NCBI GenBank assembly: GCA_048213135.1
Contig: PS015010.1
Location: 620,001 to 684,000, forward strand
Direction of reading: 5' to 3'
Length of the DNA stretch: 64,000 nt
Origin: Reclinomonas americana ATCC 50394
Lineage: Eukaryota
Below the pieces are notes generated by a model. The model saw nothing but the letters and a program-made list of their open reading frames with translations, searched no databases and had not been told where the DNA came from. The translations under genes and the position numbers were made by a program. Position 1 is the stretch's first letter. Every line of letters starts with the position of its first letter. This document shows, one piece after another, positions 1-64,000 of this stretch.

Positions 1-177
1 GTGGTGCCGTTGTCTGATGCTTCCGGGAAGATCGTAGGCAGGGCAGTAATCAACGGCAATTCACAAAAAAATACGGTTGCTGTACCGGTTGATAAGACCT
101 GGAGCGCCGGAATATACTATGCCCGTGTACCTGGCAACAAGCAGCAAACGATAACCATTCCATTCCTCGTTCAGTAA
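1..177 (+). CDS. 3' end of a T9SS C-terminal-domain protein, probable paralogue of the next gene (partial)
   Basis: Frame 1 is open from base 1 (...DKTWSAGIYYARVPG...PFLVQ*) and resembles the C-terminus of the next ORF (DEKWSSGMYYVRI...SFIVQ*). Confidence 0.7.
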   Translation: MVPLSDASGKIVGRAVINGNSQKNTVAVPVDKTWSAGIYYARVPGNKQQTITIPFLVQ

Positions 178-187
178 ATATTATCTC

Positions 188-1588
188 ATGAACAAAGCAA
201 TCTCCATTTCCATACCCGAGCCCTGTCATGAAAACTGGGATCAAATGACGCCGAACGAACAGGGCCGGTTCTGCAATGCCTGCGCCAAAACCGTGGTGGA
301 CTTCAGCGTAATGACAGATACGCAAGTGTTGAACTACCTTATCGATAAACAGCACGAAAAAGTTTGTGGCCGTTTACTGACGGAACAGATGGATACACCC
401 ATCAGTATTGTAAAACCGGCCAAAAGAAAAGTAAAGTGGTACTGGAATGCGGCGGCGGCCATCGCATTACTGTTCTCCCGGTCAGAGGCGAAGGCGCAGC
501 AGCCGGTTAAGACGGAAACAGCGCCGGTGAGATTCGATGGTAAAGATCAACTGGTAAGAGGCGAACTGGCGGTGAGAGCAGCGAACCAGGCAAGCGGAGA
601 GCTAAAAGGTACAGTGGTTGACAAGGAGGGAAATCCCGTTCCTTTTGCTTCAGTTGTGGTAAAAGATGGTCTTACGGGGGTGGCAGCAGATGTTGGAGGG
701 AATTTCGTCATTAAAGCGGTTACCGGAACAGTACTGCGATTTACCGCTGCCGGATTTGAACAAAAGGAATTTACAGTTGGTACAGAACGCAGTTGCAGGA
801 TCGTACTGGAAACCAATGTCAGGGCAATGAAAGGCGAAGTTGTCATACGCATGGGTTACGCAGTGGCCAGGCCAGTCCGGAAATTTAAACCGGGTAAGGC
901 TGTTTTCCTGATCAGGGAAGAGGAAACAGGAAAGGCCATTCCGGGCGCTTCCATCTCTGTTAAGACAGTGGGTACAGGAAGTGAAATTAATGAGAAAACA
1001 TCGGGAAAAGGAAAATATACTATGAAGGATTTTTTCCGTAATAAGCAATACCTGGTTACAATAACTGCGGAAGGTTATGAGGCAAATGAATTGATGATCA
1101 AGGCTGATTATAGTACTGACAAAAACCTGGAGCGGGAAGTACGCCTTAGTAAAACGGGTTCGCCGGCGCGTTGGGCAACCGGTGGACTGAGCGTACAAAC
1201 GATCACCGGGGACCCGGTAACGGTCTGCACGAAAGACACCACGTATTTATCCAAAACCGAAGAACCGCTGAAACCCGGACCAGTTCCGGTATTGGCCGTT
1301 AATGAAAATAGTTTAACAGGGCAACATGCAGTGAGTATATATCCGAATCCTGTATCCCGTGGAAATGCTATGCAGATTGCATGGGTGGTGAAACAAAAGG
1401 GCCCGCACACGATCCTGGTTAACAATAGTGCGGGCCTGCTTGTTTGGCAAAAACAGGAAACGGTTTTGCCGGGTAAATTTCAGACTTCCATTTTATTGGA
1501 TGAGAAGTGGAGCAGTGGTATGTATTATGTAAGGATACTGAATCCTAAGGGTGAACAGATCAGTGAAAATAGTTTCATAGTTCAATAG
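188..1588 (+). CDS. Carboxypeptidase-regulatory-like domain protein with Cys-rich N-terminus and T9SS type A sorting domain
   Basis: GTVVDKEGNPVPFASV CarboxypepD_reg-like motif; IYPNP...GMYYV CTD; N-terminal PCHENW...FCNAC...VCGR. Confidence 0.75.
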   Translation: MNKAISISIPEPCHENWDQMTPNEQGRFCNACAKTVVDFSVMTDTQVLNYLIDKQHEKVCGRLLTEQMDTPISIVKPAKRKVKWYWNAAAAIALLFSRSEAKAQQPVKTETAPVRFDGKDQLVRGELAVRAANQASGELKGTVVDKEGNPVPFASVVVKDGLTGVAADVGGNFVIKAVTGTVLRFTAAGFEQKEFTVGTERSCRIVLETNVRAMKGEVVIRMGYAVARPVRKFKPGKAVFLIREEETGKAIPGASISVKTVGTGSEINEKTSGKGKYTMKDFFRNKQYLVTITAEGYEANELMIKADYSTDKNLEREVRLSKTGSPARWATGGLSVQTITGDPVTVCTKDTTYLSKTEEPLKPGPVPVLAVNENSLTGQHAVSIYPNPVSRGNAMQIAWVVKQKGPHTILVNNSAGLLVWQKQETVLPGKFQTSILLDEKWSSGMYYVRILNPKGEQISENSFIVQ

Positions 1589-1665
1589 TTTATGGTTGTT
1601 TACAATGCCGGTCAAGATAGCTGCCTTATAAGTATAAAAATAAGCAGGAGCATCTGGCCGGTTTT

Positions 1666-2568
1666 TTATTTAGAGAAGGCGGGATGGAATTGCTGCAGGG
1701 TATCGCGTAAATATTCCCTGTCCAGGTGAGTATAGATTTCAGTGGTGGTAATACTTTCATGCCCCAGCATTTCCTGCACTGCCCTGAGGTCGGCGCCGCC
1801 CTCCACCAGGTGCGTGGCAAAGGAATGCCGGAAAGTATGCGGTGATATGCTTTTGGTGATGCCTGCTTTCTGCGCCAGGTCTTTCAGTAACAGGAAGATC
1901 ATGACCCGGCTGAGCTGCGATCCCCTGCGGTTGAGAAAAAGAAAGTCTTCCTGCCCTGGTTTGATGCTCACATGCACCCGTATATTCTCCCGGTAAATAT
2001 TGATGTATTTGATGGCGTCGCTGCCCACGGGTACCAGCCTTTCTTTATTGCCCTTGCCTATAATGCGTACGAAGCCCACATCCAGGTACAGGCAGCTGAT
2101 GCGCAGGTTCACCAGTTCGCTCACACGTAACCCGCAACTGTACAGTGTTTCAAGAATGGCTTTGTTGCGGCCGCCTTCCGGCGTGCTCAGGTCGGCCTGG
2201 GCGATGATCTGTTCTATCTCTTCAAAACTCAGCACATCGGGCAGGGCTCTTTTTTGTTTGGGTGCTTCCAGCAATGCGGTAGGGTTGGTGTCTGTTACCT
2301 GTTCCAGCAGGCAGTAAGTATAAAAGCTGCGCAGTCCGGATATGATCCTGCTTTGCGAGGCAGGCGTCATGCCCAGTTCATGTATCCATCTTACAAAACC
2401 TTCCAGGTCTTTCAGTTCCACCTGGCCGGGCGTTTTCAGGTTTTGTATATGCTGCAGGTAGGCGGTCAGTTTATCGATATCATGCAGGTAAGCCTCCACG
2501 GAATTATCCGCCAGCGATTTTTCGAGCTGGAGCCAGGCCTTGAATCCTTTTTTATACGGTTCCCACAT
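1666..2568 (-). CDS. xerD: Site-specific tyrosine recombinase XerD
   Basis: GLRVSEL, GKGNKERLVP, HTFRHSFATH, LGHESITTTEIY; start reassigned to MWEPYKK. Confidence 0.92.
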   Translation of the reverse strand: MWEPYKKGFKAWLQLEKSLADNSVEAYLHDIDKLTAYLQHIQNLKTPGQVELKDLEGFVRWIHELGMTPASQSRIISGLRSFYTYCLLEQVTDTNPTALLEAPKQKRALPDVLSFEEIEQIIAQADLSTPEGGRNKAILETLYSCGLRVSELVNLRISCLYLDVGFVRIIGKGNKERLVPVGSDAIKYINIYRENIRVHVSIKPGQEDFLFLNRRGSQLSRVMIFLLLKDLAQKAGITKSISPHTFRHSFATHLVEGGADLRAVQEMLGHESITTTEIYTHLDREYLRDTLQQFHPAFSK

Positions 2569-2659
2569 GATCGTTCTCTTTTCTGAACAGTTTGATGATT
2601 GAAAACAATTAAACCCTATTTTCGTTCCTAAAATTCGAAAATAGTTATCAATAAACCAT

Positions 2660-3166
2660 ATGCAGGCAATTAATCTCCGGTCGTTCAGAAGAAAAGTAAA
2701 AGATACCAGCAGGGCAATGCGTCGTTTTCTGACGGGTCTTGAAAATAATCCGCCACGTGGACTGGATAAAATGACCGCCGCAATTGAACCCGAAGTGTGG
2801 AAGGAAGTCGATTGCCTTACCTGTGCCAACTGCTGCAAAACCATGACGCCGACCTATACACCGGCGGATATCAAAAGAATATCGGCGCATTTTAAGGTGA
2901 CGCCGGCCGCATTCAAGGAAAAATGGCTGAAATATGATAAGGCCGATGGCGACTGGCAAAATAAGGTTGAACCCTGCCAGTTCCTCAACCTGAAGGACAA
3001 TAAATGTTCTATCTATGAGATCCGCCCTGCCGACTGCTCCGGCTTTCCTCACTTACCCCGCAGGAAAATGGTGGATTACATGCATGTGCACAAACAGAAT
3101 ATCGCTTATTGCCCCGCTACCTATAAAATGGTGGAAAAGATGAAGCTGGCGATAAAAGGAAAATGA
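2660..3166 (+). CDS. YkgJ-family (CxxCxxCC) cysteine-cluster protein
   Basis: CLTCANCC, PCQFL, CSIYEIRPADC. Confidence 0.85.
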   Translation: MQAINLRSFRRKVKDTSRAMRRFLTGLENNPPRGLDKMTAAIEPEVWKEVDCLTCANCCKTMTPTYTPADIKRISAHFKVTPAAFKEKWLKYDKADGDWQNKVEPCQFLNLKDNKCSIYEIRPADCSGFPHLPRRKMVDYMHVHKQNIAYCPATYKMVEKMKLAIKGK

Positions 3167-3175
3167 TAATGTGAT

Positions 3176-3254
3176 AATGTGCCAATTTGAAAATTTGAAG
3201 ATGCTGATATCCTTCGCTTCGCTCTGGACATGATTCGTAATTGGTAATTCGTAA
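3176..3254. repeat. Intergenic repeat cluster: octamer AATTTGAA repeats, a REP-like element and (TTCGTAA)x3 heptamers
   Basis: aatgtgccaatttgaaaatttgaagatg; gatatccttcgcttcgctctggacatga (3206-3233); ttcgtaa ttggtaa ttcgtaa (3234-3254). Confidence 0.7.
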
Positions 3255-3614
3255 TTAATAATTATACACGTCTTCAATCAAAAAGAACTCCTTCACCGAA
3301 GACCCCTCCAGTACTATGGACAACACGTCTACCTGTATCTTAGTCCAGCCGGGGTAGCGTTCCAGGTAAACGGCCGCCGCGTTCAGCAGGTTTTGTATTT
3401 TTTTAGGACTGATGCTGTTTTCCGGCAAACCAAATCTTGCCGACCTGCGGGTCTTGATCTCGATAAAATGCAATTTGCCCGTTTTGGATGCAATGATGTC
3501 CACTTCCCAGTGCCGGTGGCGCCAGTTGCAATGCAATATCTCATATCCCTTTTGCCTGAAGTAAGCTACCGCCAGTTCTTCACCAAATGCGCCAGTATGG
3601 TTGTGTTTCGCCAT
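3255..3614 (-). CDS. yraN: YraN-family putative endonuclease
   Basis: GAFGEELA...GYEILHCNWR...EVDIIA...FIEIKTR. Confidence 0.88.
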   Translation of the reverse strand: MAKHNHTGAFGEELAVAYFRQKGYEILHCNWRHRHWEVDIIASKTGKLHFIEIKTRRSARFGLPENSISPKKIQNLLNAAAVYLERYPGWTKIQVDVLSIVLEGSSVKEFFLIEDVYNY

Positions 3615-3722
3615 AGAGTGAAATTAGGCAGGGGAGAGGTGCTTCTGCCGGGTAGTTTTACGGCAACCTTCATCCTTTGCGGTATTTCAATTATTACCTA
3701 TTTTTGCCAAAAGACAATCAAC

Positions 3723-4277
3723 ATGCAAAAGCAACACTGGTCATCTATAGTATTGGTCGTATTACTGGTAGTGGCAGCCGCCATTTCCAAAGTACTGATT
3801 TACCCTAAAACATTTACGCCCATGCTGGCCATCGCCGTATTTGCCGGCGCTGTGATCAAAGACAAAAAACTGGCTTTCGCATTACCGCTTTTCGCCATGT
3901 TCCTGTCCGACCTCATGTTTGAAGTGTCCGGTATCGCCAAAGGTTTCTGGGGATGGGGCCAGCTCACGGGTTATGCCATCTTCGCGCTGATCACCATCAT
4001 TGCGGGCCAGATGAAAAAAGTTACCGTGGTGAATGTGGTATTCCATTCTTTACTGGCGCCCGTTTTGTTTTACATTTTATCCAACACCGCCTACTTCTTT
4101 TTAGACAACCCTGCTTACCTGACTTATACCCAGGATTTTGATGGCTACAAAAATGCTATGATCGCCGGTCTGCCTTTCCTGAGAATGAGCATCCTGTCTA
4201 CTTTTGTATTCAGCGCCGTACTTTTCGGCAGCTACTATGGCGTAGAGAAATTCGCATTCAAAAAAGCCGTGGCCTAA
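3723..4277 (+). CDS. DUF6580-like putative membrane transport protein
   Basis: FTPMLAIAVFAG, LPLFAMFLSD, FYILSN, AGLPF motifs; multiple TM segments; start at MQKQH. Confidence 0.7.
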   Translation: MQKQHWSSIVLVVLLVVAAAISKVLIYPKTFTPMLAIAVFAGAVIKDKKLAFALPLFAMFLSDLMFEVSGIAKGFWGWGQLTGYAIFALITIIAGQMKKVTVVNVVFHSLLAPVLFYILSNTAYFFLDNPAYLTYTQDFDGYKNAMIAGLPFLRMSILSTFVFSAVLFGSYYGVEKFAFKKAVA

Positions 4278-4296
4278 CAGCGGCCTGTATGATACA

Positions 4297-4326
4297 AAGA
4301 AGCCATCGTTTTCGCGATGGCTTCTT
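4297..4326. terminator. Bidirectional intrinsic terminator
   Basis: AAGAAGCCATCG-TTTTCG-CGATGGCTTCTT hairpin between convergent genes. Confidence 0.8.
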
Positions 4327-4345
4327 CTTTTGTATGTCATTTCTT

Positions 4346-4810
4346 TTACAGGCTGTTCTCATATCCTTCATCCACATCCAGGTCTTTTCCGTCGGCAGCG
4401 GCGGTGGCCAGTTCATCACAGCGGTTATTGAAGGGATTATCGGCGTGGCCGCGAACCCATTTCATTTTAATATTGAATGGCCTCGACAGTTCATAATACC
4501 GCCTCCACAGGTCGGGGTTCTTCTTGCCGCCTTTAAAATCGGTACGTATCCAGTTGGCGAGCCAGCCTTCCTCGATGGCTTTTACCACGTACTGGCTGTC
4601 GGAATAAATAACAACGGGAATATTCTTTTTAGTAAGGCTTTCCAACCCTGTGATCACGGCCAGCAGTTCCATACGGTTGTTGGTGGTCAGCCGGTAGCCT
4701 TTCGATAATTCTTTCCGGTGGTTACCATACATCAGGATTACGCCATAACCGCCCGGGCCCGGGTTGCCACGGGAAGATCCGTCGGTGTAGATGGTTATTG
4801 AAGAAATCAA
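4346..4810 (-). CDS. rnhA: Ribonuclease HI
   Basis: YTDGSSRGNPGPGG, TTNNRMEL, SDSQY, WVRGH, NNRCDELA. Confidence 0.95.
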   Translation of the reverse strand: MISSITIYTDGSSRGNPGPGGYGVILMYGNHRKELSKGYRLTTNNRMELLAVITGLESLTKKNIPVVIYSDSQYVVKAIEEGWLANWIRTDFKGGKKNPDLWRRYYELSRPFNIKMKWVRGHADNPFNNRCDELATAAADGKDLDVDEGYENSL

Positions 4811-4813
4811 ATT

Positions 4814-4944
4814 AATTACGAATTACTAATTACCAATTACGAATGCCTTAAATGGGTTCGTGCTTTCTGAATTGCAGGCAGTTGTTCTTTTATGCCGGAG
4901 GGTATTTACATCTTCACATTTTCAAATCATCAAATTGGTACATT
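4814..4944. repeat. (AATTACN)x4 heptamers and an inverted copy of the octamer repeat element
   Basis: aattacg aattact aattacc aattacg at 4814-4841; reverse complement of ~4909-4944 is aatgtaccaatttgatgatttgaaaatgtgaagatg. Confidence 0.7.
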
Positions 4945-4948
4945 GTAT

Positions 4949-6578
4949 TTACACCTGGAAAACTCCCGTTTTAAACTCCGGCACATCAGGATTGTGGCTG
5001 GCGGCTTTGATACCTTCCGATATCACTTTCCTGGTTTCTGCCGGATCAATAATGGCATCTACCCACAACCTTGCGGCGGCGTAAAAAGGTGTTGTTTGTT
5101 TGTTGTACCGGCCAATGATCTCCTGCAGCATTCTTTGTTCCTCTTCCGGGGCAATGTCCTGTCCTTTGGATTTGAGTGCGGCTACCTGTATCTGTAACAA
5201 TGTTTTTGCCGCCTGTTCGCCACCCATCACCGCGATGCGGGCAGAAGGCCAGGCGTAAATGAACCGCGGATCGTAAGCCTTACCACACATGGCATAATTG
5301 CCTGCGCCATAAGAGTTGCCCACGATTATGGTAATTTTTGGTACAACCGAATTGGCCACGGCATTCACCAGTTTAGCGCCGTCTTTTATGATGCCGCTGT
5401 GTTCGCTGCGGCTGCCCACCATAAAACCGGTCACATCCTGTAAAAACACCAGGGGTATCTTTTTCTGGTTGCAGTTCATAATAAAGCGGGCCGCCTTATC
5501 GGCGCTGTCGTTATAGATCACGCCACCCATCTGCATCTCACCTTTTTTGCTCTTTACAATCAGGCGCTGGTTGGCTACAATGCCTACAGCCCAGCCATCG
5601 ATACGGGCATAACCGCATACGATCGTTTTGCCATATTCTTCTTTAAACTGGTCGAAGCTGCCGGCATCCACAATACATTCGATGAGCGAAGTCATATCAT
5701 ATGGTTTGGTATTGCCTTCGCTTTGAATGCCATAAATGTCGTCTTTAGGTTTTGCAGGCGCTTTCGCTGCTATACGGTCAAACGGCGATGCGGAAGAAGG
5801 CCCCAGTTTGCCCATGATCTTTTTTACCTGGTCCAGGCATTCCTGTTCGGTACTGAATTTATAATCGGCGATACCGCTGATGGCGTTATGTGTTTCGGCG
5901 CCACCGAGGGTTTCATTATCAATATCTTCACCAATAGCTGCTTTTACAAGATAGGAGCCTGCCAGGAAAATGGAGCCATTACCTTCCACCATCAGGGTTT
6001 CATCGCTCATAATGGGCAGGTAGGCACCCCCGGCCACACAGGCGCCCATTACCGCCGCGATCTGGGTAATACCCATAGCGCTCATTTTAGCGTTATTACG
6101 GAAGATGCGGCCGAAATGTTCTTTATCGGGAAAGATCTCATCCTGCATAGGTAAAAACACACCGGCGCTGTCTACCAGGTAAATAACGGGCAGTTTGTTT
6201 TCCATGGCTATTTCCTGCATGCGCAGATTTTTTTTTGCCGCTGATGGGAAACCAGGCACCGGCTTTTACCGTCTGGTCATTGGCTACGATTATGCACTGG
6301 CGTCCGCTTACATAGCCGATACCGCTTACGGTACCGCCTGCCGGACAGCCGCCCTGTTCATCGTACATCTCAAAACCTGCGAATGCGCCCAATTCAATAA
6401 AGGAGCTGTCTTTATCGCACAGGTAGGCGATCCTTTCACGGGCGGTAAGTTTGTTGCGTTCTTTCTGTTTTTCAACGGATTTTTTCCCGCCGCCTTCATA
6501 TATCTTTTCCAGTTTCTGGCGGACCTGGCTCCAGGCCAGTTTCATGGTGTCTTCGTTTTTGTTCTGCTCCAGGTTCAT
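4949..6578 (-). pseudogene. Acyl-CoA carboxylase beta subunit (methylcrotonyl-CoA carboxylase type), split by a +1 frameshift, probably a sequencing error
   Basis: ORFs 6138-6578 and 4949-6259 join at FPISGKK/NLRMQE; the T run at 6228-6236 has 9 bases where 8 restore the frame. Confidence 0.85.
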
Positions 6579-6658
6579 ATAGCGTGTATTATACAGGACG
6601 GGCGTTTTGTTTTTTTAATTAAATTCGCTCCCGTCAGCAATGATATAAGCACAAAAAT

Positions 6659-7120
6659 ATGGGTAATGAAATTAATCGCATACTAAAACTGTTCGCCGAC
6701 CTGCAGCATGGCGATTGCTGGATAGGGGAGAACTTCAAATCCGTACTGCACGGCATTGACGCGTCCCGGGCTGCACAGGCCAATGGAAATACGAACAGCA
6801 TCTGGCAACTGGTTGCACATCTTACCTACTGGCGCAGCCGCGTTGTAAACCGGCTGACCGGCAGCGATAACCCGCCTCCTTTCCCTGATTTTCTTTTACC
6901 GGAAACTTTATCGGAAGCCAACTGGAAGCAGGCCCTGCTCGATTTTGAAGCGGCTTACCACACATTACGCAGCGCCATCTCGCATATTAAAGAAGAAAAC
7001 CTGGATAAACCTTCGCCGCGTGAAGGGCAGACCTACTATGAACTGATACTGGGTTGCCTGCAACACGATGCCTATCATATGGGACAGATCATGTTGCTGA
7101 AAAAACAAATGGAAGGCTGA
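6659..7120 (+). CDS. DinB-family protein
   Basis: NSIWQLVAHL and QHDAYHMGQI His motifs. Confidence 0.85.
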   Translation: MGNEINRILKLFADLQHGDCWIGENFKSVLHGIDASRAAQANGNTNSIWQLVAHLTYWRSRVVNRLTGSDNPPPFPDFLLPETLSEANWKQALLDFEAAYHTLRSAISHIKEENLDKPSPREGQTYYELILGCLQHDAYHMGQIMLLKKQMEG

Positions 7121-7143
7121 TTACTTATCTTATTTATTAATAA

Positions 7144-7169
7144 AACGGGGAGCTTTTTTGCTCCCCGTT
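7144..7169. terminator. Bidirectional intrinsic terminator
   Basis: AACGGGGAGC-TTTTTT-GCTCCCCGTT between convergent genes. Confidence 0.75.
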
Positions 7170-7173
7170 CTGT

Positions 7174-10080
7174 TTATTGTTTTACCAGTTTAATCGTCTG
7201 TATCTCTCCGTCAGTACTGATGACCTGCAGCAGGTAAGTTCCCCTGGCATACCCGCTCATGTCCAGTTCCAGTGTACTGTTGAGGGTGAATGCCTTCGTC
7301 ATTTCCTGTCCCTGTATGCTCAACAAACGAATACGGGTGTTGAGTTGCAGACCGCTTACAATGGCTTTGTCCTTAACCGGGTTGGGATATACGGTAACCG
7401 GCGTAACGGCGGTGCAGCTGATGTTGAGGAAGAGTATCCTGCTGTAGGTTGCTCTCGCATCCGCATCAATCATGCGCAGGCGATAAAAAGCTTTGCCCGG
7501 CTGAGGTTGATGGAGATAATGGTATTGGCTGTTATTACCCTGTCCATTGATAACCGCTATGGTTTTGAAACTAACCCCGTCATTGCTGTATTCTAAATCA
7601 TACTTACTGAAACCCTGCTCTACGGCGGCTTCCCAAGAAAGCGATACTTTACAGTTCTCCACTTTGGCATTGAAGTCTTTCAGTGATACCGGTAATATGC
7701 AATTGGGTTTCAGGTTAAATGTGGTGGTATATGTACTGCCACAACCGGGAATGGTTTGCGTGAGTGTATAGGTGCCAAAATCGGCTGGCGTTACGGGATT
7801 GAGTGTGAGCGTATCTGTAGCGGGGTACGGGCCTGCAGGACCTGTCCAGCTGTATGCGGCGCCGGGGTATAAAGTCGGTGAGAACAGTTTTACCGTTCCG
7901 CCCACGCAACCTGTATTGCTGATACCGATGGCAGGATTTGATAATGTGCTGATACTGATATCCTGTACCACAGCATTGCCACAGTTATCGGTAACCCGGA
8001 AACGGTAAGTGCCCGCGGCCAGGCCGGTAAATGTGCTGTCGGATTGTGATGTCACCACCGCGTTGCCCGGTATGGTCAGGCGTTCAAAAGTAAACGGACC
8101 AACACCATATTGTGTATGCAGTTCTACCTTGCCGTCGCTGCCACCGCTGGTACATACGAACCCTCTTGAAGTGGGTGCCAGCGCCGGTACTTTATAATCG
8201 ATGGTAAAATCCTTTACATAAAAAGTATCACAGGCATTGAAGATGGTGGTGCGGTCATTGGCATTGATACCCGACGTTACAGCAAATTTGTATTCCCCTG
8301 CCGACAGGTTGGAAAAAGTATAACTGTAAGGAGACGGGTAACTGTTGTACTGCGGCGAGGCGGTAAGAATGGTATAAACCCCCGAAGCATTTTTTCTGTA
8401 CAATTCTACGCGGCCGCTTCCCATCAGGTTATTCTTAAAGCTGATGGAGGCGCTGGCTGATCCGGGGCAGGCCTGTGTTACGGTAACTACCGTATCCCAG
8501 ATATTTGAAACGTTCTGCGGTGCGGTAATGGTAAAAGATTTGGTCACCGATTCGCCACACCAGTTGCTTACCGTAACCGAATAGGTTCCTGCGGGGATAT
8601 TTCTTATAGGTAAATACTGGTTCACCACGTATTTGTAAGAGATGGGGTAGGTAACCGTGTAAGTACCGCCATCGGGATTGGTATAGGAAGTGGGGCCCGA
8701 GTTGAGCACACAGGTGAAAGAATCGGTAGCTACATTGCCCGCCGGGTAACCGCTCATATTCAGCACCATGCTGGACAGGTTGATGTTACACCCGCCTGAT
8801 GGGGTTCCCGTGGTAAAATTAAATGGCGGTGGCGGGTTCAGAATAACCGTCCGGGTGTACGTAGTGCACCTTGTCGCAACACTTACGGTATACGTGTTGC
8901 CGGGTGTAACCCCATCAAAATACAAAGCGCCGGACAGTGTGCCTGCCGGGCCTACATAATTGAGGATGGCCCGTTTGCCCACCATGGTATCGCCTGCCAG
9001 GGTAGAAGAAGTGATGGTAATGGTGGCGGTGTCGCTGTTATAGGTGTTCTTTTTATTCCAGTTATCGGGGAAGCCCATGTTAAGCCGGTAGCTGTTGCAG
9101 GTAGTACGACTGGCGTTACTGCTCAGCGTCAGGTACAGGGTATTTTCATAACTGTAGTTCCTGTCCACCGAATCCACGTTATTGCAAAGGTCATCAAAAT
9201 AAAGGCGGTAGTTCTCGTTTATTTTAAAATGAATGGATGGCCCAATCTGGCTGGGATAGTCATAAGGGCGGTAAGTAACATCCTGTATTATTACACCATC
9301 GCTTAACCGCCTGATGTATACCCTTCTCATTTTGGTGGTGTGTGCGGGGATGATATTGTTCTGCAACCTGGCCGTTACGGAGTCGCAGGTAAACATAACA
9401 GGCCCGACATAAAAGTTCTGGAGTTCGGTCGATGGGAAAGGAGAGGCCGCCACACCGGCACCATAACCAGTATTGAACAACCCGTTATCAGAATTGGTAT
9501 TATTTCCCCAGACATAATCCACCAGGGTAAGGGTGAACGAAAGTGTTCTTATTTCACCACAGGCGTCTGTAACCCTGGCGGTGTAGTTACCATCGGCGAG
9601 GCCGGTAAAGGATGCGGAAGCCTGCGGACCGGCCACTACCGTTGCACCGGAAAGTATCTCATATTGTTTAGTGCCGCTGCCGCCAACTGCATTAATGGTG
9701 GCGGTGCCATCGGGATTAACGGGGCAGTAGTTGGGTGTTCCGCTGATACTGCTGATCGTTATTGCGGTATAACTGTTGGTTACAGTTGTGTTACGGGTAA
9801 CGGCATTGCCGCAATTATCGCTTACCCTTACGGTATAACTGCCCGGGGGAAGGCTGCTGAATGCATTGCCTGATTGTGACGGACGTGTTACCGGTCCTGC
9901 TGTAATGGAGTACTGGTAAGGGGTTACACCACCTCCCGCCGTTGCGGTAATGGTGCCATTAGACGGGCAGGTGGCAGCGGTTGCGGTAGTGTTTATCGTT
10001 AACGCGGAGCCCGGGCACTGTGCATAGGATGCATATAACGGAAAAAAGAAAAGACAGCATAAAGTAAATAATCTACTCAT
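7174..10080 (-). CDS. SprB-repeat-like surface protein with T9SS type A CTD
   Basis: Signal peptide; repeated C...GTITA..GG.TPY.Y...F..L..G.Y.V.V.D.CG units; LPVSLKDFNA domain; VYPNP CTD. Confidence 0.8.
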   Translation of the reverse strand: MSRLFTLCCLFFFPLYASYAQCPGSALTINTTATAATCPSNGTITATAGGGVTPYQYSITAGPVTRPSQSGNAFSSLPPGSYTVRVSDNCGNAVTRNTTVTNSYTAITISSISGTPNYCPVNPDGTATINAVGGSGTKQYEILSGATVVAGPQASASFTGLADGNYTARVTDACGEIRTLSFTLTLVDYVWGNNTNSDNGLFNTGYGAGVAASPFPSTELQNFYVGPVMFTCDSVTARLQNNIIPAHTTKMRRVYIRRLSDGVIIQDVTYRPYDYPSQIGPSIHFKINENYRLYFDDLCNNVDSVDRNYSYENTLYLTLSSNASRTTCNSYRLNMGFPDNWNKKNTYNSDTATITITSSTLAGDTMVGKRAILNYVGPAGTLSGALYFDGVTPGNTYTVSVATRCTTYTRTVILNPPPPFNFTTGTPSGGCNINLSSMVLNMSGYPAGNVATDSFTCVLNSGPTSYTNPDGGTYTVTYPISYKYVVNQYLPIRNIPAGTYSVTVSNWCGESVTKSFTITAPQNVSNIWDTVVTVTQACPGSASASISFKNNLMGSGRVELYRKNASGVYTILTASPQYNSYPSPYSYTFSNLSAGEYKFAVTSGINANDRTTIFNACDTFYVKDFTIDYKVPALAPTSRGFVCTSGGSDGKVELHTQYGVGPFTFERLTIPGNAVVTSQSDSTFTGLAAGTYRFRVTDNCGNAVVQDISISTLSNPAIGISNTGCVGGTVKLFSPTLYPGAAYSWTGPAGPYPATDTLTLNPVTPADFGTYTLTQTIPGCGSTYTTTFNLKPNCILPVSLKDFNAKVENCKVSLSWEAAVEQGFSKYDLEYSNDGVSFKTIAVINGQGNNSQYHYLHQPQPGKAFYRLRMIDADARATYSRILFLNISCTAVTPVTVYPNPVKDKAIVSGLQLNTRIRLLSIQGQEMTKAFTLNSTLELDMSGYARGTYLLQVISTDGEIQTIKLVKQ

Positions 10081-10655
10081 AACGGGTTTGTTTTTGTATT
10101 GAAATAATGCAGGCCGGTTTAAGGGGTATTTCAAAAGGATAAGGATGGGATAAAAAGCCGGTGATAAGTCACCTTACCACCAGCCTGGTCTTTTTAGAGA
10201 ATACCGGTGTTACTTTCCTGGATTTGAAAAGTGGCTTACCATAAGATTGGATTTTTATGCCTGGTTATATTTTCTTAAAGGAACTTCGGCCCTTAATTTT
10301 TTGCAATGCTTACCCGGTCATTTCCTCGTCTTTTTAATAACTAAAACAAAGACAGTGAAACGATGAAGCAATAATTGCCGGTAGGGTGATACCGCAACCA
10401 TCAATGGTCTTTACATAAATACAAGGCTTTTTTTCAGAGGGAAAAGGAGTACAGGATGCCGCTGTATGCGGGCAGGTCTATACCAAGACCGTAATCTTAC
10501 CGGGAGGGTTCCAACAGGTACCAATGAGTTTTGTTTAACTGAAGTAAAGGAGAATTGAAATGACGAAATAAACATTCATGCTATTGAATGCCAGTCATTT
10601 GCGAAAAGTACTTTTTTTAGTTGTTGGAGAGGGAATATTGGCCTGCCTGGAAAGA

Positions 10656-11858
10656 TCAGGGCTGAGTATTGCCTGTGGATTTGGTTATGGAGCCGGTGGT
10701 TTCTTCCCCACTGCGCAATTTTTTCTGAACAATCGCAGGCGTTAACCCGGTGAGTTCTTTAAAATATTTGTGAAGGGTTGCTTTGGAGTTGAAGCCGCAT
10801 TTAACGGATAAGGTATCGATCGTAAACATATCATTCTCCGGTTTGGCCAGTTCTTCCAGGAATTTTTTTGCCCTGAAACGGTTCACATAATTATAAAAGC
10901 TGTCGTTATAGCCATGGCGGATCGCTTTCGTAATCATCGGCGCGGATTGCTGCAGGTCTGCCGCGATCACCGAAAGGGAGAGGTTGTTATTGGCATAAGC
11001 TTTCTCTGCATCCATATATACTTCCAGCCGTTCGAATAACTTGCCCAGTTTATCGTTCTCCTCAGTGGTTTCTTCGGGAAATGATTTTTCTTCTTCTTTC
11101 TTTTCTTCCGGAAGATGATTCTCTTCTATCTCGGTATTGGCCTGGTTAAATTCAAAGGCCATATCCGGTTTCAGTACCACAAAATACCCCTGCACAATAA
11201 TAACCAGGCTCAGCAATACGAAGAGGGGAATATAAGCGTGTCTTGATATGGGCTGAAAGCACTCCGCCACTATATAACCCAGCCATACCGACCACAGCAC
11301 CACGTTCACAATCGAAATACTTTTCAGCCACTGGAACTGTACTTTTTTTGTGCTGGCATATACATCTCTTACCTCCCTGGTAAAGTTCCTGATGAGTTGC
11401 AGTACCCTTATTGTCAGGTAAAGGCTGTAGCCCACGGCGAGTATGGACCTGGTAAGATAGAGCGCCTGGTTATTGACGATGGTTACCCGTTGTTTCAGAT
11501 CCAGCTGGAGGTTGATGGCCAGGACGGTAATGATAATGCAGCAGAGTACATCGGCAACCGTTGGCAATACCAGGAAGAGTGTCATCTTTTTTCCCGGCCG
11601 GTATTTCGGGTTCAGGTAAGTGGCCACATATAAAAAGAACAACGGCGAAAAAAGGAAACGTATCGGGAATTCAGAATAGGTATACCAGGTGTTGATGAAA
11701 ATGGGGGCTATGTAAAGTTGTTCCGCGATGGCGGCAAGGAATACCAGGTAAAGCAACAGGAAATATTTCGCTGAAATGAGGGACCTTTTTTTATACAACA
11801 GGATGAAGGCTAATATAATTCCGTTGATGATACTGTACTCTAATATCGCTTTTGACAT
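10656..11858 (-). CDS. Membrane-anchored AraC-family transcriptional regulator
   Basis: About 7 TM segments followed by SFYNYVNRFR...CGFNSKATLHKYFKELTGLTP HTH. Confidence 0.85.
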   Translation of the reverse strand: MSKAILEYSIINGIILAFILLYKKRSLISAKYFLLLYLVFLAAIAEQLYIAPIFINTWYTYSEFPIRFLFSPLFFLYVATYLNPKYRPGKKMTLFLVLPTVADVLCCIIITVLAINLQLDLKQRVTIVNNQALYLTRSILAVGYSLYLTIRVLQLIRNFTREVRDVYASTKKVQFQWLKSISIVNVVLWSVWLGYIVAECFQPISRHAYIPLFVLLSLVIIVQGYFVVLKPDMAFEFNQANTEIEENHLPEEKKEEEKSFPEETTEENDKLGKLFERLEVYMDAEKAYANNNLSLSVIAADLQQSAPMITKAIRHGYNDSFYNYVNRFRAKKFLEELAKPENDMFTIDTLSVKCGFNSKATLHKYFKELTGLTPAIVQKKLRSGEETTGSITKSTGNTQP

Positions 11859-11984
11859 AAATAAAAATAGCCTGCAGTCCTGCCGGCATTCCCCTGGAAG
11901 CTATCCGTTCCTGCCATGTTGCAGAATACGGTTTACAGGAAAGTTTTGATTGAGATTTGATTGCTGTACATGGCTGGGGCATCA

Positions 11985-12890
11985 TCAATGCACCCGTGCT
12001 GTCATAAATATACCCAGTTTGTTAAACATATCGCTCAGTTTTTCAGGAGGCCATATATCATGTCCAAGACCGGTGTATTCATAGTGTTCGTAGGGGATAT
12101 TTTTGAGGATGAGTTTGTCTTTCAGTAACCTGGCCTGGGATATGCCCACCAGTATATCGTTTGTACCGTGAAAAGTGATTGTTGGTGGTGCGTTGTTCAT
12201 GAGCATATAGGCAGGGCTGCCCCAGTCGTAAGCATCGGCCTGGAAAATATTGGGAATGAGTATGCCGGTATAATTGATCACAGTGATACGGGTATCGGGC
12301 CCGGCAGGATTTACCCAGCAGTCCCTGAGGTCGGTCGGCCCCATATGATTACCCACCGCTTTCACCAGCCCATCGGTATTCTGTGTATAGCTGTGCATCA
12401 GGGCCAGGTTGGCGCCGGCACTTGAACCCCACATACCAAACTTATCGCTGATGAGCCAGGCCGTCATATTCTTTTTGACCGTATCCATGGCCCGGCGGAT
12501 ATAGCCGGTCTGTGCCGGGTAACGATGGGCGCCCGTGGCGATATCGATAAGGGGGTAATTGATATTGATAATAGCCCAGCCGGGCAGTACTTTTTTGAAA
12601 CTGTCAATATAAGGGTTAAGATCGGCCTTATCGCCAAATGTCCATCCGCCGCCGTGAATGAGCACAAGGGTACGGGTGCTGGCCGTACTCCTGCCACCGG
12701 GCAGGTACAGGTCCATTTTCATTTTGGGGTCGGGGCCATAGGGATAGTCAATAACCGTTACGGCATCCACAGGTACGGGGGGAGCAGGAGGTGTTGGCCC
12801 GGGGTTGGGCGTCGGGTCGGTTTTAATGCAACCGGCCACACAAAGAAGGACGGCTATCCAGGCGGACAAAGGCAATCTTTTACCAGTCAT
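11985..12890 (-). CDS. Alpha/beta hydrolase (esterase/lipase) lipoprotein
   Basis: Lipobox VAGC, IHGGGW, GSSAG nucleophile elbow, HGTND, GLGH. Confidence 0.85.
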   Translation of the reverse strand: MTGKRLPLSAWIAVLLCVAGCIKTDPTPNPGPTPPAPPVPVDAVTVIDYPYGPDPKMKMDLYLPGGRSTASTRTLVLIHGGGWTFGDKADLNPYIDSFKKVLPGWAIININYPLIDIATGAHRYPAQTGYIRRAMDTVKKNMTAWLISDKFGMWGSSAGANLALMHSYTQNTDGLVKAVGNHMGPTDLRDCWVNPAGPDTRITVINYTGILIPNIFQADAYDWGSPAYMLMNNAPPTITFHGTNDILVGISQARLLKDKLILKNIPYEHYEYTGLGHDIWPPEKLSDMFNKLGIFMTARVH

Positions 12891-13200
12891 GATCGGACGA
12901 TTAATGGTGATGAATGATGTTCCCGGTATGGAAGACAATAGTTATCGCTTAAAAGTTCCTTTTATTATACCTGAAACTTGTTCAAACCGGGAGTATCAGT
13001 CTTGATACTGAAATGAACATCTACTTGTTTTTATACCAGACTTATGAGTATATTTCATTTTTTAAATATGAATGCCTGTAACCGTATCGGGAGTGTTAAT
13101 TTATCTGTCACCATTCCTGTCAACGCAACCTGGTTATCATCGTACCTCATCTTCGGGCTCTTACGGGAAATAAAACAGCAACGGTTAAGTAACTTGCACC

Positions 13201-13917
13201 ATGCCCAATACTTACTTCCGGTTTAAACAATTCAGCGTTAACCAGGAGTACTGTGCCATGAAGGTGACTACCGACGCCTGCCTTTTTGGGGCAGTGGTTG
13301 CTGATGCGTTCGGGAATACGGCTACCGACCGGGCGCTCGACATCGGTACCGGTACGGGGTTACTTTCTCTTATGCTGGCGCAGCAACTGGTGGCTGATAT
13401 CGATGCGGTTGAAATAGAAGAGGCTGCGGCGCGGCAGGCGCAACAGAATTTTGACGACTCGCCCTGGGCTGACCGGCTGCGGGTGATACATACAGATATT
13501 ACCCGTTTTGATCCGGGGCCAACTTACCCGCTCATCTTTTCCAACCCGCCCTTTTTTGAAAATGATCTTCGTTCAGGTGAGGCAACCATTAATGCAGCGC
13601 GGCACGATACCGGTTTAAAATTGGATGTCTTGTATAATCGCGTAAAGCAATTATTGTCTGCCGGCGGGCATTGGGTTGTATTATTACCCGAAAGAAGAAT
13701 TGATGACGCCCTCCGTGAAGCGGCTGCACGGGAACTGCATTTGTATAAAAGAATTGATGTCCGGCAAACACCGGCTCATGCCTGTTTTCGGGGCATCCTT
13801 TTTTTCAGCCCGGTAAAAAAAGAATATACAGAAGAAGAGATCGTGATCCGTGATGAAAACAATGCCTACAGCCCGGAGTTTACCCGCCTGCTTAAAAATT
13901 ATTACCTGTACCTCTGA
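13201..13917 (+). CDS. trmN: tRNA1(Val) (adenine37-N6)-methyltransferase
   Basis: FRFKQF, AMKVTTDACL, LDIGTGTG, SNPPFF, ARH. Confidence 0.88.
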   Translation: MPNTYFRFKQFSVNQEYCAMKVTTDACLFGAVVADAFGNTATDRALDIGTGTGLLSLMLAQQLVADIDAVEIEEAAARQAQQNFDDSPWADRLRVIHTDITRFDPGPTYPLIFSNPPFFENDLRSGEATINAARHDTGLKLDVLYNRVKQLLSAGGHWVVLLPERRIDDALREAAARELHLYKRIDVRQTPAHACFRGILFFSPVKKEYTEEEIVIRDENNAYSPEFTRLLKNYYLYL

Positions 13918-13925
13918 ATGAAAAA

Positions 13926-15119
13926 TTAATTACCGTACTCTTTCATGTACGCGAAAGGTTCGGTTATTTCGCCCTGCTTCACAAGGGTAGCCCTGTCCAG
14001 CATGGCGCTGCCGCCTTTCATAATGTCTTCCAGCACAAACTTGATCAGTTGTTCACCGAAGTACTGGCTGGCATCACGCGGCAACTCATTGGGCAGGTTG
14101 CCTACGGCCATCATATCAATACTGCCGGGCAGGTAAGGTGCCGTTTTCTGTAATGTTTTCTTATCAACGCCATACACCGGGTCTTCAATGGTCTGGTCAC
14201 CCAGGTTGATGGGCACGGAACCATGTTCGTCGTCGGTAATGTCGGCAATGGTTTGTATGGAAAAAGATTCATCTACCTGGTCGGTCTCAAACAGCCGTGG
14301 TACCTGGTCATCCCAGTACACGCCGTTCATGAGGATATCGGTGCAGTGGATATAGGGGAGAAAGCGGCTGCGGTATTCTTCCGGGTTATTGTGAAAGTGT
14401 TCGCGTTTGTACGTCTTCAGTTGTTTGTGGGTATACAGGTCTGATCCTTTGAGTTGTACATATACCGGGTAGCTGAAGTTGCGTTCCAGGTATTCATCGG
14501 TATCCACTTCGTGAATACCCATCAGGTTCATCACTTCCAGTACGCCATGCGCCACACGTCCGCTGCCGGTAACGGCGATCTTGATGTTGGGCAGTTTCAA
14601 ACCGAAGTAAGTGCGTATCAGGTGGCGGTAGTCCTTGTTCTCGTGCACACGCCCCAGCGAGAATTGGCCGGTGCGTTTGCCATAGGCCATCATACCGTTG
14701 TGTGCGCCCACAATGCCCGCGAAAAAACCAAAGCCCAGCACCCGCTGACCATCATCATGCACCAGGCATTCGTAGTCGATCAGTGTAATGTCTTTTTCCA
14801 GTATAGCTTTGAAGAGTTTCTGGTTATGGGGCTGCAGTTTTTTGGTATGGGAGAAAAAGAGGTAGGTCTTGCCCGGTATCAGCATGTCAACCGGCACTTC
14901 CTTGATGCCGAGGAGTACATCCGCCTCGCTGATGTCTTCTTTTACGGTAACGCCCGCCATTTCATATTCTTTGTCGGTAAAGCAGCGGGTGTTGGAATGC
15001 TGCACCAGCACTTTTATCTGCGGAAAATTCATGTGCAGCCAGCGGCAGTGGGCAGGGGTGAGGGCAACCCGGTTATCGGCGGGCGTTTTGCCTTCGCGTA
15101 TAAGACCTAAAGTAAGCAT
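13926..15119 (-). CDS. Saccharopine dehydrogenase / AlaDH-PNT family NAD(P)-dependent oxidoreductase
   Basis: REGKTPADNRVAL, GIKEVP, FFSHTKK, IDYECL, NLPNELPRDAS. Confidence 0.8.
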   Translation of the reverse strand: MLTLGLIREGKTPADNRVALTPAHCRWLHMNFPQIKVLVQHSNTRCFTDKEYEMAGVTVKEDISEADVLLGIKEVPVDMLIPGKTYLFFSHTKKLQPHNQKLFKAILEKDITLIDYECLVHDDGQRVLGFGFFAGIVGAHNGMMAYGKRTGQFSLGRVHENKDYRHLIRTYFGLKLPNIKIAVTGSGRVAHGVLEVMNLMGIHEVDTDEYLERNFSYPVYVQLKGSDLYTHKQLKTYKREHFHNNPEEYRSRFLPYIHCTDILMNGVYWDDQVPRLFETDQVDESFSIQTIADITDDEHGSVPINLGDQTIEDPVYGVDKKTLQKTAPYLPGSIDMMAVGNLPNELPRDASQYFGEQLIKFVLEDIMKGGSAMLDRATLVKQGEITEPFAYMKEYGN

Positions 15120-15158
15120 CAATCGTTCAATTAAGCCGGCAATTTACTGCATACATTT

Positions 15159-15166
15159 TATATTTG
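15159..15166 (+). promoter_or_regulatory. Bacteroidota -7 promoter element for hscB
   Basis: TATATTTG matches TAnnTTTG, immediately before the ATG. Confidence 0.5.
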
Positions 15167-15169
15167 CAG

Positions 15170-15649
15170 ATGAACTATTTTGAATTGTTTGACCTGCCCG
15201 TCTCCTTCACCGTCGACCAGACACTATTGTCGCAGCGGTATTTTGATATACAGAAAAAAACGCATCCCGATTTTTTTGTACAGGCCACCGAAGCCGAACA
15301 GGCCGAAGCGCTGGAGCAGTCTGCCGCAGCCAACAAGGGTTTTAAGATATTGAAGAACGCCGGGGAAACGATCAAATATGTGCTGGAACTGAAAGCCGTG
15401 CTGGAGCCCGACGAAAAATACCAGCTGCCACCGGATTTTTTAATGGAGATGATGGAACTGAATGAAGAACTGGGCGACGATGCCGCGAATAAAGTAGCCG
15501 CCATCGATAAAGAACTCTATTCGGAAGTGCAGGATGCCATCAGTAACTACAACGATGCAAGCCCCGACAGGTCAGCGCTGGAGCGGATTAAGGCCTATTA
15601 TTTCAAGAAAAAATACTTACAGCGTATTTTGGACAGAATCGGCGGATAG
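15170..15649 (+). CDS. hscB: Fe-S assembly co-chaperone HscB
   Basis: MNYFELF...HPD J-domain; PPDFLMEMMELNE. Confidence 0.88.
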   Translation: MNYFELFDLPVSFTVDQTLLSQRYFDIQKKTHPDFFVQATEAEQAEALEQSAAANKGFKILKNAGETIKYVLELKAVLEPDEKYQLPPDFLMEMMELNEELGDDAANKVAAIDKELYSEVQDAISNYNDASPDRSALERIKAYYFKKKYLQRILDRIGG

Positions 15650-15706
15650 CGTAATATTGCAGCCCCGTTAAGGTATAAAAATCAATGCGGGGATATCTCA
15701 AAAAAT

Positions 15707-15793
15707 GCCCATGTGGCGGAACTGGTAGACGCAGCAGACTCAAAATCTGCCATTCGCAAGGATGTGAAGGTTCGATTCCTTTCGTGGGCACCA
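15707..15793 (+). tRNA. tRNA-Leu(CAA)
   Basis: Acceptor stem GCCCATG/CGTGGGC, anticodon arm GCAGA-CTCAAAA-TCTGC, long variable arm, GGTTCGATTCC, encoded CCA. Confidence 0.95.
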
Positions 15794-15795
15794 AT

Positions 15796-15820
15796 GCCGG
15801 TCAGAAATGACCGGCGTTCT
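15796..15820 (+). terminator. Hairpin terminator after the tRNA
   Basis: GCCGGTCA-GAAA-TGACCGGC followed by GTTCTT. Confidence 0.65.
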
Positions 15821-15911
15821 TATATGTTGAATAAACCAATTGCTGCACATATTTCCTGAAACTACCGGATATGTATTATGACGGCTATAAGGACGATGTC
15901 TCTGGCAGTAC

Positions 15912-16472
15912 CTATTGCTTTCCTTTCTGCCTGTTGATCATGTCCCTTATCCTTCCGGCACTTTCATAATCTTCTTTGGCCAGCACATTTTGTAACAGGC
16001 TTTCCAGTTCGCTGATGCTGTAATCGGCAAGAGAGCCTTTGATGAGATTGAGTTTCTTTAAAGTATCTGTAATCACGGCTTCTCCCATTACAGTAGCCGC
16101 TACATATAAAGGACAGGCAAACCGGATGGACATAGCCAGTGCGTCACTCGCCCGGGCATCAATTTTCTTCTCTTCCTTTTGAGCCGTTTCGATCACCAGC
16201 CAGGCGTGAAACATATTGTTCTCAATCATGTAAATGACCACTTCCTTCAAACGTCCGCCCATTTCTGTAATGGTGGTTTTAAAAATATCATGGGTGAGCG
16301 GCCTGGGCAGCTGCATCCGCTCCAGGTACACCGCTATGGCCTGGGCCTCCGTAGCACCGATGATAATGGCCATCCTTTTTTTTGTTTCAGGACTTTCCAG
16401 CACGGCGGCGTAGTTGCCGGGAGAGCTTTCGCTGCTGCTTAACGCTATTAAATGGACCTCAATTTTTTCCAT
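15912..16472 (-). CDS. Bifunctional nuclease (DUF151) family protein with UVR domain
   Basis: IIIGATEAQAIA, RPLTHD, IDARASDALA, EDYESAGRIRD. Confidence 0.88.
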   Translation of the reverse strand: MEKIEVHLIALSSSESSPGNYAAVLESPETKKRMAIIIGATEAQAIAVYLERMQLPRPLTHDIFKTTITEMGGRLKEVVIYMIENNMFHAWLVIETAQKEEKKIDARASDALAMSIRFACPLYVAATVMGEAVITDTLKKLNLIKGSLADYSISELESLLQNVLAKEDYESAGRIRDMINRQKGKQ

Positions 16473-16497
16473 ACCGGGATATGTTTATTGTATAAAC

Positions 16498-16698
16498 CTA
16501 CAGCAAAATAAAACGACACAGTTCATCCACATCATCAAACGGGGCTACTACCAGCTCATAACTGAATAATTTATACAGGCCATTGGCTTCCACCTCAATA
16601 TGATAGCCTTTGCCAACAGTTATGCTGTTATTGTTTGTGACAACGATCTCAATGTTGTAATCTTTTAAAGCGGCAATGAGTATTTCCAGTGCTGTCAT
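16498..16698 (-). CDS. Small hypothetical protein in the hydrogenase operon
   Basis: 66 aa, co-oriented, 3-bp gap from the upstream gene. Confidence 0.6.
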   Translation of the reverse strand: MTALEILIAALKDYNIEIVVTNNNSITVGKGYHIEVEANGLYKLFSYELVVAPFDDVDELCRFILL

Positions 16699-16701
16699 TT
16701 T

Positions 16702-17349
16702 CTAAACGGATAAGTTTTCCTTAATAATAAAAAAGCCATAAATGATGCAAAGCGCAGATGAGACCAGGATGAGCAGGCCCTGCACCAGGGTATGCTGTAA
16801 ATACTTTTTACTGAATGGCAAGCTGAACAATGCCGCTGCCAGCATCATCCCTCCTACAGAGCCTATACCAAATATCGCCAGGTACAGAATACTGCTGCCG
16901 GTGGAGTGTGTTTTACTCAACACGATCAGCATTAATGCCCCACTGCCCGCAAGGCCATGTACCAACCCTATTAAATAGGCCGGTAAATGCGAATGAACTT
17001 TTCCGCCATGACTGTGCAGGGAATGGTTATGCTGATGTATTGAAAGAGCAGACCTGCTCCTGTACCATTTCAGCAACCTGTAAACGCCAAGTGATAACAG
17101 CATCAGTCCAACGCCCGCTTCGAAATAGGAAAACCAGGTCTCCGCGATCCGGAACTTTATCACCAGGAAAATACAGCCGATGACCAGTATGGTAGAAGTG
17201 TGGCCTAATCCCCAAAAGATGCCATCTTTCATCGCTTTGTTCAGCCTGTTCCTGGTTGTCACCATATTGCTGACGGCCAGTAAATGATCGGTCTCAAAAG
17301 CATGTGTAAACCCGGCATAAAGGGTTAAAAAAATGGGAATGGTGATCAT
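16702..17349 (-). CDS. Nickel permease (NiCoT/UreH-like)
   Basis: HAFETDH motif, WGLGHT, His-rich loop, GLVHGLAGSG. Confidence 0.85.
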   Translation of the reverse strand: MITIPIFLTLYAGFTHAFETDHLLAVSNMVTTRNRLNKAMKDGIFWGLGHTSTILVIGCIFLVIKFRIAETWFSYFEAGVGLMLLSLGVYRLLKWYRSRSALSIHQHNHSLHSHGGKVHSHLPAYLIGLVHGLAGSGALMLIVLSKTHSTGSSILYLAIFGIGSVGGMMLAAALFSLPFSKKYLQHTLVQGLLILVSSALCIIYGFFIIKENLSV

Positions 17350-18425
17350 CTCTCTTTTTTATAAAATAAAATACGGTGATTGCCGGTGTCGGCTAAAATC
17401 AGAAAATCATTGTAAGTGTTGATGGCAAAAGGCCAGTACATCTCGTTCTTGATGTCCGACTTCAGGCTCAGGGATGTTTCGCCATGTGTTTCAAAATCAG
17501 GCTGTCCTATTTGGGCAACAGCCTCCTGGTTATTATAACCGGGTTTGCCATGAAAAACAATACGGCTGTTGCCGGTATCGGCGATGGCTATGCCTTCATC
17601 GGTAAAGCAGCAATCGTAAACCCAGTTTAGTGTGTTGGCATTGGGTTTTAACCGGTATTGATTTTGCCCGTTGGCAGAAAAATCATTTTGTCCGAAAATG
17701 ATATCCGCCTTTTGCTGTACGGCCTTTTGCCATTGGTGCCAGTACAGTACCCTGAAAAATTGCGTATCAGCGACTGCCATATTTCCGGCGCTGTTTACTT
17801 TTACCGAATAGGGCCATACCGCATTTTCATTGTTGTAATCCTTGTCTTCAAAACTATCCTGGCCAATGACGAGGGTGGCGGCGGCAAAGTTGTGTGACGG
17901 TATCGTGTCAAAATACAGGATACGGCGGTTGCCGGTGTCGGCGATCCATAGTTCATGACCATTGCTGTATACACCATAAGGCCAGTTCAAACTGTTGCTG
18001 CCGGGTGGTTTCCCAATGCCATGTACATTGGGCTGGTTACTGGTAAAATCGGGCTGCCCGATTACAATGTCTGCCGGCTGGAAATTCTGCACAGGCATTG
18101 TTTTCCAGATCAGCACCCTGTGGTTCCAGGCATCGGCAACGATAACCATTTCACCATTGGTCCATACCGCGGACGGGTATTGCAAAGATGAGGAGGAGAC
18201 GCCCATGCCGGCGTTGCGTTCCGTCGCAGTCATCTCTTTTTGTCCCAGGATGATATCAGGCTGTTGAAAGTCTGTATGCTGAAAGTTGTTCCAGATAAAG
18301 ACCCTGTTTTGCCCGGTATCGCTGACCACTAAAGTATCGTTGTGCAGGTACACTCCCCTGGGCGCCAGGAAGGGATTGTCCTGTTCCCCGGAAAAAGTAT
18401 TAAGCAAGGTATATGCTGACTTCAT
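17346..18425 (-). CDS. NHL-repeat protein associated with hydrogenase maturation
   Basis: Repeated (A/S)DTGNxR(V/I) and GQxDF motifs. Confidence 0.85.
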   Translation of the reverse strand: MKSAYTLLNTFSGEQDNPFLAPRGVYLHNDTLVVSDTGQNRVFIWNNFQHTDFQQPDIILGQKEMTATERNAGMGVSSSSLQYPSAVWTNGEMVIVADAWNHRVLIWKTMPVQNFQPADIVIGQPDFTSNQPNVHGIGKPPGSNSLNWPYGVYSNGHELWIADTGNRRILYFDTIPSHNFAAATLVIGQDSFEDKDYNNENAVWPYSVKVNSAGNMAVADTQFFRVLYWHQWQKAVQQKADIIFGQNDFSANGQNQYRLKPNANTLNWVYDCCFTDEGIAIADTGNSRIVFHGKPGYNNQEAVAQIGQPDFETHGETSLSLKSDIKNEMYWPFAINTYNDFLILADTGNHRILFYKKER

Positions 18426-18442
18426 CTTCTTTGATATATTCC

Positions 18443-19486
18443 TTAACAAATGCGGGGTAATTGTTCACCGGTTAACATATTGACAACTCTCTTTCCGCCA
18501 ATGGAGCTTTGCATGATCACCTGTCCTTTATGGGCAGCGACGATGCTGCCTATGACCGCAGCCTGAGAGCATCGCTCATACGTCTGCAATCGGCGGACCA
18601 CCTCACCGGCTATATCCTTTTGCACTGCCATGATAAACACCCCTTCATTGGCCACATACAAAGGATCGAGGCCCAGCATTTCGCAGGCGCCATTTACCTG
18701 TTCCGTAACCGGGATATGATTCTGCATGATCTCGATACCCAGGCTGGCGTCTTTGGCCACTTCATTCAGTACACTGGCGATGCCACCGCGGGTAGCGTCC
18801 CTCAGGAAATGAATATCATTCTTGAATGTGCTGATCATATCCTGCACGATGAAATTGAGGTTACAGGTATCGCTTTCAATGTCGGTCTCAAATTCCAGGC
18901 CCTGGCGTTTACTCATAACAGCAATACCATGATTGGCGATGGTATGGCTTACAATGATGGCATCGTTTTCCTGTATCTGGCGCAAGCCGATAGCCGCGTC
19001 GGGCAGCACAACACCGATGCCGCTGGTATTGATGAAAATTTTATCGCCTTTGCCTTTTTCCACTACTTTGGTATCGCCGGTTACAATCTGCACGCCTGCA
19101 TTATCCGCAGCCTGTTTTATATTATTCAGTATCTGCCAGAAGTCCGCCATCTCTAATCCTTCTTCAATGATAAATGCCAGGGATAAGTATTTGGCCATGG
19201 CGCCGCACATGGCCAGGTCGTTGACGGTACCATTGACGGCCAGTTCGCCAATGCTGCCGCCGGGGAAGAAAATGGGATGTATGACATAGCTGTCGGTGCT
19301 GAATGCCAGTTGGCCTTCCAAAGTAAATTGCGCTCCGTCATGCTTCTCATCCAGCCAGTCATTTTTCAGAACCTGGAACACGCCATTATTCAGCAGCTGG
19401 TGAGTAAGGATGCCACCGCTGCCATGACCTAAATTGATGGTATCAAAGTCAAACCTGGGTAGGGGGCAGGAGAGTTGCACTTTCAT
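18443..19486 (-). CDS. hypE: Hydrogenase maturation carbamoyl dehydratase HypE
   Basis: GHGSGG, NGTVNDLAM, GDTKVV, RDATRGG, ANEG, C-terminal PRIC. Confidence 0.95.
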   Translation of the reverse strand: MKVQLSCPLPRFDFDTINLGHGSGGILTHQLLNNGVFQVLKNDWLDEKHDGAQFTLEGQLAFSTDSYVIHPIFFPGGSIGELAVNGTVNDLAMCGAMAKYLSLAFIIEEGLEMADFWQILNNIKQAADNAGVQIVTGDTKVVEKGKGDKIFINTSGIGVVLPDAAIGLRQIQENDAIIVSHTIANHGIAVMSKRQGLEFETDIESDTCNLNFIVQDMISTFKNDIHFLRDATRGGIASVLNEVAKDASLGIEIMQNHIPVTEQVNGACEMLGLDPLYVANEGVFIMAVQKDIAGEVVRRLQTYERCSQAAVIGSIVAAHKGQVIMQSSIGGKRVVNMLTGEQLPRIC

Positions 19487-19491
19487 ATTTG

Positions 19492-20580
19492 CTAGTTGAT
19501 ATTGCTGAAATGATAATACGCGGCGCACGCCCCTTCACTGCTGACCATGGGTGCACCGACAGGATTTAAGGGTGTACATTTTTTTCCAAATTGCGGGCAC
19601 TGGCCCGGTTTTTTTATACCCCTTAATATTTCCCCGGCAATACATTTCTTGCTTTCTTCGGCCTTTGGAATGTAAATGCTGAATTTTTTATTGGCATCAA
19701 ACAGGGCATAATCGTCTGCTATTTCATACCCGCTCATGGGAATATCGCCAATGCCCCGCCATTCCCTGTTGCCGGTGGTAAACACAGACCGGATCACATC
19801 CTGCGCATCAGGATTGCCGTTACTGCGCACCACCCTGCTGTACTGGTTCTCCAGTTTGTATTCACCGTTCTCCAGTTGCTTTACCAGCATGGTAATTCCC
19901 TGCAGCAGGTCAACGGGTTCGAAGCCGGTAACGACAATGGGCAGTTGGTACTTTTCCACGATCGGGTAGTATTCATCCAAACCCATGATGGTGCAAACAT
20001 GCCCTGCTGCCAGGAAGCCCTGTACAATGTTGGTTTCGTCATTTACCAGCGCTTCTATGGCGGGAGGTACCAGCACATGACTGGTAAGCAGGCTGTAGTT
20101 GGTCAGTTTCTCCCGCCGGGCGTGCAATACGCTTAATGCGTTGGCCGGCGCCGTGGTTTCAAACCCGACAGCAAAAAACACCACTTGTTTACCGGGGTTT
20201 TCCTTTGCCAGCTTTACCGCTTCCAGGGGAGAATATAATATCCTTACATCGGCGCCGAGGGCTTTTGCTTCGAGCAGACTTTTTTTACTCCCGGGAACCC
20301 TCAGCATGTCACCATAACTGCAGAGGATTACATTTTTCTCTTCTGCCAGGTAAACGGCTTTGTCAATCAGGTGCAGCGGGGTAACACATACCGGGCAACC
20401 CGGGCCATGTACCATATTTATTTTTTCCGGCAGCAGGGAAAGAATGCCGTTTTTTACAAGACTGTGTGTTTGCCCTCCGCATACTTCCATTATTGTCCAC
20501 GGTCTGGTCGTGATTCTGTGTAATTCCTCAATATATTGTTCAACTACGGAAGCTTCCCGGTATTCTGTTAAGTATTTCAT
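19492..20580 (-). CDS. hypD: Hydrogenase maturation protein HypD
   Basis: MEVCGGQTH, GPGCPVC, GFETTAP, PMVSSEGACAAYY. Confidence 0.96.
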   Translation of the reverse strand: MKYLTEYREASVVEQYIEELHRITTRPWTIMEVCGGQTHSLVKNGILSLLPEKINMVHGPGCPVCVTPLHLIDKAVYLAEEKNVILCSYGDMLRVPGSKKSLLEAKALGADVRILYSPLEAVKLAKENPGKQVVFFAVGFETTAPANALSVLHARREKLTNYSLLTSHVLVPPAIEALVNDETNIVQGFLAAGHVCTIMGLDEYYPIVEKYQLPIVVTGFEPVDLLQGITMLVKQLENGEYKLENQYSRVVRSNGNPDAQDVIRSVFTTGNREWRGIGDIPMSGYEIADDYALFDANKKFSIYIPKAEESKKCIAGEILRGIKKPGQCPQFGKKCTPLNPVGAPMVSSEGACAAYYHFSNIN

Positions 20581-20581
20581 A

Positions 20582-21433
20582 TCATGTAGTTTTTTCAGTT
20601 ATGGTCAAATAATTATAGATGGAGGTAATGCTCAGTATGAAAAGACCGGCGATAAGTGAAAAAGCCACATTTAAATAGTGATGCGCCGATAAGGAAAGCC
20701 TGAGTAATACGGTAGCGAACGCGAAGCCTGAATACCGGAAAAGGTTATAGTACCGGGTGTTATACCTTAATGAGAACAGGAGGATGAACATGTCGGTATA
20801 GATAAGTATTGTAAAAAATGTATGAAAAGAACTGATGTAGGTAAGCTGCAGGAAACTGCTGACCAGGTCTTTCACGCCCAGCAGCACGAAAAGAATAAAG
20901 AGCACCAATGCCAGTATCTTTTTTACCAGGAGGAAATTTTCCTGTTCTTCTTTTGTTGACGTGATCTTGTGATGTTTTTGCGCCTTGTAGTAGAGGCCGG
21001 TAATGAAAAACAGCACCACGGCGCCGAATGCATCCGTCAGCACAGGTAAAAAAGTATATACGGCATCTGCTGTCCAGTCGATGTGGTAGTTGATCTTCCC
21101 GAATTCTTTAAAGGCATCCCGTAACAGCATCAGTGATATGATTTCAAATTGCCTGCCTACACTGTCTGCAACGCTTTGCGAAAAAACAAAGAGGAGCCCG
21201 ATGAGTTCGAATATCAGCAACAGGTTAAACGCCAGTTCAATACCGAAATAGGTAGTGGCTTCATGAAAAGAGATCCAATGCCAGTTTTGCAGCAGTACAA
21301 TCCCGATCCCGGCCAGCATGGTAAGCAATACGATGCTGCTTATCCAGCGGTAAGCCCTGAGCGATTCCCAGGTATTATGCAGGGCGTCAAATACGCGGGC
21401 AAGCTTTTGGGCGATATGTAAAGCGGCAGTCAT
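20582..21433 (-). CDS. Uncharacterised polytopic membrane protein between hypC and hypD
   Basis: About 7-8 hydrophobic segments; 1-4 bp spacing to its neighbours. Confidence 0.75.
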   Translation of the reverse strand: MTAALHIAQKLARVFDALHNTWESLRAYRWISSIVLLTMLAGIGIVLLQNWHWISFHEATTYFGIELAFNLLLIFELIGLLFVFSQSVADSVGRQFEIISLMLLRDAFKEFGKINYHIDWTADAVYTFLPVLTDAFGAVVLFFITGLYYKAQKHHKITSTKEEQENFLLVKKILALVLFILFVLLGVKDLVSSFLQLTYISSFHTFFTILIYTDMFILLFSLRYNTRYYNLFRYSGFAFATVLLRLSLSAHHYLNVAFSLIAGLFILSITSIYNYLTITEKTT

Positions 21434-21437
21434 TATA

Positions 21438-21704
21438 TTATTTGTCTACCTGTGTATGATCAATGAGTTCATCTATTTCGCCTATTTCTTTCAGGTATTC
21501 GAACGATTTGGTTGCTTCAGCCTCGTCTATCCGGCTGATCGCGACGCCTACGTGTACCAGCACATAATCGTTGATCTGTGCGTCAGGCAGCATTTCCAGC
21601 GATGCTTCCTTTATAATGCCGCCAAAGGAGACTTTCGCTATTCTTACCTTTCCATCATAAATGGTTTCAATGCTTTGGATTTTACCGGGAATTGCAAGAC
21701 ACAT
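21438..21704 (-). CDS. hypC: Hydrogenase chaperone HypC
   Basis: MCLAIPG start, DYVLVHVGVAI. Confidence 0.95.
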   Translation of the reverse strand: MCLAIPGKIQSIETIYDGKVRIAKVSFGGIIKEASLEMLPDAQINDYVLVHVGVAISRIDEAEATKSFEYLKEIGEIDELIDHTQVDK

Positions 21705-21705
21705 A

Positions 21706-24093
21706 TTATTGGTTATTGATTGTGAATGATGAATTATTATTGTCGATTCCGTTATCGCAGTATACCAATTGCCCGAAGGCGATATTTTCATCATTGGGTG
21801 ATAACCGCTGATGAAAGAACAGCCGGAATTTTTGCTGCAGGTGAATTTTTACCAGGTCAACCAGCACCGTATTCTGAAATACCCCGCCACTGAACGCGAT
21901 CTTGTTGATCGATTCCCTTTCGGCAATGGCGGCAATGCAGCTTACAATACTGCGGTGAAATTTAGCGGCGATGAAGGAGCGGTCTTTTCCCTTGTTGATG
22001 TCGGAGATCACACCGTTCACTAAAGCCAGGGTAGGCAAAGGTTTCAACAGGGAATGGCCCGCCAGGTAGGTTTCTTCGAATTGCCAGTTCACCCTTTCCA
22101 GGTAGCTAAGTGCAAGGTCTTCCAGTTTTATAGCTGCCTCCGCTTCATAACTTTGTTTATCGGTAATATCCAGCAGGCTCGCTACCGCGTCAAAGATCCT
22201 GCCCAGGGAAGAAGACTGCATGCCGGTATGTTTCTTCAGCATTTGGTTATACAACTGCCATTCGGTACCGGTAAATTTTTGCCGCAAGATATCGCCAGCC
22301 CCCGGAGAATCGTGGGCAATGGCCAGCGCGCTCAGCCGGGGTTCTCTTGCCATCTTATCACCGAAAAGCACCGGGAAGTAAGCGAAGTGTGAACAGCGCT
22401 CAATCATTTTATCCTGGTACCTGAAAAATTCACCTCCCCAGGTATTCCCGTCATCGCCCAGGCCTGTGCCATCCGCGATGAAGCAAAGCACAGGGGCTGT
22501 TTCGCCCACCAGGTCATTTTCTGCCAATACTGCGGCCAGGTGGGCTTTGTGGTGCTGCACCACTTGCTGTGGTATTTCACTTTGTTCGCAACAGGCTTTT
22601 CCAAACTGGCTTGTGAAATAGCCGGGATGTTTATCGCTGACAATACTTTTTACATCATGCGCCTGTAATGTGCCGGTAAGCTGTTGCCATGTATGCTGGT
22701 AATATTGTTGTGATTCAAGACCTATGGTGTTGCCCAGGTACTGGCTTATATAATATTGCCGGTGATGCTGTATCGCAATACTGCTTTTCAGCAGCGCTCC
22801 TGTTGCCATAATCGTTTGAGAGGAGACGGGATGGATATTTGTTAATGAAGGTGATAAACCTCTTGCCCTGCGTATGACAACAGCCTGCTGCAGCCTGCTT
22901 ATCCTGATCACGCTGTCATCCTGCGGTACCACGATCTTCCTGTTATGGCTTATGATGATATCCGCGACTGATGATAAGTGCGAGACCGCTTCTTCATCAT
23001 CAAAAATAATGGGCGAACCGCTTATGTTGCCGCTCGTACAGATCAATGGCTTCCCGAATTGTGTGCTGACCAGGTGAAGCAGTGGCGAATTGGGTAACAT
23101 CACGCCAACAGTTTGCAGGCCCGGGGCAATCGCATCAAAGGCGATTTGACCGGCAGCTGTTTTTTGGGCTTTCAGCAGCAGGATAGCGGCAGCATCATTC
23201 TGGAGGTATTCCTGCTCCGGTGTACTGCATATCCCAAGTGAATGAACGGCTTCCATATTGCCGCACAAAATGGCAAAGGGTTTGGCGGGCCGGTGTTTCC
23301 GGTCACGTAAATTTTGTATGGCTACGGCATTCGCGGCATCGCAAAGTAAAACATAACCGCCAACGCCTTTTAAGGCGACAATTTTACCTGATCTTAGATT
23401 TTCGTCAATGATGGCTGACACAGTTTTGTTGCCGGTAACCGCAGACCGGCTCCTGCTGTCTGTTGCCGTTAACTGAACGCCGCAATGCGTACAACTGTTG
23501 GTTTGGGAAAAATATCTCCTGTCTTGCAGGTTATGGTATTCTTCTGAACAGGCGGCGCACATATCAAATTCATGCATGGTGGTATTGCTCCTGTCGTAAG
23601 GTAATTGCTGCAGGATGGAATACCGGGGACCGCATTGCGTGCAGGTGATAAAAGGGTAAAGGTACCTGCGGTTATTTTTATCGTACATCTCCTGAAGACA
23701 TTGAGGACAGGGCGCATAGTCAGGCGTCAGGGGAATGCTCACCGCATCTGCTGAAGAGCTCTCCGTAATGGTAAAGTCAGTAAAAGTCCTGCCTGTTGTT
23801 TCATACATTGATGACGAGGCTATGATCGCTTTGGCAGGAGCCTTATTGAGCAATGCGGTGTAATAGGAGCGGGCTTTTTTTTCGGTAGTACAGATGTTGA
23901 TATGCAGCCCGTCGTTACCATTACTGACAACGCCGTTTATATGATATTGCTTCGCCAGCGTATATGCCAATGGCCTGAAACCTACGCCCTGTACTATACC
24001 GGTAAGATGTATGTGATAAGTATGGATAGGCTGATCATCCCGCACGGTATCTGCCAGCGTAAGCAACGGTTCGCTATGGTGCTGCGTATTCAA
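21706..24093 (-). CDS. hypF: Carbamoyltransferase HypF
   Basis: GIVQGVGFRP, two CxxC-x18-CxxC zinc fingers, QHHKAH, DGTGLG, SGGVFQN. Confidence 0.95.
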   Translation of the reverse strand: MNTQHHSEPLLTLADTVRDDQPIHTYHIHLTGIVQGVGFRPLAYTLAKQYHINGVVSNGNDGLHINICTTEKKARSYYTALLNKAPAKAIIASSSMYETTGRTFTDFTITESSSADAVSIPLTPDYAPCPQCLQEMYDKNNRRYLYPFITCTQCGPRYSILQQLPYDRSNTTMHEFDMCAACSEEYHNLQDRRYFSQTNSCTHCGVQLTATDSRSRSAVTGNKTVSAIIDENLRSGKIVALKGVGGYVLLCDAANAVAIQNLRDRKHRPAKPFAILCGNMEAVHSLGICSTPEQEYLQNDAAAILLLKAQKTAAGQIAFDAIAPGLQTVGVMLPNSPLLHLVSTQFGKPLICTSGNISGSPIIFDDEEAVSHLSSVADIIISHNRKIVVPQDDSVIRISRLQQAVVIRRARGLSPSLTNIHPVSSQTIMATGALLKSSIAIQHHRQYYISQYLGNTIGLESQQYYQHTWQQLTGTLQAHDVKSIVSDKHPGYFTSQFGKACCEQSEIPQQVVQHHKAHLAAVLAENDLVGETAPVLCFIADGTGLGDDGNTWGGEFFRYQDKMIERCSHFAYFPVLFGDKMAREPRLSALAIAHDSPGAGDILRQKFTGTEWQLYNQMLKKHTGMQSSSLGRIFDAVASLLDITDKQSYEAEAAIKLEDLALSYLERVNWQFEETYLAGHSLLKPLPTLALVNGVISDINKGKDRSFIAAKFHRSIVSCIAAIAERESINKIAFSGGVFQNTVLVDLVKIHLQQKFRLFFHQRLSPNDENIAFGQLVYCDNGIDNNNSSFTINNQ

Positions 24094-24848
24094 TTGGTGA
24101 TGGCTGTTGTATTGTTTTTCTTTTCAGCTGATTTCTGTTTAAGCCAGTCACACCATTCGTCAATGCCATGGCCGGAGAGGCTGCTGATGGCGATTACTTC
24201 CAGGCCGGGGTTAATATCCCGTGCATCCTGCGTTACAGCATCTACGCTGAATGGCACATAGGGCAGGAGGTCCGATTTGCTCACCAGCATCAGCTCGCTG
24301 GTTAAGAACATACGGGGATATTTTTTGGGCTTATCATCACCTTCCGTACTGGCAATTAAGGTAACGCGGTAGTCTTCTCCCAGGTCAAACGCGGCAGGGC
24401 AGACCAGGTTGCCAACATTCTCGATAAATAAAATATCAAGCCCGTCATAATTAAAATGGTCCAGTGCCTGCAATACCATCTGCGCTTCAATATGGCACAT
24501 GCCACCGGTAACAATTTGCAGGCAGTCTATACCCGCTTCCCTGATGCGTATGGCATCCCTTTCTGTTTCGGGATCACCAACCAGCACACCCATTCTCAGT
24601 TGTCCGTTCAAACGTTTCCCGGTTTCCTGCATCAGTGTTGTTTTGCCGCTGCCGGGAGAGGAGCAGATATTCAGCACCAGGATATTGTGGGGGGCGAGTT
24701 TATCCCGGATGGCTTTGGCCACATAATCGTTTGCCTTTAATAAATTAAGCGTTGTGTTTTCGCATTGCACACTTCCTGCCGGGGCCCTGTTGCTTTTTGG
24801 TTGGGACATACTATTTCTGGTTATAAATGATGAATCAGTCGTTTTCAA
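24090..24848 (-). CDS. hypB: Nickel-insertion GTPase HypB
   Basis: SSPGSGKTT, GGMCH, ENVGNLVCP, EGDDKP. Confidence 0.95.
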   Translation of the reverse strand: MKTTDSSFITRNSMSQPKSNRAPAGSVQCENTTLNLLKANDYVAKAIRDKLAPHNILVLNICSSPGSGKTTLMQETGKRLNGQLRMGVLVGDPETERDAIRIREAGIDCLQIVTGGMCHIEAQMVLQALDHFNYDGLDILFIENVGNLVCPAAFDLGEDYRVTLIASTEGDDKPKKYPRMFLTSELMLVSKSDLLPYVPFSVDAVTQDARDINPGLEVIAISSLSGHGIDEWCDWLKQKSAEKKNNTTAITN

Positions 24849-25182
24849 ATTCCACTTTTGTGATCAGCAATTCTTCACCCTGTATTACATTGCTGCAGGG
24901 GCTGCCACACCGGGAACAAATAAATTTATATTGCTGCACTTCACTTGTTGTATGGCATTGGGCGCATAATACCTTTATGGGCAACACCTCCACATTCAAT
25001 ATGGCTTTGGCATACCCGGGTTCGTCCTGCAATACGGCATCAAAGGCATTTTGCATAAGAATGGGCTGTACATTACTGAGCAATCCCACTGTCAGGTAAA
25101 TATTCCTTACATCACCGAGGCGGCCGGGGAATTCGGCTTCCAGGGTGCTGAAGATGTTTCGTACCAGTGATATCTCGTGCAT
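24835..25182 (-). CDS. hypA: Nickel metallochaperone HypA
   Basis: MHE N-terminus, CAQC...CSRC, QGEEL. Confidence 0.93.
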   Translation of the reverse strand: MHEISLVRNIFSTLEAEFPGRLGDVRNIYLTVGLLSNVQPILMQNAFDAVLQDEPGYAKAILNVEVLPIKVLCAQCHTTSEVQQYKFICSRCGSPCSNVIQGEELLITKVEFEND

Positions 25183-25184
25183 AA

Positions 25185-26663
25185 CTATTCCGTGATGATG
25201 GTTTGTCGTTTTAACTGGTGCAGTTTTTCAATATCTTCTCTCGTGTGCTGAAGGATGTCCGCGTCGGTGGTCAGTGATAGAATTTCACCGGCTGTTGCTA
25301 CCATATCATTATACCGCTCTTCATCAAATTCATCCTTATTCCCGGCAAACCAGCTTGCTTCGAGGTAATTGCAAAGTGTCAATACTCTTTCTATAGGATA
25401 ATCGGCAGCGGTGCGTATATCCAGGGCTTCCCTGTACCAGGCTAAGGCCTTATCGTAGTTATCACTGTGCAGGGCTTGCGGGTATTGGGTATACGCATTG
25501 CCCATACTATGGCAGATCATGGCAAACTCATACGGGTAGTCGACTTTGTTATAAAAATTCAACGCTTCGTTAAAAGAAGAAACGGAAACCGCGGCCCACA
25601 CGCTTTTCTTTTTGATATCATCCGGTATCTGGGCATATACAATGCCCAACTGGTGCTGTATGTCAGCGAACACATCGGGGACCGTATCCCTGGTGAAAAC
25701 GGCCAGTGCATGCTGGTAGCTTTGCATGGCCTGCCTGTAAAATTGCGGGTTGCCGTTTTTAGCCCAGGTCTGCAATAAATTCGCTTTGCCCAGGTGCGCC
25801 TGTGCCGCCAGTTCCGGCAGGTCTGCTTCTTCAAATATCTTAATGGCCCTGTTGCTATAGCCCAGCGCCTCACTGAAACTATCGCTGATGGTCGCTATAT
25901 AAGCAGCGTCGTTGAGCAGTAATGCCGCTTCTGTAAAACGGTTACGGGCTTCATACCAGGAAAGGCATTCCCACAACATTGATTTCAGTTTTTCAACCAG
26001 GGTTTTGTCGTACGGAACGGTTATTTTCTTCATCCATACAGCGCATAACGTGGTCTTTAACGCGATACCTGCTTCTTCGGGCAGGCCTGCAAATAAATTT
26101 TGCAGGATAATGTTTTCGGCTGCATCGTACCGTCCGCAATCCAGGTTAAATAATGCATAATGGTTGGCCGTAAATGCTTTGTACAGGTCGCCCGGGGCAT
26201 GGGCCAATGCGGTGTCATACAGGTCATTGACATTTTGGGCATATGTTGTTTGCTGCTGGTGCCCGTAATGCCAGGCTACCGCTTTGTTGTGTATATTGAT
26301 ATAGCCTGTTTCCGCAAGTTCAAGATCATCTATAGCAACACCATGCTGTAAGCGGTTGAGCAGATCAGCCGGCTTCCATAGGCGGGTATTTTTTTGCAAA
26401 AGAGGGTAGGCCGCCTCATAATTGCTCAGCCGGGCATAGATCACTCCCAATGTAATGTCCTTGCTGAATGGGAATATAGGGAATAAGACCGGCGGCTGGC
26501 GATTCTTCCAGTCCGGAAGCACCAGTACCTCATCGGATACCAGCATATCGGCGTCCGGCATTGTCTCGTCAACTAAGATGGCCACTTCATTCAGCCTGGG
26601 CTGAAGGCTGATGAGTTCCTGCAGCTCTCGCTGATGTTCAGTTGTAACAGAAATTAAAATCAT
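25185..26663 (-). CDS. Tetratricopeptide-repeat protein (hydrogenase-associated)
   Basis: Helical TPR-like repeats (AQAHLGKA, ADIQHQLG, AMICHSMGNAY, ALAWYREAL). Confidence 0.8.
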   Translation of the reverse strand: MILISVTTEHQRELQELISLQPRLNEVAILVDETMPDADMLVSDEVLVLPDWKNRQPPVLFPIFPFSKDITLGVIYARLSNYEAAYPLLQKNTRLWKPADLLNRLQHGVAIDDLELAETGYINIHNKAVAWHYGHQQQTTYAQNVNDLYDTALAHAPGDLYKAFTANHYALFNLDCGRYDAAENIILQNLFAGLPEEAGIALKTTLCAVWMKKITVPYDKTLVEKLKSMLWECLSWYEARNRFTEAALLLNDAAYIATISDSFSEALGYSNRAIKIFEEADLPELAAQAHLGKANLLQTWAKNGNPQFYRQAMQSYQHALAVFTRDTVPDVFADIQHQLGIVYAQIPDDIKKKSVWAAVSVSSFNEALNFYNKVDYPYEFAMICHSMGNAYTQYPQALHSDNYDKALAWYREALDIRTAADYPIERVLTLCNYLEASWFAGNKDEFDEERYNDMVATAGEILSLTTDADILQHTREDIEKLHQLKRQTIITE

Positions 26664-26945
26664 GGTCTTGTATCGTTAGTGATCCACGGGAATCTTTTTG
26701 TGTTGTCCTGGTAAAAAGAAGGCGAATGTGTCGGCCTTTGATTTTGTCGGGTAGCTATCCGGCATCAAACGGCAGATGAATTGCATCGGCTGTCTTATCC
26801 AGGCGAATACCAGTAATATCCGCCACCTTTCTTTTTGCGTAAATACATTGGCTATAACGGCCGTATCCCTGAGCCATTTATCATTTTGCAGGAAATGCAG
26901 ATCGCTGCTGTTGCCCGAAAAGTCGGTAAAGACGATGTTCAGCAT
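26638..26945 (-). CDS. Unknown small protein X2, paralogue of 28575-28934; apparent -1 frameshift near the 3' end
   Basis: DKWLRDTAVIANV...WRILLVFA...PMQFI aligns with X1; adding one base to the A5 run at 26713-26717 gives TRTTQKDSRGSLTIQDHDFNFCYN*, matching X1 RRLAAKDQRGTLQV. Confidence 0.7.
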
Positions 26946-26946
26946 A

Positions 26947-27744
26947 TCACTTCAATGTTACGGTTAGTATTTTCATTCGTTCATCCGCGATAAAAGGCAG
27001 GTACCTGTCACCGTTATCCAGTTCGTTATCCAGTATCAGTTCCTGTATGGATATGCTCCTGTCGCCATCACCATTCTTGTATTTCAGCATACTCATATTG
27101 GTTTTATGCAAACTTTTGAACAGGTCGTCATATTGTGAAACGATCAGCATACTGCCTTTCTGCGGGTAATAAACCCAGTTGACCTGGGCCGCGTTCTCAA
27201 ACAAACAGCCGGCGATGTGCACAGGTACGATCAAGTGCCCGTTTATGACGGCCATACCGGTTTTTTGCTGTTCGGCCGGGATCTCTTTCATGATCAGCCC
27301 GGCTACTTTATCTCCCGCGGTCCTGACTTCTTCGCTCAGCCGGATCTCCAGCCGGGTATCATCCACCGCTACCAGGTATACGGTAATGTCTTCGGGATAA
27401 TCGCTGCCCATGATCTTTTTAGCGTAACTCAGGGCCTGGTCCCATTTCAGGCTGTGCAGGAAAACCATAGGATCATCCTGCGGTGCCGACATCACTTCGC
27501 TGGCGGGTACTTTGTATAAGGTACCGGGTTTTTCACCGGTATTAAGCACCGCATCTACCAGTATTATTTTTTGATGCCCCTTTAGCTGGAAAAGCAGTTC
27601 AAAGGCCCCGGTGCCCATGTCGATAACCGTAATATGCTCATTGTTGTGCAGTTGTTTCTTTAATTCATCGATTACGTAAATGCCTACGGCATCGTCGCTG
27701 CGGCAGGGGTTGCCAAAACCCATTATGGCTGTCTTTACTGTCAT
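26947..27744 (-). CDS. Hydrogenase maturation endopeptidase (HyaD/HupW type) with ~100 aa C-terminal extension
   Basis: GFGNPCRSDDAVG, DMGT, LVDAV, HSLKWD; extra domain with LKYKNGDGDRSI. Confidence 0.88.
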   Translation of the reverse strand: MTVKTAIMGFGNPCRSDDAVGIYVIDELKKQLHNNEHITVIDMGTGAFELLFQLKGHQKIILVDAVLNTGEKPGTLYKVPASEVMSAPQDDPMVFLHSLKWDQALSYAKKIMGSDYPEDITVYLVAVDDTRLEIRLSEEVRTAGDKVAGLIMKEIPAEQQKTGMAVINGHLIVPVHIAGCLFENAAQVNWVYYPQKGSMLIVSQYDDLFKSLHKTNMSMLKYKNGDGDRSISIQELILDNELDNGDRYLPFIADERMKILTVTLK

Positions 27745-27791
27745 GTGATTGTCAATGTTAGGAAATTGGAATTAGAAAGCCTTCCATATAT

Positions 27792-27809
27792 TTAGAAAAT
27801 ATTTTCTAA
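27792..27809. promoter_or_regulatory. Perfect 18-bp palindrome, putative TetR operator
   Basis: TTAGAAAAT-ATTTTCTAA in the 96-bp gap between the divergent protease and TetR1 genes. Confidence 0.75.
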
Positions 27810-27840
27810 CTTCAGAATCTGCCAGCCAATTAAATACGGT

Positions 27841-28458
27841 ATGAAACCCACGAAACAGCATATATTGGATAAAGCGCTTAGATTATTTAACCAGAACGGT
27901 TTTGTAAACGTACGCCTCCAGCATATAGCTGACGCTGCCTTCGTAAGCGTTGGTCACCTGGCCTATCATTTTAAGAATAAGGAGGCGATTATCGATGCAC
28001 TGTACAACAGCCTGCAGAAGGAGTTACAGCAAATATTGAACAGGTATATATCAGCTCCTTTGTTTGCGGATATCAACGGTCTTTGGATGGCCCATTATGA
28101 CCTGCAGGAGAAATTCAGTTTTTTTTACCTGGATACACTTGAGATTGTCCGCAACCACGCTGCCATAGGGAAGAAATATGAGCAGCAGGTCTCATGGCAG
28201 GCATCGCAATATCAAATGATATTGCAGTTCAGTATTGCCCGGGGATCGGTGATTCCCCTTACCGGTTCGCAGATGCAGCATATAACCTGGCTTATTCATA
28301 ATACCATCGTTACTTATAAATATCAATGCAGCATCCAGGGTACATCCTGCCATATGCAACACTACTCCGACCTGCTTTGGGGAATAATTACGCCTTATTT
28401 TACAGATATGGGGCGGGATGAGTATAACCATCTGGAGCTGCTTCCTGAAAAGGGGTAA
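27841..28458 (+). CDS. TetR/AcrR-family regulator (TetR1)
   Basis: ILDKALRLFNQNGFVNVRLQHIADAAFVSVGHLAYHFKNKE. Confidence 0.92.
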   Translation: MKPTKQHILDKALRLFNQNGFVNVRLQHIADAAFVSVGHLAYHFKNKEAIIDALYNSLQKELQQILNRYISAPLFADINGLWMAHYDLQEKFSFFYLDTLEIVRNHAAIGKKYEQQVSWQASQYQMILQFSIARGSVIPLTGSQMQHITWLIHNTIVTYKYQCSIQGTSCHMQHYSDLLWGIITPYFTDMGRDEYNHLELLPEKG

Positions 28459-28574
28459 GAGCAGGTTGCGTGTGCCTGGCCGGGTTTAAAGTACAGGTTC
28501 TGACTGCCGTATTGCGGGAGGAAAGGAATGATATCTTTATTGAATTAAATATTATTTTTAGGAAAAATTACCTG

Positions 28575-28934
28575 ATGTCTTTGAGTTGCAAAATAGATGA
28601 TGTACTGTATGGACAGATGCTTGACTATATGCAAACCTTAATGCAGGCCGATGTGCAGGGCGATGTAACCGATATCAGTTTTTACGATGATGATTTCTGG
28701 CTGCAGGATACCGTGGTGATCGAGAATGTGGAATACAGAAACGGTGAGTGGAATATCTTTTTGGTATTTGCCCATCATTTATTGCCTTTGAAATTCATTA
28801 AAAGAAAGATTAAAAACTTTGCCTGCCCTAAAAAGGCGGCGTTAACGGCTCATTATATGCGCAGGCTGGCCGCAAAGGACCAGCGCGGCACTTTGCAGGT
28901 CAACATGGGATTATTAACCATCAACTTCAGCTGA
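28575..28934 (+). CDS. Unknown small protein X1 (hydrogenase-locus family)
   Basis: ATG at 28575; 1-bp gap to TetR2; paralogous to 26638-26945. Confidence 0.75.
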   Translation: MSLSCKIDDVLYGQMLDYMQTLMQADVQGDVTDISFYDDDFWLQDTVVIENVEYRNGEWNIFLVFAHHLLPLKFIKRKIKNFACPKKAALTAHYMRRLAAKDQRGTLQVNMGLLTINFS

Positions 28935-28935
28935 A

Positions 28936-29547
28936 ATGCAGAGTACGAAACTTAAGATAGTGCAGGTGAGCGAGCAGCTTTTTTTTGAGCTGGGCATCGC
29001 CAACGTACGGCTTCAGCAAATTGCGGATGCCGCGGATATCAGCGTGGGTAACCTGGCCTATCACTATAATAATAAGGAGGCGATTGTTTTTGCCGTGTAT
29101 GAAAATCTGTTTACACAGCTTTCCAATATCTTATCACAGTTCATTGTACACCAGGAACTGGATGGTTTCGACAAACAGTTTAGCGCCCTCTACCATTTTT
29201 ACAATGAAAATAACTTTACCTACAATAACCAGTGGGAGATCGGGAGAAACTATCCTGAGATACAGAACGAATGGTTAAGTACTATGAACAAAATAATGCT
29301 GCAATTCAAAAAGCGGCTGGAGTTCAATGTAAAAAGCGGTTACCTGAAACCGGAGCTTTACAAAGGCGCACATGATATACTGGCGCAAAACCTTTCTTTG
29401 TTATCGCATTCTATCCTGCCCCAGCTGCTGCTGCGGAAAAAAGTGGTGAAGGAAAGTGAATATAAAAAACTGCTGTGGTCATTGCTGATCCCCGTTTTTA
29501 CTGAAAAAGGGAAAACTTTTTTCGACAGCCAGGTCTCGCAGTATTAG
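28936..29547 (+). CDS. TetR/AcrR-family regulator (TetR2)
   Basis: LFFELGIANVRLQQIADAADISVGNLAYHYNNKEAI. Confidence 0.92.
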   Translation: MQSTKLKIVQVSEQLFFELGIANVRLQQIADAADISVGNLAYHYNNKEAIVFAVYENLFTQLSNILSQFIVHQELDGFDKQFSALYHFYNENNFTYNNQWEIGRNYPEIQNEWLSTMNKIMLQFKKRLEFNVKSGYLKPELYKGAHDILAQNLSLLSHSILPQLLLRKKVVKESEYKKLLWSLLIPVFTEKGKTFFDSQVSQY

Positions 29548-29771
29548 ATGTTGGATTCTATGCTGTCCTTCTCCGTGGGCGCTGCCGGACAGCAGTATCT
29601 CCCCTGGAATATGCCGTCATGCTGACTGTGTTCAGAAATTAGTATGAGATTACTTACCCCAAAAAACGGGGTACCTCCTCTATGAATAATTGTTTATTTA
29701 TGCAAGGACCAGTATTTTTTTTGGCCGGAAGTGCTTGCTTTCCTGCCATGGGGCGGGCAATGGAAACTATT

Positions 29772-29808
29772 TTAGAAAATATTTTCTATTTTAGAAATAA
29801 TTTTCTAA
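29772..29808. promoter_or_regulatory. Two tandem copies of the putative TetR operator upstream of the small subunit gene
   Basis: TTAGAAAATATTTTCTAT (29772-29789) and TTAGAAATAATTTTCTAA (29791-29808). Confidence 0.75.
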
Positions 29809-29850
29809 TTTGGTCTGGTATTTTTTATTCAAACAAAAAAACGATTGCTT

Positions 29851-30813
29851 ATGGCTAACGTACTATGGCTTCAGGGTGGTGCCTGCAGCGGTAACACAAT
29901 GTCCTTTCTGAATGCGGAGGAACCAACGGTGGTAGAGCTGATTGTGGATTTTGGCGTGAATATCCTCTGGCATCCTTCCATTGGCCTGGAAATAGGTCAC
30001 CAGGTAACCGACCTGCTCAATGACATTATCGCGGGAAAAGTTCAGATGGACATTTTTGTGTATGAAGGCTCCATCATTGAAGGCCCTAACGGCACCGGTA
30101 CCATGAACTACTTTTGCGACCGGCCCATGAAAGACTGGGTAAGGGAGCTTTCTAAGGTTGCCGGTTATGTTGTAGCCATTGGCGACTGCGCCACATATGG
30201 CGGCATACCTGCAGTAGCGCCCAATCCAAGCGAAAGCACCGGGATGCAGTTCCTGAAACGGCAGAAAGGAGGCTTCCTGGGAGCCAATTACGTAAGCAAA
30301 GGCGGTCTGCCTGTAATCAATATTCCGGGTTGCCCGGCTCACCCCGACTGGATAACGCAAATACTTGTGGCCATCGCCACGGGCAGGATAAAAGATGTGC
30401 TGATTGATGAATTCCATCGCCCCAAAACTTTCTTCACCGATTTCGTTCAAACAGGTTGTCCCAACGTAACCAATTTCGCCCAAAAAGTAAATGGCGGCTT
30501 TGGAAAAAGAGGCAATGGCTGTTTGTTTTATGAGGTGGGCTGCCGCGGTCCAATGACCAGGGCCAGTTGCAACAGGATACTCTGGAACCGGACCAGCAGC
30601 AAAACAAGGGCGAATCATCCCTGCCTGGGATGTACGGAGCCCGGCTTCCCGCATAATGACCTGGCAAAAGGCAGTGTGTTCAAAACAATGAAATACCTGG
30701 GCGTAATACCGAAAGAAGTGCCTGCCGGCCAATCGGGCCTTGGCTATTTTATCAAGGCGGGTATTGAAAAGGTGTGGCCGGCCAATACCGCGATCCAGGA
30801 AGGAAGTAAATAA
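29851..30813 (+). CDS. hucS: Group 2a [NiFe]-hydrogenase small subunit (HucS/cyanobacterial HupS type)
   Basis: MANVLWLQGGACSGNTMSFLNAEEP (Asn at the second Cys position), GDCA, PGCP, QTGCP, GCRGP, HPCLGC; no Tat leader. Confidence 0.92.
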   Translation: MANVLWLQGGACSGNTMSFLNAEEPTVVELIVDFGVNILWHPSIGLEIGHQVTDLLNDIIAGKVQMDIFVYEGSIIEGPNGTGTMNYFCDRPMKDWVRELSKVAGYVVAIGDCATYGGIPAVAPNPSESTGMQFLKRQKGGFLGANYVSKGGLPVINIPGCPAHPDWITQILVAIATGRIKDVLIDEFHRPKTFFTDFVQTGCPNVTNFAQKVNGGFGKRGNGCLFYEVGCRGPMTRASCNRILWNRTSSKTRANHPCLGCTEPGFPHNDLAKGSVFKTMKYLGVIPKEVPAGQSGLGYFIKAGIEKVWPANTAIQEGSK

Positions 30814-30839
30814 ATCATCACAACAATAAACAACGAATA

Positions 30840-32438
30840 ATGTCAACAGTAAAACAGTTAAATATATCACCCGTTGGTCGTGTAGAAGGCGACCTCGATG
30901 TAAAAGTGTACCTCGAAAATGGCGTAGTGACCAGGGCGCATACGCAAGCCGCCATGTTCAGGGGATTTGAAAGGATTATGCAGGGCAAGGATCCGCAAAG
31001 CGGTCTTATCGTTACACCCCGTATCTGTGGTATTTGTGGTGGTTCTCACCTGTACTGCGCCTCCAGTGCACTGGATACTGCCATGAAGACGCAATTGCCG
31101 CCCAACGCGTTATTATTAAGAGCACTGGGACAGGCTACCGAAACGATACAAAGTATCCCGCGCTGGTTTTATGCCATTTTCGCTACGGATATGGCCAATA
31201 AAAAATTCGCCAACAAAAAATTATACGATGAGGTGGTAAAGCGGTTTGCTGCTTACGTAGGTACATCATTTCAAAGCGGCGTAACGGCAAGTGGCCGCCC
31301 GGTGGAAGTTTATGCATTATTTGGCGGGCAGTGGCCCCACAGCAGTTATATGGTGCCCGGCGGAGTAATGTGTGCACCTACGCTGAAGGATATTACCAGG
31401 GCGCATGCCATCATGAATCAATTCAGGAACGACTGGCTGGAGACCACCTGGCTTGGTTGCTCTATTGAAAAATACCGGCAGGTACAAACCTGGGACGACC
31501 TGATGGCATGGGTGGATGAGAATGAAAGCCAGCGGAACAGCGATCTGGGCTTGTTTATAAGGGCTTCCCTTGAATTTGGGCTGGATAAATTCGGACAGGG
31601 GTGCGGTAACTATGTGGCATATGGCACCTACCTGCACAAGGATATGTACAATCATCCTACTGTTGAAGGAAGAAACGATGCCCTGATCAGCCCGGCAGGT
31701 TTTTATAACAGCCATACTAAGGAGTACAGGGATTTTGATCACCTCCAGATCAAAGAGCATGTGACCCATAGCTGGTACCAGGATCACAAAGCGGCACATC
31801 CGTGGGATGAACCCATTCCCACACCGGTGGCTTCACAAAACCTGGCGGATACCGATTTTAACAACAAGTACAGCTGGTCAAAAGCTCCGCGTTATATGGA
31901 CCATGCCGCGGAAGCCGGCCCGCTGAGCCGTTGCCTCATGTATGCCAAGCCCAATAACTTACCACACCAGATTAAAGATACGCTCATCAAGGATGCTTTC
32001 GATAAAATGGGACCAAGCGTGTTCCTGCGTACACTGGCACGTGTGCATGAAGCTCCCATGCTGTACGAAAAAATCGATGAATGGCTGCGCCAGATCGACC
32101 TGGACGGAGAGTTCTATATTAAGCCCGAAGAAAGGGATGGCAAAGGCTTTGGCGCCACAGAAGCTGCCAGGGGCGCACTGGCGCATTGGATAGAGATCGA
32201 AAATGGGGTGATTAAAAATTACCAGGTAATGGCGCCCACTACCTGGAATGTAGGTCCCAATGATGATGAGGGAAGAAGCGGCCCCATTGAGGCTGCCCTT
32301 GAAGGGATCGAAATTGAAGATGCCAACGACCCTGTGGAAGTGGGCATGGTGGCCCGCAGTTTTGATAGTTGTTTAGTTTGTACTGTACATGCGCATGACG
32401 CGAAAACCGGTAAGCAATTGGCAAAATTCAAATTGTGA
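30840..32438 (+). CDS. hucL: Group 2a [NiFe]-hydrogenase large subunit
   Basis: GRVEGDLD, L1 PRICGICGGSH, EAARGALAHW, L2 SFDSCLVCTVH plus a cleavable 15-aa tail. Confidence 0.93.
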   Translation: MSTVKQLNISPVGRVEGDLDVKVYLENGVVTRAHTQAAMFRGFERIMQGKDPQSGLIVTPRICGICGGSHLYCASSALDTAMKTQLPPNALLLRALGQATETIQSIPRWFYAIFATDMANKKFANKKLYDEVVKRFAAYVGTSFQSGVTASGRPVEVYALFGGQWPHSSYMVPGGVMCAPTLKDITRAHAIMNQFRNDWLETTWLGCSIEKYRQVQTWDDLMAWVDENESQRNSDLGLFIRASLEFGLDKFGQGCGNYVAYGTYLHKDMYNHPTVEGRNDALISPAGFYNSHTKEYRDFDHLQIKEHVTHSWYQDHKAAHPWDEPIPTPVASQNLADTDFNNKYSWSKAPRYMDHAAEAGPLSRCLMYAKPNNLPHQIKDTLIKDAFDKMGPSVFLRTLARVHEAPMLYEKIDEWLRQIDLDGEFYIKPEERDGKGFGATEAARGALAHWIEIENGVIKNYQVMAPTTWNVGPNDDEGRSGPIEAALEGIEIEDANDPVEVGMVARSFDSCLVCTVHAHDAKTGKQLAKFKL

Positions 32439-32481
32439 TCCGGGCAGAAATTTGATACTGACCCATTAAAATGTCTGCGAA

Positions 32482-32507
32482 AACTCCCCCGACCTTTCGG
32501 GGGAGTT
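32482..32507 (+). terminator. Hairpin after the large subunit gene
   Basis: AACTCCCCCGA-CCTT-TCGGGGGAGTT. Confidence 0.7.
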
Positions 32508-32577
32508 CTATTGATACAGGAACCGTGTATCTTTGCTGATCGGTAGCTGATCCTGAAAAACAGCCCGACCGACCGGT

Positions 32578-33342
32578 ATGTCAATAACAAATGAAGCCGA
32601 ATTAACAGGCATGAAGAAAGCCGGCGAAGCTGTCGCTCTCACGCTAAAAGCGATGAAGGAGTACGCCCAGCCCGGTATGACAACGAAGGAACTGGACGAA
32701 TACGGGGCAAAAGTGCTTTCGGACTTCGGGGCCAAATCGGCGCCTTACCTCACGTATGGTTTTCCGGGGTGGACCTGCATCAGCGTCAATAATGAATTCT
32801 GTCATGGTATTCCTTCTGATAAACGAATACTGAAAGAAGGTGATCTTATCAATATAGATGTTTCAGCCGAACTCGACGGCTTTTGGGCCGACAATGGCAA
32901 CTCGTTTATACTGGGGGAGGATGTCAACCAGCATCAGCAACTTGTTGACGCTTCAAAACAAATACTGCGTAAGGCCATTGATAATATTAAAGGCGGCGTG
33001 CGCATTTCAGATATAGGAGAGTTGATAGAAACAGAGGCGAAAAAACGGGGCTATAAAGTAATTAAGAACCTGACCGGGCATGGCACAGGCAGAAGCCTTC
33101 ACGAAGAGCCGGCCAACATCGCCAATTACCGGGACCGCTATAACCTGGCAAGATTTAAGAAGAACTCCGTTGTTGCCATCGAAACATTTATTTCAACCAC
33201 GTCCACATATGCCGAAACCCTTAATGATGGCTGGACAATGGTCGGCAATAAAGGAGGCTTTATGGCGCAGCATGAACATACGATCGTAGTAACAGATGGG
33301 AAACCTGTTGTGCTGACAGAAATGAATGGGGTTTGGAATTGA
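32578..33342 (+). CDS. map: Type I methionine aminopeptidase
   Basis: CISVNNEFCHGIP, NIDVS, GHGTGRSLHEEP, AQHEHT; TATCTTTG promoter element at 32528. Confidence 0.93.
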   Translation: MSITNEAELTGMKKAGEAVALTLKAMKEYAQPGMTTKELDEYGAKVLSDFGAKSAPYLTYGFPGWTCISVNNEFCHGIPSDKRILKEGDLINIDVSAELDGFWADNGNSFILGEDVNQHQQLVDASKQILRKAIDNIKGGVRISDIGELIETEAKKRGYKVIKNLTGHGTGRSLHEEPANIANYRDRYNLARFKKNSVVAIETFISTTSTYAETLNDGWTMVGNKGGFMAQHEHTIVVTDGKPVVLTEMNGVWN

Positions 33343-33351
33343 TGGAAAGCG

Positions 33352-33960
33352 CTATCTAAATTTTATTCTGTGAATTACCGGGGGCTTTTTGGCTTTAAAG
33401 TAAAAGGAGCACAATGCAATGGCTGCTAACCCGCCAAAGATCAGGAACACATTTGTTTTTCCCATTGAGGCTATCGCAAGAACGATACCGGTCAGGCTAT
33501 TGTACCGCCCATTACTGATCTCGTATTCAGTTCCATTATCATAACCAATGGCATATGGCAATGTCCATACAAATAAGCCGGCGACAACTGCAAGAGCGAT
33601 CAATGGTTTTTTACCTGCCCTGAACCAGGAGTAATGATCTGTTGTAAAACTGCCTCCCGGTATATTGTTTTTGAAATAATTAAAGACCTCCTGCCTCATC
33701 ATCTCATCATTAATCCTCAAATGTTCTTCGGAGTCTTTGGCCATCACCAATTCAATATGGTTTTTTCCTTCCTGCATCCTTATTTCCTGGAGATAACTAA
33801 CCGGGATGCCGGTAAATCCCTGCTTGGGTATAACACCATTTTGTATATCGGTAATGCAATGATTGATTTCCTGTACCGAGGGATTTCCCTTATAAATGAC
33901 TGAATTGTCTGTAGCGATAATTTTATCATCTGTATTTTCGTCGCCTCTCCAAATTTTCAT
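33352..33960 (-). CDS. Hypothetical membrane protein
   Basis: 202 aa, two C-terminal TM segments. Confidence 0.65.
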   Translation of the reverse strand: MKIWRGDENTDDKIIATDNSVIYKGNPSVQEINHCITDIQNGVIPKQGFTGIPVSYLQEIRMQEGKNHIELVMAKDSEEHLRINDEMMRQEVFNYFKNNIPGGSFTTDHYSWFRAGKKPLIALAVVAGLFVWTLPYAIGYDNGTEYEISNGRYNSLTGIVLAIASMGKTNVFLIFGGLAAIALCSFYFKAKKPPVIHRIKFR

Positions 33961-34017
33961 ACTATTCTTATTTTATCTGCAAAGCATTTACATAATCATT
34001 GGTGTTATTGAAATGCC

Positions 34018-34695
34018 TCACAGGAGTAATTTATCTATTTTATCCCCAATAACGGTCTCCTTCATCTCCATTTCTAACTTGTCAAAATCTTCTTTCCCCA
34101 CTGTTTTAACAAGACTTCCATGCGATAATAAGTGTATCTGGTCGCAGGTGTCGTGTAAAGTAGAGAAAATATGAGAAGAAATGATAACCGTTTTGTTCAA
34201 CTCTTTCAGCCGCTGGATAATACCGGTAATGATGATATTGCTTTGTATGTCCACACCATTGAATGGCTCGTCTAAAATAAAGTATTGGTTATTCTGCAAC
34301 AAAATGGCGGTAAGGGCCAGTTTCTTCTTCATGCCGGTGGAGTAGGTAGAAGCGTACTGCTGCAGGGGCAGATCGAAAATGTTTCTTTGTTCTATATCAG
34401 GAATGCTGATCCCCCTGGTATCGCACAGGAAACGGATATACTCCCTGCCCGTGATCTTCGGAAAGAAGTAGGGCTCTGTCAGCAGGAAACCAAGATGATT
34501 TTTGAGTGGTTGAAGATCGGAGTTGATACGGCCTTCAAATGATTCCAGTCCCGCGATACACCGGAACAGCGTGGTCTTGCCTGCGCCGTTCTCGCCCACA
34601 ATACCGTACACTTTTCCCGCATCAAATTGCAGGCTGATGTCTTTCAGCACTTCCTTTGTGCCGTATTGTTTCGATATACGCTGCAGTGTAATCAT
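34018..34695 (-). CDS. ABC transporter ATP-binding protein
   Basis: GENGAGKTT, YSTGMKKK, ILDEPFNG. Confidence 0.92.
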   Translation of the reverse strand: MITLQRISKQYGTKEVLKDISLQFDAGKVYGIVGENGAGKTTLFRCIAGLESFEGRINSDLQPLKNHLGFLLTEPYFFPKITGREYIRFLCDTRGISIPDIEQRNIFDLPLQQYASTYSTGMKKKLALTAILLQNNQYFILDEPFNGVDIQSNIIITGIIQRLKELNKTVIISSHIFSTLHDTCDQIHLLSHGSLVKTVGKEDFDKLEMEMKETVIGDKIDKLLL

Positions 34696-35609
34696 GGTAA
34701 AAGACGGTTAAGGCGTTGGATTGCCGTAATGAAGAAGTAAGGTATTACCAGTGCCAGCAATGGCGGAAAATAAACACAAAAGGCCAGCATAAAACCCTGG
34801 GGCAGACTTATCTTTCCGGGATAGGCGGCATACTTCGCCGTAACCACGCCTGCCAAAAAAGCCAGTCCCGCCACCATTGATAATGCCACATAACCCGTAC
34901 TGTTGTAAAAGACAATACTTAACAATAAAGCTGCCGGCAAACAAAGCAGGAAGGAAAACAACAAGGCGGTTCTCAATTTTCCGAACAGGAACTGCGCCGG
35001 TTTAAGCCGGTACGACCATACATAATATTCCTGTTCCGGGTTGGAATAGTAACCACATGTTATGGCGATGATGGCCAGTATGGCGAATATGCCCAGGTTG
35101 AAATTGCCAACCGCCGCGGCTGCAACCGTCAGACCATAAGCACCCGCAAGCAGGAAAAAACTGTTCCGGAAACCGGCGGTAAATTCAAAAGGCTTCTTAT
35201 AGAAAGGTGTGGGAATGGTAAAACTGGTGACGGTGTTAAAACGGGCAAGCGCCATAAATCCCGACAAGGGTACAAGTGCAATCGCTTCTATAAACAATTG
35301 TTTATACATCAGGAAAGCAATAAAGGGGAGAGCCGCCATCATATTCTCCGCTATCCGGGTCATTCTTAATTTCCGGTCGCCGAGGCACAGTTGAAGGAAC
35401 TCATTCCGTTTGGTTTCGGAAAGGGTGGTGAGTGCAGTAGCGGCAATGGCGATGTAAATATATTTCGCGTAGATTGTTTTATTGAACAGGTAAAACGAAA
35501 ACGCTGTAAAGCCTGCCAGGATTAATATGTAACCGATCAACGGCTCAATGCCGGAGTCTTTGAATCTCCGGTTGATCAGTGTGTATTGAAGCTGGAAATA
35601 CGATTTCAC
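34692..35609 (-). CDS. ABC transporter permease-like membrane protein
   Basis: Multiple TM segments; 4-bp overlap with the ATPase gene. Confidence 0.75.
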   Translation of the reverse strand: MKSYFQLQYTLINRRFKDSGIEPLIGYILILAGFTAFSFYLFNKTIYAKYIYIAIAATALTTLSETKRNEFLQLCLGDRKLRMTRIAENMMAALPFIAFLMYKQLFIEAIALVPLSGFMALARFNTVTSFTIPTPFYKKPFEFTAGFRNSFFLLAGAYGLTVAAAAVGNFNLGIFAILAIIAITCGYYSNPEQEYYVWSYRLKPAQFLFGKLRTALLFSFLLCLPAALLLSIVFYNSTGYVALSMVAGLAFLAGVVTAKYAAYPGKISLPQGFMLAFCVYFPPLLALVIPYFFITAIQRLNRLLP

Positions 35610-35614
35610 GCCGG

Positions 35615-36127
35615 TTACTTCGTTGGCAGTTGCCAGTTAAAGAATTGGTCTGTTTCACCCGTTTTTACAAAACCGTTTTTCTCCAGCACTTTATAAGAGG
35701 CATGGTTGGTCTTTTCTGTTGATGCCCGTATCGATTTTACGGCAGGTTGTTCTTTGGCCCAGCGAATCATCCCGCTTACGATCTCGGTCATAAATCCTCT
35801 TCCCTGGAATTCATCATAAGTACCGTAGCCAATTTCTACTTCACCATCTGCGTCGGGTTCGCCTACAAAGCAGGCATCGCCTACCATTTTGTTGTCTTCT
35901 TTTGATATAGCGGTCCATAGGGTGGAGTATAAATAGTTTTTGCTTGTGTCTTTTACATTGGGAAGAATGGTTTCCTCAAATGCTTCCTTTAGTTCGGGTG
36001 CAATGGTACGCGACGAAGGTTCCACGTTCAGTTCACTTTCCAGCGAGTTGTCGCAGGCGATGTATTTCACCAGTTGTTCGTAAGTCAGCGGTTGAATGAT
36101 CAGTCTTTGGGTTTCTATCCTATTCAT
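35615..36127 (-). CDS. GNAT (RimJ/RimL) N-acetyltransferase
   Basis: IETQRLII, EIGYG, QGRGFMTE, NHASYKVLEKNGF. Confidence 0.88.
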   Translation of the reverse strand: MNRIETQRLIIQPLTYEQLVKYIACDNSLESELNVEPSSRTIAPELKEAFEETILPNVKDTSKNYLYSTLWTAISKEDNKMVGDACFVGEPDADGEVEIGYGTYDEFQGRGFMTEIVSGMIRWAKEQPAVKSIRASTEKTNHASYKVLEKNGFVKTGETDQFFNWQLPTK

Positions 36128-36181
36128 GTAATAAAGAAACGAAAATATCGTGAGACGGATAGCGGCGTAAGTGATGGCCGG

Positions 36182-36799
36182 TTACATGATGATTTGTCTC
36201 CCGGGAATGCGGCTTGATTTACTGAATGAATTATAACAACTGTTTGTGTCGCCGAATTCAAACTGGCTGCTTTTTATAAACAAGACTAAATTCTTATCAG
36301 CTTTTTTATTCAGCGTATTGAGATGAAGATTACCATATTGACAGATATGGCCGAGCAGTCGCTGCCCGGGGTCAGTAAAATAAATGTTGGGTAATGCGGC
36401 ATTGCACCGGGCAAGCCACGCCAGGTGTTTGATGAATACAGGCAGTTCCGCAATAGTCGTTTGTATACCGCCATTGAAGCGCTTACCAATACCGTTGGCG
36501 GAAAGGTATTCCTGCGCTTCTTTTACCGGTTGATAATCATTTTGCTGGTACAACCACGGGCTTGTTGTATCGCCAAGGAAGATGAGGCTGTTTTCCCGGA
36601 TCGCCTGTGTCATGCTGACCAACGCTGTTCCCAGCATTTTTACATGTCCTTTAAAAGACCTGGAAGGAAGGGTGAGTATATAATTTTTAATGAATGCTGG
36701 ATAAAAAAACTCCTCCTCATCCGTTTCTTTATTATAGTTACGGGTAGGGAATACGTTGTACGTATCTAAAACTTCCTGTCTCCTGATTTTTGCTAACAA
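36182..36799 (-). CDS. Hypothetical protein
   Basis: 205-aa ORF co-oriented with its neighbours; start uncertain. Confidence 0.6.
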   Translation of the reverse strand: MLAKIRRQEVLDTYNVFPTRNYNKETDEEEFFYPAFIKNYILTLPSRSFKGHVKMLGTALVSMTQAIRENSLIFLGDTTSPWLYQQNDYQPVKEAQEYLSANGIGKRFNGGIQTTIAELPVFIKHLAWLARCNAALPNIYFTDPGQRLLGHICQYGNLHLNTLNKKADKNLVLFIKSSQFEFGDTNSCYNSFSKSSRIPGRQIIM

Positions 36800-37038
36800 A
36801 ATGATGATGGTTTTGATCAGTTGTTTGCAGACTGATTAATCCGAATGTAGCACTAAATTTCTATATGATAACTTTCCGCAGGAAACAACTGAACTTCCGG
36901 CACAACTGTTGAGGATATTTTATCATCCTGTCGCATTCCGCTACCAATATTGTCGTGTTTGCACTGCAACAACACTATATTTATTGATGAGATTTGCAGT
37001 GCAGTACAGCCTATCTTTAAAATTTTAAAAATAGTGCC

Positions 37039-37632
37039 ATGAGAAAAATAACCGTTTTATCAATGATTACGCTTGACGGTGTTATGCAGGCGCCCGGCGG
37101 CCCGGAAGAAGATGTATCGGGTGGTTTCGAATATGGCGGCTGGTCGGCACCATATGGCGACGAAATCGCCGGTGAAATGATGCACAGGCTAATGGAATCC
37201 TCCGATCTGCTGCTGGGCAGAAAGACATTCGAGATATGGGAAAACTATTGGCCGCAGCATGCAGATTACTGGCCCGGCATCAATGACGTTACCAAGTACG
37301 TACTCTCCACAACGAGGAAAGAATCGGGCTGGAACAACTCGGTTTTCTTTAACAGCCTGGAAGATATTAAAAAACTCAGGAGCTCGCAAGGCGCTGGCAT
37401 CCAGGTTTGGGGCAGCAGCGAACTCATTCAGTTGTTGCTCGCTAATGACCTGGTTGACGAGCTCTGGCTCATCATTCACCCGCTGACATTAGGGAAAGGA
37501 AAGAGACTGTTCACCAATAGTCCCATTCCCGCAGCATTTACACTGAAAGAAAGTAAGGTTACAACAGATGGCGTCATCATCGCCAATTACAAAAGGGCGG
37601 GAGGAGTTAAAACAGGCACTGCCGGGGCTTAG
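37039..37632 (+). CDS. Dihydrofolate reductase family (RibD C-terminal) protein
   Basis: TLDGVMQAPGG, LLLGRKTF, LVDEL, LGKGKRLF. Confidence 0.88.
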   Translation: MRKITVLSMITLDGVMQAPGGPEEDVSGGFEYGGWSAPYGDEIAGEMMHRLMESSDLLLGRKTFEIWENYWPQHADYWPGINDVTKYVLSTTRKESGWNNSVFFNSLEDIKKLRSSQGAGIQVWGSSELIQLLLANDLVDELWLIIHPLTLGKGKRLFTNSPIPAAFTLKESKVTTDGVIIANYKRAGGVKTGTAGA

Positions 37633-38291
37633 AGCTCCGCTATCTCCTTAATGTCTTTTACCTCCGCGATGGGCCTGTCCGGACTTTTAACCACGCAATT
37701 GATCATGGCCTGTCCCACTTGTTTCAGCGTGCATACACTACCGGGAAACAGCAGTTTCAGCACAGGATACATCCATGCCAGGCGCTTGTATAAGGTAAGC
37801 AGGTGCTTTTGCCCGGGTGTGGCCTTCATAATAGCTGGGCGGAAGTTGTATACTTTTTTGAAAGGTATTTTAGCAAGATCATTCTCCGTTTTGCCTTTCA
37901 CCCTTGCCCACATCACACGACCTTTTTCGGAGCTGTCGGTACTCCGGCCGCTTACATAAATAAAGGTCATGCCGGGGTTGGCTACCTGTACTGTTTTCGC
38001 GAAGTGAATGGTGGTGTCGTAGGTGATGCGGGTATACTTTTCTTCGTTCATGCCCACGCTGCTTACACCTGCGCAAAAGAAACAGGCATCGTAGCCCTGC
38101 AGTTTCGGATCACCGGGTTGAAGGTCAAAGAACTCCGGCACCAGGTATTCTTCCAGTTTGGGATGTGTTCTTTCCGCCGGGCGGCGGGATACGCTCAGCA
38201 CTTTATCTACCTGTGGATTGTCCAGGCACTCCAGCAGTACACCTTCGCCCACCATGCCCGTGGCGCCCGTGAGTATGATTTTGATGCCCAT
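37629..38291 (-). CDS. NAD(P)-binding epimerase/SDR-like protein
   Basis: ILTGATGMVG, CFFCAG, WARVKGKTEN. Confidence 0.85.
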   Translation of the reverse strand: MGIKIILTGATGMVGEGVLLECLDNPQVDKVLSVSRRPAERTHPKLEEYLVPEFFDLQPGDPKLQGYDACFFCAGVSSVGMNEEKYTRITYDTTIHFAKTVQVANPGMTFIYVSGRSTDSSEKGRVMWARVKGKTENDLAKIPFKKVYNFRPAIMKATPGQKHLLTLYKRLAWMYPVLKLLFPGSVCTLKQVGQAMINCVVKSPDRPIAEVKDIKEIAEL

Positions 38292-38336
38292 AATTGGTGT
38301 TGTATTGATTCAATCCGGCAGACGTACAATCCGCCG

Positions 38337-39638
38337 CTAAATTTTATGACTCCTTATTTTTTCTTCTTCCGATATAACTGATGTATCCCTTGTGTCTTTC
38401 ATGAACAAGTACACCAGCAGCGAGCAGGCAATGCAAATGGTAATGTACCAGTAAAACCATTGTTCATGCCCCGCGTTTTTCAGCCACAGCGCCACGTACT
38501 CCGCCGATCCGCCAAAGATGGCCACGGTAAGGGCATAGGGGAGGCCCACACCCAGCGCACGTACTTCCGCCGGAAACAGCTCTGCTTTTACCACGGCGTT
38601 GATGGACGTGTAACCGCTCACAATGATGAGCGCCGCCATAATTAAAAAGAAAGCGCCCCACAGCGATTGCGTATTTCCCAATGCGGTGAGCAGCGGTACC
38701 GTTAATAAGGTACCCAGTATGCCAAAGCCCAGCAGCAGGGGCTTACGGCCCACTTTGTCAGACAATGCCCCAAACACCGGTTGCAGCAACGCGAACAGCA
38801 GCAATGTGCTGAAAGAGATCAGTGTCGATTCCTCTTTCGACAGTCCCGCGCTGTTGATCAAAAACTTCTGCATATACGTGGTGTAGGTATAAAAAGCGAG
38901 GGTGCCGCCCATGGTCAGTCCCACCACGGTCAGCACGGCTTTGGGATGTTTGAACAACTCCTTCAGTGTTCCTTTCTTTTCTTCTTTTACCTGTTCCGAT
39001 TTGAAAGATTCTGTTTCATCCAGGTTCCCGCGCAGGTACAGCGCTACTACCGATAGCAGGGCACCAATTACAAAAGGAATGCGCCAGCCCCACTCGTGCA
39101 GTTGCTGTTCGGTGAGTAATATTTTTTGCAGGATGAGTTGTATACCCAGTGCTATCAGTTGTCCGCCAATAAGGGTTACGTATTGAAAGCTGGAATAAAA
39201 GCCCCTTCGTTTTTCCGTCGCCATCTCGCTCAGGTAGGTGGCCGACACGCCGTATTCCCCGCCTACGCTCAGCCCCTGCAGCAGCCGGGCTACCAGTAAC
39301 AATACCGGCGCCGCTATGCCAATGGTTTGGTACGATGGAGTGAAAGCAATGAGCAGCGACCCAAGCGACATCAGCAGTACCGACAGCAGCATGCTTTGTT
39401 TGCGCCCCGCTTTGTCGGCAATACGGCCAAACAGCCACCCGCCCAGCGGACGCATCAAAAAGCCCAGGGCAAAAACCCCCGCCGTGTTCAGCAGTTGCGC
39501 CGTGGCATCCTCCTTCGGGAAGAAAGACCCAGAAAAATACACCGCAAAGGCCGAGTACGCATACCAGTCATACCACTCCACCAGGTTACCGATGGAGCCG
39601 CCGAGGATGGAGCGGAGTCTGTGTTGGGAAAGAACCAT
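38337..39638 (-). CDS. kgtP: MFS metabolite:H+ symporter (alpha-ketoglutarate permease-like)
   Basis: GNLVEWYDW, RLLQGLSVGGEYG, WGWRIPF, KAELFP. Confidence 0.82.
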   Translation of the reverse strand: MVLSQHRLRSILGGSIGNLVEWYDWYAYSAFAVYFSGSFFPKEDATAQLLNTAGVFALGFLMRPLGGWLFGRIADKAGRKQSMLLSVLLMSLGSLLIAFTPSYQTIGIAAPVLLLVARLLQGLSVGGEYGVSATYLSEMATEKRRGFYSSFQYVTLIGGQLIALGIQLILQKILLTEQQLHEWGWRIPFVIGALLSVVALYLRGNLDETESFKSEQVKEEKKGTLKELFKHPKAVLTVVGLTMGGTLAFYTYTTYMQKFLINSAGLSKEESTLISFSTLLLFALLQPVFGALSDKVGRKPLLLGFGILGTLLTVPLLTALGNTQSLWGAFFLIMAALIIVSGYTSINAVVKAELFPAEVRALGVGLPYALTVAIFGGSAEYVALWLKNAGHEQWFYWYITICIACSLLVYLFMKDTRDTSVISEEEKIRSHKI

Positions 39639-39716
39639 TTCTACTATTTGATTATAGATTCGATATACGTATTAGAAAAGATTATGGGCTTTTGACAATT
39701 ATTTGGATTACGGCTT

Positions 39717-41354
39717 TTATTTAGTGTTTAATTTTTTTTCGATTTTCTTTAAATACTTTATTACTTCGGAAGCTGATTTTTCAAATTTTGACTTTGCTTC
39801 ATCATGATTTTTATTAATCCAACCCATTATTTTATTAAAGTAATTTCGTTTAGCTTCTCTTTTTTCAGATTGTTTGGTGGTTTCTAAGATTAATTTAAAT
39901 TCTTCTTGAAACTCTTCCGGGAAATATTCTTCAATATTAGATTTAGAGAGAGTAATAAAGTGTTCTTTTCCCCAACTTCTTGCAAACTTTTGTTTTAACT
40001 GTTCTATATTTTTAGTGCCAGTAGCATCCCCATCGGCCATTACCCATGCACGGGATTTATATACTGGGTTTTGATGTATAAAAACAAACAGTCTTAGGAA
40101 ATCATGAAATCTTGGAGTTAAATCATCTGCGCCGGATGCAGCTATGGTTTTAATTTTATTTTTTAAAAAGGGGCAGAAAGTCGGTATTAGAAATTCATTG
40201 ATTAGAGTTTCTGCAGATGATTCTTCGAGAATTAAGTAAGATTTGTATAAATCGAAATCAAATAAGTCATAACCCAACTCTTCGAGTAGTTCCATCTTCT
40301 TAACTGGATTGTTTTCTAGGGCACTTATTGTCGAAGTAGGGAGTTTGTCCTCTGGAGTTTCATCAAATGGCTTCCATTGAGTGTGAAATATTTTTGCTGA
40401 ATTTACCCCGAGATACTTTACAACAATGTTTGAATGAGTTGAAATTACGAATTGATTATTAGTAGACTTTTCGACAATTAATTCAAGTAGTTTTTTTAGA
40501 GCTTTAGGATGGATGTCATTCTCTAATTCCTCTATTAGATATAATTTTCTATCTTCTGTAAGTAGCATGACCAGTAGTCCTAAAATATTTATGACCCCTT
40601 CTCCCATACTCTCAACTGTAATGACAGTATTTCCTCCAACAAAAATTCCTGTGTTTGACTGGCTGTCTGCATGCGGAATAACTCCTATGTTAAATCCTAA
40701 TATTTCGTCGACATGTCTAATGAAGTCCTTATACTTCGGATGCGAAGGATTAGTTAGTTTTTGAATTTTGGATGTAATATTACGTAAGTCTTCCCCAACA
40801 CTAAAAGCTTCTTTTGTACCTAGCTGATTGTTGTAATAATTGGTTTTTCGTTTTGCAAAAAAAGGATAAATGAAGTTGTTTTGTGTCTCTACAGTAGGGA
40901 ATCCGGTGAATTCCTTTTTTTGTTCTCCCAGCTTATTTCCATTAAGGAAACTTAGAAGACCATCTTTATTAATCGAAAATTCGCTATTGAGATTAAAATA
41001 GAAGTACTCTATCTTTCTTTTTTGATCAACTAGATTAGGGTATAGATTGAAGCTGACTTTTACCCTGTCGGTATTGGGGAACTGTTCAAAATGTTCTAGC
41101 TGATTTATTTGGAATAATTCTCTTTCTTTATTGGATATATCTTCTAGGTCAATAAATATTCTGCCCGTTTCCTTTGTTTTTCTTACGTCGTCATAAGAAA
41201 TTGTGTGAATACTCTGGAGTTTAAATAGAGCTTTTATTACCGTAGATTTACCTGAATTATTATTTCCTACTAAGAGATTGATTGAATTTGAAAAATCTAT
41301 TTTAATATTCTTAAAAGAACGAATATTGATTAGATGAAGACTACGAATGTACAT
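39717..41354 (-). CDS. OLD-like ATP-dependent nuclease (ABC ATPase plus TOPRIM), AT-rich
   Basis: Walker A GNNNSGKS, MGEG signature, Walker B LIEELENDIHP, ISTHS; C-terminal LILEE...MADGD. Confidence 0.75.
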   Translation of the reverse strand: MYIRSLHLINIRSFKNIKIDFSNSINLLVGNNNSGKSTVIKALFKLQSIHTISYDDVRKTKETGRIFIDLEDISNKERELFQINQLEHFEQFPNTDRVKVSFNLYPNLVDQKRKIEYFYFNLNSEFSINKDGLLSFLNGNKLGEQKKEFTGFPTVETQNNFIYPFFAKRKTNYYNNQLGTKEAFSVGEDLRNITSKIQKLTNPSHPKYKDFIRHVDEILGFNIGVIPHADSQSNTGIFVGGNTVITVESMGEGVINILGLLVMLLTEDRKLYLIEELENDIHPKALKKLLELIVEKSTNNQFVISTHSNIVVKYLGVNSAKIFHTQWKPFDETPEDKLPTSTISALENNPVKKMELLEELGYDLFDFDLYKSYLILEESSAETLINEFLIPTFCPFLKNKIKTIAASGADDLTPRFHDFLRLFVFIHQNPVYKSRAWVMADGDATGTKNIEQLKQKFARSWGKEHFITLSKSNIEEYFPEEFQEEFKLILETTKQSEKREAKRNYFNKIMGWINKNHDEAKSKFEKSASEVIKYLKKIEKKLNTK

Positions 41355-41407
41355 GTATTAGTTTCTTCAAATATAAATTAAATTTGGAATGGCAGTTTTC
41401 TCATATC

Positions 41408-41442
41408 AAAAAAGACCACCAGCCCTCTCAACTGGCGGCCTT
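41408..41442 (-). terminator. Intrinsic terminator of the symE-like gene
   Basis: Minus strand AGGCCGCCAG-loop-CTGGTGGTCT followed by TTTTT. Confidence 0.65.
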
Positions 41443-41474
41443 CCATTCTCTCCTTAACCTTCTTTACTCATCAT

Positions 41475-41699
41475 TTACACATATTCCCATTCCGGTATTT
41501 CTTCCAGTTCTACAATAAGTACCTTATGCCGAACGGTTACCCTTACCGCATCGCCGGGGTTAAACCCCATCCGCTGCAGCCAGTTGCCCGCCAGCATAAT
41601 TTCGGGGTACAGTACTGCCTCCCCGCTTCCAACCCTTAACCGGGGGTGCACTTTCAGCAACCTTACCGGCCTGTCTTTTCCTTTTGAAGGTGTACGCAT
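41475..41699 (-). CDS. symE: SymE-family type I toxin
   Basis: PEIMLAGNWLQRMGFNPGDAVRVTV...LIV matches the SymE (AbrB-fold) motif. Confidence 0.75.
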   Translation of the reverse strand: MRTPSKGKDRPVRLLKVHPRLRVGSGEAVLYPEIMLAGNWLQRMGFNPGDAVRVTVRHKVLIVELEEIPEWEYV

Positions 41700-41957
41700 A
41701 TCTAATATTGTTTTGAATTAGCCGGACAGTGGTGCGTACACCTCCTTCCAACGGATCTTGTACAGGACTTTCACCTGCGCTCTGCCCGGCTTTGTTAATT
41801 AATAAAGTCATTCGTTGGTTGGAATGATGAAAGTGTCGCAGTACAAATCTATATGCATAAAAAAAGTTCCCGTTGCGGGAACTACGTAACTTTTTTACAA
41901 ATAAATCCTTATAGAAAGAGGGGAGAAGTTGGCCCGTTATCTTCCAATATCCCGGCT

Positions 41958-42228
41958 ACTGACACTATTACCGGGTCAACGCATACTTTTTGTTGAGTAG
42001 CGGATACTTTTACCACCGCCGCCCATACTTTTGGTCATGTTACGGATACTTTTCCTGGTGTAACGAATACTTTTCGTGGCATGGCGCTTACTTTTTCCTG
42101 TGCATCGGATACTTTTCGGAGCGTGACGGATATTGTTGCCACAGCCGCTGACACTATTACCGGGTTAACGCATACTTTTTGCTTTGCAGCAGATAGAACT
42201 GGCGCCGCCGCCTGTACTTTTCAAACCG
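41958..42228. repeat. Degenerate tandem array with 21-bp period (about 13 units, core ATACTTTT)
   Basis: Cores at 41962, 41983, 42004, 42025, 42046, 42067, 42088, 42109, 42130, 42151, 42172, 42193, 42214. Confidence 0.85.
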
Positions 42229-42942
42229 CTACTGGTATTGCAGCAGCATTACCGCACTCATGGCAATCATAAGCACATCTTCAGTAATGGTAACAGTACT
42301 CATAGGCAGTTCGAAAACTGCACCCAGGCAGGCACACTGTATCTTTCTTTTGTTAAGTACGCTTTGTATTACACCGATAACGCTTACACCCATCACCACC
42401 AGGGTAACGATGTTTGTCAGTTGTGGCTCAAACCCGGTGGCGTAGGCCAGGCCCAGTGCCAGTTCCACAAAGGGATAGATATAGGCCCACACACGGAACT
42501 TTCCCGCGACAATGTCGTACATACTGTAACTGTCGGCAAAGCCTCGCAGGTTCAGCAGTTTGAAAAAGGAGAACGCGATGAAGAACCCGGCCATGAATGC
42601 GTTCATAGCATGCATCCAGTTGAAGCCGCCGTGCTGTGTCGCCGCTATAATAGCAACAGCGCTGATATAGCCCAGCAGCACCAGTAACGGTTTGTAAGTA
42701 CGCAGCCATTGCCCGGTTTGTTCGGCAGCTTCATTATGTTCCATGGCTGAAATATGGTATTTCTCACCAAGCGCTTTCTGCAGGTCCGGCAAAGCGATGT
42801 GCTTATCCATGCTGATGGTGGCTGATTGTTTTTCTTTTGAAACTTCAGCACCGGTAACGTGGGGCAGCATCAGTAAACTGCTTTTTACTTTGGCTTCGCA
42901 ACTGCCGCAGGTCATGCCGGTGACGGTATAGGTATGTGTCAT
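42229..42942 (-). CDS. Heavy-metal-associated (HMA) domain plus MauE/DoxX membrane domain protein
   Basis: GMTCGSC; GFADSYSMYD, YPFVEL, CACLG. Confidence 0.85.
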   Translation of the reverse strand: MTHTYTVTGMTCGSCEAKVKSSLLMLPHVTGAEVSKEKQSATISMDKHIALPDLQKALGEKYHISAMEHNEAAEQTGQWLRTYKPLLVLLGYISAVAIIAATQHGGFNWMHAMNAFMAGFFIAFSFFKLLNLRGFADSYSMYDIVAGKFRVWAYIYPFVELALGLAYATGFEPQLTNIVTLVVMGVSVIGVIQSVLNKRKIQCACLGAVFELPMSTVTITEDVLMIAMSAVMLLQYQ

Positions 42943-43018
42943 GATTATTATTTTGACACAAAGGTAGAACAGGCTGCAGGCGGCACTGTTACAGTATTCT
43001 GTATTTGAATTGTAAGAT

Positions 43019-43579
43019 TTACAGGTCCTCTATATTGCGGCGTTTGTTTTCTTTCAGCGACTTGAAATAGGAAGGGGTGAGGCCGGTCACTTTTTTGAAC
43101 TGGTTCGACAGGTAGGCCACACTGCTGTACCCCAGCCGGTCGGCGATCTCCGATAAGGTGAGCTCATCATACACCAGCAACTCCTTTACTTTTTCTATAC
43201 GATGGGCGATGTAATATTTTTCGATGGTGGTGCCTTCCACTTCAGAGAAAAGATTGCTGAGGTAGTTATAGTCCTGGTGCAGGCGGGAGGCGATGTGGTC
43301 AGACAGGTTGGTTTGTAAAGTGTCACCCGAATGGTGCACCAGTTCTACAATCGCGTTCCTGATCTTTTCAATGGTCTGCACTTTTTTATTGTCGATCAGT
43401 TCAAAACCCAGTGCTTTCAGGTTGTGATTGATCTGCTCAAGTTGTTGGGGACCGGGGCTGTTTTCCAGTTCCACTTCACCCAGTTCTACTGACAACGGTT
43501 CCAGTCCCGCTTTCTCTATTTCGTTTTTCACCATCATTTTGCAGCGGCTGCACACCATGTTTTTGATGTAGAGTTTCAT
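43019..43579 (-). CDS. AraC-family regulator with N-terminal HMA-like CxxC
   Basis: IKNMVCSRC; LSEIADRLGYSSVAYLSNQFKKVTGLTPS. Confidence 0.88.
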   Translation of the reverse strand: MKLYIKNMVCSRCKMMVKNEIEKAGLEPLSVELGEVELENSPGPQQLEQINHNLKALGFELIDNKKVQTIEKIRNAIVELVHHSGDTLQTNLSDHIASRLHQDYNYLSNLFSEVEGTTIEKYYIAHRIEKVKELLVYDELTLSEIADRLGYSSVAYLSNQFKKVTGLTPSYFKSLKENKRRNIEDL

Positions 43580-43657
43580 GCGGTAAAGTTAGAACAACTG
43601 TTTCAAAGGAAGTCCGTGCGGACAGGGTTTCCCAGTCTATTTAGTATATTTGGGAAG

Positions 43658-44644
43658 ATGAAACTGTACCGCCTTCTTGCCTGTACCAGTATTGCCTGCT
43701 GCATGCTGCTGGCCACCACCCGGGCCGCGGCACAGGATTCTGCTGCTCAGTATAAATTGGTATTTGACACCTCTTTGCTTAGTCCCATCAGCCTTGTATC
43801 CATTTCTAATCTTTCTCCAATTGGTTATATCAATCATTCTCCCGATGCCCGGGACCGCAGGAATGTAAAACGGTATGCCAGCCTGATTAAAGGACAGCCC
43901 GACAAAAATAATTATGACCGTTATTCCCGGGTAGCCTGCTCCTTATGGCACCTGAACAGGATAGACGAAGCGGAACACATGTTCAGGACCATCATCCGGT
44001 CGAAAGCGCCTTACTATACCAGTACCCGTTTTCACAGTGCAGGCAACATATATGAATACGGAAGCTTTACCAGTAATTATAAAAATAAGGCGGCCTTATA
44101 CCTGTGCAGGATAGCCGTTGAAAAGAAGAATTTTGAAGTGGCGCTGCGTTACCTCAATGATGCCGTTACCCGTTACCGGGTTTACTTTACCTGTGGCACA
44201 GGTGCCAACTGGATGCAGGATGAATACGATAACCTGTTTGCACTCTGCTATTCGGGTTTGAAACAATACAGTAAACTGCTGGAACTGCTTTTGCCTAAAA
44301 GCATGATAAGAGATAACGAATTGCTGATGGAGACGATAAAGAAACTATACTCACCTGCTGAAGCGGGACAAGAGCTGAAAGCCGCGGAAGCATCGATGCG
44401 ATGTGAAACAGACAGTTTTCCTTCCTTGTCTTACAGCGAGACTCCGGATGGTAAGATGATGGATTCCATATATTATTATTCCGGCAGGGCTCAGGTAAAA
44501 TTATTTGGTATAGATGTTCCTTTACATAGACCGGATCTTAAAAACGGCGAACGGGCAACCCGGGAACTTTTCCTGCGGGAATTCCGGGAAAGCCAGTTGT
44601 ACCAGGCTTTAGCAGGGTTTGCCGGGTTACGCCAGGATGAATAA
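43658..44644 (+). CDS. Hypothetical exported protein with TPR-like helices
   Basis: Signal peptide ending AAAQ; helical repeats. Confidence 0.6.
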   Translation: MKLYRLLACTSIACCMLLATTRAAAQDSAAQYKLVFDTSLLSPISLVSISNLSPIGYINHSPDARDRRNVKRYASLIKGQPDKNNYDRYSRVACSLWHLNRIDEAEHMFRTIIRSKAPYYTSTRFHSAGNIYEYGSFTSNYKNKAALYLCRIAVEKKNFEVALRYLNDAVTRYRVYFTCGTGANWMQDEYDNLFALCYSGLKQYSKLLELLLPKSMIRDNELLMETIKKLYSPAEAGQELKAAEASMRCETDSFPSLSYSETPDGKMMDSIYYYSGRAQVKLFGIDVPLHRPDLKNGERATRELFLREFRESQLYQALAGFAGLRQDE

Positions 44645-44650
44645 CAGCAA

Positions 44651-45133
44651 ATGAAACTTCGGACTGAATTTTCTATTGGTTCCATACTGCTCAGGGGCGG
44701 GCTGACGGTGCTGGCCCTGCTGATCATCTATTTTGAATATGGCCCCGTCCGCAACGTGGAGGTTGATATGGTGAACATGCTGGCGTATGGTCTTTTTCTT
44801 CCCGCTTACCTGGTATTCCAGACCATCGTTATTGCATTGTTGGCCGGAACACCCATCAGGGCCATACAGGGAGTTTACAACTGGTGGTTTCGTAAGCCCT
44901 GTATTCCGTTGCTGCTGCTGGTTGCAGGTATTGTTCTTTGCCTGCTTTCCAACCAGGACGGATTTGCAGAATACATACCCGTTGCAAAAGACAGTGAAGA
45001 AACGTTTAAGGAACCGTTCTATCCTTTCCTGTATGCCGGGTGGTTCACTACGGCTTTTGCTTTATTGCACTTTTATCCCGAATCACTGGCCAGGCTCTGG
45101 AAAAAGGATATCATTTCCTGGCCCCATGTATAA
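44651..45133 (+). CDS. Hypothetical membrane protein
   Basis: Four hydrophobic segments; 6-bp gap from the previous gene. Confidence 0.6.
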   Translation: MKLRTEFSIGSILLRGGLTVLALLIIYFEYGPVRNVEVDMVNMLAYGLFLPAYLVFQTIVIALLAGTPIRAIQGVYNWWFRKPCIPLLLLVAGIVLCLLSNQDGFAEYIPVAKDSEETFKEPFYPFLYAGWFTTAFALLHFYPESLARLWKKDIISWPHV

Positions 45134-45163
45134 TTTTCGATAAAAAGTTAAACTCTTCATACT

Positions 45164-45595
45164 ATGCCCGGTATCTTTCATTATTTCCCGGTTAATGCCG
45201 CTGCGCCTGCAGTTTTTGAAGCCATTTCCACACCCGGTGGCCTGGCCTGCTGGTGGACAAAATCATCAGAGGGTCATTCCGCGGCGGGAAAGGAGTACCG
45301 TCTTTTTTTCGGTGCTGCATACGATTGGCGGGCGAAGGTGAGCAGTTATGAAAAAGATAAAGTATTTGAATTAAGGATGACATCCGCCATGGCAGACTGG
45401 ATGAATACGGAAGTGAGATTTGAACTACGGGAAAAGGATGGTTTGACCTGGGTTGACTTCTCTCACAAAGGCTGGCCGGAATTCAGCGAACATTACCGCA
45501 TCTCTTCTTTCTGCTGGGCTATGTATTTGCGCCTGCTGAAGCGTTATGCCGAGTTCGGGGAAGTGGTGGAATATGAAAAGCGGCTTGACGTGTAA
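45164..45595 (+). CDS. SRPBCC (AHSA1-like) domain protein
   Basis: VFEAISTPGGLACWW...FSHKGW...WAMYLRLLKRYAE. Confidence 0.85.
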   Translation: MPGIFHYFPVNAAAPAVFEAISTPGGLACWWTKSSEGHSAAGKEYRLFFGAAYDWRAKVSSYEKDKVFELRMTSAMADWMNTEVRFELREKDGLTWVDFSHKGWPEFSEHYRISSFCWAMYLRLLKRYAEFGEVVEYEKRLDV

Positions 45596-45599
45596 TGCC

Positions 45600-46640
45600 T
45601 TACCACACGGCTCTTGCAGTAGGACCTGCATCGAGTGAAGTAAAATCTTTTGCCAGGAATTTATAGTGACCGGTTATGGCGATCATGGCGGCATTGTCGG
45701 TGCAGTATTCAAAAGCGGGAATGTAAGTGTCCCAGTGCATTTTTTCGCCCAGTTCGGTAAAAGACCTGCGCAGCCCGCTGTTGGCGCTTACGCCGCCTGC
45801 CAGGCAGAGTTGCGAGATGCCGGTTTGCTGTGCGGCTTTCTTCAATTTATTGAGTAATATGCTGATGATCCTGTCCTGTACAGAAGCGCAGATGTCTTCC
45901 AGGTTATCCTGTATAAATTGTTTTACGGTTGCTTCATCTGCCACAAATTCTTCCTTGTATACATTGCTTTGTCCGGCGTTTTTCAGGAAATAGAGAATAG
46001 ATGTTTTGAGACCGCTGAAGCTGAAGTTGAGCCCCTCTATCTGTGGCTCGGGAAAACGGAATCTTTTGGGATCGCCTTTTGCCGCGTATTTATCTACCAG
46101 CGGACCGCCGGGGTAGGGAAGTCCGAGCAGTTTGGCTGTTTTGTCAAAAGCCTCGCCCGCCGCGTCGTCAATGGTTTCGCCCAGTATGCTGAGTTGTGTG
46201 GGTGAATCGCAGCGCACGATCTGTGTATGCCCGCCGCTTACGGTCAGGCAGAGAAACGGGAAAGATGGTCTTCTTTCTGGAATAAGATTGGCCAATACAT
46301 GCGCCTGCATATGGTGTACGGCAATGAGTGGTTTATCCAGTCCCAGCGCCAGCGATTTGGCAAACTGGGCGCCTACCAGCAGGGAGCCGATCAGCCCCGG
46401 CGCCTGTGTGAACGCGATGGCGTCGATGTCTTTCATGTCGCAGCCCGCCTGCTTTACAGCCGCATCCACCACGGGTACGATATTCTGCATATGGGCACGG
46501 CTGGCCAGTTCGGGTACCACACCGCCATACTGTTCGTGAACGGTTTGATTGGCGATCTTATTGGACAGTATGATTCCATCACGGCATACCGCGGCAGATG
46601 TTTCATCGCAGGAAGACTCTATGGCGAGAATAGTAGACAA
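45600..46640 (-). CDS. tsaD: tRNA N6-threonylcarbamoyladenosine transferase TsaD
   Basis: LAIESSCDETS, GGVVPELASRAH, HHMQAH, VSGGHT, DDAAGEAFDK, DNAAMI. Confidence 0.96.
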   Translation of the reverse strand: MSTILAIESSCDETSAAVCRDGIILSNKIANQTVHEQYGGVVPELASRAHMQNIVPVVDAAVKQAGCDMKDIDAIAFTQAPGLIGSLLVGAQFAKSLALGLDKPLIAVHHMQAHVLANLIPERRPSFPFLCLTVSGGHTQIVRCDSPTQLSILGETIDDAAGEAFDKTAKLLGLPYPGGPLVDKYAAKGDPKRFRFPEPQIEGLNFSFSGLKTSILYFLKNAGQSNVYKEEFVADEATVKQFIQDNLEDICASVQDRIISILLNKLKKAAQQTGISQLCLAGGVSANSGLRRSFTELGEKMHWDTYIPAFEYCTDNAAMIAITGHYKFLAKDFTSLDAGPTARAVW

Positions 46641-46649
46641 AGTCTGCAA

Positions 46650-46799
46650 AATTACGAGACAATTACGAATTATGAATTACGAATTACAAATTACGAATGC
46701 CTCTGAAATATGATTCCTGATTTGATCATTCACATTTGAATAATTAAATGCAGCAATGCCCTAACAACATTCGTAATTGATAATTTGTAATTCGTAATT
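46650..46799. repeat. Inverted pair of heptamer tandem repeats, (AATTACG)n ... (CGTAATT)n
   Basis: Six units at 46650-46695 and four inverted units at 46772-46799. Confidence 0.8.
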
Positions 46800-48042
46800 A
46801 CTTACTCCGTATCGCCACCACCGGGTCCATCTTAGCTGCACGTGAAGCGGGAAAGATACCGGCGAGGATGCCAACGGCCACACATACAAAAATGGTGACA
46901 AACAGCATGGGAATGGAAATATAGACCGGGAAATTGAGCGGGCCTGATAATATCCGGGTAAGGATAAATACGAAAAGCAATCCAACCGCTCCGCCCATCA
47001 GGCAGAGTATGGTGGCTTCCATCAGGAATTCGAAGAGGATGCTGTTCTTTTTAGCGCCGATGGCTTTTTTCAAACCGATCACCGCTGTTCTTTCTTTTAC
47101 CGTTACAAACATGATATTGGCGATGCCGAACAGCCCTACAATAAGACTGATCACACCAATGATAGCGCCAACGATATTCACCGTGCCAAAAAATCCCGTA
47201 ATGGCTTTACTGAAGGCTTCCACGCTGTTGAGCGAAAAATTGTCTTCCTGTGTGGGTGAGAGGCGGCGTACCTGGCGCATGATGCCTTTCAGTTCGTCGG
47301 TAAGGGCGTCTGTAGTTACATCGGGCTTGCCCTTGGCGATGAGTATGGGATTGGCATTTTTTTCTTCAAACAACTGGCGGCAAAACTGGTAGGGCAGCAT
47401 GATGCAGTTGTCGTAATCCCAGCCAATGAAATTCTTGCCTTCCTTTTTAATCACCGCTACAATAGTGGCTTTCTTTCCTTTGATCTCTATTTGTTTGCCC
47501 AGTGCCCTGTCTGTAGTACCAAAAAGTGACTCTGCATTAGCATAACCAATAATACAAACACTGCTGCCGCTTTTGAATTCTGCAGGAGAAAAGAAGCGCC
47601 CGTTCTCGAAACTCAGGGGTTGAATGGCCATCTGGGCCTCATCAATGCCATATACGCTGGCATTCTGGATCACATCGTCTTTGTAGGAAATGCTGCCGCC
47701 CGTCTGCATCAGGAAAGTGATGTCATCCAGCAGCAGGGAGCGCTGGCGTATCATGCCGGCTTCTTCATACTTCATGGATGGCCGGGCCCTGAATTTCCAG
47801 ATGGGCTGATCGGGGCCGCCGCTGTAATCCCATTTATCTATATAGATGGTATTGCTGCCCAGGCTTTTCACTTCGTTCTGGATATTGCGTTCCAGGCTGT
47901 TTACCGTGGCCAGTACGCCAATGATACAGAAAATGCCGAAAGCGATACCGGTAAGGCTGAGTGCTGTGCGTAGTTTATTCACTTTCAGTTCCTGGAAAGT
48001 CAATCGGAGGGAATTCCGTAAGATGCTGAGCGTTTTGCGCAT
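46798..48042 (-). CDS. MacB/FtsX-family ABC permease
   Basis: NKLRTALSLTGI, GIANIMFVTVKERT, PASRAAKMDPV. Confidence 0.9.
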   Translation of the reverse strand: MRKTLSILRNSLRLTFQELKVNKLRTALSLTGIAFGIFCIIGVLATVNSLERNIQNEVKSLGSNTIYIDKWDYSGGPDQPIWKFRARPSMKYEEAGMIRQRSLLLDDITFLMQTGGSISYKDDVIQNASVYGIDEAQMAIQPLSFENGRFFSPAEFKSGSSVCIIGYANAESLFGTTDRALGKQIEIKGKKATIVAVIKKEGKNFIGWDYDNCIMLPYQFCRQLFEEKNANPILIAKGKPDVTTDALTDELKGIMRQVRRLSPTQEDNFSLNSVEAFSKAITGFFGTVNIVGAIIGVISLIVGLFGIANIMFVTVKERTAVIGLKKAIGAKKNSILFEFLMEATILCLMGGAVGLLFVFILTRILSGPLNFPVYISIPMLFVTIFVCVAVGILAGIFPASRAAKMDPVVAIRSK

Positions 48043-48103
48043 GTATCAAATTTACGGCTTACTGCTGTATTGCAGCCGTAAAGATACAGGAATGGCACTG
48101 TCA

Positions 48104-48532
48104 TCAGTTGTTATTCTTTGCCCCGTAGTTGTATTCCAGCCAGAAATCACACATGCTTTTAAGTGAGTTTACCAGTGGATTGAGGGAGGAAGGTTTAACT
48201 ACGTAGGCATTGGCGCCATTTTCGTATGCCGCTTTTACATCGGCGGGGTTGTCGGAAGTGGAGAACATGATCACAGGGGTAAAAGCCATCTCTTTTTCCG
48301 ACCGGATGCGTTTCACCAGTTCAAGCCCGTTGATACCGGGAAGGTCGATGTCCAGCAATATCATGGCCGGTTTCTGGTGACTGCCGTTGTGCGTAAAAAA
48401 GTCCAGCGCCTTGTTGCCACTGTTGATGGTGTGGAGTTCCATATTATCGCTGATCCTGCTAATGGCTTTCTTCACAAACCCAACGTAGTCCTCGTTGTCT
48501 TCTACGTATAATATATCTACTTTATCTTTCAT
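48104..48532 (-). CDS. Single-domain response regulator (Rcp/CheY-like)
   Basis: YVEDN, LLDIDLPG, FSTS, GANAYVVKP. Confidence 0.9.
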   Translation of the reverse strand: MKDKVDILYVEDNEDYVGFVKKAISRISDNMELHTINSGNKALDFFTHNGSHQKPAMILLDIDLPGINGLELVKRIRSEKEMAFTPVIMFSTSDNPADVKAAYENGANAYVVKPSSLNPLVNSLKSMCDFWLEYNYGAKNNN

Positions 48533-48829
48533 CGTCAGAGGGTTTTACTCTTATACTAATAAAAAACTGTGCCACCGCGGCCAGGTGTACAAATCAGACT
48601 TTCAGGTCACTTTTCAGGCCCTGTTTGTTAATGGTTTCAAGGGTTTGGTACGGCAAAACTGCACAGCCGCGGCTTTATAAGTGCCTTAACCGGTGGGCAT
48701 TGTGGAATTTATTCCGCAAAACGATGTCGCAACAGTGACCGGTTTTCCTCCTGTTTTTCCGGCCAAACCTTACCTTTGCGGCTCAAAAATGACCGGGATA
48801 AGGATCGCCTGCCCGTACAGCGGACAATT

Positions 48830-50428
48830 ATGAAATATACCAACGAGATCAACAAACGCAAGACCTTCGCCATTATCTCTCACCCGGATGCGGGTAAGAC
48901 CACCCTCACTGAGAAATTCCTGCTTTTTGGCGGGGCTATTCAGACGGCGGGAGCCGTAAAGAGCAATAAGATCAAAAAGCACGCGACCTCCGACTTCATG
49001 GAGATCGAAAGGCAGCGTGGTATCAGTGTGGCTACTTCGGTAATGACATTTGAATATGAAGGGCACCTGATCAACCTCCTCGACACCCCTGGTCACAAGG
49101 ACTTCGCGGAAGATACCTACCGTACACTCACGGCAGTGGACAGCGTTATCCTGGTGATCGACAGCGTGAATGGTGTGGAAGCGCAGACCCGCAGGCTGAT
49201 GGAAGTCATATCCATGCGTAAAACACCTGTGATCGTTTTCATCAATAAAATGGACCGCGATGGCAAGAACCGCTTCGACTTGCTGGAAGAGATCGAAAAT
49301 GAACTGAAGATCAACCTGCACCCCAGTACCTGGCCCATCAACAGTGGTAAAGACTTTAAAGGTGTATATGATCTTTACCAGAAAAGCCTGGTATTGTTTA
49401 CTGCCGGTACCAAGGCCAATGATGAAGATGTGGTGGAAATTAAAGATCTGTCTGATGATATTCTTGATAAAAAAATAGGCGATAAAGACGCTGCCACCCT
49501 GCGGGAAGATGTGGAACTGATTGAAGGTGTATACGGCGATCTTAACGCGGAAGATTACCTGTCGGGCCAGACGGCACCGGTATTTTTTGGCAGTGCCGTC
49601 AATAACTTTGGTGTAAAGGAAATGCTGGATACGTTCATCCGCATTGCGCCCACGCCAAGGCCCCGCCATACCACATCGCGTGATGTACGCCCGGATGAGG
49701 ATAAGTTCAGCGGTTTTGTTTTTAAGATACATGCCAACCTCGATCCCAAGCACCGCGACCGTATCGCTTTTCTTCGTGTGTGCAGCGGCCGTTTTGAGCG
49801 GAATAAATATTATAACCATGTACGGCTGGAAAGGGATTTTCGTTTCAGCAATCCCTACAGTTTCCTGGCCCGTCAGAAAGAAGTGATCGAAGACGCTTAT
49901 CCCGGTGATGTGGTGGGCTTGTTCGATACGGGCAACTTTAAGATAGGGGATACCCTTACGGAAGGGGAGTCTTTTTATTTTACAGGCATCCCCAGTTTCT
50001 CGCCCGAGATATTCAAGGAAGTGGTGAATAAGGACCCGATGAAGACCAAGCAACTGGAAAAAGGGCTGATACAGCTAACAGACGAAGGTGTGGCGCAATT
50101 GTTTACCCAGTTTGGCGGTAATAAAAAGATCATCGGCTGTGTGGGTGAGCTCCAGTTTGAGGTGATACAATACCGTTTATTGCAGGAGTATGGTGCGTCG
50201 GTGCAAATGAATAACCTGCCATTTTATAAAGCGTGCTGGATCACAAGCGATGAGCCTAAAAAGCTGCAGGACTTTATCCGTTTCAAACAGGCGAATATTG
50301 CTGAAGATAAAGACGGGCAGCTGGTTTACCTGGCGCAGAGCGAATGGTTCCTGAATACCGAAATACAAAATAACCCGGATATCAAATTCCACTTTACGAG
50401 TGAGATACATAAACAGGAAACGGCTTAA
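48830..50428 (+). CDS. prfC: Peptide chain release factor 3
   Basis: [38 protein letters not shown] promoter element at 48771. Confidence 0.96.
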
Positions 50429-50439
50429 GGGGTAACCTG

Positions 50440-51627
50440 TTACTCCCGCAACCGGAAAGCCACCATGCCATTGCTGTCTTTGGTACTGCTGATGTTCAGT
50501 TCATAACGTTTTTCTCCGTCGTAGATCACCATCAGCGCTGTATTGGGAGGAATGCTGCCCAGGTTTTCGGCATACATCACCAGTTCATTTCGGGTGTCGC
50601 CGGGTTTTATCTTAATAAAGAAGGTGATGGGTTTATCGGTCAGCCGCTGGTGCTGCGCCAGTATCTTATCATTATAGATCAGCGTAATGCTGTCTCCGTC
50701 TATTTCCCCATTATCATACAGGGTTACCGATATGGAATCATGATCAACCGTAATGATCCGCGACAGTTTATTATCCCTTTTCTCAATGGGCGCTTCCTTA
50801 ATCGTATCTTTTACTAACGGTACCGGGGCTACCACACTGTCCTTTTTTTCCGGTTTTTCAAAAGGCCTGTCCTGGCAAAGAGACAGTACTTCTTCTTTAT
50901 TCAGTGGCCTGTCGTATATGCGGATGTCATCCACATCACCATTCAGCCAGAAAGGAAATATGGCATCATCGGATTTACCTATGAACAGGTCTTCATTATT
51001 GATGAAGTATTCCGGAAAAGGAATACTGTATTTCAGCTCGCAGTCCACATACAAACTGGCGTTGGCACCATCATTAATATACACCACATGGTACCACTGG
51101 TTCTTATTGATATAGGGTGTGTAAGGTTGCAGGGCAGTGCCGGTACCCCTGAAATTATGGTGGATGCTGTCGGTAAGCCGGTCGCCGCTGCATCCCTGGC
51201 CTTCGGTGTACAACGATTCATCGTAACGGATGGCATAATTGCCGGGCAGGTAATTGCCGCCGCCTTTTGATAACACCACGCTGGCGTGGCAGATGTCATA
51301 ATAAAAACCGGTAGGTCTTACCCAAACGGACAGTGTGATGGTGCTGTTGAAATTAAGCGTTGGGTTGTTGGGTATCCTGATATAAGAAGACGAACCATTG
51401 AAATGATAGGCGCCATTGGGATTGCCGAAACGGTCTTTTGTCAGTTGCGCATTGTTGAAAACCGGGTGATTGTTGTTGCCGCTGGCATCGAAAGCGTTGC
51501 CCGAAATGGGGTACCAGGCTTTGAGGCTGGCGTCTTTTTTAACCTGGGCTGTCAGCGATTGCACCAGCAATGCCAGTACAATAATGGCGGCCAGATGACC
51601 TGTTTTGTTCCTGATACGCAGCTGCAT
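50440..51627 (-). CDS. Exported LamG-domain protein with a C-terminal domain of unknown function
   Basis: DRFGNPNGAYHFNG...DDIRIYDRPL LamG; YDNGEIDGD...AENLGSIPPNTA. Confidence 0.75.
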   Translation of the reverse strand: MQLRIRNKTGHLAAIIVLALLVQSLTAQVKKDASLKAWYPISGNAFDASGNNNHPVFNNAQLTKDRFGNPNGAYHFNGSSSYIRIPNNPTLNFNSTITLSVWVRPTGFYYDICHASVVLSKGGGNYLPGNYAIRYDESLYTEGQGCSGDRLTDSIHHNFRGTGTALQPYTPYINKNQWYHVVYINDGANASLYVDCELKYSIPFPEYFINNEDLFIGKSDDAIFPFWLNGDVDDIRIYDRPLNKEEVLSLCQDRPFEKPEKKDSVVAPVPLVKDTIKEAPIEKRDNKLSRIITVDHDSISVTLYDNGEIDGDSITLIYNDKILAQHQRLTDKPITFFIKIKPGDTRNELVMYAENLGSIPPNTALMVIYDGEKRYELNISSTKDSNGMVAFRLRE

Positions 51628-51629
51628 AT

Positions 51630-52964
51630 TTAAACTCCTGTATAATTATGAGGGGTAATGGCTTTCAGTTCTTTCTTAAGCGCCGCAGACACTTTCAGTT
51701 TGCCGATGAAAGCATGGATCGCTTTTTTATCAATGGCAGTCTTTCCCCTGGTCAGTTCCTTTAATGCTTCATAAGGTTGCGGGTAGTTTTCGCGGCGCAA
51801 TATGGTTTGGATGGCTTCGGCTACCACGGCCCAGTTATGATCCAGGTCTTCCCGCAGGGCGGCTTCATTCAATACCAGTTTGCCTAGCCCTTTTTCAGCC
51901 GATTTCAGCGCCAGGATGATGTGACTAACGGGAACGCCTATGTTACGCAATACCGTGGAATCGGTAAGGTCGCGTTGCAGGCGGGATACGGGCAGCTTAG
52001 CGGCCAGGTGCTCGAGCAGGGTGCTGGCGATGCCCAGGTTGCCTTCGGCATTTTCAAAATCGATGGGGTTCACTTTATGCGGCATGGCGCTGCTGCCTAC
52101 TTCTCCCTTTTTTGTTTTCTGTTTAAAATAATCCATGCTGATGTAGGTCCACACATCGCGGCAGAGATCAATAAAAATATTGTTGATCCTCTTCATGGCA
52201 TCGAAGTGGGCTGCAAGGTTATCGTAATGTTCTATCTGCGTGGTGTACTGCTGGCGTTGCAGTCCCAGCCTGTCTTCCACGAATTCATTACCCAGTTTTA
52301 CCCAGTTGTGTTTGGGATAGGCCACATGGTGGGCGTTGAAATTACCGGTGGCGCCGCCAAATTTGGCTGAAAAAGGAATGTAGCTGAACAGTTGTATCTG
52401 GCTTTCCAGTCTTTCTACAAAAACCATCAGTTCCTTACCCAGCCGGGTAGGAGAGGCGGGTTGCCCGTGTGTGCGGGCCAGCATGGGAATGTGCGCCCAT
52501 TGTGTTGCCAACTGGTAAAGATGATGCTGCAGGTTGATCACAGCCGGAAGGTATTCCTGTTCAATACTGTCTTTCCACAGCAACGGAACAGCGGTATTGT
52601 TGATGTCCTGGGAAGTCAACCCAAAGTGTACCCATTCTTTCAGGTGACCGGCATTGCAGCCATCAAGGGCTTCCTTGATAAAATACTCCACGGCCTTTAC
52701 GTCGTGGTTGGTCACAGATTCGGTCTGTTTGATCTTTTCCGCATCGGCCAGGGAAAAATTATCGGCCAGTTCACGCAATTGCTTTCGTGTAGCGGCATCG
52801 GCCTTAAAAAATTTCTTATCCGCCAGGAAAAGAAAATAATCCACTTCCACCCTGACCCTGTACTTGATCAGTGCATATTCAGAGAAAAATTCATCAAGAT
52901 GCTGTACCTGTTTACGGTAGCGGCCATCAACAGGGGAAATAGCGGTTAGCGGTTGCAGATCCAT
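51630..52964 (-). CDS. purB: Adenylosuccinate lyase
   Basis: SPVDGRY, NHDVKAVEY, GSSAMPHKVNPIDFEN. Confidence 0.96.
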   Translation of the reverse strand: MDLQPLTAISPVDGRYRKQVQHLDEFFSEYALIKYRVRVEVDYFLFLADKKFFKADAATRKQLRELADNFSLADAEKIKQTESVTNHDVKAVEYFIKEALDGCNAGHLKEWVHFGLTSQDINNTAVPLLWKDSIEQEYLPAVINLQHHLYQLATQWAHIPMLARTHGQPASPTRLGKELMVFVERLESQIQLFSYIPFSAKFGGATGNFNAHHVAYPKHNWVKLGNEFVEDRLGLQRQQYTTQIEHYDNLAAHFDAMKRINNIFIDLCRDVWTYISMDYFKQKTKKGEVGSSAMPHKVNPIDFENAEGNLGIASTLLEHLAAKLPVSRLQRDLTDSTVLRNIGVPVSHIILALKSAEKGLGKLVLNEAALREDLDHNWAVVAEAIQTILRRENYPQPYEALKELTRGKTAIDKKAIHAFIGKLKVSAALKKELKAITPHNYTGV

Positions 52965-53030
52965 GCGGAAGATAATTTTTTGCAAAATTACTTGATTCGG
53001 CGCAAAGAACCTGCCGCAGCAGGATACAGT

Positions 53031-56000
53031 TTACCTGATGAGGATCACATTACCCCTTTGTTCTTCGGTTCCGCACTCTGTTTCGGCTTTGATATAGTAG
53101 ACATAAGTCCCTTCCTCGGCCTTTTTGCCGCGGTAATTACCGTCCCAGCAGGCGCCCTGGCGGGTGGTATAGAACACCAGTTCTCCCCACCGGTTATAGA
53201 TCAGGAACTGGAGTTTCTTTATGTATTGCCAGTTCTTTATGCCGTAGCAGTCATTCAACCCATCGCCGTTGGGTGTAAAGGCGGAAGGGATGTAACGGGC
53301 CAGGCTGGCGGCTTTTTTATTCAGTACGGTAACACTGCCGGTATTGCTACAATTGGCGCTGTTGGTTACGGTTACGGTATAGGTCTGATCGTGATCGGGA
53401 TTGGCGACCGGGTTAGGTGAGTTCGGGTTACTCAATCCTGTAGCAGGTGTCCACAGGTAGGTATTGCCACCCTCTGCACTCAAAACAACGCTTCGGTGAG
53501 CGCAATCAATGTCGCCTGATTTCCTGGCATTGACCACGGGGCGATCAACTACTGTTACCACCACATTGAAGCTGGCATTCCTGGCGCACACCTTATCGGT
53601 TACCAGTACATCATAAACGGTGGTGAACGGGGGATTGGCTATCGGGTTAATAATGGAAGTGCTGCTCAGGTAAGTCCCGGGGCTCCAGGCATATTGCATA
53701 CCGGTACCATTGGCGCCATCAAGCATTACAGATGTTGTGCTGCACATGGTTTTACCCGGCGGCTGTACAAAAGGAACGGGCACATTCACGGTGATGGTAA
53801 CCACATCCTGTGCGCTGCAACCGTTGGCGGCTGTACCGGTAACGGTATAGGTTTGCCCTGAAGTGCCCGAGAATACCGGGTTAGGGCTGGTGGGGTCGCT
53901 TAAGCCCGTTGGAGGCGACCAGGTATAAGAGGCTGCGCCGGTGGTGAATAAAGTGACGGTCTGCGTACTGCAGATGGTTGTATCGGCAATAGTGCTTACC
54001 ACAGGTACCGGTTTTACGGTCACATTCACGATGTCTTCTCCTTTACAACCATTGATATCGGTACCAGTTACATGAAGGGTTTGTGAATTGGGATCGGTAT
54101 ATACCGGGTTGCTGATATTGGGATTACTTACCGAACCGGCAGGCGTCCATTCATAGCTGACCATGCCCGGCGTTGTGGTGAGTACGAGTGGTACGTTACG
54201 GCAGAACGAAGTGTCACCGAGCGTTTGTACAACGGGAAGGGGATTGATGGTAATGTCTACCGAGTCAATCGCGGAACAACCCAGTACGGCATTGGTAACG
54301 GTCAGATAAAAACGGGTAGATACGCTGATGGTCGCTGTGGGTTCCTGCAGGGCGGGATTGTTCAGTACAGCGGCAGGTGTCCAGGCATACGTCGTTCCTC
54401 CCGCATTGCCGTGAAGGGTAAATGTAACAGGACCATTGGAACAGAACGCTGTATCCTTTCCAGCATTGGCAATAGAAGCATTGGGGTTGATCTCTTTTAC
54501 CACGCTGTCTTTACAGCCATTGATATCGGTAGCTACCAGTTTTACCTGGAAGGATCCCGCAGTGGTATAATTATGTGATGTGTTTTGCGTATTAGCGGTA
54601 TTGCCATCGCCAAAATCCCAGTGCCATTGAACGATACCGGTGAAATTGGTGTAAGCCTGTCCCTGGAAATCGAAACTGGTACAGGTGGTGAGCGTTTCAT
54701 TGAAACGAACGGAATCGATGTTCTTTTTGAAAGGGATATTATCAACGGGAACGGAAAGTCCGAAGAAATTAGCGCCATCGCTGCCGGGTGTAGCGCCGTG
54801 CGGACTATTGCCACCCTGCAGCAACACGCCATTCTTTCCGCCTGTATTGATTACACTTATTCCTGCGGGTACAGCCGCCTGCTTGAACCAGGCCACACCG
54901 CCGGCGCCACCGCCGCCCGGACCAATGCGCCCGCCTGCAAGAGAGGCATGCATATCGCCACCCTTACCACCGGTAACGTTGATGGTGGTTGATGTAAGAT
55001 AATTATTGGCATACACGAGCACAGTGCCGCCTGAGCCGCCGCCGCCCATACCGTCGTGTGTTTCGCCGCCGGTGCCGGCCAGTTCATAGGCGGAATCGCC
55101 CAGCGCTTTAATGCTGTTGCCATTGCCTTCCAGGTAATCGGAGATCAGGATTACCATGCCTCCGCCATTGCCACCGTCAAAATTGGTATTGGAAGTGGGC
55201 GAGGAGAAACCGTTATTGCAATGTCCCGCGCCACCACCGGATCCGAGGAATATTTTATTCTGAACATTGTTATACACAAGCGGGTTTCCGCCGATGCCCC
55301 TGTTGTCAAAAATGGCGTTGATACATTCAAATAACTGGTAGCCACCAAAACCGCCCGGGGTAGCATTGCTGCCGCCACCGCCGCCGGAGTTGTGATCCAG
55401 GCCGCCACCGCCGGCAGCTGCCAGCGGACCTTTGCCCGAGGTAAGGCTGTTGCTGATGGTTGTAATGGATTCCCCTTTGGGAGCTGCCAATATACTTGGC
55501 GTAGGGTAAGCATAGCCATTTTGCTGGCAGTTGGTCGCGTTCAGGTTGGTATTCTGCACCCTGCCGCCGCTGAAACCTTTGCCGGTTACGTCGATATTGG
55601 CGTTGAGATGGATTGTATCGGAAGCATTGAGCACGAGTATACCGCCGGAAGAACCATCCCATGGCTTGCAGGTAAGTACCTCTGTGAAAGCAGGACTTTT
55701 GTAATAAGGCACCCTTACCAGCTGGACTTTACCATCGGGTATGTTATAACTGCGGGTGATCACGTTCTTCAATTCAATGTCGTTGCCTGTTTTCGCTTTT
55801 ACATAATTGATCTCATAATTGCCGGCGCTCCTGTAATCGGTTATGGAGCCGAAAGATGCAGTATTGGTGGTGTTGATCTCGGCGCCTTTCATCTGGATGA
55901 GCAGTACGGTATCTCCGGGATTATAACGGGTAGCGTCTGCCACGGTGAGTATGTTCCTGCAAATATCCAGGCCCAATACTGGTGTATAATCATTGATGAT

Positions 56001-59000
56001 AACACTGGCCGGACAAACCACGGTAACGGATTTGGTGATACTGTCTTTACAGCCATTGATGTCGGTGCTGACCAGTTTTACCTGGTAGGTTCCCGGTGAA
56101 GCATAGGTATGGTTAGCATTCTGCGTACTGGCGGTATTGCCATCGCCAAAATCCCAGTTCCATTGTGTAACCGGGTTGGTATTGGTATAAGCAAGCCCCG
56201 AAAAACTGTACCGGTTGCAGGCTACAAAACTGTGGTTAAACCGTACGGAGTCGATATTCTTTTTAAAAGGAGTATTGTCTATAGGAATTGTAAGATTAAA
56301 AAGATTATTCCCATTGCTTCCGGGAGTTGCCCCGAAAGCATCGCTTCCAAAAAAATAATTAATACCATTAGGCCCGCCCTGGGTGTTACTGGTAATAGTT
56401 GCCGGAAGAGCAGGATTGCTTACCCAGAGTACACCGCCACTGCCACCACCGCCGGGACCGTGTTTAAAATTGGGCGGTGCGCTGGTGGCATAGAAAGACA
56501 CATCGGCCCCTTTTCCTCCCCTGAGATCAACCGCCAGGTTATTGATATAGCTGGCAGCATTGATAAGTACACAGCCTGCAGCACCTCCGCCTCCCATACC
56601 TTCATTACAGTTATTATTAGCGGTATTGGCTACGCAGCCGGCAGCGGTAAGGCCGTTTGCCATAACACTGAAACCATTATTTTGAAGGGTGTTGCATATG
56701 ATGATGGCAATACCCCCACCATTACCTCCATTGGGGTCAAAAAGCCCGGGATTATTATTCGCGTGGCCAGCACCTCCTCCGCCACCCAGAAATATCTTGT
56801 TCTGGGCATTGGAATAAGTAAGACCATTACCAGCAATACCACTGTTATCAAATATACCGTTTGTGCAGGGCATGAACTGGTAGCCTCCGTTTCCGCCGTT
56901 TCCGTAGCCGGCACCGCCACCTCCGCCGCTGTTATGGTCATTGCCGCCACCTCCGCCATTAGCAAGAGCGCCGCGTCCTTTGACCAAGGTACTGGGAACT
57001 GTGGTAATACCTTCGCCTTTTGGCGCACCCAAAGGGCTGTTGGAGGGGTAAGCAAATCCTGTCTGGGAGCAGTTCTGACCATTGGTCAGATTATTACCAT
57101 TCAGTCCACCTGCAAATCCTTTTCCTGAAACATCTATATCAGCATTCAGTGTAACCTTGTTTTGTACATTCAGCACCAATACGCCGCCTTTATTTCCATC
57201 CCAGGGTGCACAGGTGAGTGCTGATGTTACGTTGTAGTCCTGGAAATAGGGAACCCGTATCAGTTGTACTTTGCCGTCGGGAATATTATAACTGCGTTGC
57301 AGGATATTTTTTAATTCAACTGTATTGCCATTCTTTGATTTTACATAATTGATTTCGTAATTCCCCGCACTCCTGTAGTCTGTAATGGATCCGAAGGAAG
57401 ATGAGTTGGCGGTATTAATAACGGCTCCTTTCATTTGTATGATCATAACAGTATCGCCGGGGTTGTAGCGGGTGGCATCTTCCACCGTTAGTATGTTGGT
57501 ACAGGGATCCAGGGCAATCACCGGGGTATAGTCATTAATGACCTGGAAAACAGGAGGGATAGTTGCAGCGCATGAGTCGGGTACAAAGCTGCAGTTCGGA
57601 ACCGTACGTTGAATAGAGGCAGAACCCTGCAGCACGCCATTGTACAAAGGGTTCCCCTGTTTATTGATCAGGTTGTCGAAGGTATAATAACCTTTCAATC
57701 CCGGCTGGGACGCAGGATTTACAAGAGAAGTATTCATGTTGGCCCTGATCTCCGCCTGTGTGCGGGCTATATTCCATATACGTACTTCATTGATGTATCC
57801 CAGCGATTGTGTAAGCGGATCAAGCGAAGGCCCGTTACCTATCATGGCGTTCAGGTCATTAGTGTTAAGGGTTCCCGAAGCAGGCACTGAATTCAGCAGG
57901 AACCCATTCCTGTAAAATTTCAATGTGGCACCGTCATACACCATCGCTATGTGGTATATCTTATCATTTATGGCAGGGCATGGGGCAGTGACCACAACAT
58001 AACCGTTATTGGACGTTCTGATCTCCGCCGCCACAGCCATGAGAGAATAGTTAACATCGGCAGGGCCTGTGTGTTTGGATATGATCTTGCCAAAAGCCGG
58101 GGTCAGCGCGAATTCGGATGAGCGGAACAATAGAGCTTCCACCGTCAGCTGGTTGCCCGAAACATCAAGATCGCCTATATTAACCACAGCACCGCTGGCA
58201 TCGTTCCGGAGCCAGTTGTTACAGCTTACGGTAGTGACGGACACCTGTTTACAGGAGTCAGGTATAAAACTGCAATTGCTGTTGCTGGCATTCACAACTG
58301 CGGCCCCGCTCAGGGTCCCGTTCCAAGTGGCATTGCCTTGTTTGTTGTTCAGGTTGTCAAATACATAATAGGCCTGTAATCCCGGCTGGGTAGCGGGATT
58401 GGGGAGAGAGCCATTCATATTCGCCTTTATCTCGGCCTGTGTGCGGGCTACATTCCATATGCGTACTTCATTAACATAGCCGAGGAAATTCTCAATGATC
58501 GCCCCGGTATACATCCCTATCCTGGTCGGGAAATTATTTTGAAAAAGATTGCCCGTTGCCGCTACCTGTCCCATCAGGAAACCATTGCGGTAAAACTTCA
58601 GGGTACTGCCATTGTACACCATGGCCACGTGATAGTTCTTATTCAATTCTATATCACAAACATCAGGTGTGCCAAAAAAACCATTGCTGGTTGTTATATA
58701 GGCGTGATTGGGACGTAACAGGTAATTGACGTTGCTTGGGTCCTGGTGTTTTGAAACGATGTCCCCGTCATTAAAATCACCGGTGCCGGGCAGGTAGGGG
58801 TGTGACCTGTTAATAACGGCTTCAATGGTAAGCTGGGTGCCGCTGATATCCAGATCACCCACACTTACGTAACTTGACTGAGCAGGAGTTGAAAGCCAGC
58901 TATTGCACATCAATTGATTACCCGGTGTAGCCTGGCTGAACAGGAATGCAGTGGGCAAACAATACATTAGCATACACAAAACCTGCCCACGAAGGAATTG

Positions 59001-59051
59001 ACACAGAAACCGGCAATCGGGCATATAGCGCCACGCAAACATTTTTTTCAT
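53031..59051 (-). CDS. 2006-aa surface adhesin-like protein: 2x LamG, 2x Gly-rich plus PKD modules, T9SS type B (CHU_C) CTD
   Basis: WNWDFGDG PKD motifs; PSAFTPNGDGLND...YNRWG...WDG CTD; internal duplications. Confidence 0.85.
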   Translation of the reverse strand: MKKMFAWRYMPDCRFLCQFLRGQVLCMLMYCLPTAFLFSQATPGNQLMCNSWLSTPAQSSYVSVGDLDISGTQLTIEAVINRSHPYLPGTGDFNDGDIVSKHQDPSNVNYLLRPNHAYITTSNGFFGTPDVCDIELNKNYHVAMVYNGSTLKFYRNGFLMGQVAATGNLFQNNFPTRIGMYTGAIIENFLGYVNEVRIWNVARTQAEIKANMNGSLPNPATQPGLQAYYVFDNLNNKQGNATWNGTLSGAAVVNASNSNCSFIPDSCKQVSVTTVSCNNWLRNDASGAVVNIGDLDVSGNQLTVEALLFRSSEFALTPAFGKIISKHTGPADVNYSLMAVAAEIRTSNNGYVVVTAPCPAINDKIYHIAMVYDGATLKFYRNGFLLNSVPASGTLNTNDLNAMIGNGPSLDPLTQSLGYINEVRIWNIARTQAEIRANMNTSLVNPASQPGLKGYYTFDNLINKQGNPLYNGVLQGSASIQRTVPNCSFVPDSCAATIPPVFQVINDYTPVIALDPCTNILTVEDATRYNPGDTVMIIQMKGAVINTANSSSFGSITDYRSAGNYEINYVKSKNGNTVELKNILQRSYNIPDGKVQLIRVPYFQDYNVTSALTCAPWDGNKGGVLVLNVQNKVTLNADIDVSGKGFAGGLNGNNLTNGQNCSQTGFAYPSNSPLGAPKGEGITTVPSTLVKGRGALANGGGGGNDHNSGGGGGAGYGNGGNGGYQFMPCTNGIFDNSGIAGNGLTYSNAQNKIFLGGGGGAGHANNNPGLFDPNGGNGGGIAIIICNTLQNNGFSVMANGLTAAGCVANTANNNCNEGMGGGGAAGCVLINAASYINNLAVDLRGGKGADVSFYATSAPPNFKHGPGGGGSGGVLWVSNPALPATITSNTQGGPNGINYFFGSDAFGATPGSNGNNLFNLTIPIDNTPFKKNIDSVRFNHSFVACNRYSFSGLAYTNTNPVTQWNWDFGDGNTASTQNANHTYASPGTYQVKLVSTDINGCKDSITKSVTVVCPASVIINDYTPVLGLDICRNILTVADATRYNPGDTVLLIQMKGAEINTTNTASFGSITDYRSAGNYEINYVKAKTGNDIELKNVITRSYNIPDGKVQLVRVPYYKSPAFTEVLTCKPWDGSSGGILVLNASDTIHLNANIDVTGKGFSGGRVQNTNLNATNCQQNGYAYPTPSILAAPKGESITTISNSLTSGKGPLAAAGGGGLDHNSGGGGGSNATPGGFGGYQLFECINAIFDNRGIGGNPLVYNNVQNKIFLGSGGGAGHCNNGFSSPTSNTNFDGGNGGGMVILISDYLEGNGNSIKALGDSAYELAGTGGETHDGMGGGGSGGTVLVYANNYLTSTTINVTGGKGGDMHASLAGGRIGPGGGGAGGVAWFKQAAVPAGISVINTGGKNGVLLQGGNSPHGATPGSDGANFFGLSVPVDNIPFKKNIDSVRFNETLTTCTSFDFQGQAYTNFTGIVQWHWDFGDGNTANTQNTSHNYTTAGSFQVKLVATDINGCKDSVVKEINPNASIANAGKDTAFCSNGPVTFTLHGNAGGTTYAWTPAAVLNNPALQEPTATISVSTRFYLTVTNAVLGCSAIDSVDITINPLPVVQTLGDTSFCRNVPLVLTTTPGMVSYEWTPAGSVSNPNISNPVYTDPNSQTLHVTGTDINGCKGEDIVNVTVKPVPVVSTIADTTICSTQTVTLFTTGAASYTWSPPTGLSDPTSPNPVFSGTSGQTYTVTGTAANGCSAQDVVTITVNVPVPFVQPPGKTMCSTTSVMLDGANGTGMQYAWSPGTYLSSTSIINPIANPPFTTVYDVLVTDKVCARNASFNVVVTVVDRPVVNARKSGDIDCAHRSVVLSAEGGNTYLWTPATGLSNPNSPNPVANPDHDQTYTVTVTNSANCSNTGSVTVLNKKAASLARYIPSAFTPNGDGLNDCYGIKNWQYIKKLQFLIYNRWGELVFYTTRQGACWDGNYRGKKAEEGTYVYYIKAETECGTEEQRGNVILIR

Positions 59052-59233
59052 AGCTTGAACAGGTAGTATTAAGGGATTATCAAAAATAGGGATATAACTA
59101 GAAAGTATGAGAGAAAGAGCAATAACTGTGATTGTATTGGGATAACTGTAATGAATAGCACATAACTGCTACCTGTTGAGCCGAACTCTATATCACCCGT
59201 AAGCAGTACATTTGCACCCAAATAGTATATAAT

Positions 59234-59980
59234 TTGGACAGGAAAATAAAGGTCGGCGCAGTAAGTTACCTGAATACAAAGCCGCTGGTATACGGATTTG
59301 AACAGGGGATGATGAAAGAAGAGATTGAACTGAGTTTTGAATACCCCTCCCGATTGGCGGAAAAGCTGGTGAATAATGAGATCGATATAGGCCTGGTACC
59401 TGTTGCGGTAATACCCTCCCTGCCAGAGTATCACATTATATCCGACTATGGTATTGCCTGCGACGGGGAAGTAGCCAGCGTTTGCCTGTTCAGCGATGTC
59501 CCTTTGCACGAAGTAAAAACGGTCTTGCTGGATTACCAGAGCAGGACTTCGGTAGCGCTTCTGAAAGTATTACTGAAAGAATACTGGCAATTGTCTCCTC
59601 AACTCGTTTCCGCTGAACCCGGTTTTGAGGAAAATATAAAGGGATCAACAGCAGGCCTGATCATCGGCGACAGGGCCTTTCGGCAAAGATTGAAGTCGAA
59701 CTATATTTATGACCTGGGATCGGCATGGAAGGTACACACCGGTTTGCCTTTCGTTTTTGCGGCCTGGGTAAGCAACAAGCAACTGCCCGCAGCGCTGAAA
59801 GAATCGCTTTCCGCAGCAAATGCATTCGGTATAGAAAAGATAGCGGAAATCGTAAAAAAAGAGAACTACCGGGAATATGATCTTTATAAGTATTATACAG
59901 AGAATATTAAATTTAAACTGAATAAACAAGAGCTTTCCGTAATCGATGTATTTTTGAATAAACTAAAAACGCTAGTATGA
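59234..59980 (+). CDS. mqnA: Chorismate dehydratase (futalosine pathway)
   Basis: GAVSYLNTKPL, SRTSV, IIGDRA, DLGSAW...TGLPFVFAAW; TACATTTG promoter element at 59207. Confidence 0.9.
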   Translation: MDRKIKVGAVSYLNTKPLVYGFEQGMMKEEIELSFEYPSRLAEKLVNNEIDIGLVPVAVIPSLPEYHIISDYGIACDGEVASVCLFSDVPLHEVKTVLLDYQSRTSVALLKVLLKEYWQLSPQLVSAEPGFEENIKGSTAGLIIGDRAFRQRLKSNYIYDLGSAWKVHTGLPFVFAAWVSNKQLPAALKESLSAANAFGIEKIAEIVKKENYREYDLYKYYTENIKFKLNKQELSVIDVFLNKLKTLV

Positions 59981-60753
59981 AGGTTGTGCTTTTTGCCGGA
60001 GGAATGGGTACCCGCATATCTGAAGAAACAGATACAAGGCCCAAACCAATGGTCGAAATTGGGGGTAAGCCCATATTATGGCATATCATGAAAATATACA
60101 GCCATTATGGATTCAACGAATTCATCGTGTGCCTGGGTTATAAAGGCTATGTGATCAAAGAATATTTCATCAACTATTTTTTGCATAATTCCGATATTAC
60201 AGTTGATCTTACGAATAACAAGACTCAGATACATGGAACCAGTTCGGAACCATTTAAAGTTACACTTGTTGAAACAGGACTAAATACAAAAACAGCGGGG
60301 AGATTGCAACAGGTTCGGCAATATATCGGTAATGAGGATTTTATGCTTACCTATGGTGATGGTGTATGTGATGTGAACCTGAAAGAATTGCTCTCTTTCC
60401 ACAAAGCCCACAAAAAGGCGGCTACTGTAACAGCGATACAGATGGATGCCCGTTTTGGCGGTATGGACCTGGAAACTAACGGAGATGTTACATCGTTCAG
60501 GGAAAAAGCAAAGGATGAGGGCAAATGGATTAACGGAGGCTTCTTCATTTTAAAACCTGAAATTTTCAATTACCTGCAAGGGGATATGTCTGAAATGATG
60601 TGGGAAGATGAACCGCTTGAAAAACTCACCATGGATAAGCAACTGGTAGCTTACCGGCATAAAGGCTTCTGGAAATGCATGGATGCACTCAGGGATAAAA
60701 TTGAACTGGAAAATCTTTGGAAAACGAATACAGCACAATGGAAGGTGTGGTAA
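59977..60753 (+). CDS. rfbF: Glucose-1-phosphate cytidylyltransferase
   Basis: AGGMGTRISEET..PKPMVEIG, TYGDG, INGGFF, WKCMD. Confidence 0.95.
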   Translation: MKVVLFAGGMGTRISEETDTRPKPMVEIGGKPILWHIMKIYSHYGFNEFIVCLGYKGYVIKEYFINYFLHNSDITVDLTNNKTQIHGTSSEPFKVTLVETGLNTKTAGRLQQVRQYIGNEDFMLTYGDGVCDVNLKELLSFHKAHKKAATVTAIQMDARFGGMDLETNGDVTSFREKAKDEGKWINGGFFILKPEIFNYLQGDMSEMMWEDEPLEKLTMDKQLVAYRHKGFWKCMDALRDKIELENLWKTNTAQWKVW

Positions 60754-61835
60754 ATTCAATGCAGCTCAATTCAGTATATACCGGTAAAAAAGTTTTTATT
60801 ACCGGGCATACCGGGTTTAAAGGAAGTTGGCTTACGGCATTCCTTCAGCAATTGGGAGCTCACGTTACAGGCTATTCGCTGGCGCCTGTAACGGAGCCGG
60901 CTCACTTCTCGTTACTGAAATCTCCTGTTTCCAGTCATATTGAAGATATACGGAATGGAGGGAAACTTACTGAACTTATACAGGATAGCCGGCCCGATCT
61001 TATTTTTCACCTGGCTGCACAACCCCTTGTACGGGAATCTTATTCTGACCCTGTAACAACATATACAACCAATGTCATCGGAACGTTGAATGTACTGGAA
61101 GCGGCAAAGCAATGCAATACTGTCAAAGCGATAGTTTGTATCACTACGGATAAAGTGTATGAAAACCTGGAGCAGGATTACGCTTATGTTGAATCGGACC
61201 GCCTGGGAGGCTATGATATGTACAGCTCTTCCAAAGCCTGTTGTGAATTGCTCATCAGTTCATATCGTAATTCCTTTTTTAACCTGCAGGATTATGGAGA
61301 TAAACATGAAGTACTCCTTGCTTCTGCAAGAGCAGGAAATGTGATTGGCGGAGGTGACTGGAGTAAAGACCGGCTGATACCGGATATGATGAAGGCTGCC
61401 GCTGGTGGCAACAAAGCAATTATCCGGAACCCGGATGCTATTCGTCCCTGGCAACATGTGCTCGATTGCTTATATGGCTATCTTTTGCTGGGGGGCAAAC
61501 TTCTGGATAAACAAAAAGCATTCGCCAGGGCCTGGAATTTTTCACCTTTTCAGAATGACTTGAAGAAAGTGAGCGAGGTAATTGATATTGCAAAAGAATC
61601 ATGGGCTGAAGTACAAACTGAAGTGAACAGGCCGGCCGGTGATTTACATGAGGCTACATTACTACAGCTTGATAATACAATGGCGGTTAGCGAACTGAAG
61701 TGGTATCCTGTTTGGGATACAGCGGCCGCTATAGCCCGTACTGTGGAATGGTATAAAGCTTATTATGAAAGAACTACACTGGTAACGAATTTGCAGTTAA
61801 CCGAATATTTAACAACTTTGAATGACCGAAAATAA
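60738..61835 (+). CDS. rfbG: CDP-glucose 4,6-dehydratase
   Basis: [42 protein letters not shown]. Confidence 0.95.
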
Positions 61836-63134
61836 AATCGTGACAAAAAAGGCTCAAATAAAGCAACTCGTAACAGAATATTTTTCAGAGGCATTTCCCC
61901 AGAAGGATTTTGTACCGGTAGAAAAACATGTGCCGGTAAGCGGGAAAGTGATCGACGCGGATGATATTTACAGTATTGTGGAGTCAGCCCTGGACGGATG
62001 GTTTACGACCGGTCGTTTTAATGACCAGTTTGAAAAAGAACTGGCCCGTTATATCGGCGTAAAGCATGTACTAACTACGAATTCTGGCTCTTCTGCTAAC
62101 CTCCTGGCTGTTGCCACACTTACTGCCGAAGAGCTTGGGGAAAGGGCAATAAGGTCCGGGGATGAAGTGATTACTGTCGCTGCGTCATTTCCAACTACCG
62201 TTAACCCCTGGATTACCTATGGTGTCGTACCCGTATTTGTAGACCTTGAAATACCTTATTATAATATAGATGTTCAATACCTGGAAGCTGCGTTAAGCCC
62301 GAAAACGAAAGCCATCATGGTCGCCCATACACTGGGTAATCCTTTTAACCTTGGTGTCGTCGCTGATTTCGCCAAGAAGAATAATCTTTGGCTGATCGAG
62401 GATTGCTGTGATGCCTTGGGAGCTACTTACGGAAGCAGGCATGTTGGTACTTACGGTGATATTGGGACACTGAGTTTTTACCCGGCTCACCACATCACGA
62501 TGGGAGAAGGTGGGGCGGTCTTTACTTCAAATTCCAAGTTAAAAAAATAACGGAATCTTTCAGGGATTGGGGACGCGACTGCTGGTGTGCCTCAGGTAAG
62601 GACAATACCTGCGGAAAGAGATTTGAATGGCAGCTTGGCGATCTCCCTTATGGTTACGACCATAAGTATATCTATTCACACCTGGGCTATAACCTGAAAA
62701 TCACAGATATGCAGGCAGCCCTGGGTGTTGCGCAATTGAAAAAACTACCGGGGTTTATCGATAAGCGAAGGCACAATTTTGAACGTCTTAAATCCGGCCT
62801 GTCAAAGTTTTCAGATAAACTGGTACTTCCTGAAGCAACCCCGAATTCTAATCCATCATGGTTTGGGTTCCTGATTACTATTAAAGAAGGCAAGGGGATA
62901 TCCCGTAATGAACTGGTCGCTCACCTGTCGAAAAATAACATCGGCACCCGTTTGCTATTTGCCGGTGATTTACGTAAGCAACCTTATTTCAAACAGTATC
63001 CTTACCGGGAGGTAGGAAACTTTGCCGCTACAGAGATCATTCTGAATAATACATTCTGGATTGGTGTAACACCTATGATCAATGATGAAATGATTGATTT
63101 TGTAATTGGTGTTTTTAATGAAGTGTTAATATAA
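61822..63134 (+). pseudogene. rfbH: CDP-4-keto-6-deoxyglucose 3-dehydrase RfbH, split by a -1 frameshift, probably a sequencing error
   Basis: [22 protein letters not shown]; an eighth A at 62541-62547 restores [16 protein letters not shown] and joins to MQAALG...RLLFAG. Confidence 0.88.
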
Positions 63135-63142
63135 GAATTATC

Positions 63143-64000
63143 ATGCTCAGGAATATCCTTCATCCCATAGTGTATGCTGACGTAGAGAAAATAGTATCCG
63201 GAGGTCTTCTGTGGGACCGGGTTGCTGATAAGACCATACTGATATCCGGTGCCAATGGCTTCCTGGCTTCGTACCTGGTTTATTCTTTTTTACTGGCGAA
63301 TGAAATAAAAAAGACGAATTGTAAGGTCATCGCGGTTTGCAGGAGCAGGGACAATGCCGATAAAAAATTCAGCGCTTTTTATGAAAGACCTGATTTTAAA
63401 ATACTGGTACAGGATATAAGCGAGATGAATGATTGTGAAGAAAGTCCCCATTTTATTATTCACGCGGCAAGCCAGGCCAGTCCTAAATATTATGGACTCG
63501 ATCCTGTCGGTACCCTGAAAGCTAACGTGGCAGGCACACAGAACCTGCTTGAACTGGCCCGGAAGAATAATACGCTCTCTTTTTTATATTTCAGTTCCAG
63601 TGAAGTGTATGGAATGATGGAAGAATCTAAGCCCATTACTGAAACTGATTTTGGTTACCTGGATATCAGTAATGTAAGGGCGTGTTACGCGGAAAGCAAA
63701 CGAATGGGAGAAGTGATGTGTGTGAGCTGGTGGAAGCAATTCGGTGTTCCTGTGCGGATGGTGAGACCTTTTCATACTTATGGTCCCGGTATGCTGTTGG
63801 ATGACGGAAGGGTATACGCTGATTTCGTCGCCAGTATTGTAGAAGGTAAAGATATCCGGCTTAATAGTGAAGGCACTGCAAAAAGGGCTTTTTGTTACCT
63901 GTCAGACGCGACAATAGCTTTTCTGAAAGTATTACTGGAAGGGGAGGAAGGGCAGGCGTATAATGTCGGCAACCCGGAAGGTGAAAAAAGTATCCTGCAA
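63143..64000 (+). CDS. NAD-dependent epimerase/dehydratase (partial, runs off the window)
   Basis: ILISGANGFLASY, HAASQASP, SSSEVYG, YAESKR, RPFHTYGP. Confidence 0.85.
   Translation, partial: MLRNILHPIVYADVEKIVSGGLLWDRVADKTILISGANGFLASYLVYSFLLANEIKKTNCKVIAVCRSRDNADKKFSAFYERPDFKILVQDISEMNDCEESPHFIIHAASQASPKYYGLDPVGTLKANVAGTQNLLELARKNNTLSFLYFSSSEVYGMMEESKPITETDFGYLDISNVRACYAESKRMGEVMCVSWWKQFGVPVRMVRPFHTYGPGMLLDDGRVYADFVASIVEGKDIRLNSEGTAKRAFCYLSDATIAFLKVLLEGEEGQAYNVGNPEGEKSILQ

Follow-up and report, generated by a model that had tools for sequence, protein, structure and literature searches.

Two TetR-family repressors that share one palindromic operator, with a small protein, X1, as the partner coupled to one of them (TetR2), probably form a locus-specific circuit for the group 2a [NiFe] hydrogenase of Bacteroidota. 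Such a conserved circuit of paralogous TetRs, X proteins and palindrome at a Huc-type, H2-oxidising hydrogenase is apparently undescribed. It was identified in a 64-kb stretch of DNA, analysed as a whole and called the window below, where the initial annotation had placed TetR1-X1-TetR2 (27841-29547) between hucSL and a divergent maturation operon. The map of open reading frames (ORFs) gives the same order (Table 1), with the maturation operon starting at 27744 on the minus strand. The gene order of this operon recurs next to an operator in a related locus (L077).

Table 1. Genes and operator sites of the hydrogenase locus (positions in the window).
Feature	Position	Strand	Description
Rest of maturation operon	15912..25182	-	hypA, hypB, hypF, hypC, a 283-aa membrane protein, hypD, hypE, an NHL-repeat protein, a DsbD_2/NicO-like membrane protein and a BFN-UVR protein (Pfam)
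TPR-repeat protein	25185..26663	-	492 aa; Pfam TPR matches; conserved accessory gene of the cluster (synteny)
X2	26638..26945	-	X1 paralogue, second ORF of the maturation operon; frameshifted in this record
HycI-Y fusion	26947..27744	-	First gene of the divergent maturation operon; Pfam HycI
O1	27792..27809		TTAGAAAATATTTTCTAA, perfect palindrome, exact match
TetR1	27841..28458	+	205 aa, TetR-family regulator; accessory paralogue
X1	28575..28934	+	119 aa, uncharacterised family
TetR2	28936..29547	+	203 aa, TetR-family regulator; core paralogue
O2	29772..29789		1 mismatch; ends 56 bp upstream of the hucS ORF
O3	29791..29808		2 mismatches, both in the central spacer; ends 37 bp upstream of hucS
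hucS	29845..30813	+	[NiFe] hydrogenase small subunit; Pfam Oxidored_q6 and NiFe_hyd_SSU_C
hucL	30840..32438	+	Group 2a (Huc-type) [NiFe] hydrogenase large subunit; Pfam NiFeSe_Hases

By sequence, the large subunit is closest to the characterised group 2a enzymes. Its best solved relative is the Huc hydrogenase of Mycobacterium smegmatis (7UTD/7UUS; E ~1e-198, residues 6-517), and the next solved hydrogenases follow at E 1e-64 or weaker. Residues 4-5 of HucS align at positions 40-52 of the NCBIfam profiles of periplasmic small subunits. The leader region is therefore missing, and HucS is predicted to have no export signal, as in a cytosolic enzyme. Hydrogenase regulation is known to involve HupUV/HoxBC-HoxJ-HoxA for H2 sensing, NtcA/LexA in cyanobacteria and DosR in mycobacteria. 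These systems likewise control the structural and maturation genes of uptake hydrogenases; by contrast, this locus encodes regulators of the TetR family. Pfam or NCBIfam scans of the tested ORFs (15912-33960) found no sensor hydrogenase, histidine kinase or response regulator. With the group 2a clusters of other phyla (M. smegmatis Huc, cyanobacterial HupSL, Parageobacillus Huc-type) the locus has in common hucS, hucL, a maturation protease and hyp genes, as well as TPR and NHL-repeat proteins. It differs from them in X and Y (a protein fused here to HycI), whose matches with an organism name are all from Bacteroidota, save one partial X record labelled Bacillus pumilus. The operon table for Parageobacillus in PMC12976888 includes protease, hypothetical, TPR, NifU and NHL genes, and Islam et al. 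2020 (PMC7784904) describe a Bacteroidota-associated radiation of HucL.

A palindrome had been reported at both promoter regions. It is present at both, and the hucS side has two tandem copies, not one. The 64 kb contain three copies of this 18-bp palindrome, TTAGAAA-N4-TTTCTAA, all of them at these two regions. O1 falls within the 96 bp of the divergent promoter region, at a distance of 32 bp to the start of TetR1 and 48 bp to that of hycI; O2 and O3 lie upstream of hucS with their starts 19 bp apart. Allowing up to 3 mismatches yielded no further copy in the rest of the window, and none of 100 shuffles of the window gave three matches. One operator type therefore covers hucSL, the ~12-kb maturation operon and the regulators, which would be autoregulated.

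The synteny search beside group 2a hydrogenases across Bacteroidota that the initial annotation had proposed showed the module and its operator to be conserved in 80 related loci. These were retrieved with X1 as bait, so that the presence of X1 in them is by construction. The 1.09 Mb from 81 sources contain 160 sites that deviate by no more than 1 mismatch; 20 block shuffles gave 0-2. One hundred of these sites, in 66 loci, are upstream of hucS; the others are mostly upstream of hypB (15), hypA (12), X1 (11) and TetR1 (7), with fewer upstream of hycI (3), TetR2 (3) and hypC (2). When up to 2 mismatches are allowed, 68 of the 69 hucS-bearing loci have at least one site within 300 bp upstream; L069, a locus carrying TetR1, has none within 300 bp of hucS. 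Near-identical strains show four variants in the hycI-TetR1 intergenic region, none of them in the half-sites and one in the N4 spacer, at 27800.

Profile matches indicate that both regulators carry an N-terminal helix-turn-helix domain of the TetR_N type (PF00440, cut-off 24; 47.2 bits for TetR1, 33.0 bits for TetR2). The C-terminal PF13972 (cut-off 25) matches TetR1 at 33.8 bits and leaves TetR2 just below, at 24.0 bits; for both proteins, all NCBIfam equivalog models are far under their cut-offs. Their best solved sequence relatives are the hypothetical TetR-like regulator 3RH2, TtgR and MtrR. The description of the two as twins that resemble each other in the helix-turn-helix and diverge C-terminally agrees with their alignment, which has 32% identity over 197 aa (E 1e-28) concentrated in the N-terminal helix-turn-helix. 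SVGNLAYH, the recognition helix, reaches at least 90% conservation across 58 TetR1 and 80 TetR2 sequences. Because this helix is near-identical and the operator is found with either type on its own, it is plausible, as had been suggested, that both TetRs read the same site.

The possible heterodimer of TetR1 and TetR2 fared less well, at least as an obligate form. It would be in keeping with the almost identical recognition helices, the adjacency of the genes and the presence of both in 60 of the 80 related loci, the number in which TetR1 is found. Yet TetR2 occurs without TetR1 in 18 of 78 evaluable loci, and one genome (G824) has only a TetR1-type gene, without X1 and TetR2. The operator is kept in all of these, in G824 as an exact site before hypB, and an obligate heterodimer is therefore not needed. 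A symmetric palindrome also suits homodimers, and tandem sites tend to accompany the presence of both TetR genes: they occur in 35 of 52 loci with TetR1 versus 0 of 15 without, a comparison that comes down to 4-6 independent contrasts (sign test, p 0.125-0.5). Each of the 15 loci that lack TetR1 has one such site at hucS. We thus consider it improbable that each palindrome is bound by an obligate heterodimer. TetR2, the core regulator, and TetR1, the accessory one, would instead each bind the 18-bp palindrome, most likely as homodimers, and by analogy with the TetR family they would be repressors that are freed by an effector.

The classical local repressors of this family (TetR/tetO, QacR, AcrR, TtgR, MtrR) have the same N-terminal TetR_N helix-turn-helix, and their palindromic operators overlap the promoters of neighbouring targets and of their own gene, which is also the arrangement here. 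Unlike in these systems, the putative target is a [NiFe] hydrogenase regulon instead of an efflux or catabolic gene, a single operator is common to two paralogues, and one of the paralogues is constantly accompanied by X1, a small protein from an uncharacterised family.

The operator is specific to the hydrogenase locus at the scale of whole genomes, with 0-3 exact sites per genome, nearly all of them inside this locus. The exact sites in the locus are 2 of 2 in G002, G003, G005 and G072, 3 of 3 in G376 and 1 of 2 in G004; those on the hucL contig are 2 of 2 in G993, G1016 and G885, 1 of 1 in G824 and 3 of 3 in G1028. G001 has 1-mismatch sites only, and G896 has its sole exact site off the hydrogenase contig and only 1-mismatch sites in the locus itself. 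A set of 11 HucL-positive genomes, most of them MAGs, was found with HucL as bait and without the use of X. The hydrogenase locus contains the operator in all nine that carry a TetR of the TetR1/TetR2 type (exact, or with 1 mismatch in G001 and G896), and lacks it in the two that do not (G360 and G961), which are single, possibly divergent lineages. The reader of the operator could possibly be an unlinked regulator whose loss accompanied that of the module. In G675, unrelated genes surround the module in the middle of a 392-kb contig, and hucSL, preceded by three operators, is found on a different contig, an arrangement which supports a module that would act in trans.

Other proteins of the locus were considered as readers of the palindrome. 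The 265-aa "maturation protease" of the initial annotation consists of HycI (residues 1 to ~160) and the conserved protein Y (~160-265), which is a separate ORF of 100-126 aa in every other hycI-bearing locus. According to its model (pLDDT 95.4), Y has a MraZ-like fold, with two tandem swapped-hairpin repeats as in the MraZ/AbrB-SpoVT superfamily. The model matches MraZ 1n0e_A with Z 8.2 (rmsd 2.6 Å, 90 of 106 residues aligned), the next match being at Z 4.5; Foldseek gives a probability of 0.99 and a TM of 0.64 to the MraZ of M. genitalium, but an E of 0.04. No Pfam MraZ or SpoVT-AbrB match was found among 30 Y sequences. This resemblance to a DNA-binding protein, together with the very basic C-terminal half of X1 (calculated pI 11.2; the N-terminal half is acidic), could suggest that the palindrome is bound by Y, by X1 itself or by an unlinked global regulator. 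We regard a binder other than the TetRs as very unlikely: Y is encoded in G360 and G961, which are both devoid of the operator, G824 has its exact operator without X1, and the operator is found only where a TetR of the TetR1/TetR2 type is encoded (9/9 versus 0/2). The small number of sites per genome, nearly always in one locus, indicates a local factor dedicated to it, and the sites before TetR1 and X1 fit the autoregulation that is usual for TetR-family repressors.

X is a narrow family, judging from homology searches. A profile search in 1.84 billion representatives gave 116 matches, none of 210 aa or longer; all 107 homologues are named "hypothetical", and no relatives were found in Pfam, NCBIfam or the PDB. 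The KDQRGT motif of X1 is invariant. The AF2 model of X1 (pLDDT 84) gave no significant match in a fold search (best Z 5.5, within noise). The annotation of X1 and X2 as twin proteins was correct as to homology (41% identity over 59 aa, E 2e-13, with a common KD-x-RGTL motif), and X2 is indeed the second ORF of the maturation operon. The 89-aa ORF given for X2 (26676-26945) is cut short by a frameshift: the conserved C-terminus runs on in another frame to 26638, and in three near-identical public assemblies the frame is restored by an additional base behind 26720, which gives X2 a length of about 102 aa. The gene of the TPR protein overlaps X2.

X1 follows the regulators. In 80 of the 81 sources a TetR gene comes directly after X1, the exception being a truncated contig, and in the window the X1 stop and the TetR2 start are 1 nt apart. 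Among the HucL-baited genomes, all 8 that have TetR2 also have X1, and none of the 3 that lack TetR2 does. Where the module has no linkage to hucSL (G675, G677), X1 is still found with the TetRs. X1 would be co-transcribed and probably translationally coupled with TetR2, with which it is consistently inherited and lost, and it may be a protein partner or effector of TetR2. TetR1 would need no partner of this kind and probably responds to another signal. The regulatory role that had also been proposed for X2 is not borne out: X2 goes with hycI, Y and TPR, most loci lack it, and two genomes without X1 and TetR2 (G360, G824) still have it. It would rather work with the maturation genes.

These data bear on a different view of the family, in which X1 and X2 are both non-regulatory accessories of hydrogenase assembly or maturation, X1 is a mere passenger of the regulator operon and the TetRs sense only small molecules. 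An even sample of 401 Bacteroidota genomes has HucL (at least 76% identity) and the X family in the same four genomes, so that X is found only with a group 2a enzyme (4/4 versus 0/397). The motif shared by X1 and X2, the 25 of 81 sources that have X2 flanked by Y and TPR in the maturation operon, and the retention of X2 in G360 and G824 are also in line with an accessory role. Against this, X2 is missing from 56 of 81 sources, and G961 has a complete-looking hucSL-hycI-Y-TPR-hyp locus without any X, an observation that is neutral as to a regulatory role of X. Furthermore, X1 is never parted from TetR2, tracks the TetRs and not the hydrogenase when they are unlinked, and was lost together with TetR2 in G824. 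We find a purely accessory function of both proteins rather doubtful.

There are precedents for X1 as a partner of TetR2. AmtR-GlnK is one TetR regulator with a protein partner, and in the DhaS-DhaQ pair the partner protein, DhaQ, is paralogous to the kinase subunit. The TetR-family proteins dependent on a partner protein that are covered in PMC7590123 include DhaS-DhaQ of Lactococcus lactis and PhaD-PhaF of Pseudomonas putida. As in DhaS-DhaQ, where the partner is paralogous to a pathway protein, X1 has a paralogue in the regulated pathway, X2 of the maturation operon; its contact with TetR2 is one that we infer from gene coupling alone. Unlike the partners in DhaS-DhaQ and PhaD-PhaF, X has no fold relative among the structures compared.

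Starting from X1 as the partner of TetR2, we tentatively suggest that X1 might be an effector that reports the state of the hydrogenase or of its maturation, that X1 and X2 might recognise the same hydrogenase-side partner, e.g., the TPR protein, and that TetR1 might provide a second, small-molecule input. Free X1 would then switch TetR2 on or off the operator, and the transcription of hucSL and hyp genes would thus be coupled by feedback to the assembly of the enzyme. If this proposal is true, X1 would represent a new family of TetR co-regulators, and the circuit would provide the first regulatory logic to be described for atmospheric-type hydrogenases outside Actinobacteria and Cyanobacteria.

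The arrangement described in the initial annotation, with two TetR-family regulators (TetR1 and TetR2), two small proteins (X1 and X2), and a palindrome common to both promoter regions, is real and goes far past what chance would produce. TetR1 and TetR2 are paralogues (32% identity, E 1e-28), with the similarity concentrated in the first 60 residues, and so are X1 and X2 (41% identity over 59 residues, E 2e-13). The palindrome TTAGAAAATATTTTCTAA occurs three times in the window, once (O1) within a 96-bp divergent promoter region and twice in front of hucS, where O2 ends 56 bp and O3 ends 37 bp upstream of the gene. No further copies were found in the 64-kb window at up to 3 mismatches, and none of 100 shuffles of the window reached three matches. 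Hereafter, TetR1-X1-TetR2 is called the module, and hucSL designates the genes of the [NiFe] hydrogenase.

Features of the hydrogenase locus and its candidate operators, in window coordinates
Feature	Position	Strand	Description
TetR1	27841-28458	+	Pfam TetR_N above cut-off
X1	28575-28934	+	119 aa; no match in Pfam or NCBIfam
TetR2	28936-29547	+	Pfam TetR_N above cut-off
hucS	29845-30813	+	small subunit
hucL	30840-32438	+	closest to M. smegmatis Huc
Divergent maturation operon	from 27744	-	hycI, X2, TPR, hypA, hypB, hypF, hypC, then further genes: membrane protein, hypD, hypE, NHL-repeat, DsbD_2/NicO-like membrane protein, BFN-UVR protein (Pfam)
Y part of HycI ORF	26947-27267	-	C-terminal 106 residues of 265-aa ORF; separate ORFs in loci L002-L080
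X2	26638-26945	-	frameshift near 26720
Membrane protein	20582-21433	-	283 aa, multi-pass, between hypC and hypD; no match in Pfam or NCBIfam
DsbD_2/NicO-like and BFN-domain/UVR-motif proteins	15912-17349	-	end of maturation operon
O1	27792		exact
O2	29772		1 mismatch
O3	29791		2 mismatches, both in central four bases

The ORF of X2 (89 aa) is cut short by a frameshift, behind which the conserved C-terminus of the protein (…TRTTQKDSRGSL…) runs on in a different frame to 26638. Behind 26720, the contigs of three out of four near-identical public assemblies have one additional base, by which the frame is restored (roughly 102 aa), the fourth having no cover at the break site, and the 3' end of the restored frame overlaps the TPR start codon. 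Since these assemblies carry the restoring base, the break is either erroneous or a mutation private to the window record. The first gene of the maturation operon is a fusion of HycI with a conserved protein, which we call Y. This fusion seems real in the window species because the near-identical assemblies show no indel there. Every other locus with hycI encodes Y separately, in an ORF of 100-126 aa that comes after the maturation protease. Modelled with a pLDDT of 95, Y resembles in fold the transcription factor MraZ, which aligns over 90 residues at Z 8.2 and rmsd 2.6 A, ahead of the next match at Z 4.5. All 56 homologues of Y are annotated as hypothetical, and those with names are from Bacteroidota. 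X and Y are unrelated (hhalign probability 0.4%).

Group 2a hydrogenases serve the use of trace H2 by aerobic bacteria. The nearest solved relative of HucL is the Huc enzyme of Mycobacterium smegmatis (7UTD/7UUS, E about 1e-198), and the remaining solved hydrogenases match it at E 1e-64 or weaker. The alignment of HucS to periplasmic small-subunit models begins only at profile position 40-52, so that it lacks an export leader. The hydrogenase of the window is a cytosolic enzyme of group 2a (Huc-type). The DsbD_2/NicO-like membrane protein at the end of the maturation operon is possibly a nickel importer; in the related locus L077 (8962-10140), it forms with the BFN-UVR protein a pair that follows hypE-NHL behind an operator. 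Homologues of the 283-aa membrane protein adjoin TetR1 on the opposite strand in loci L065 and L075.

The initial annotation had made its proposal depend on the conservation of these genes beside hydrogenases, and on this count it clearly stands. A scan with one genome per species returned 80 loci, all retrieved with X1 as bait, so that the presence of X1 in them is by construction. They have a near-constant gene order: TetR1-X1-TetR2-hucS-hucL-hycI-Y-(X2)-TPR-hypA-hypB-hypF. A TetR gene directly follows X1 in 80 of 81 sources, the exception being a contig that ends 146 bp past X1, and 25 of the 81 have X2. Of the 80 loci, 60 carry TetR1, 18 with enough upstream sequence lack it, and 2 are undecidable. 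Cultured carriers include Chitinophaga costaii, Spirosoma spp., Emticicia aquatilis, Arsenicibacter rosenii, and Fibrivirga algicola. Among the culturable ones, C. costaii A37T2 has X1-TetR2 without TetR1, E. aquatilis and A. rosenii have both TetRs, and Spirosoma fluviale is a further carrier. One locus (L065) comes from a metagenome-assembled genome titled Rickettsiales bacterium, yet it has a full module of the Bacteroidota type, with genes resembling those of marine Bacteroidota and 80% (hucS) and 81% (hucL) identity to the window. This label is probably a binning or labelling problem.

We then considered the palindrome across all sources. With at most 1 mismatch, TTAGAAA-N4-TTTCTAA occurs at 160 sites in 1.09 Mb (81 sources), compared with 0-2 when the sequence was block-shuffled twenty times. 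Its half-sites show essentially no variation, and the four positions between them are free to vary. Most sites (100, in 66 loci) are upstream of hucS, and the others precede hypB (15), hypA (12), X1 (11), TetR1 (7), hycI (3), TetR2 (3), hypC (2), and TPR (1), lie inside a hucS copy (1), or have no assignment (5). Allowing up to 2 mismatches, at least one site is found within 300 bp upstream in 68 of the 69 loci with hucS. In L077, a site stands ahead of a hypE-NHL-NicO-like-BFN operon that corresponds to the last part of the maturation operon in the window. Between hycI and TetR1, near-identical strains depart from the window sequence at 27770, 27773, 27800, and 27833; none of these differences affects an operator half-site, and 27800 is one of the four free central bases. 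Across whole genomes, exact sites are rarely seen at all and are almost confined to the hydrogenase locus. The exceptions are one extra site in genome G004 and the single exact site of G896, which is on another contig, the hydrogenase locus of this genome having one-mismatch sites only.

Genomes found by HucL rather than by X1 give an unbiased view of co-occurrence. HucL was detected at 76% identity or more in 4 of 401 evenly sampled Bacteroidota genomes, and the X profile matched the same four and none of the 397 others. A second sample, of 401 genomes of one order, added seven HucL-positive genomes. TetR2, X1, and operators are found together in 8 of these 11 genomes (one of them, G885, fragmented). 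Among the remaining three, G824 has one TetR1-type gene, X2, and an exact operator before hypB, and lacks X1 and TetR2. G360 has X2, Y, TPR, and hyp genes, without such a TetR or X1, and its hydrogenase contig has no operator. G961 lacks such TetRs and any X, and has no exact operator anywhere in the genome. Hence, the operator is present in 9 out of 9 genomes with a TetR1/TetR2-type gene and absent in 2 out of 2 without, and X1 is present in 8 out of 8 genomes with TetR2 and absent in 3 out of 3 without. Independent losses thus number two or three in this sample.

Which protein reads the palindrome can be approached by asking which are dispensable for its presence. TetR1 is, because all 15 loci without it retain a site, exactly one each, at hucS. 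TetR2 and X1 are, because G824 has an exact site without either. G360 and G961 carry Y and TPR in the absence of the operator. Wherever the operator occurs, one or both of the TetR paralogues are encoded, and the recognition helix of each (SVGNLAYH) shows conservation of 90% or more. Since the operator always occurs with a TetR paralogue and they share this helix, TetR1 and TetR2 would both bind the same palindrome, most simply as homodimers. The heterodimer suggested in the initial annotation is unnecessary, as the operator persists with either paralogue alone. Comparative evidence gives good support to its core proposal, in which two TetRs read one operator ahead of huc and hyp. Two or more sites are found in 35 of the 52 loci with both TetR genes and in none of the 15 without TetR1; on the HucL tree, this association amounts to only 4-6 independent contrasts, of which 3-4 agree in direction and none runs counter, and is not significant. 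The module would act in trans, because it is unlinked from hucSL in two genomes: in G675, it lies midway along a 392-kb contig with unrelated neighbours, and hucSL is on another contig behind three operators, and in G677, it is about 45 kb from hucSL.

A second, orphan hucS-like gene is found between TetR2 and the operator-preceded hucSL, and thus on the regulator side of the operator, in L036 (9266-10180) and about 19 other loci of Saprospiraceae/Lewinellaceae (L038, L039, L044, L045, L048, L052-L054, L056, L058-L060, L062, L063, L066, L067, L069, L070, L073). Its product, which is 63-74% identical and has both of the Pfam domains of the small subunit, could take part in redox or FeS sensing.

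The X proteins form a small family. A search of 5.8 billion clustered proteins returned 107 homologues of X1, all hypothetical, the named ones being from Chitinophagaceae, Saprospiraceae, Cyclobacteriaceae, Ekhidna, and Phaeodactylibacter, plus one partial record labelled Bacillus pumilus. A profile of X1 and X2 retrieved only 116 representatives (42-205 aa) among 1.84 billion. Profile searches of Pfam, NCBIfam, and the PDB gave no relatives of X. The AF2 model of X1 (pLDDT 84) combines helices at the N-terminus with a three-stranded meander and a long C-terminal helix. It has no PDB match by Foldseek at E 0.001 or better, and its best VIA-align score (Z 5.5, to halves of PH domains, MmoD, and AP2) is below the noise level of the tool. 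The poor-quality ESM Atlas model of a homologue (P0021) gave no usable fold matches. Net charge is -11 in the acidic N-terminal half of X1 and +10 in its basic C-terminal half, and residues K101-T106 of X1 (KDQRGT) are invariant, with KD-x-RGTL as the counterpart in X2.

X is not essential for the locus, because G961 lacks it and most loci lack X2. X1 is never found apart from TetR2, is lost together with it, and accompanies the TetRs where these are unlinked from the hydrogenase. Because X1 is inherited, moved, and lost with TetR2, the most economical reading is that X1 would be a protein partner of TetR2. Other TetR regulators are known to have protein partners, namely DhaS, an activator of this family that works with the co-activator DhaQ, and PhaD, paired with PhaF (passages of PMC7590123 on these pairs). 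The prediction of a complex of two copies of TetR2 with X1 scored 0.00, in a run made without alignments and with a poorly folded partner, and weighs neither way on binding. The mirror-tree rate correlations of X1 with TetR2 (0.77) and with TPR (0.75) are about equal and do not discriminate between them, because the three proteins probably all evolve fast. X2 accompanies hycI-Y-TPR and frequently overlaps the TPR start, and is best seen as a maturation-side protein; the regulatory role initially suggested for it was not borne out.

Passages of Islam et al. 2020 (PMC7784904) describe a Bacteroidota-associated HucL radiation, with H2 oxidation not reported there, and list hucS, hucE, NHL proteins, and maturation factors as commonly linked genes. 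These passages name no regulator, and the supplementary cluster drawings (Fig. S4, Table S2) might show TetR genes. A full-text literature search found no paper tying TetR regulators to group 2a or any [NiFe] hydrogenase operon in Bacteroidota, and no description of the TetR1-X1-TetR2/operator circuit. This circuit appears to be a local control by TetR regulators with an uncharacterised partner family. The two regulators, the defined regulon, and the invariant 18-bp operator provide testable handles, and the locus also contains X2 and the MraZ-like Y, both conserved and uncharacterised. The strict pairing of X1 with TetR2 may mean a new protein-effector mode in the TetR family, and these handles could show when soil, freshwater, and marine Bacteroidota turn on H2 oxidation.
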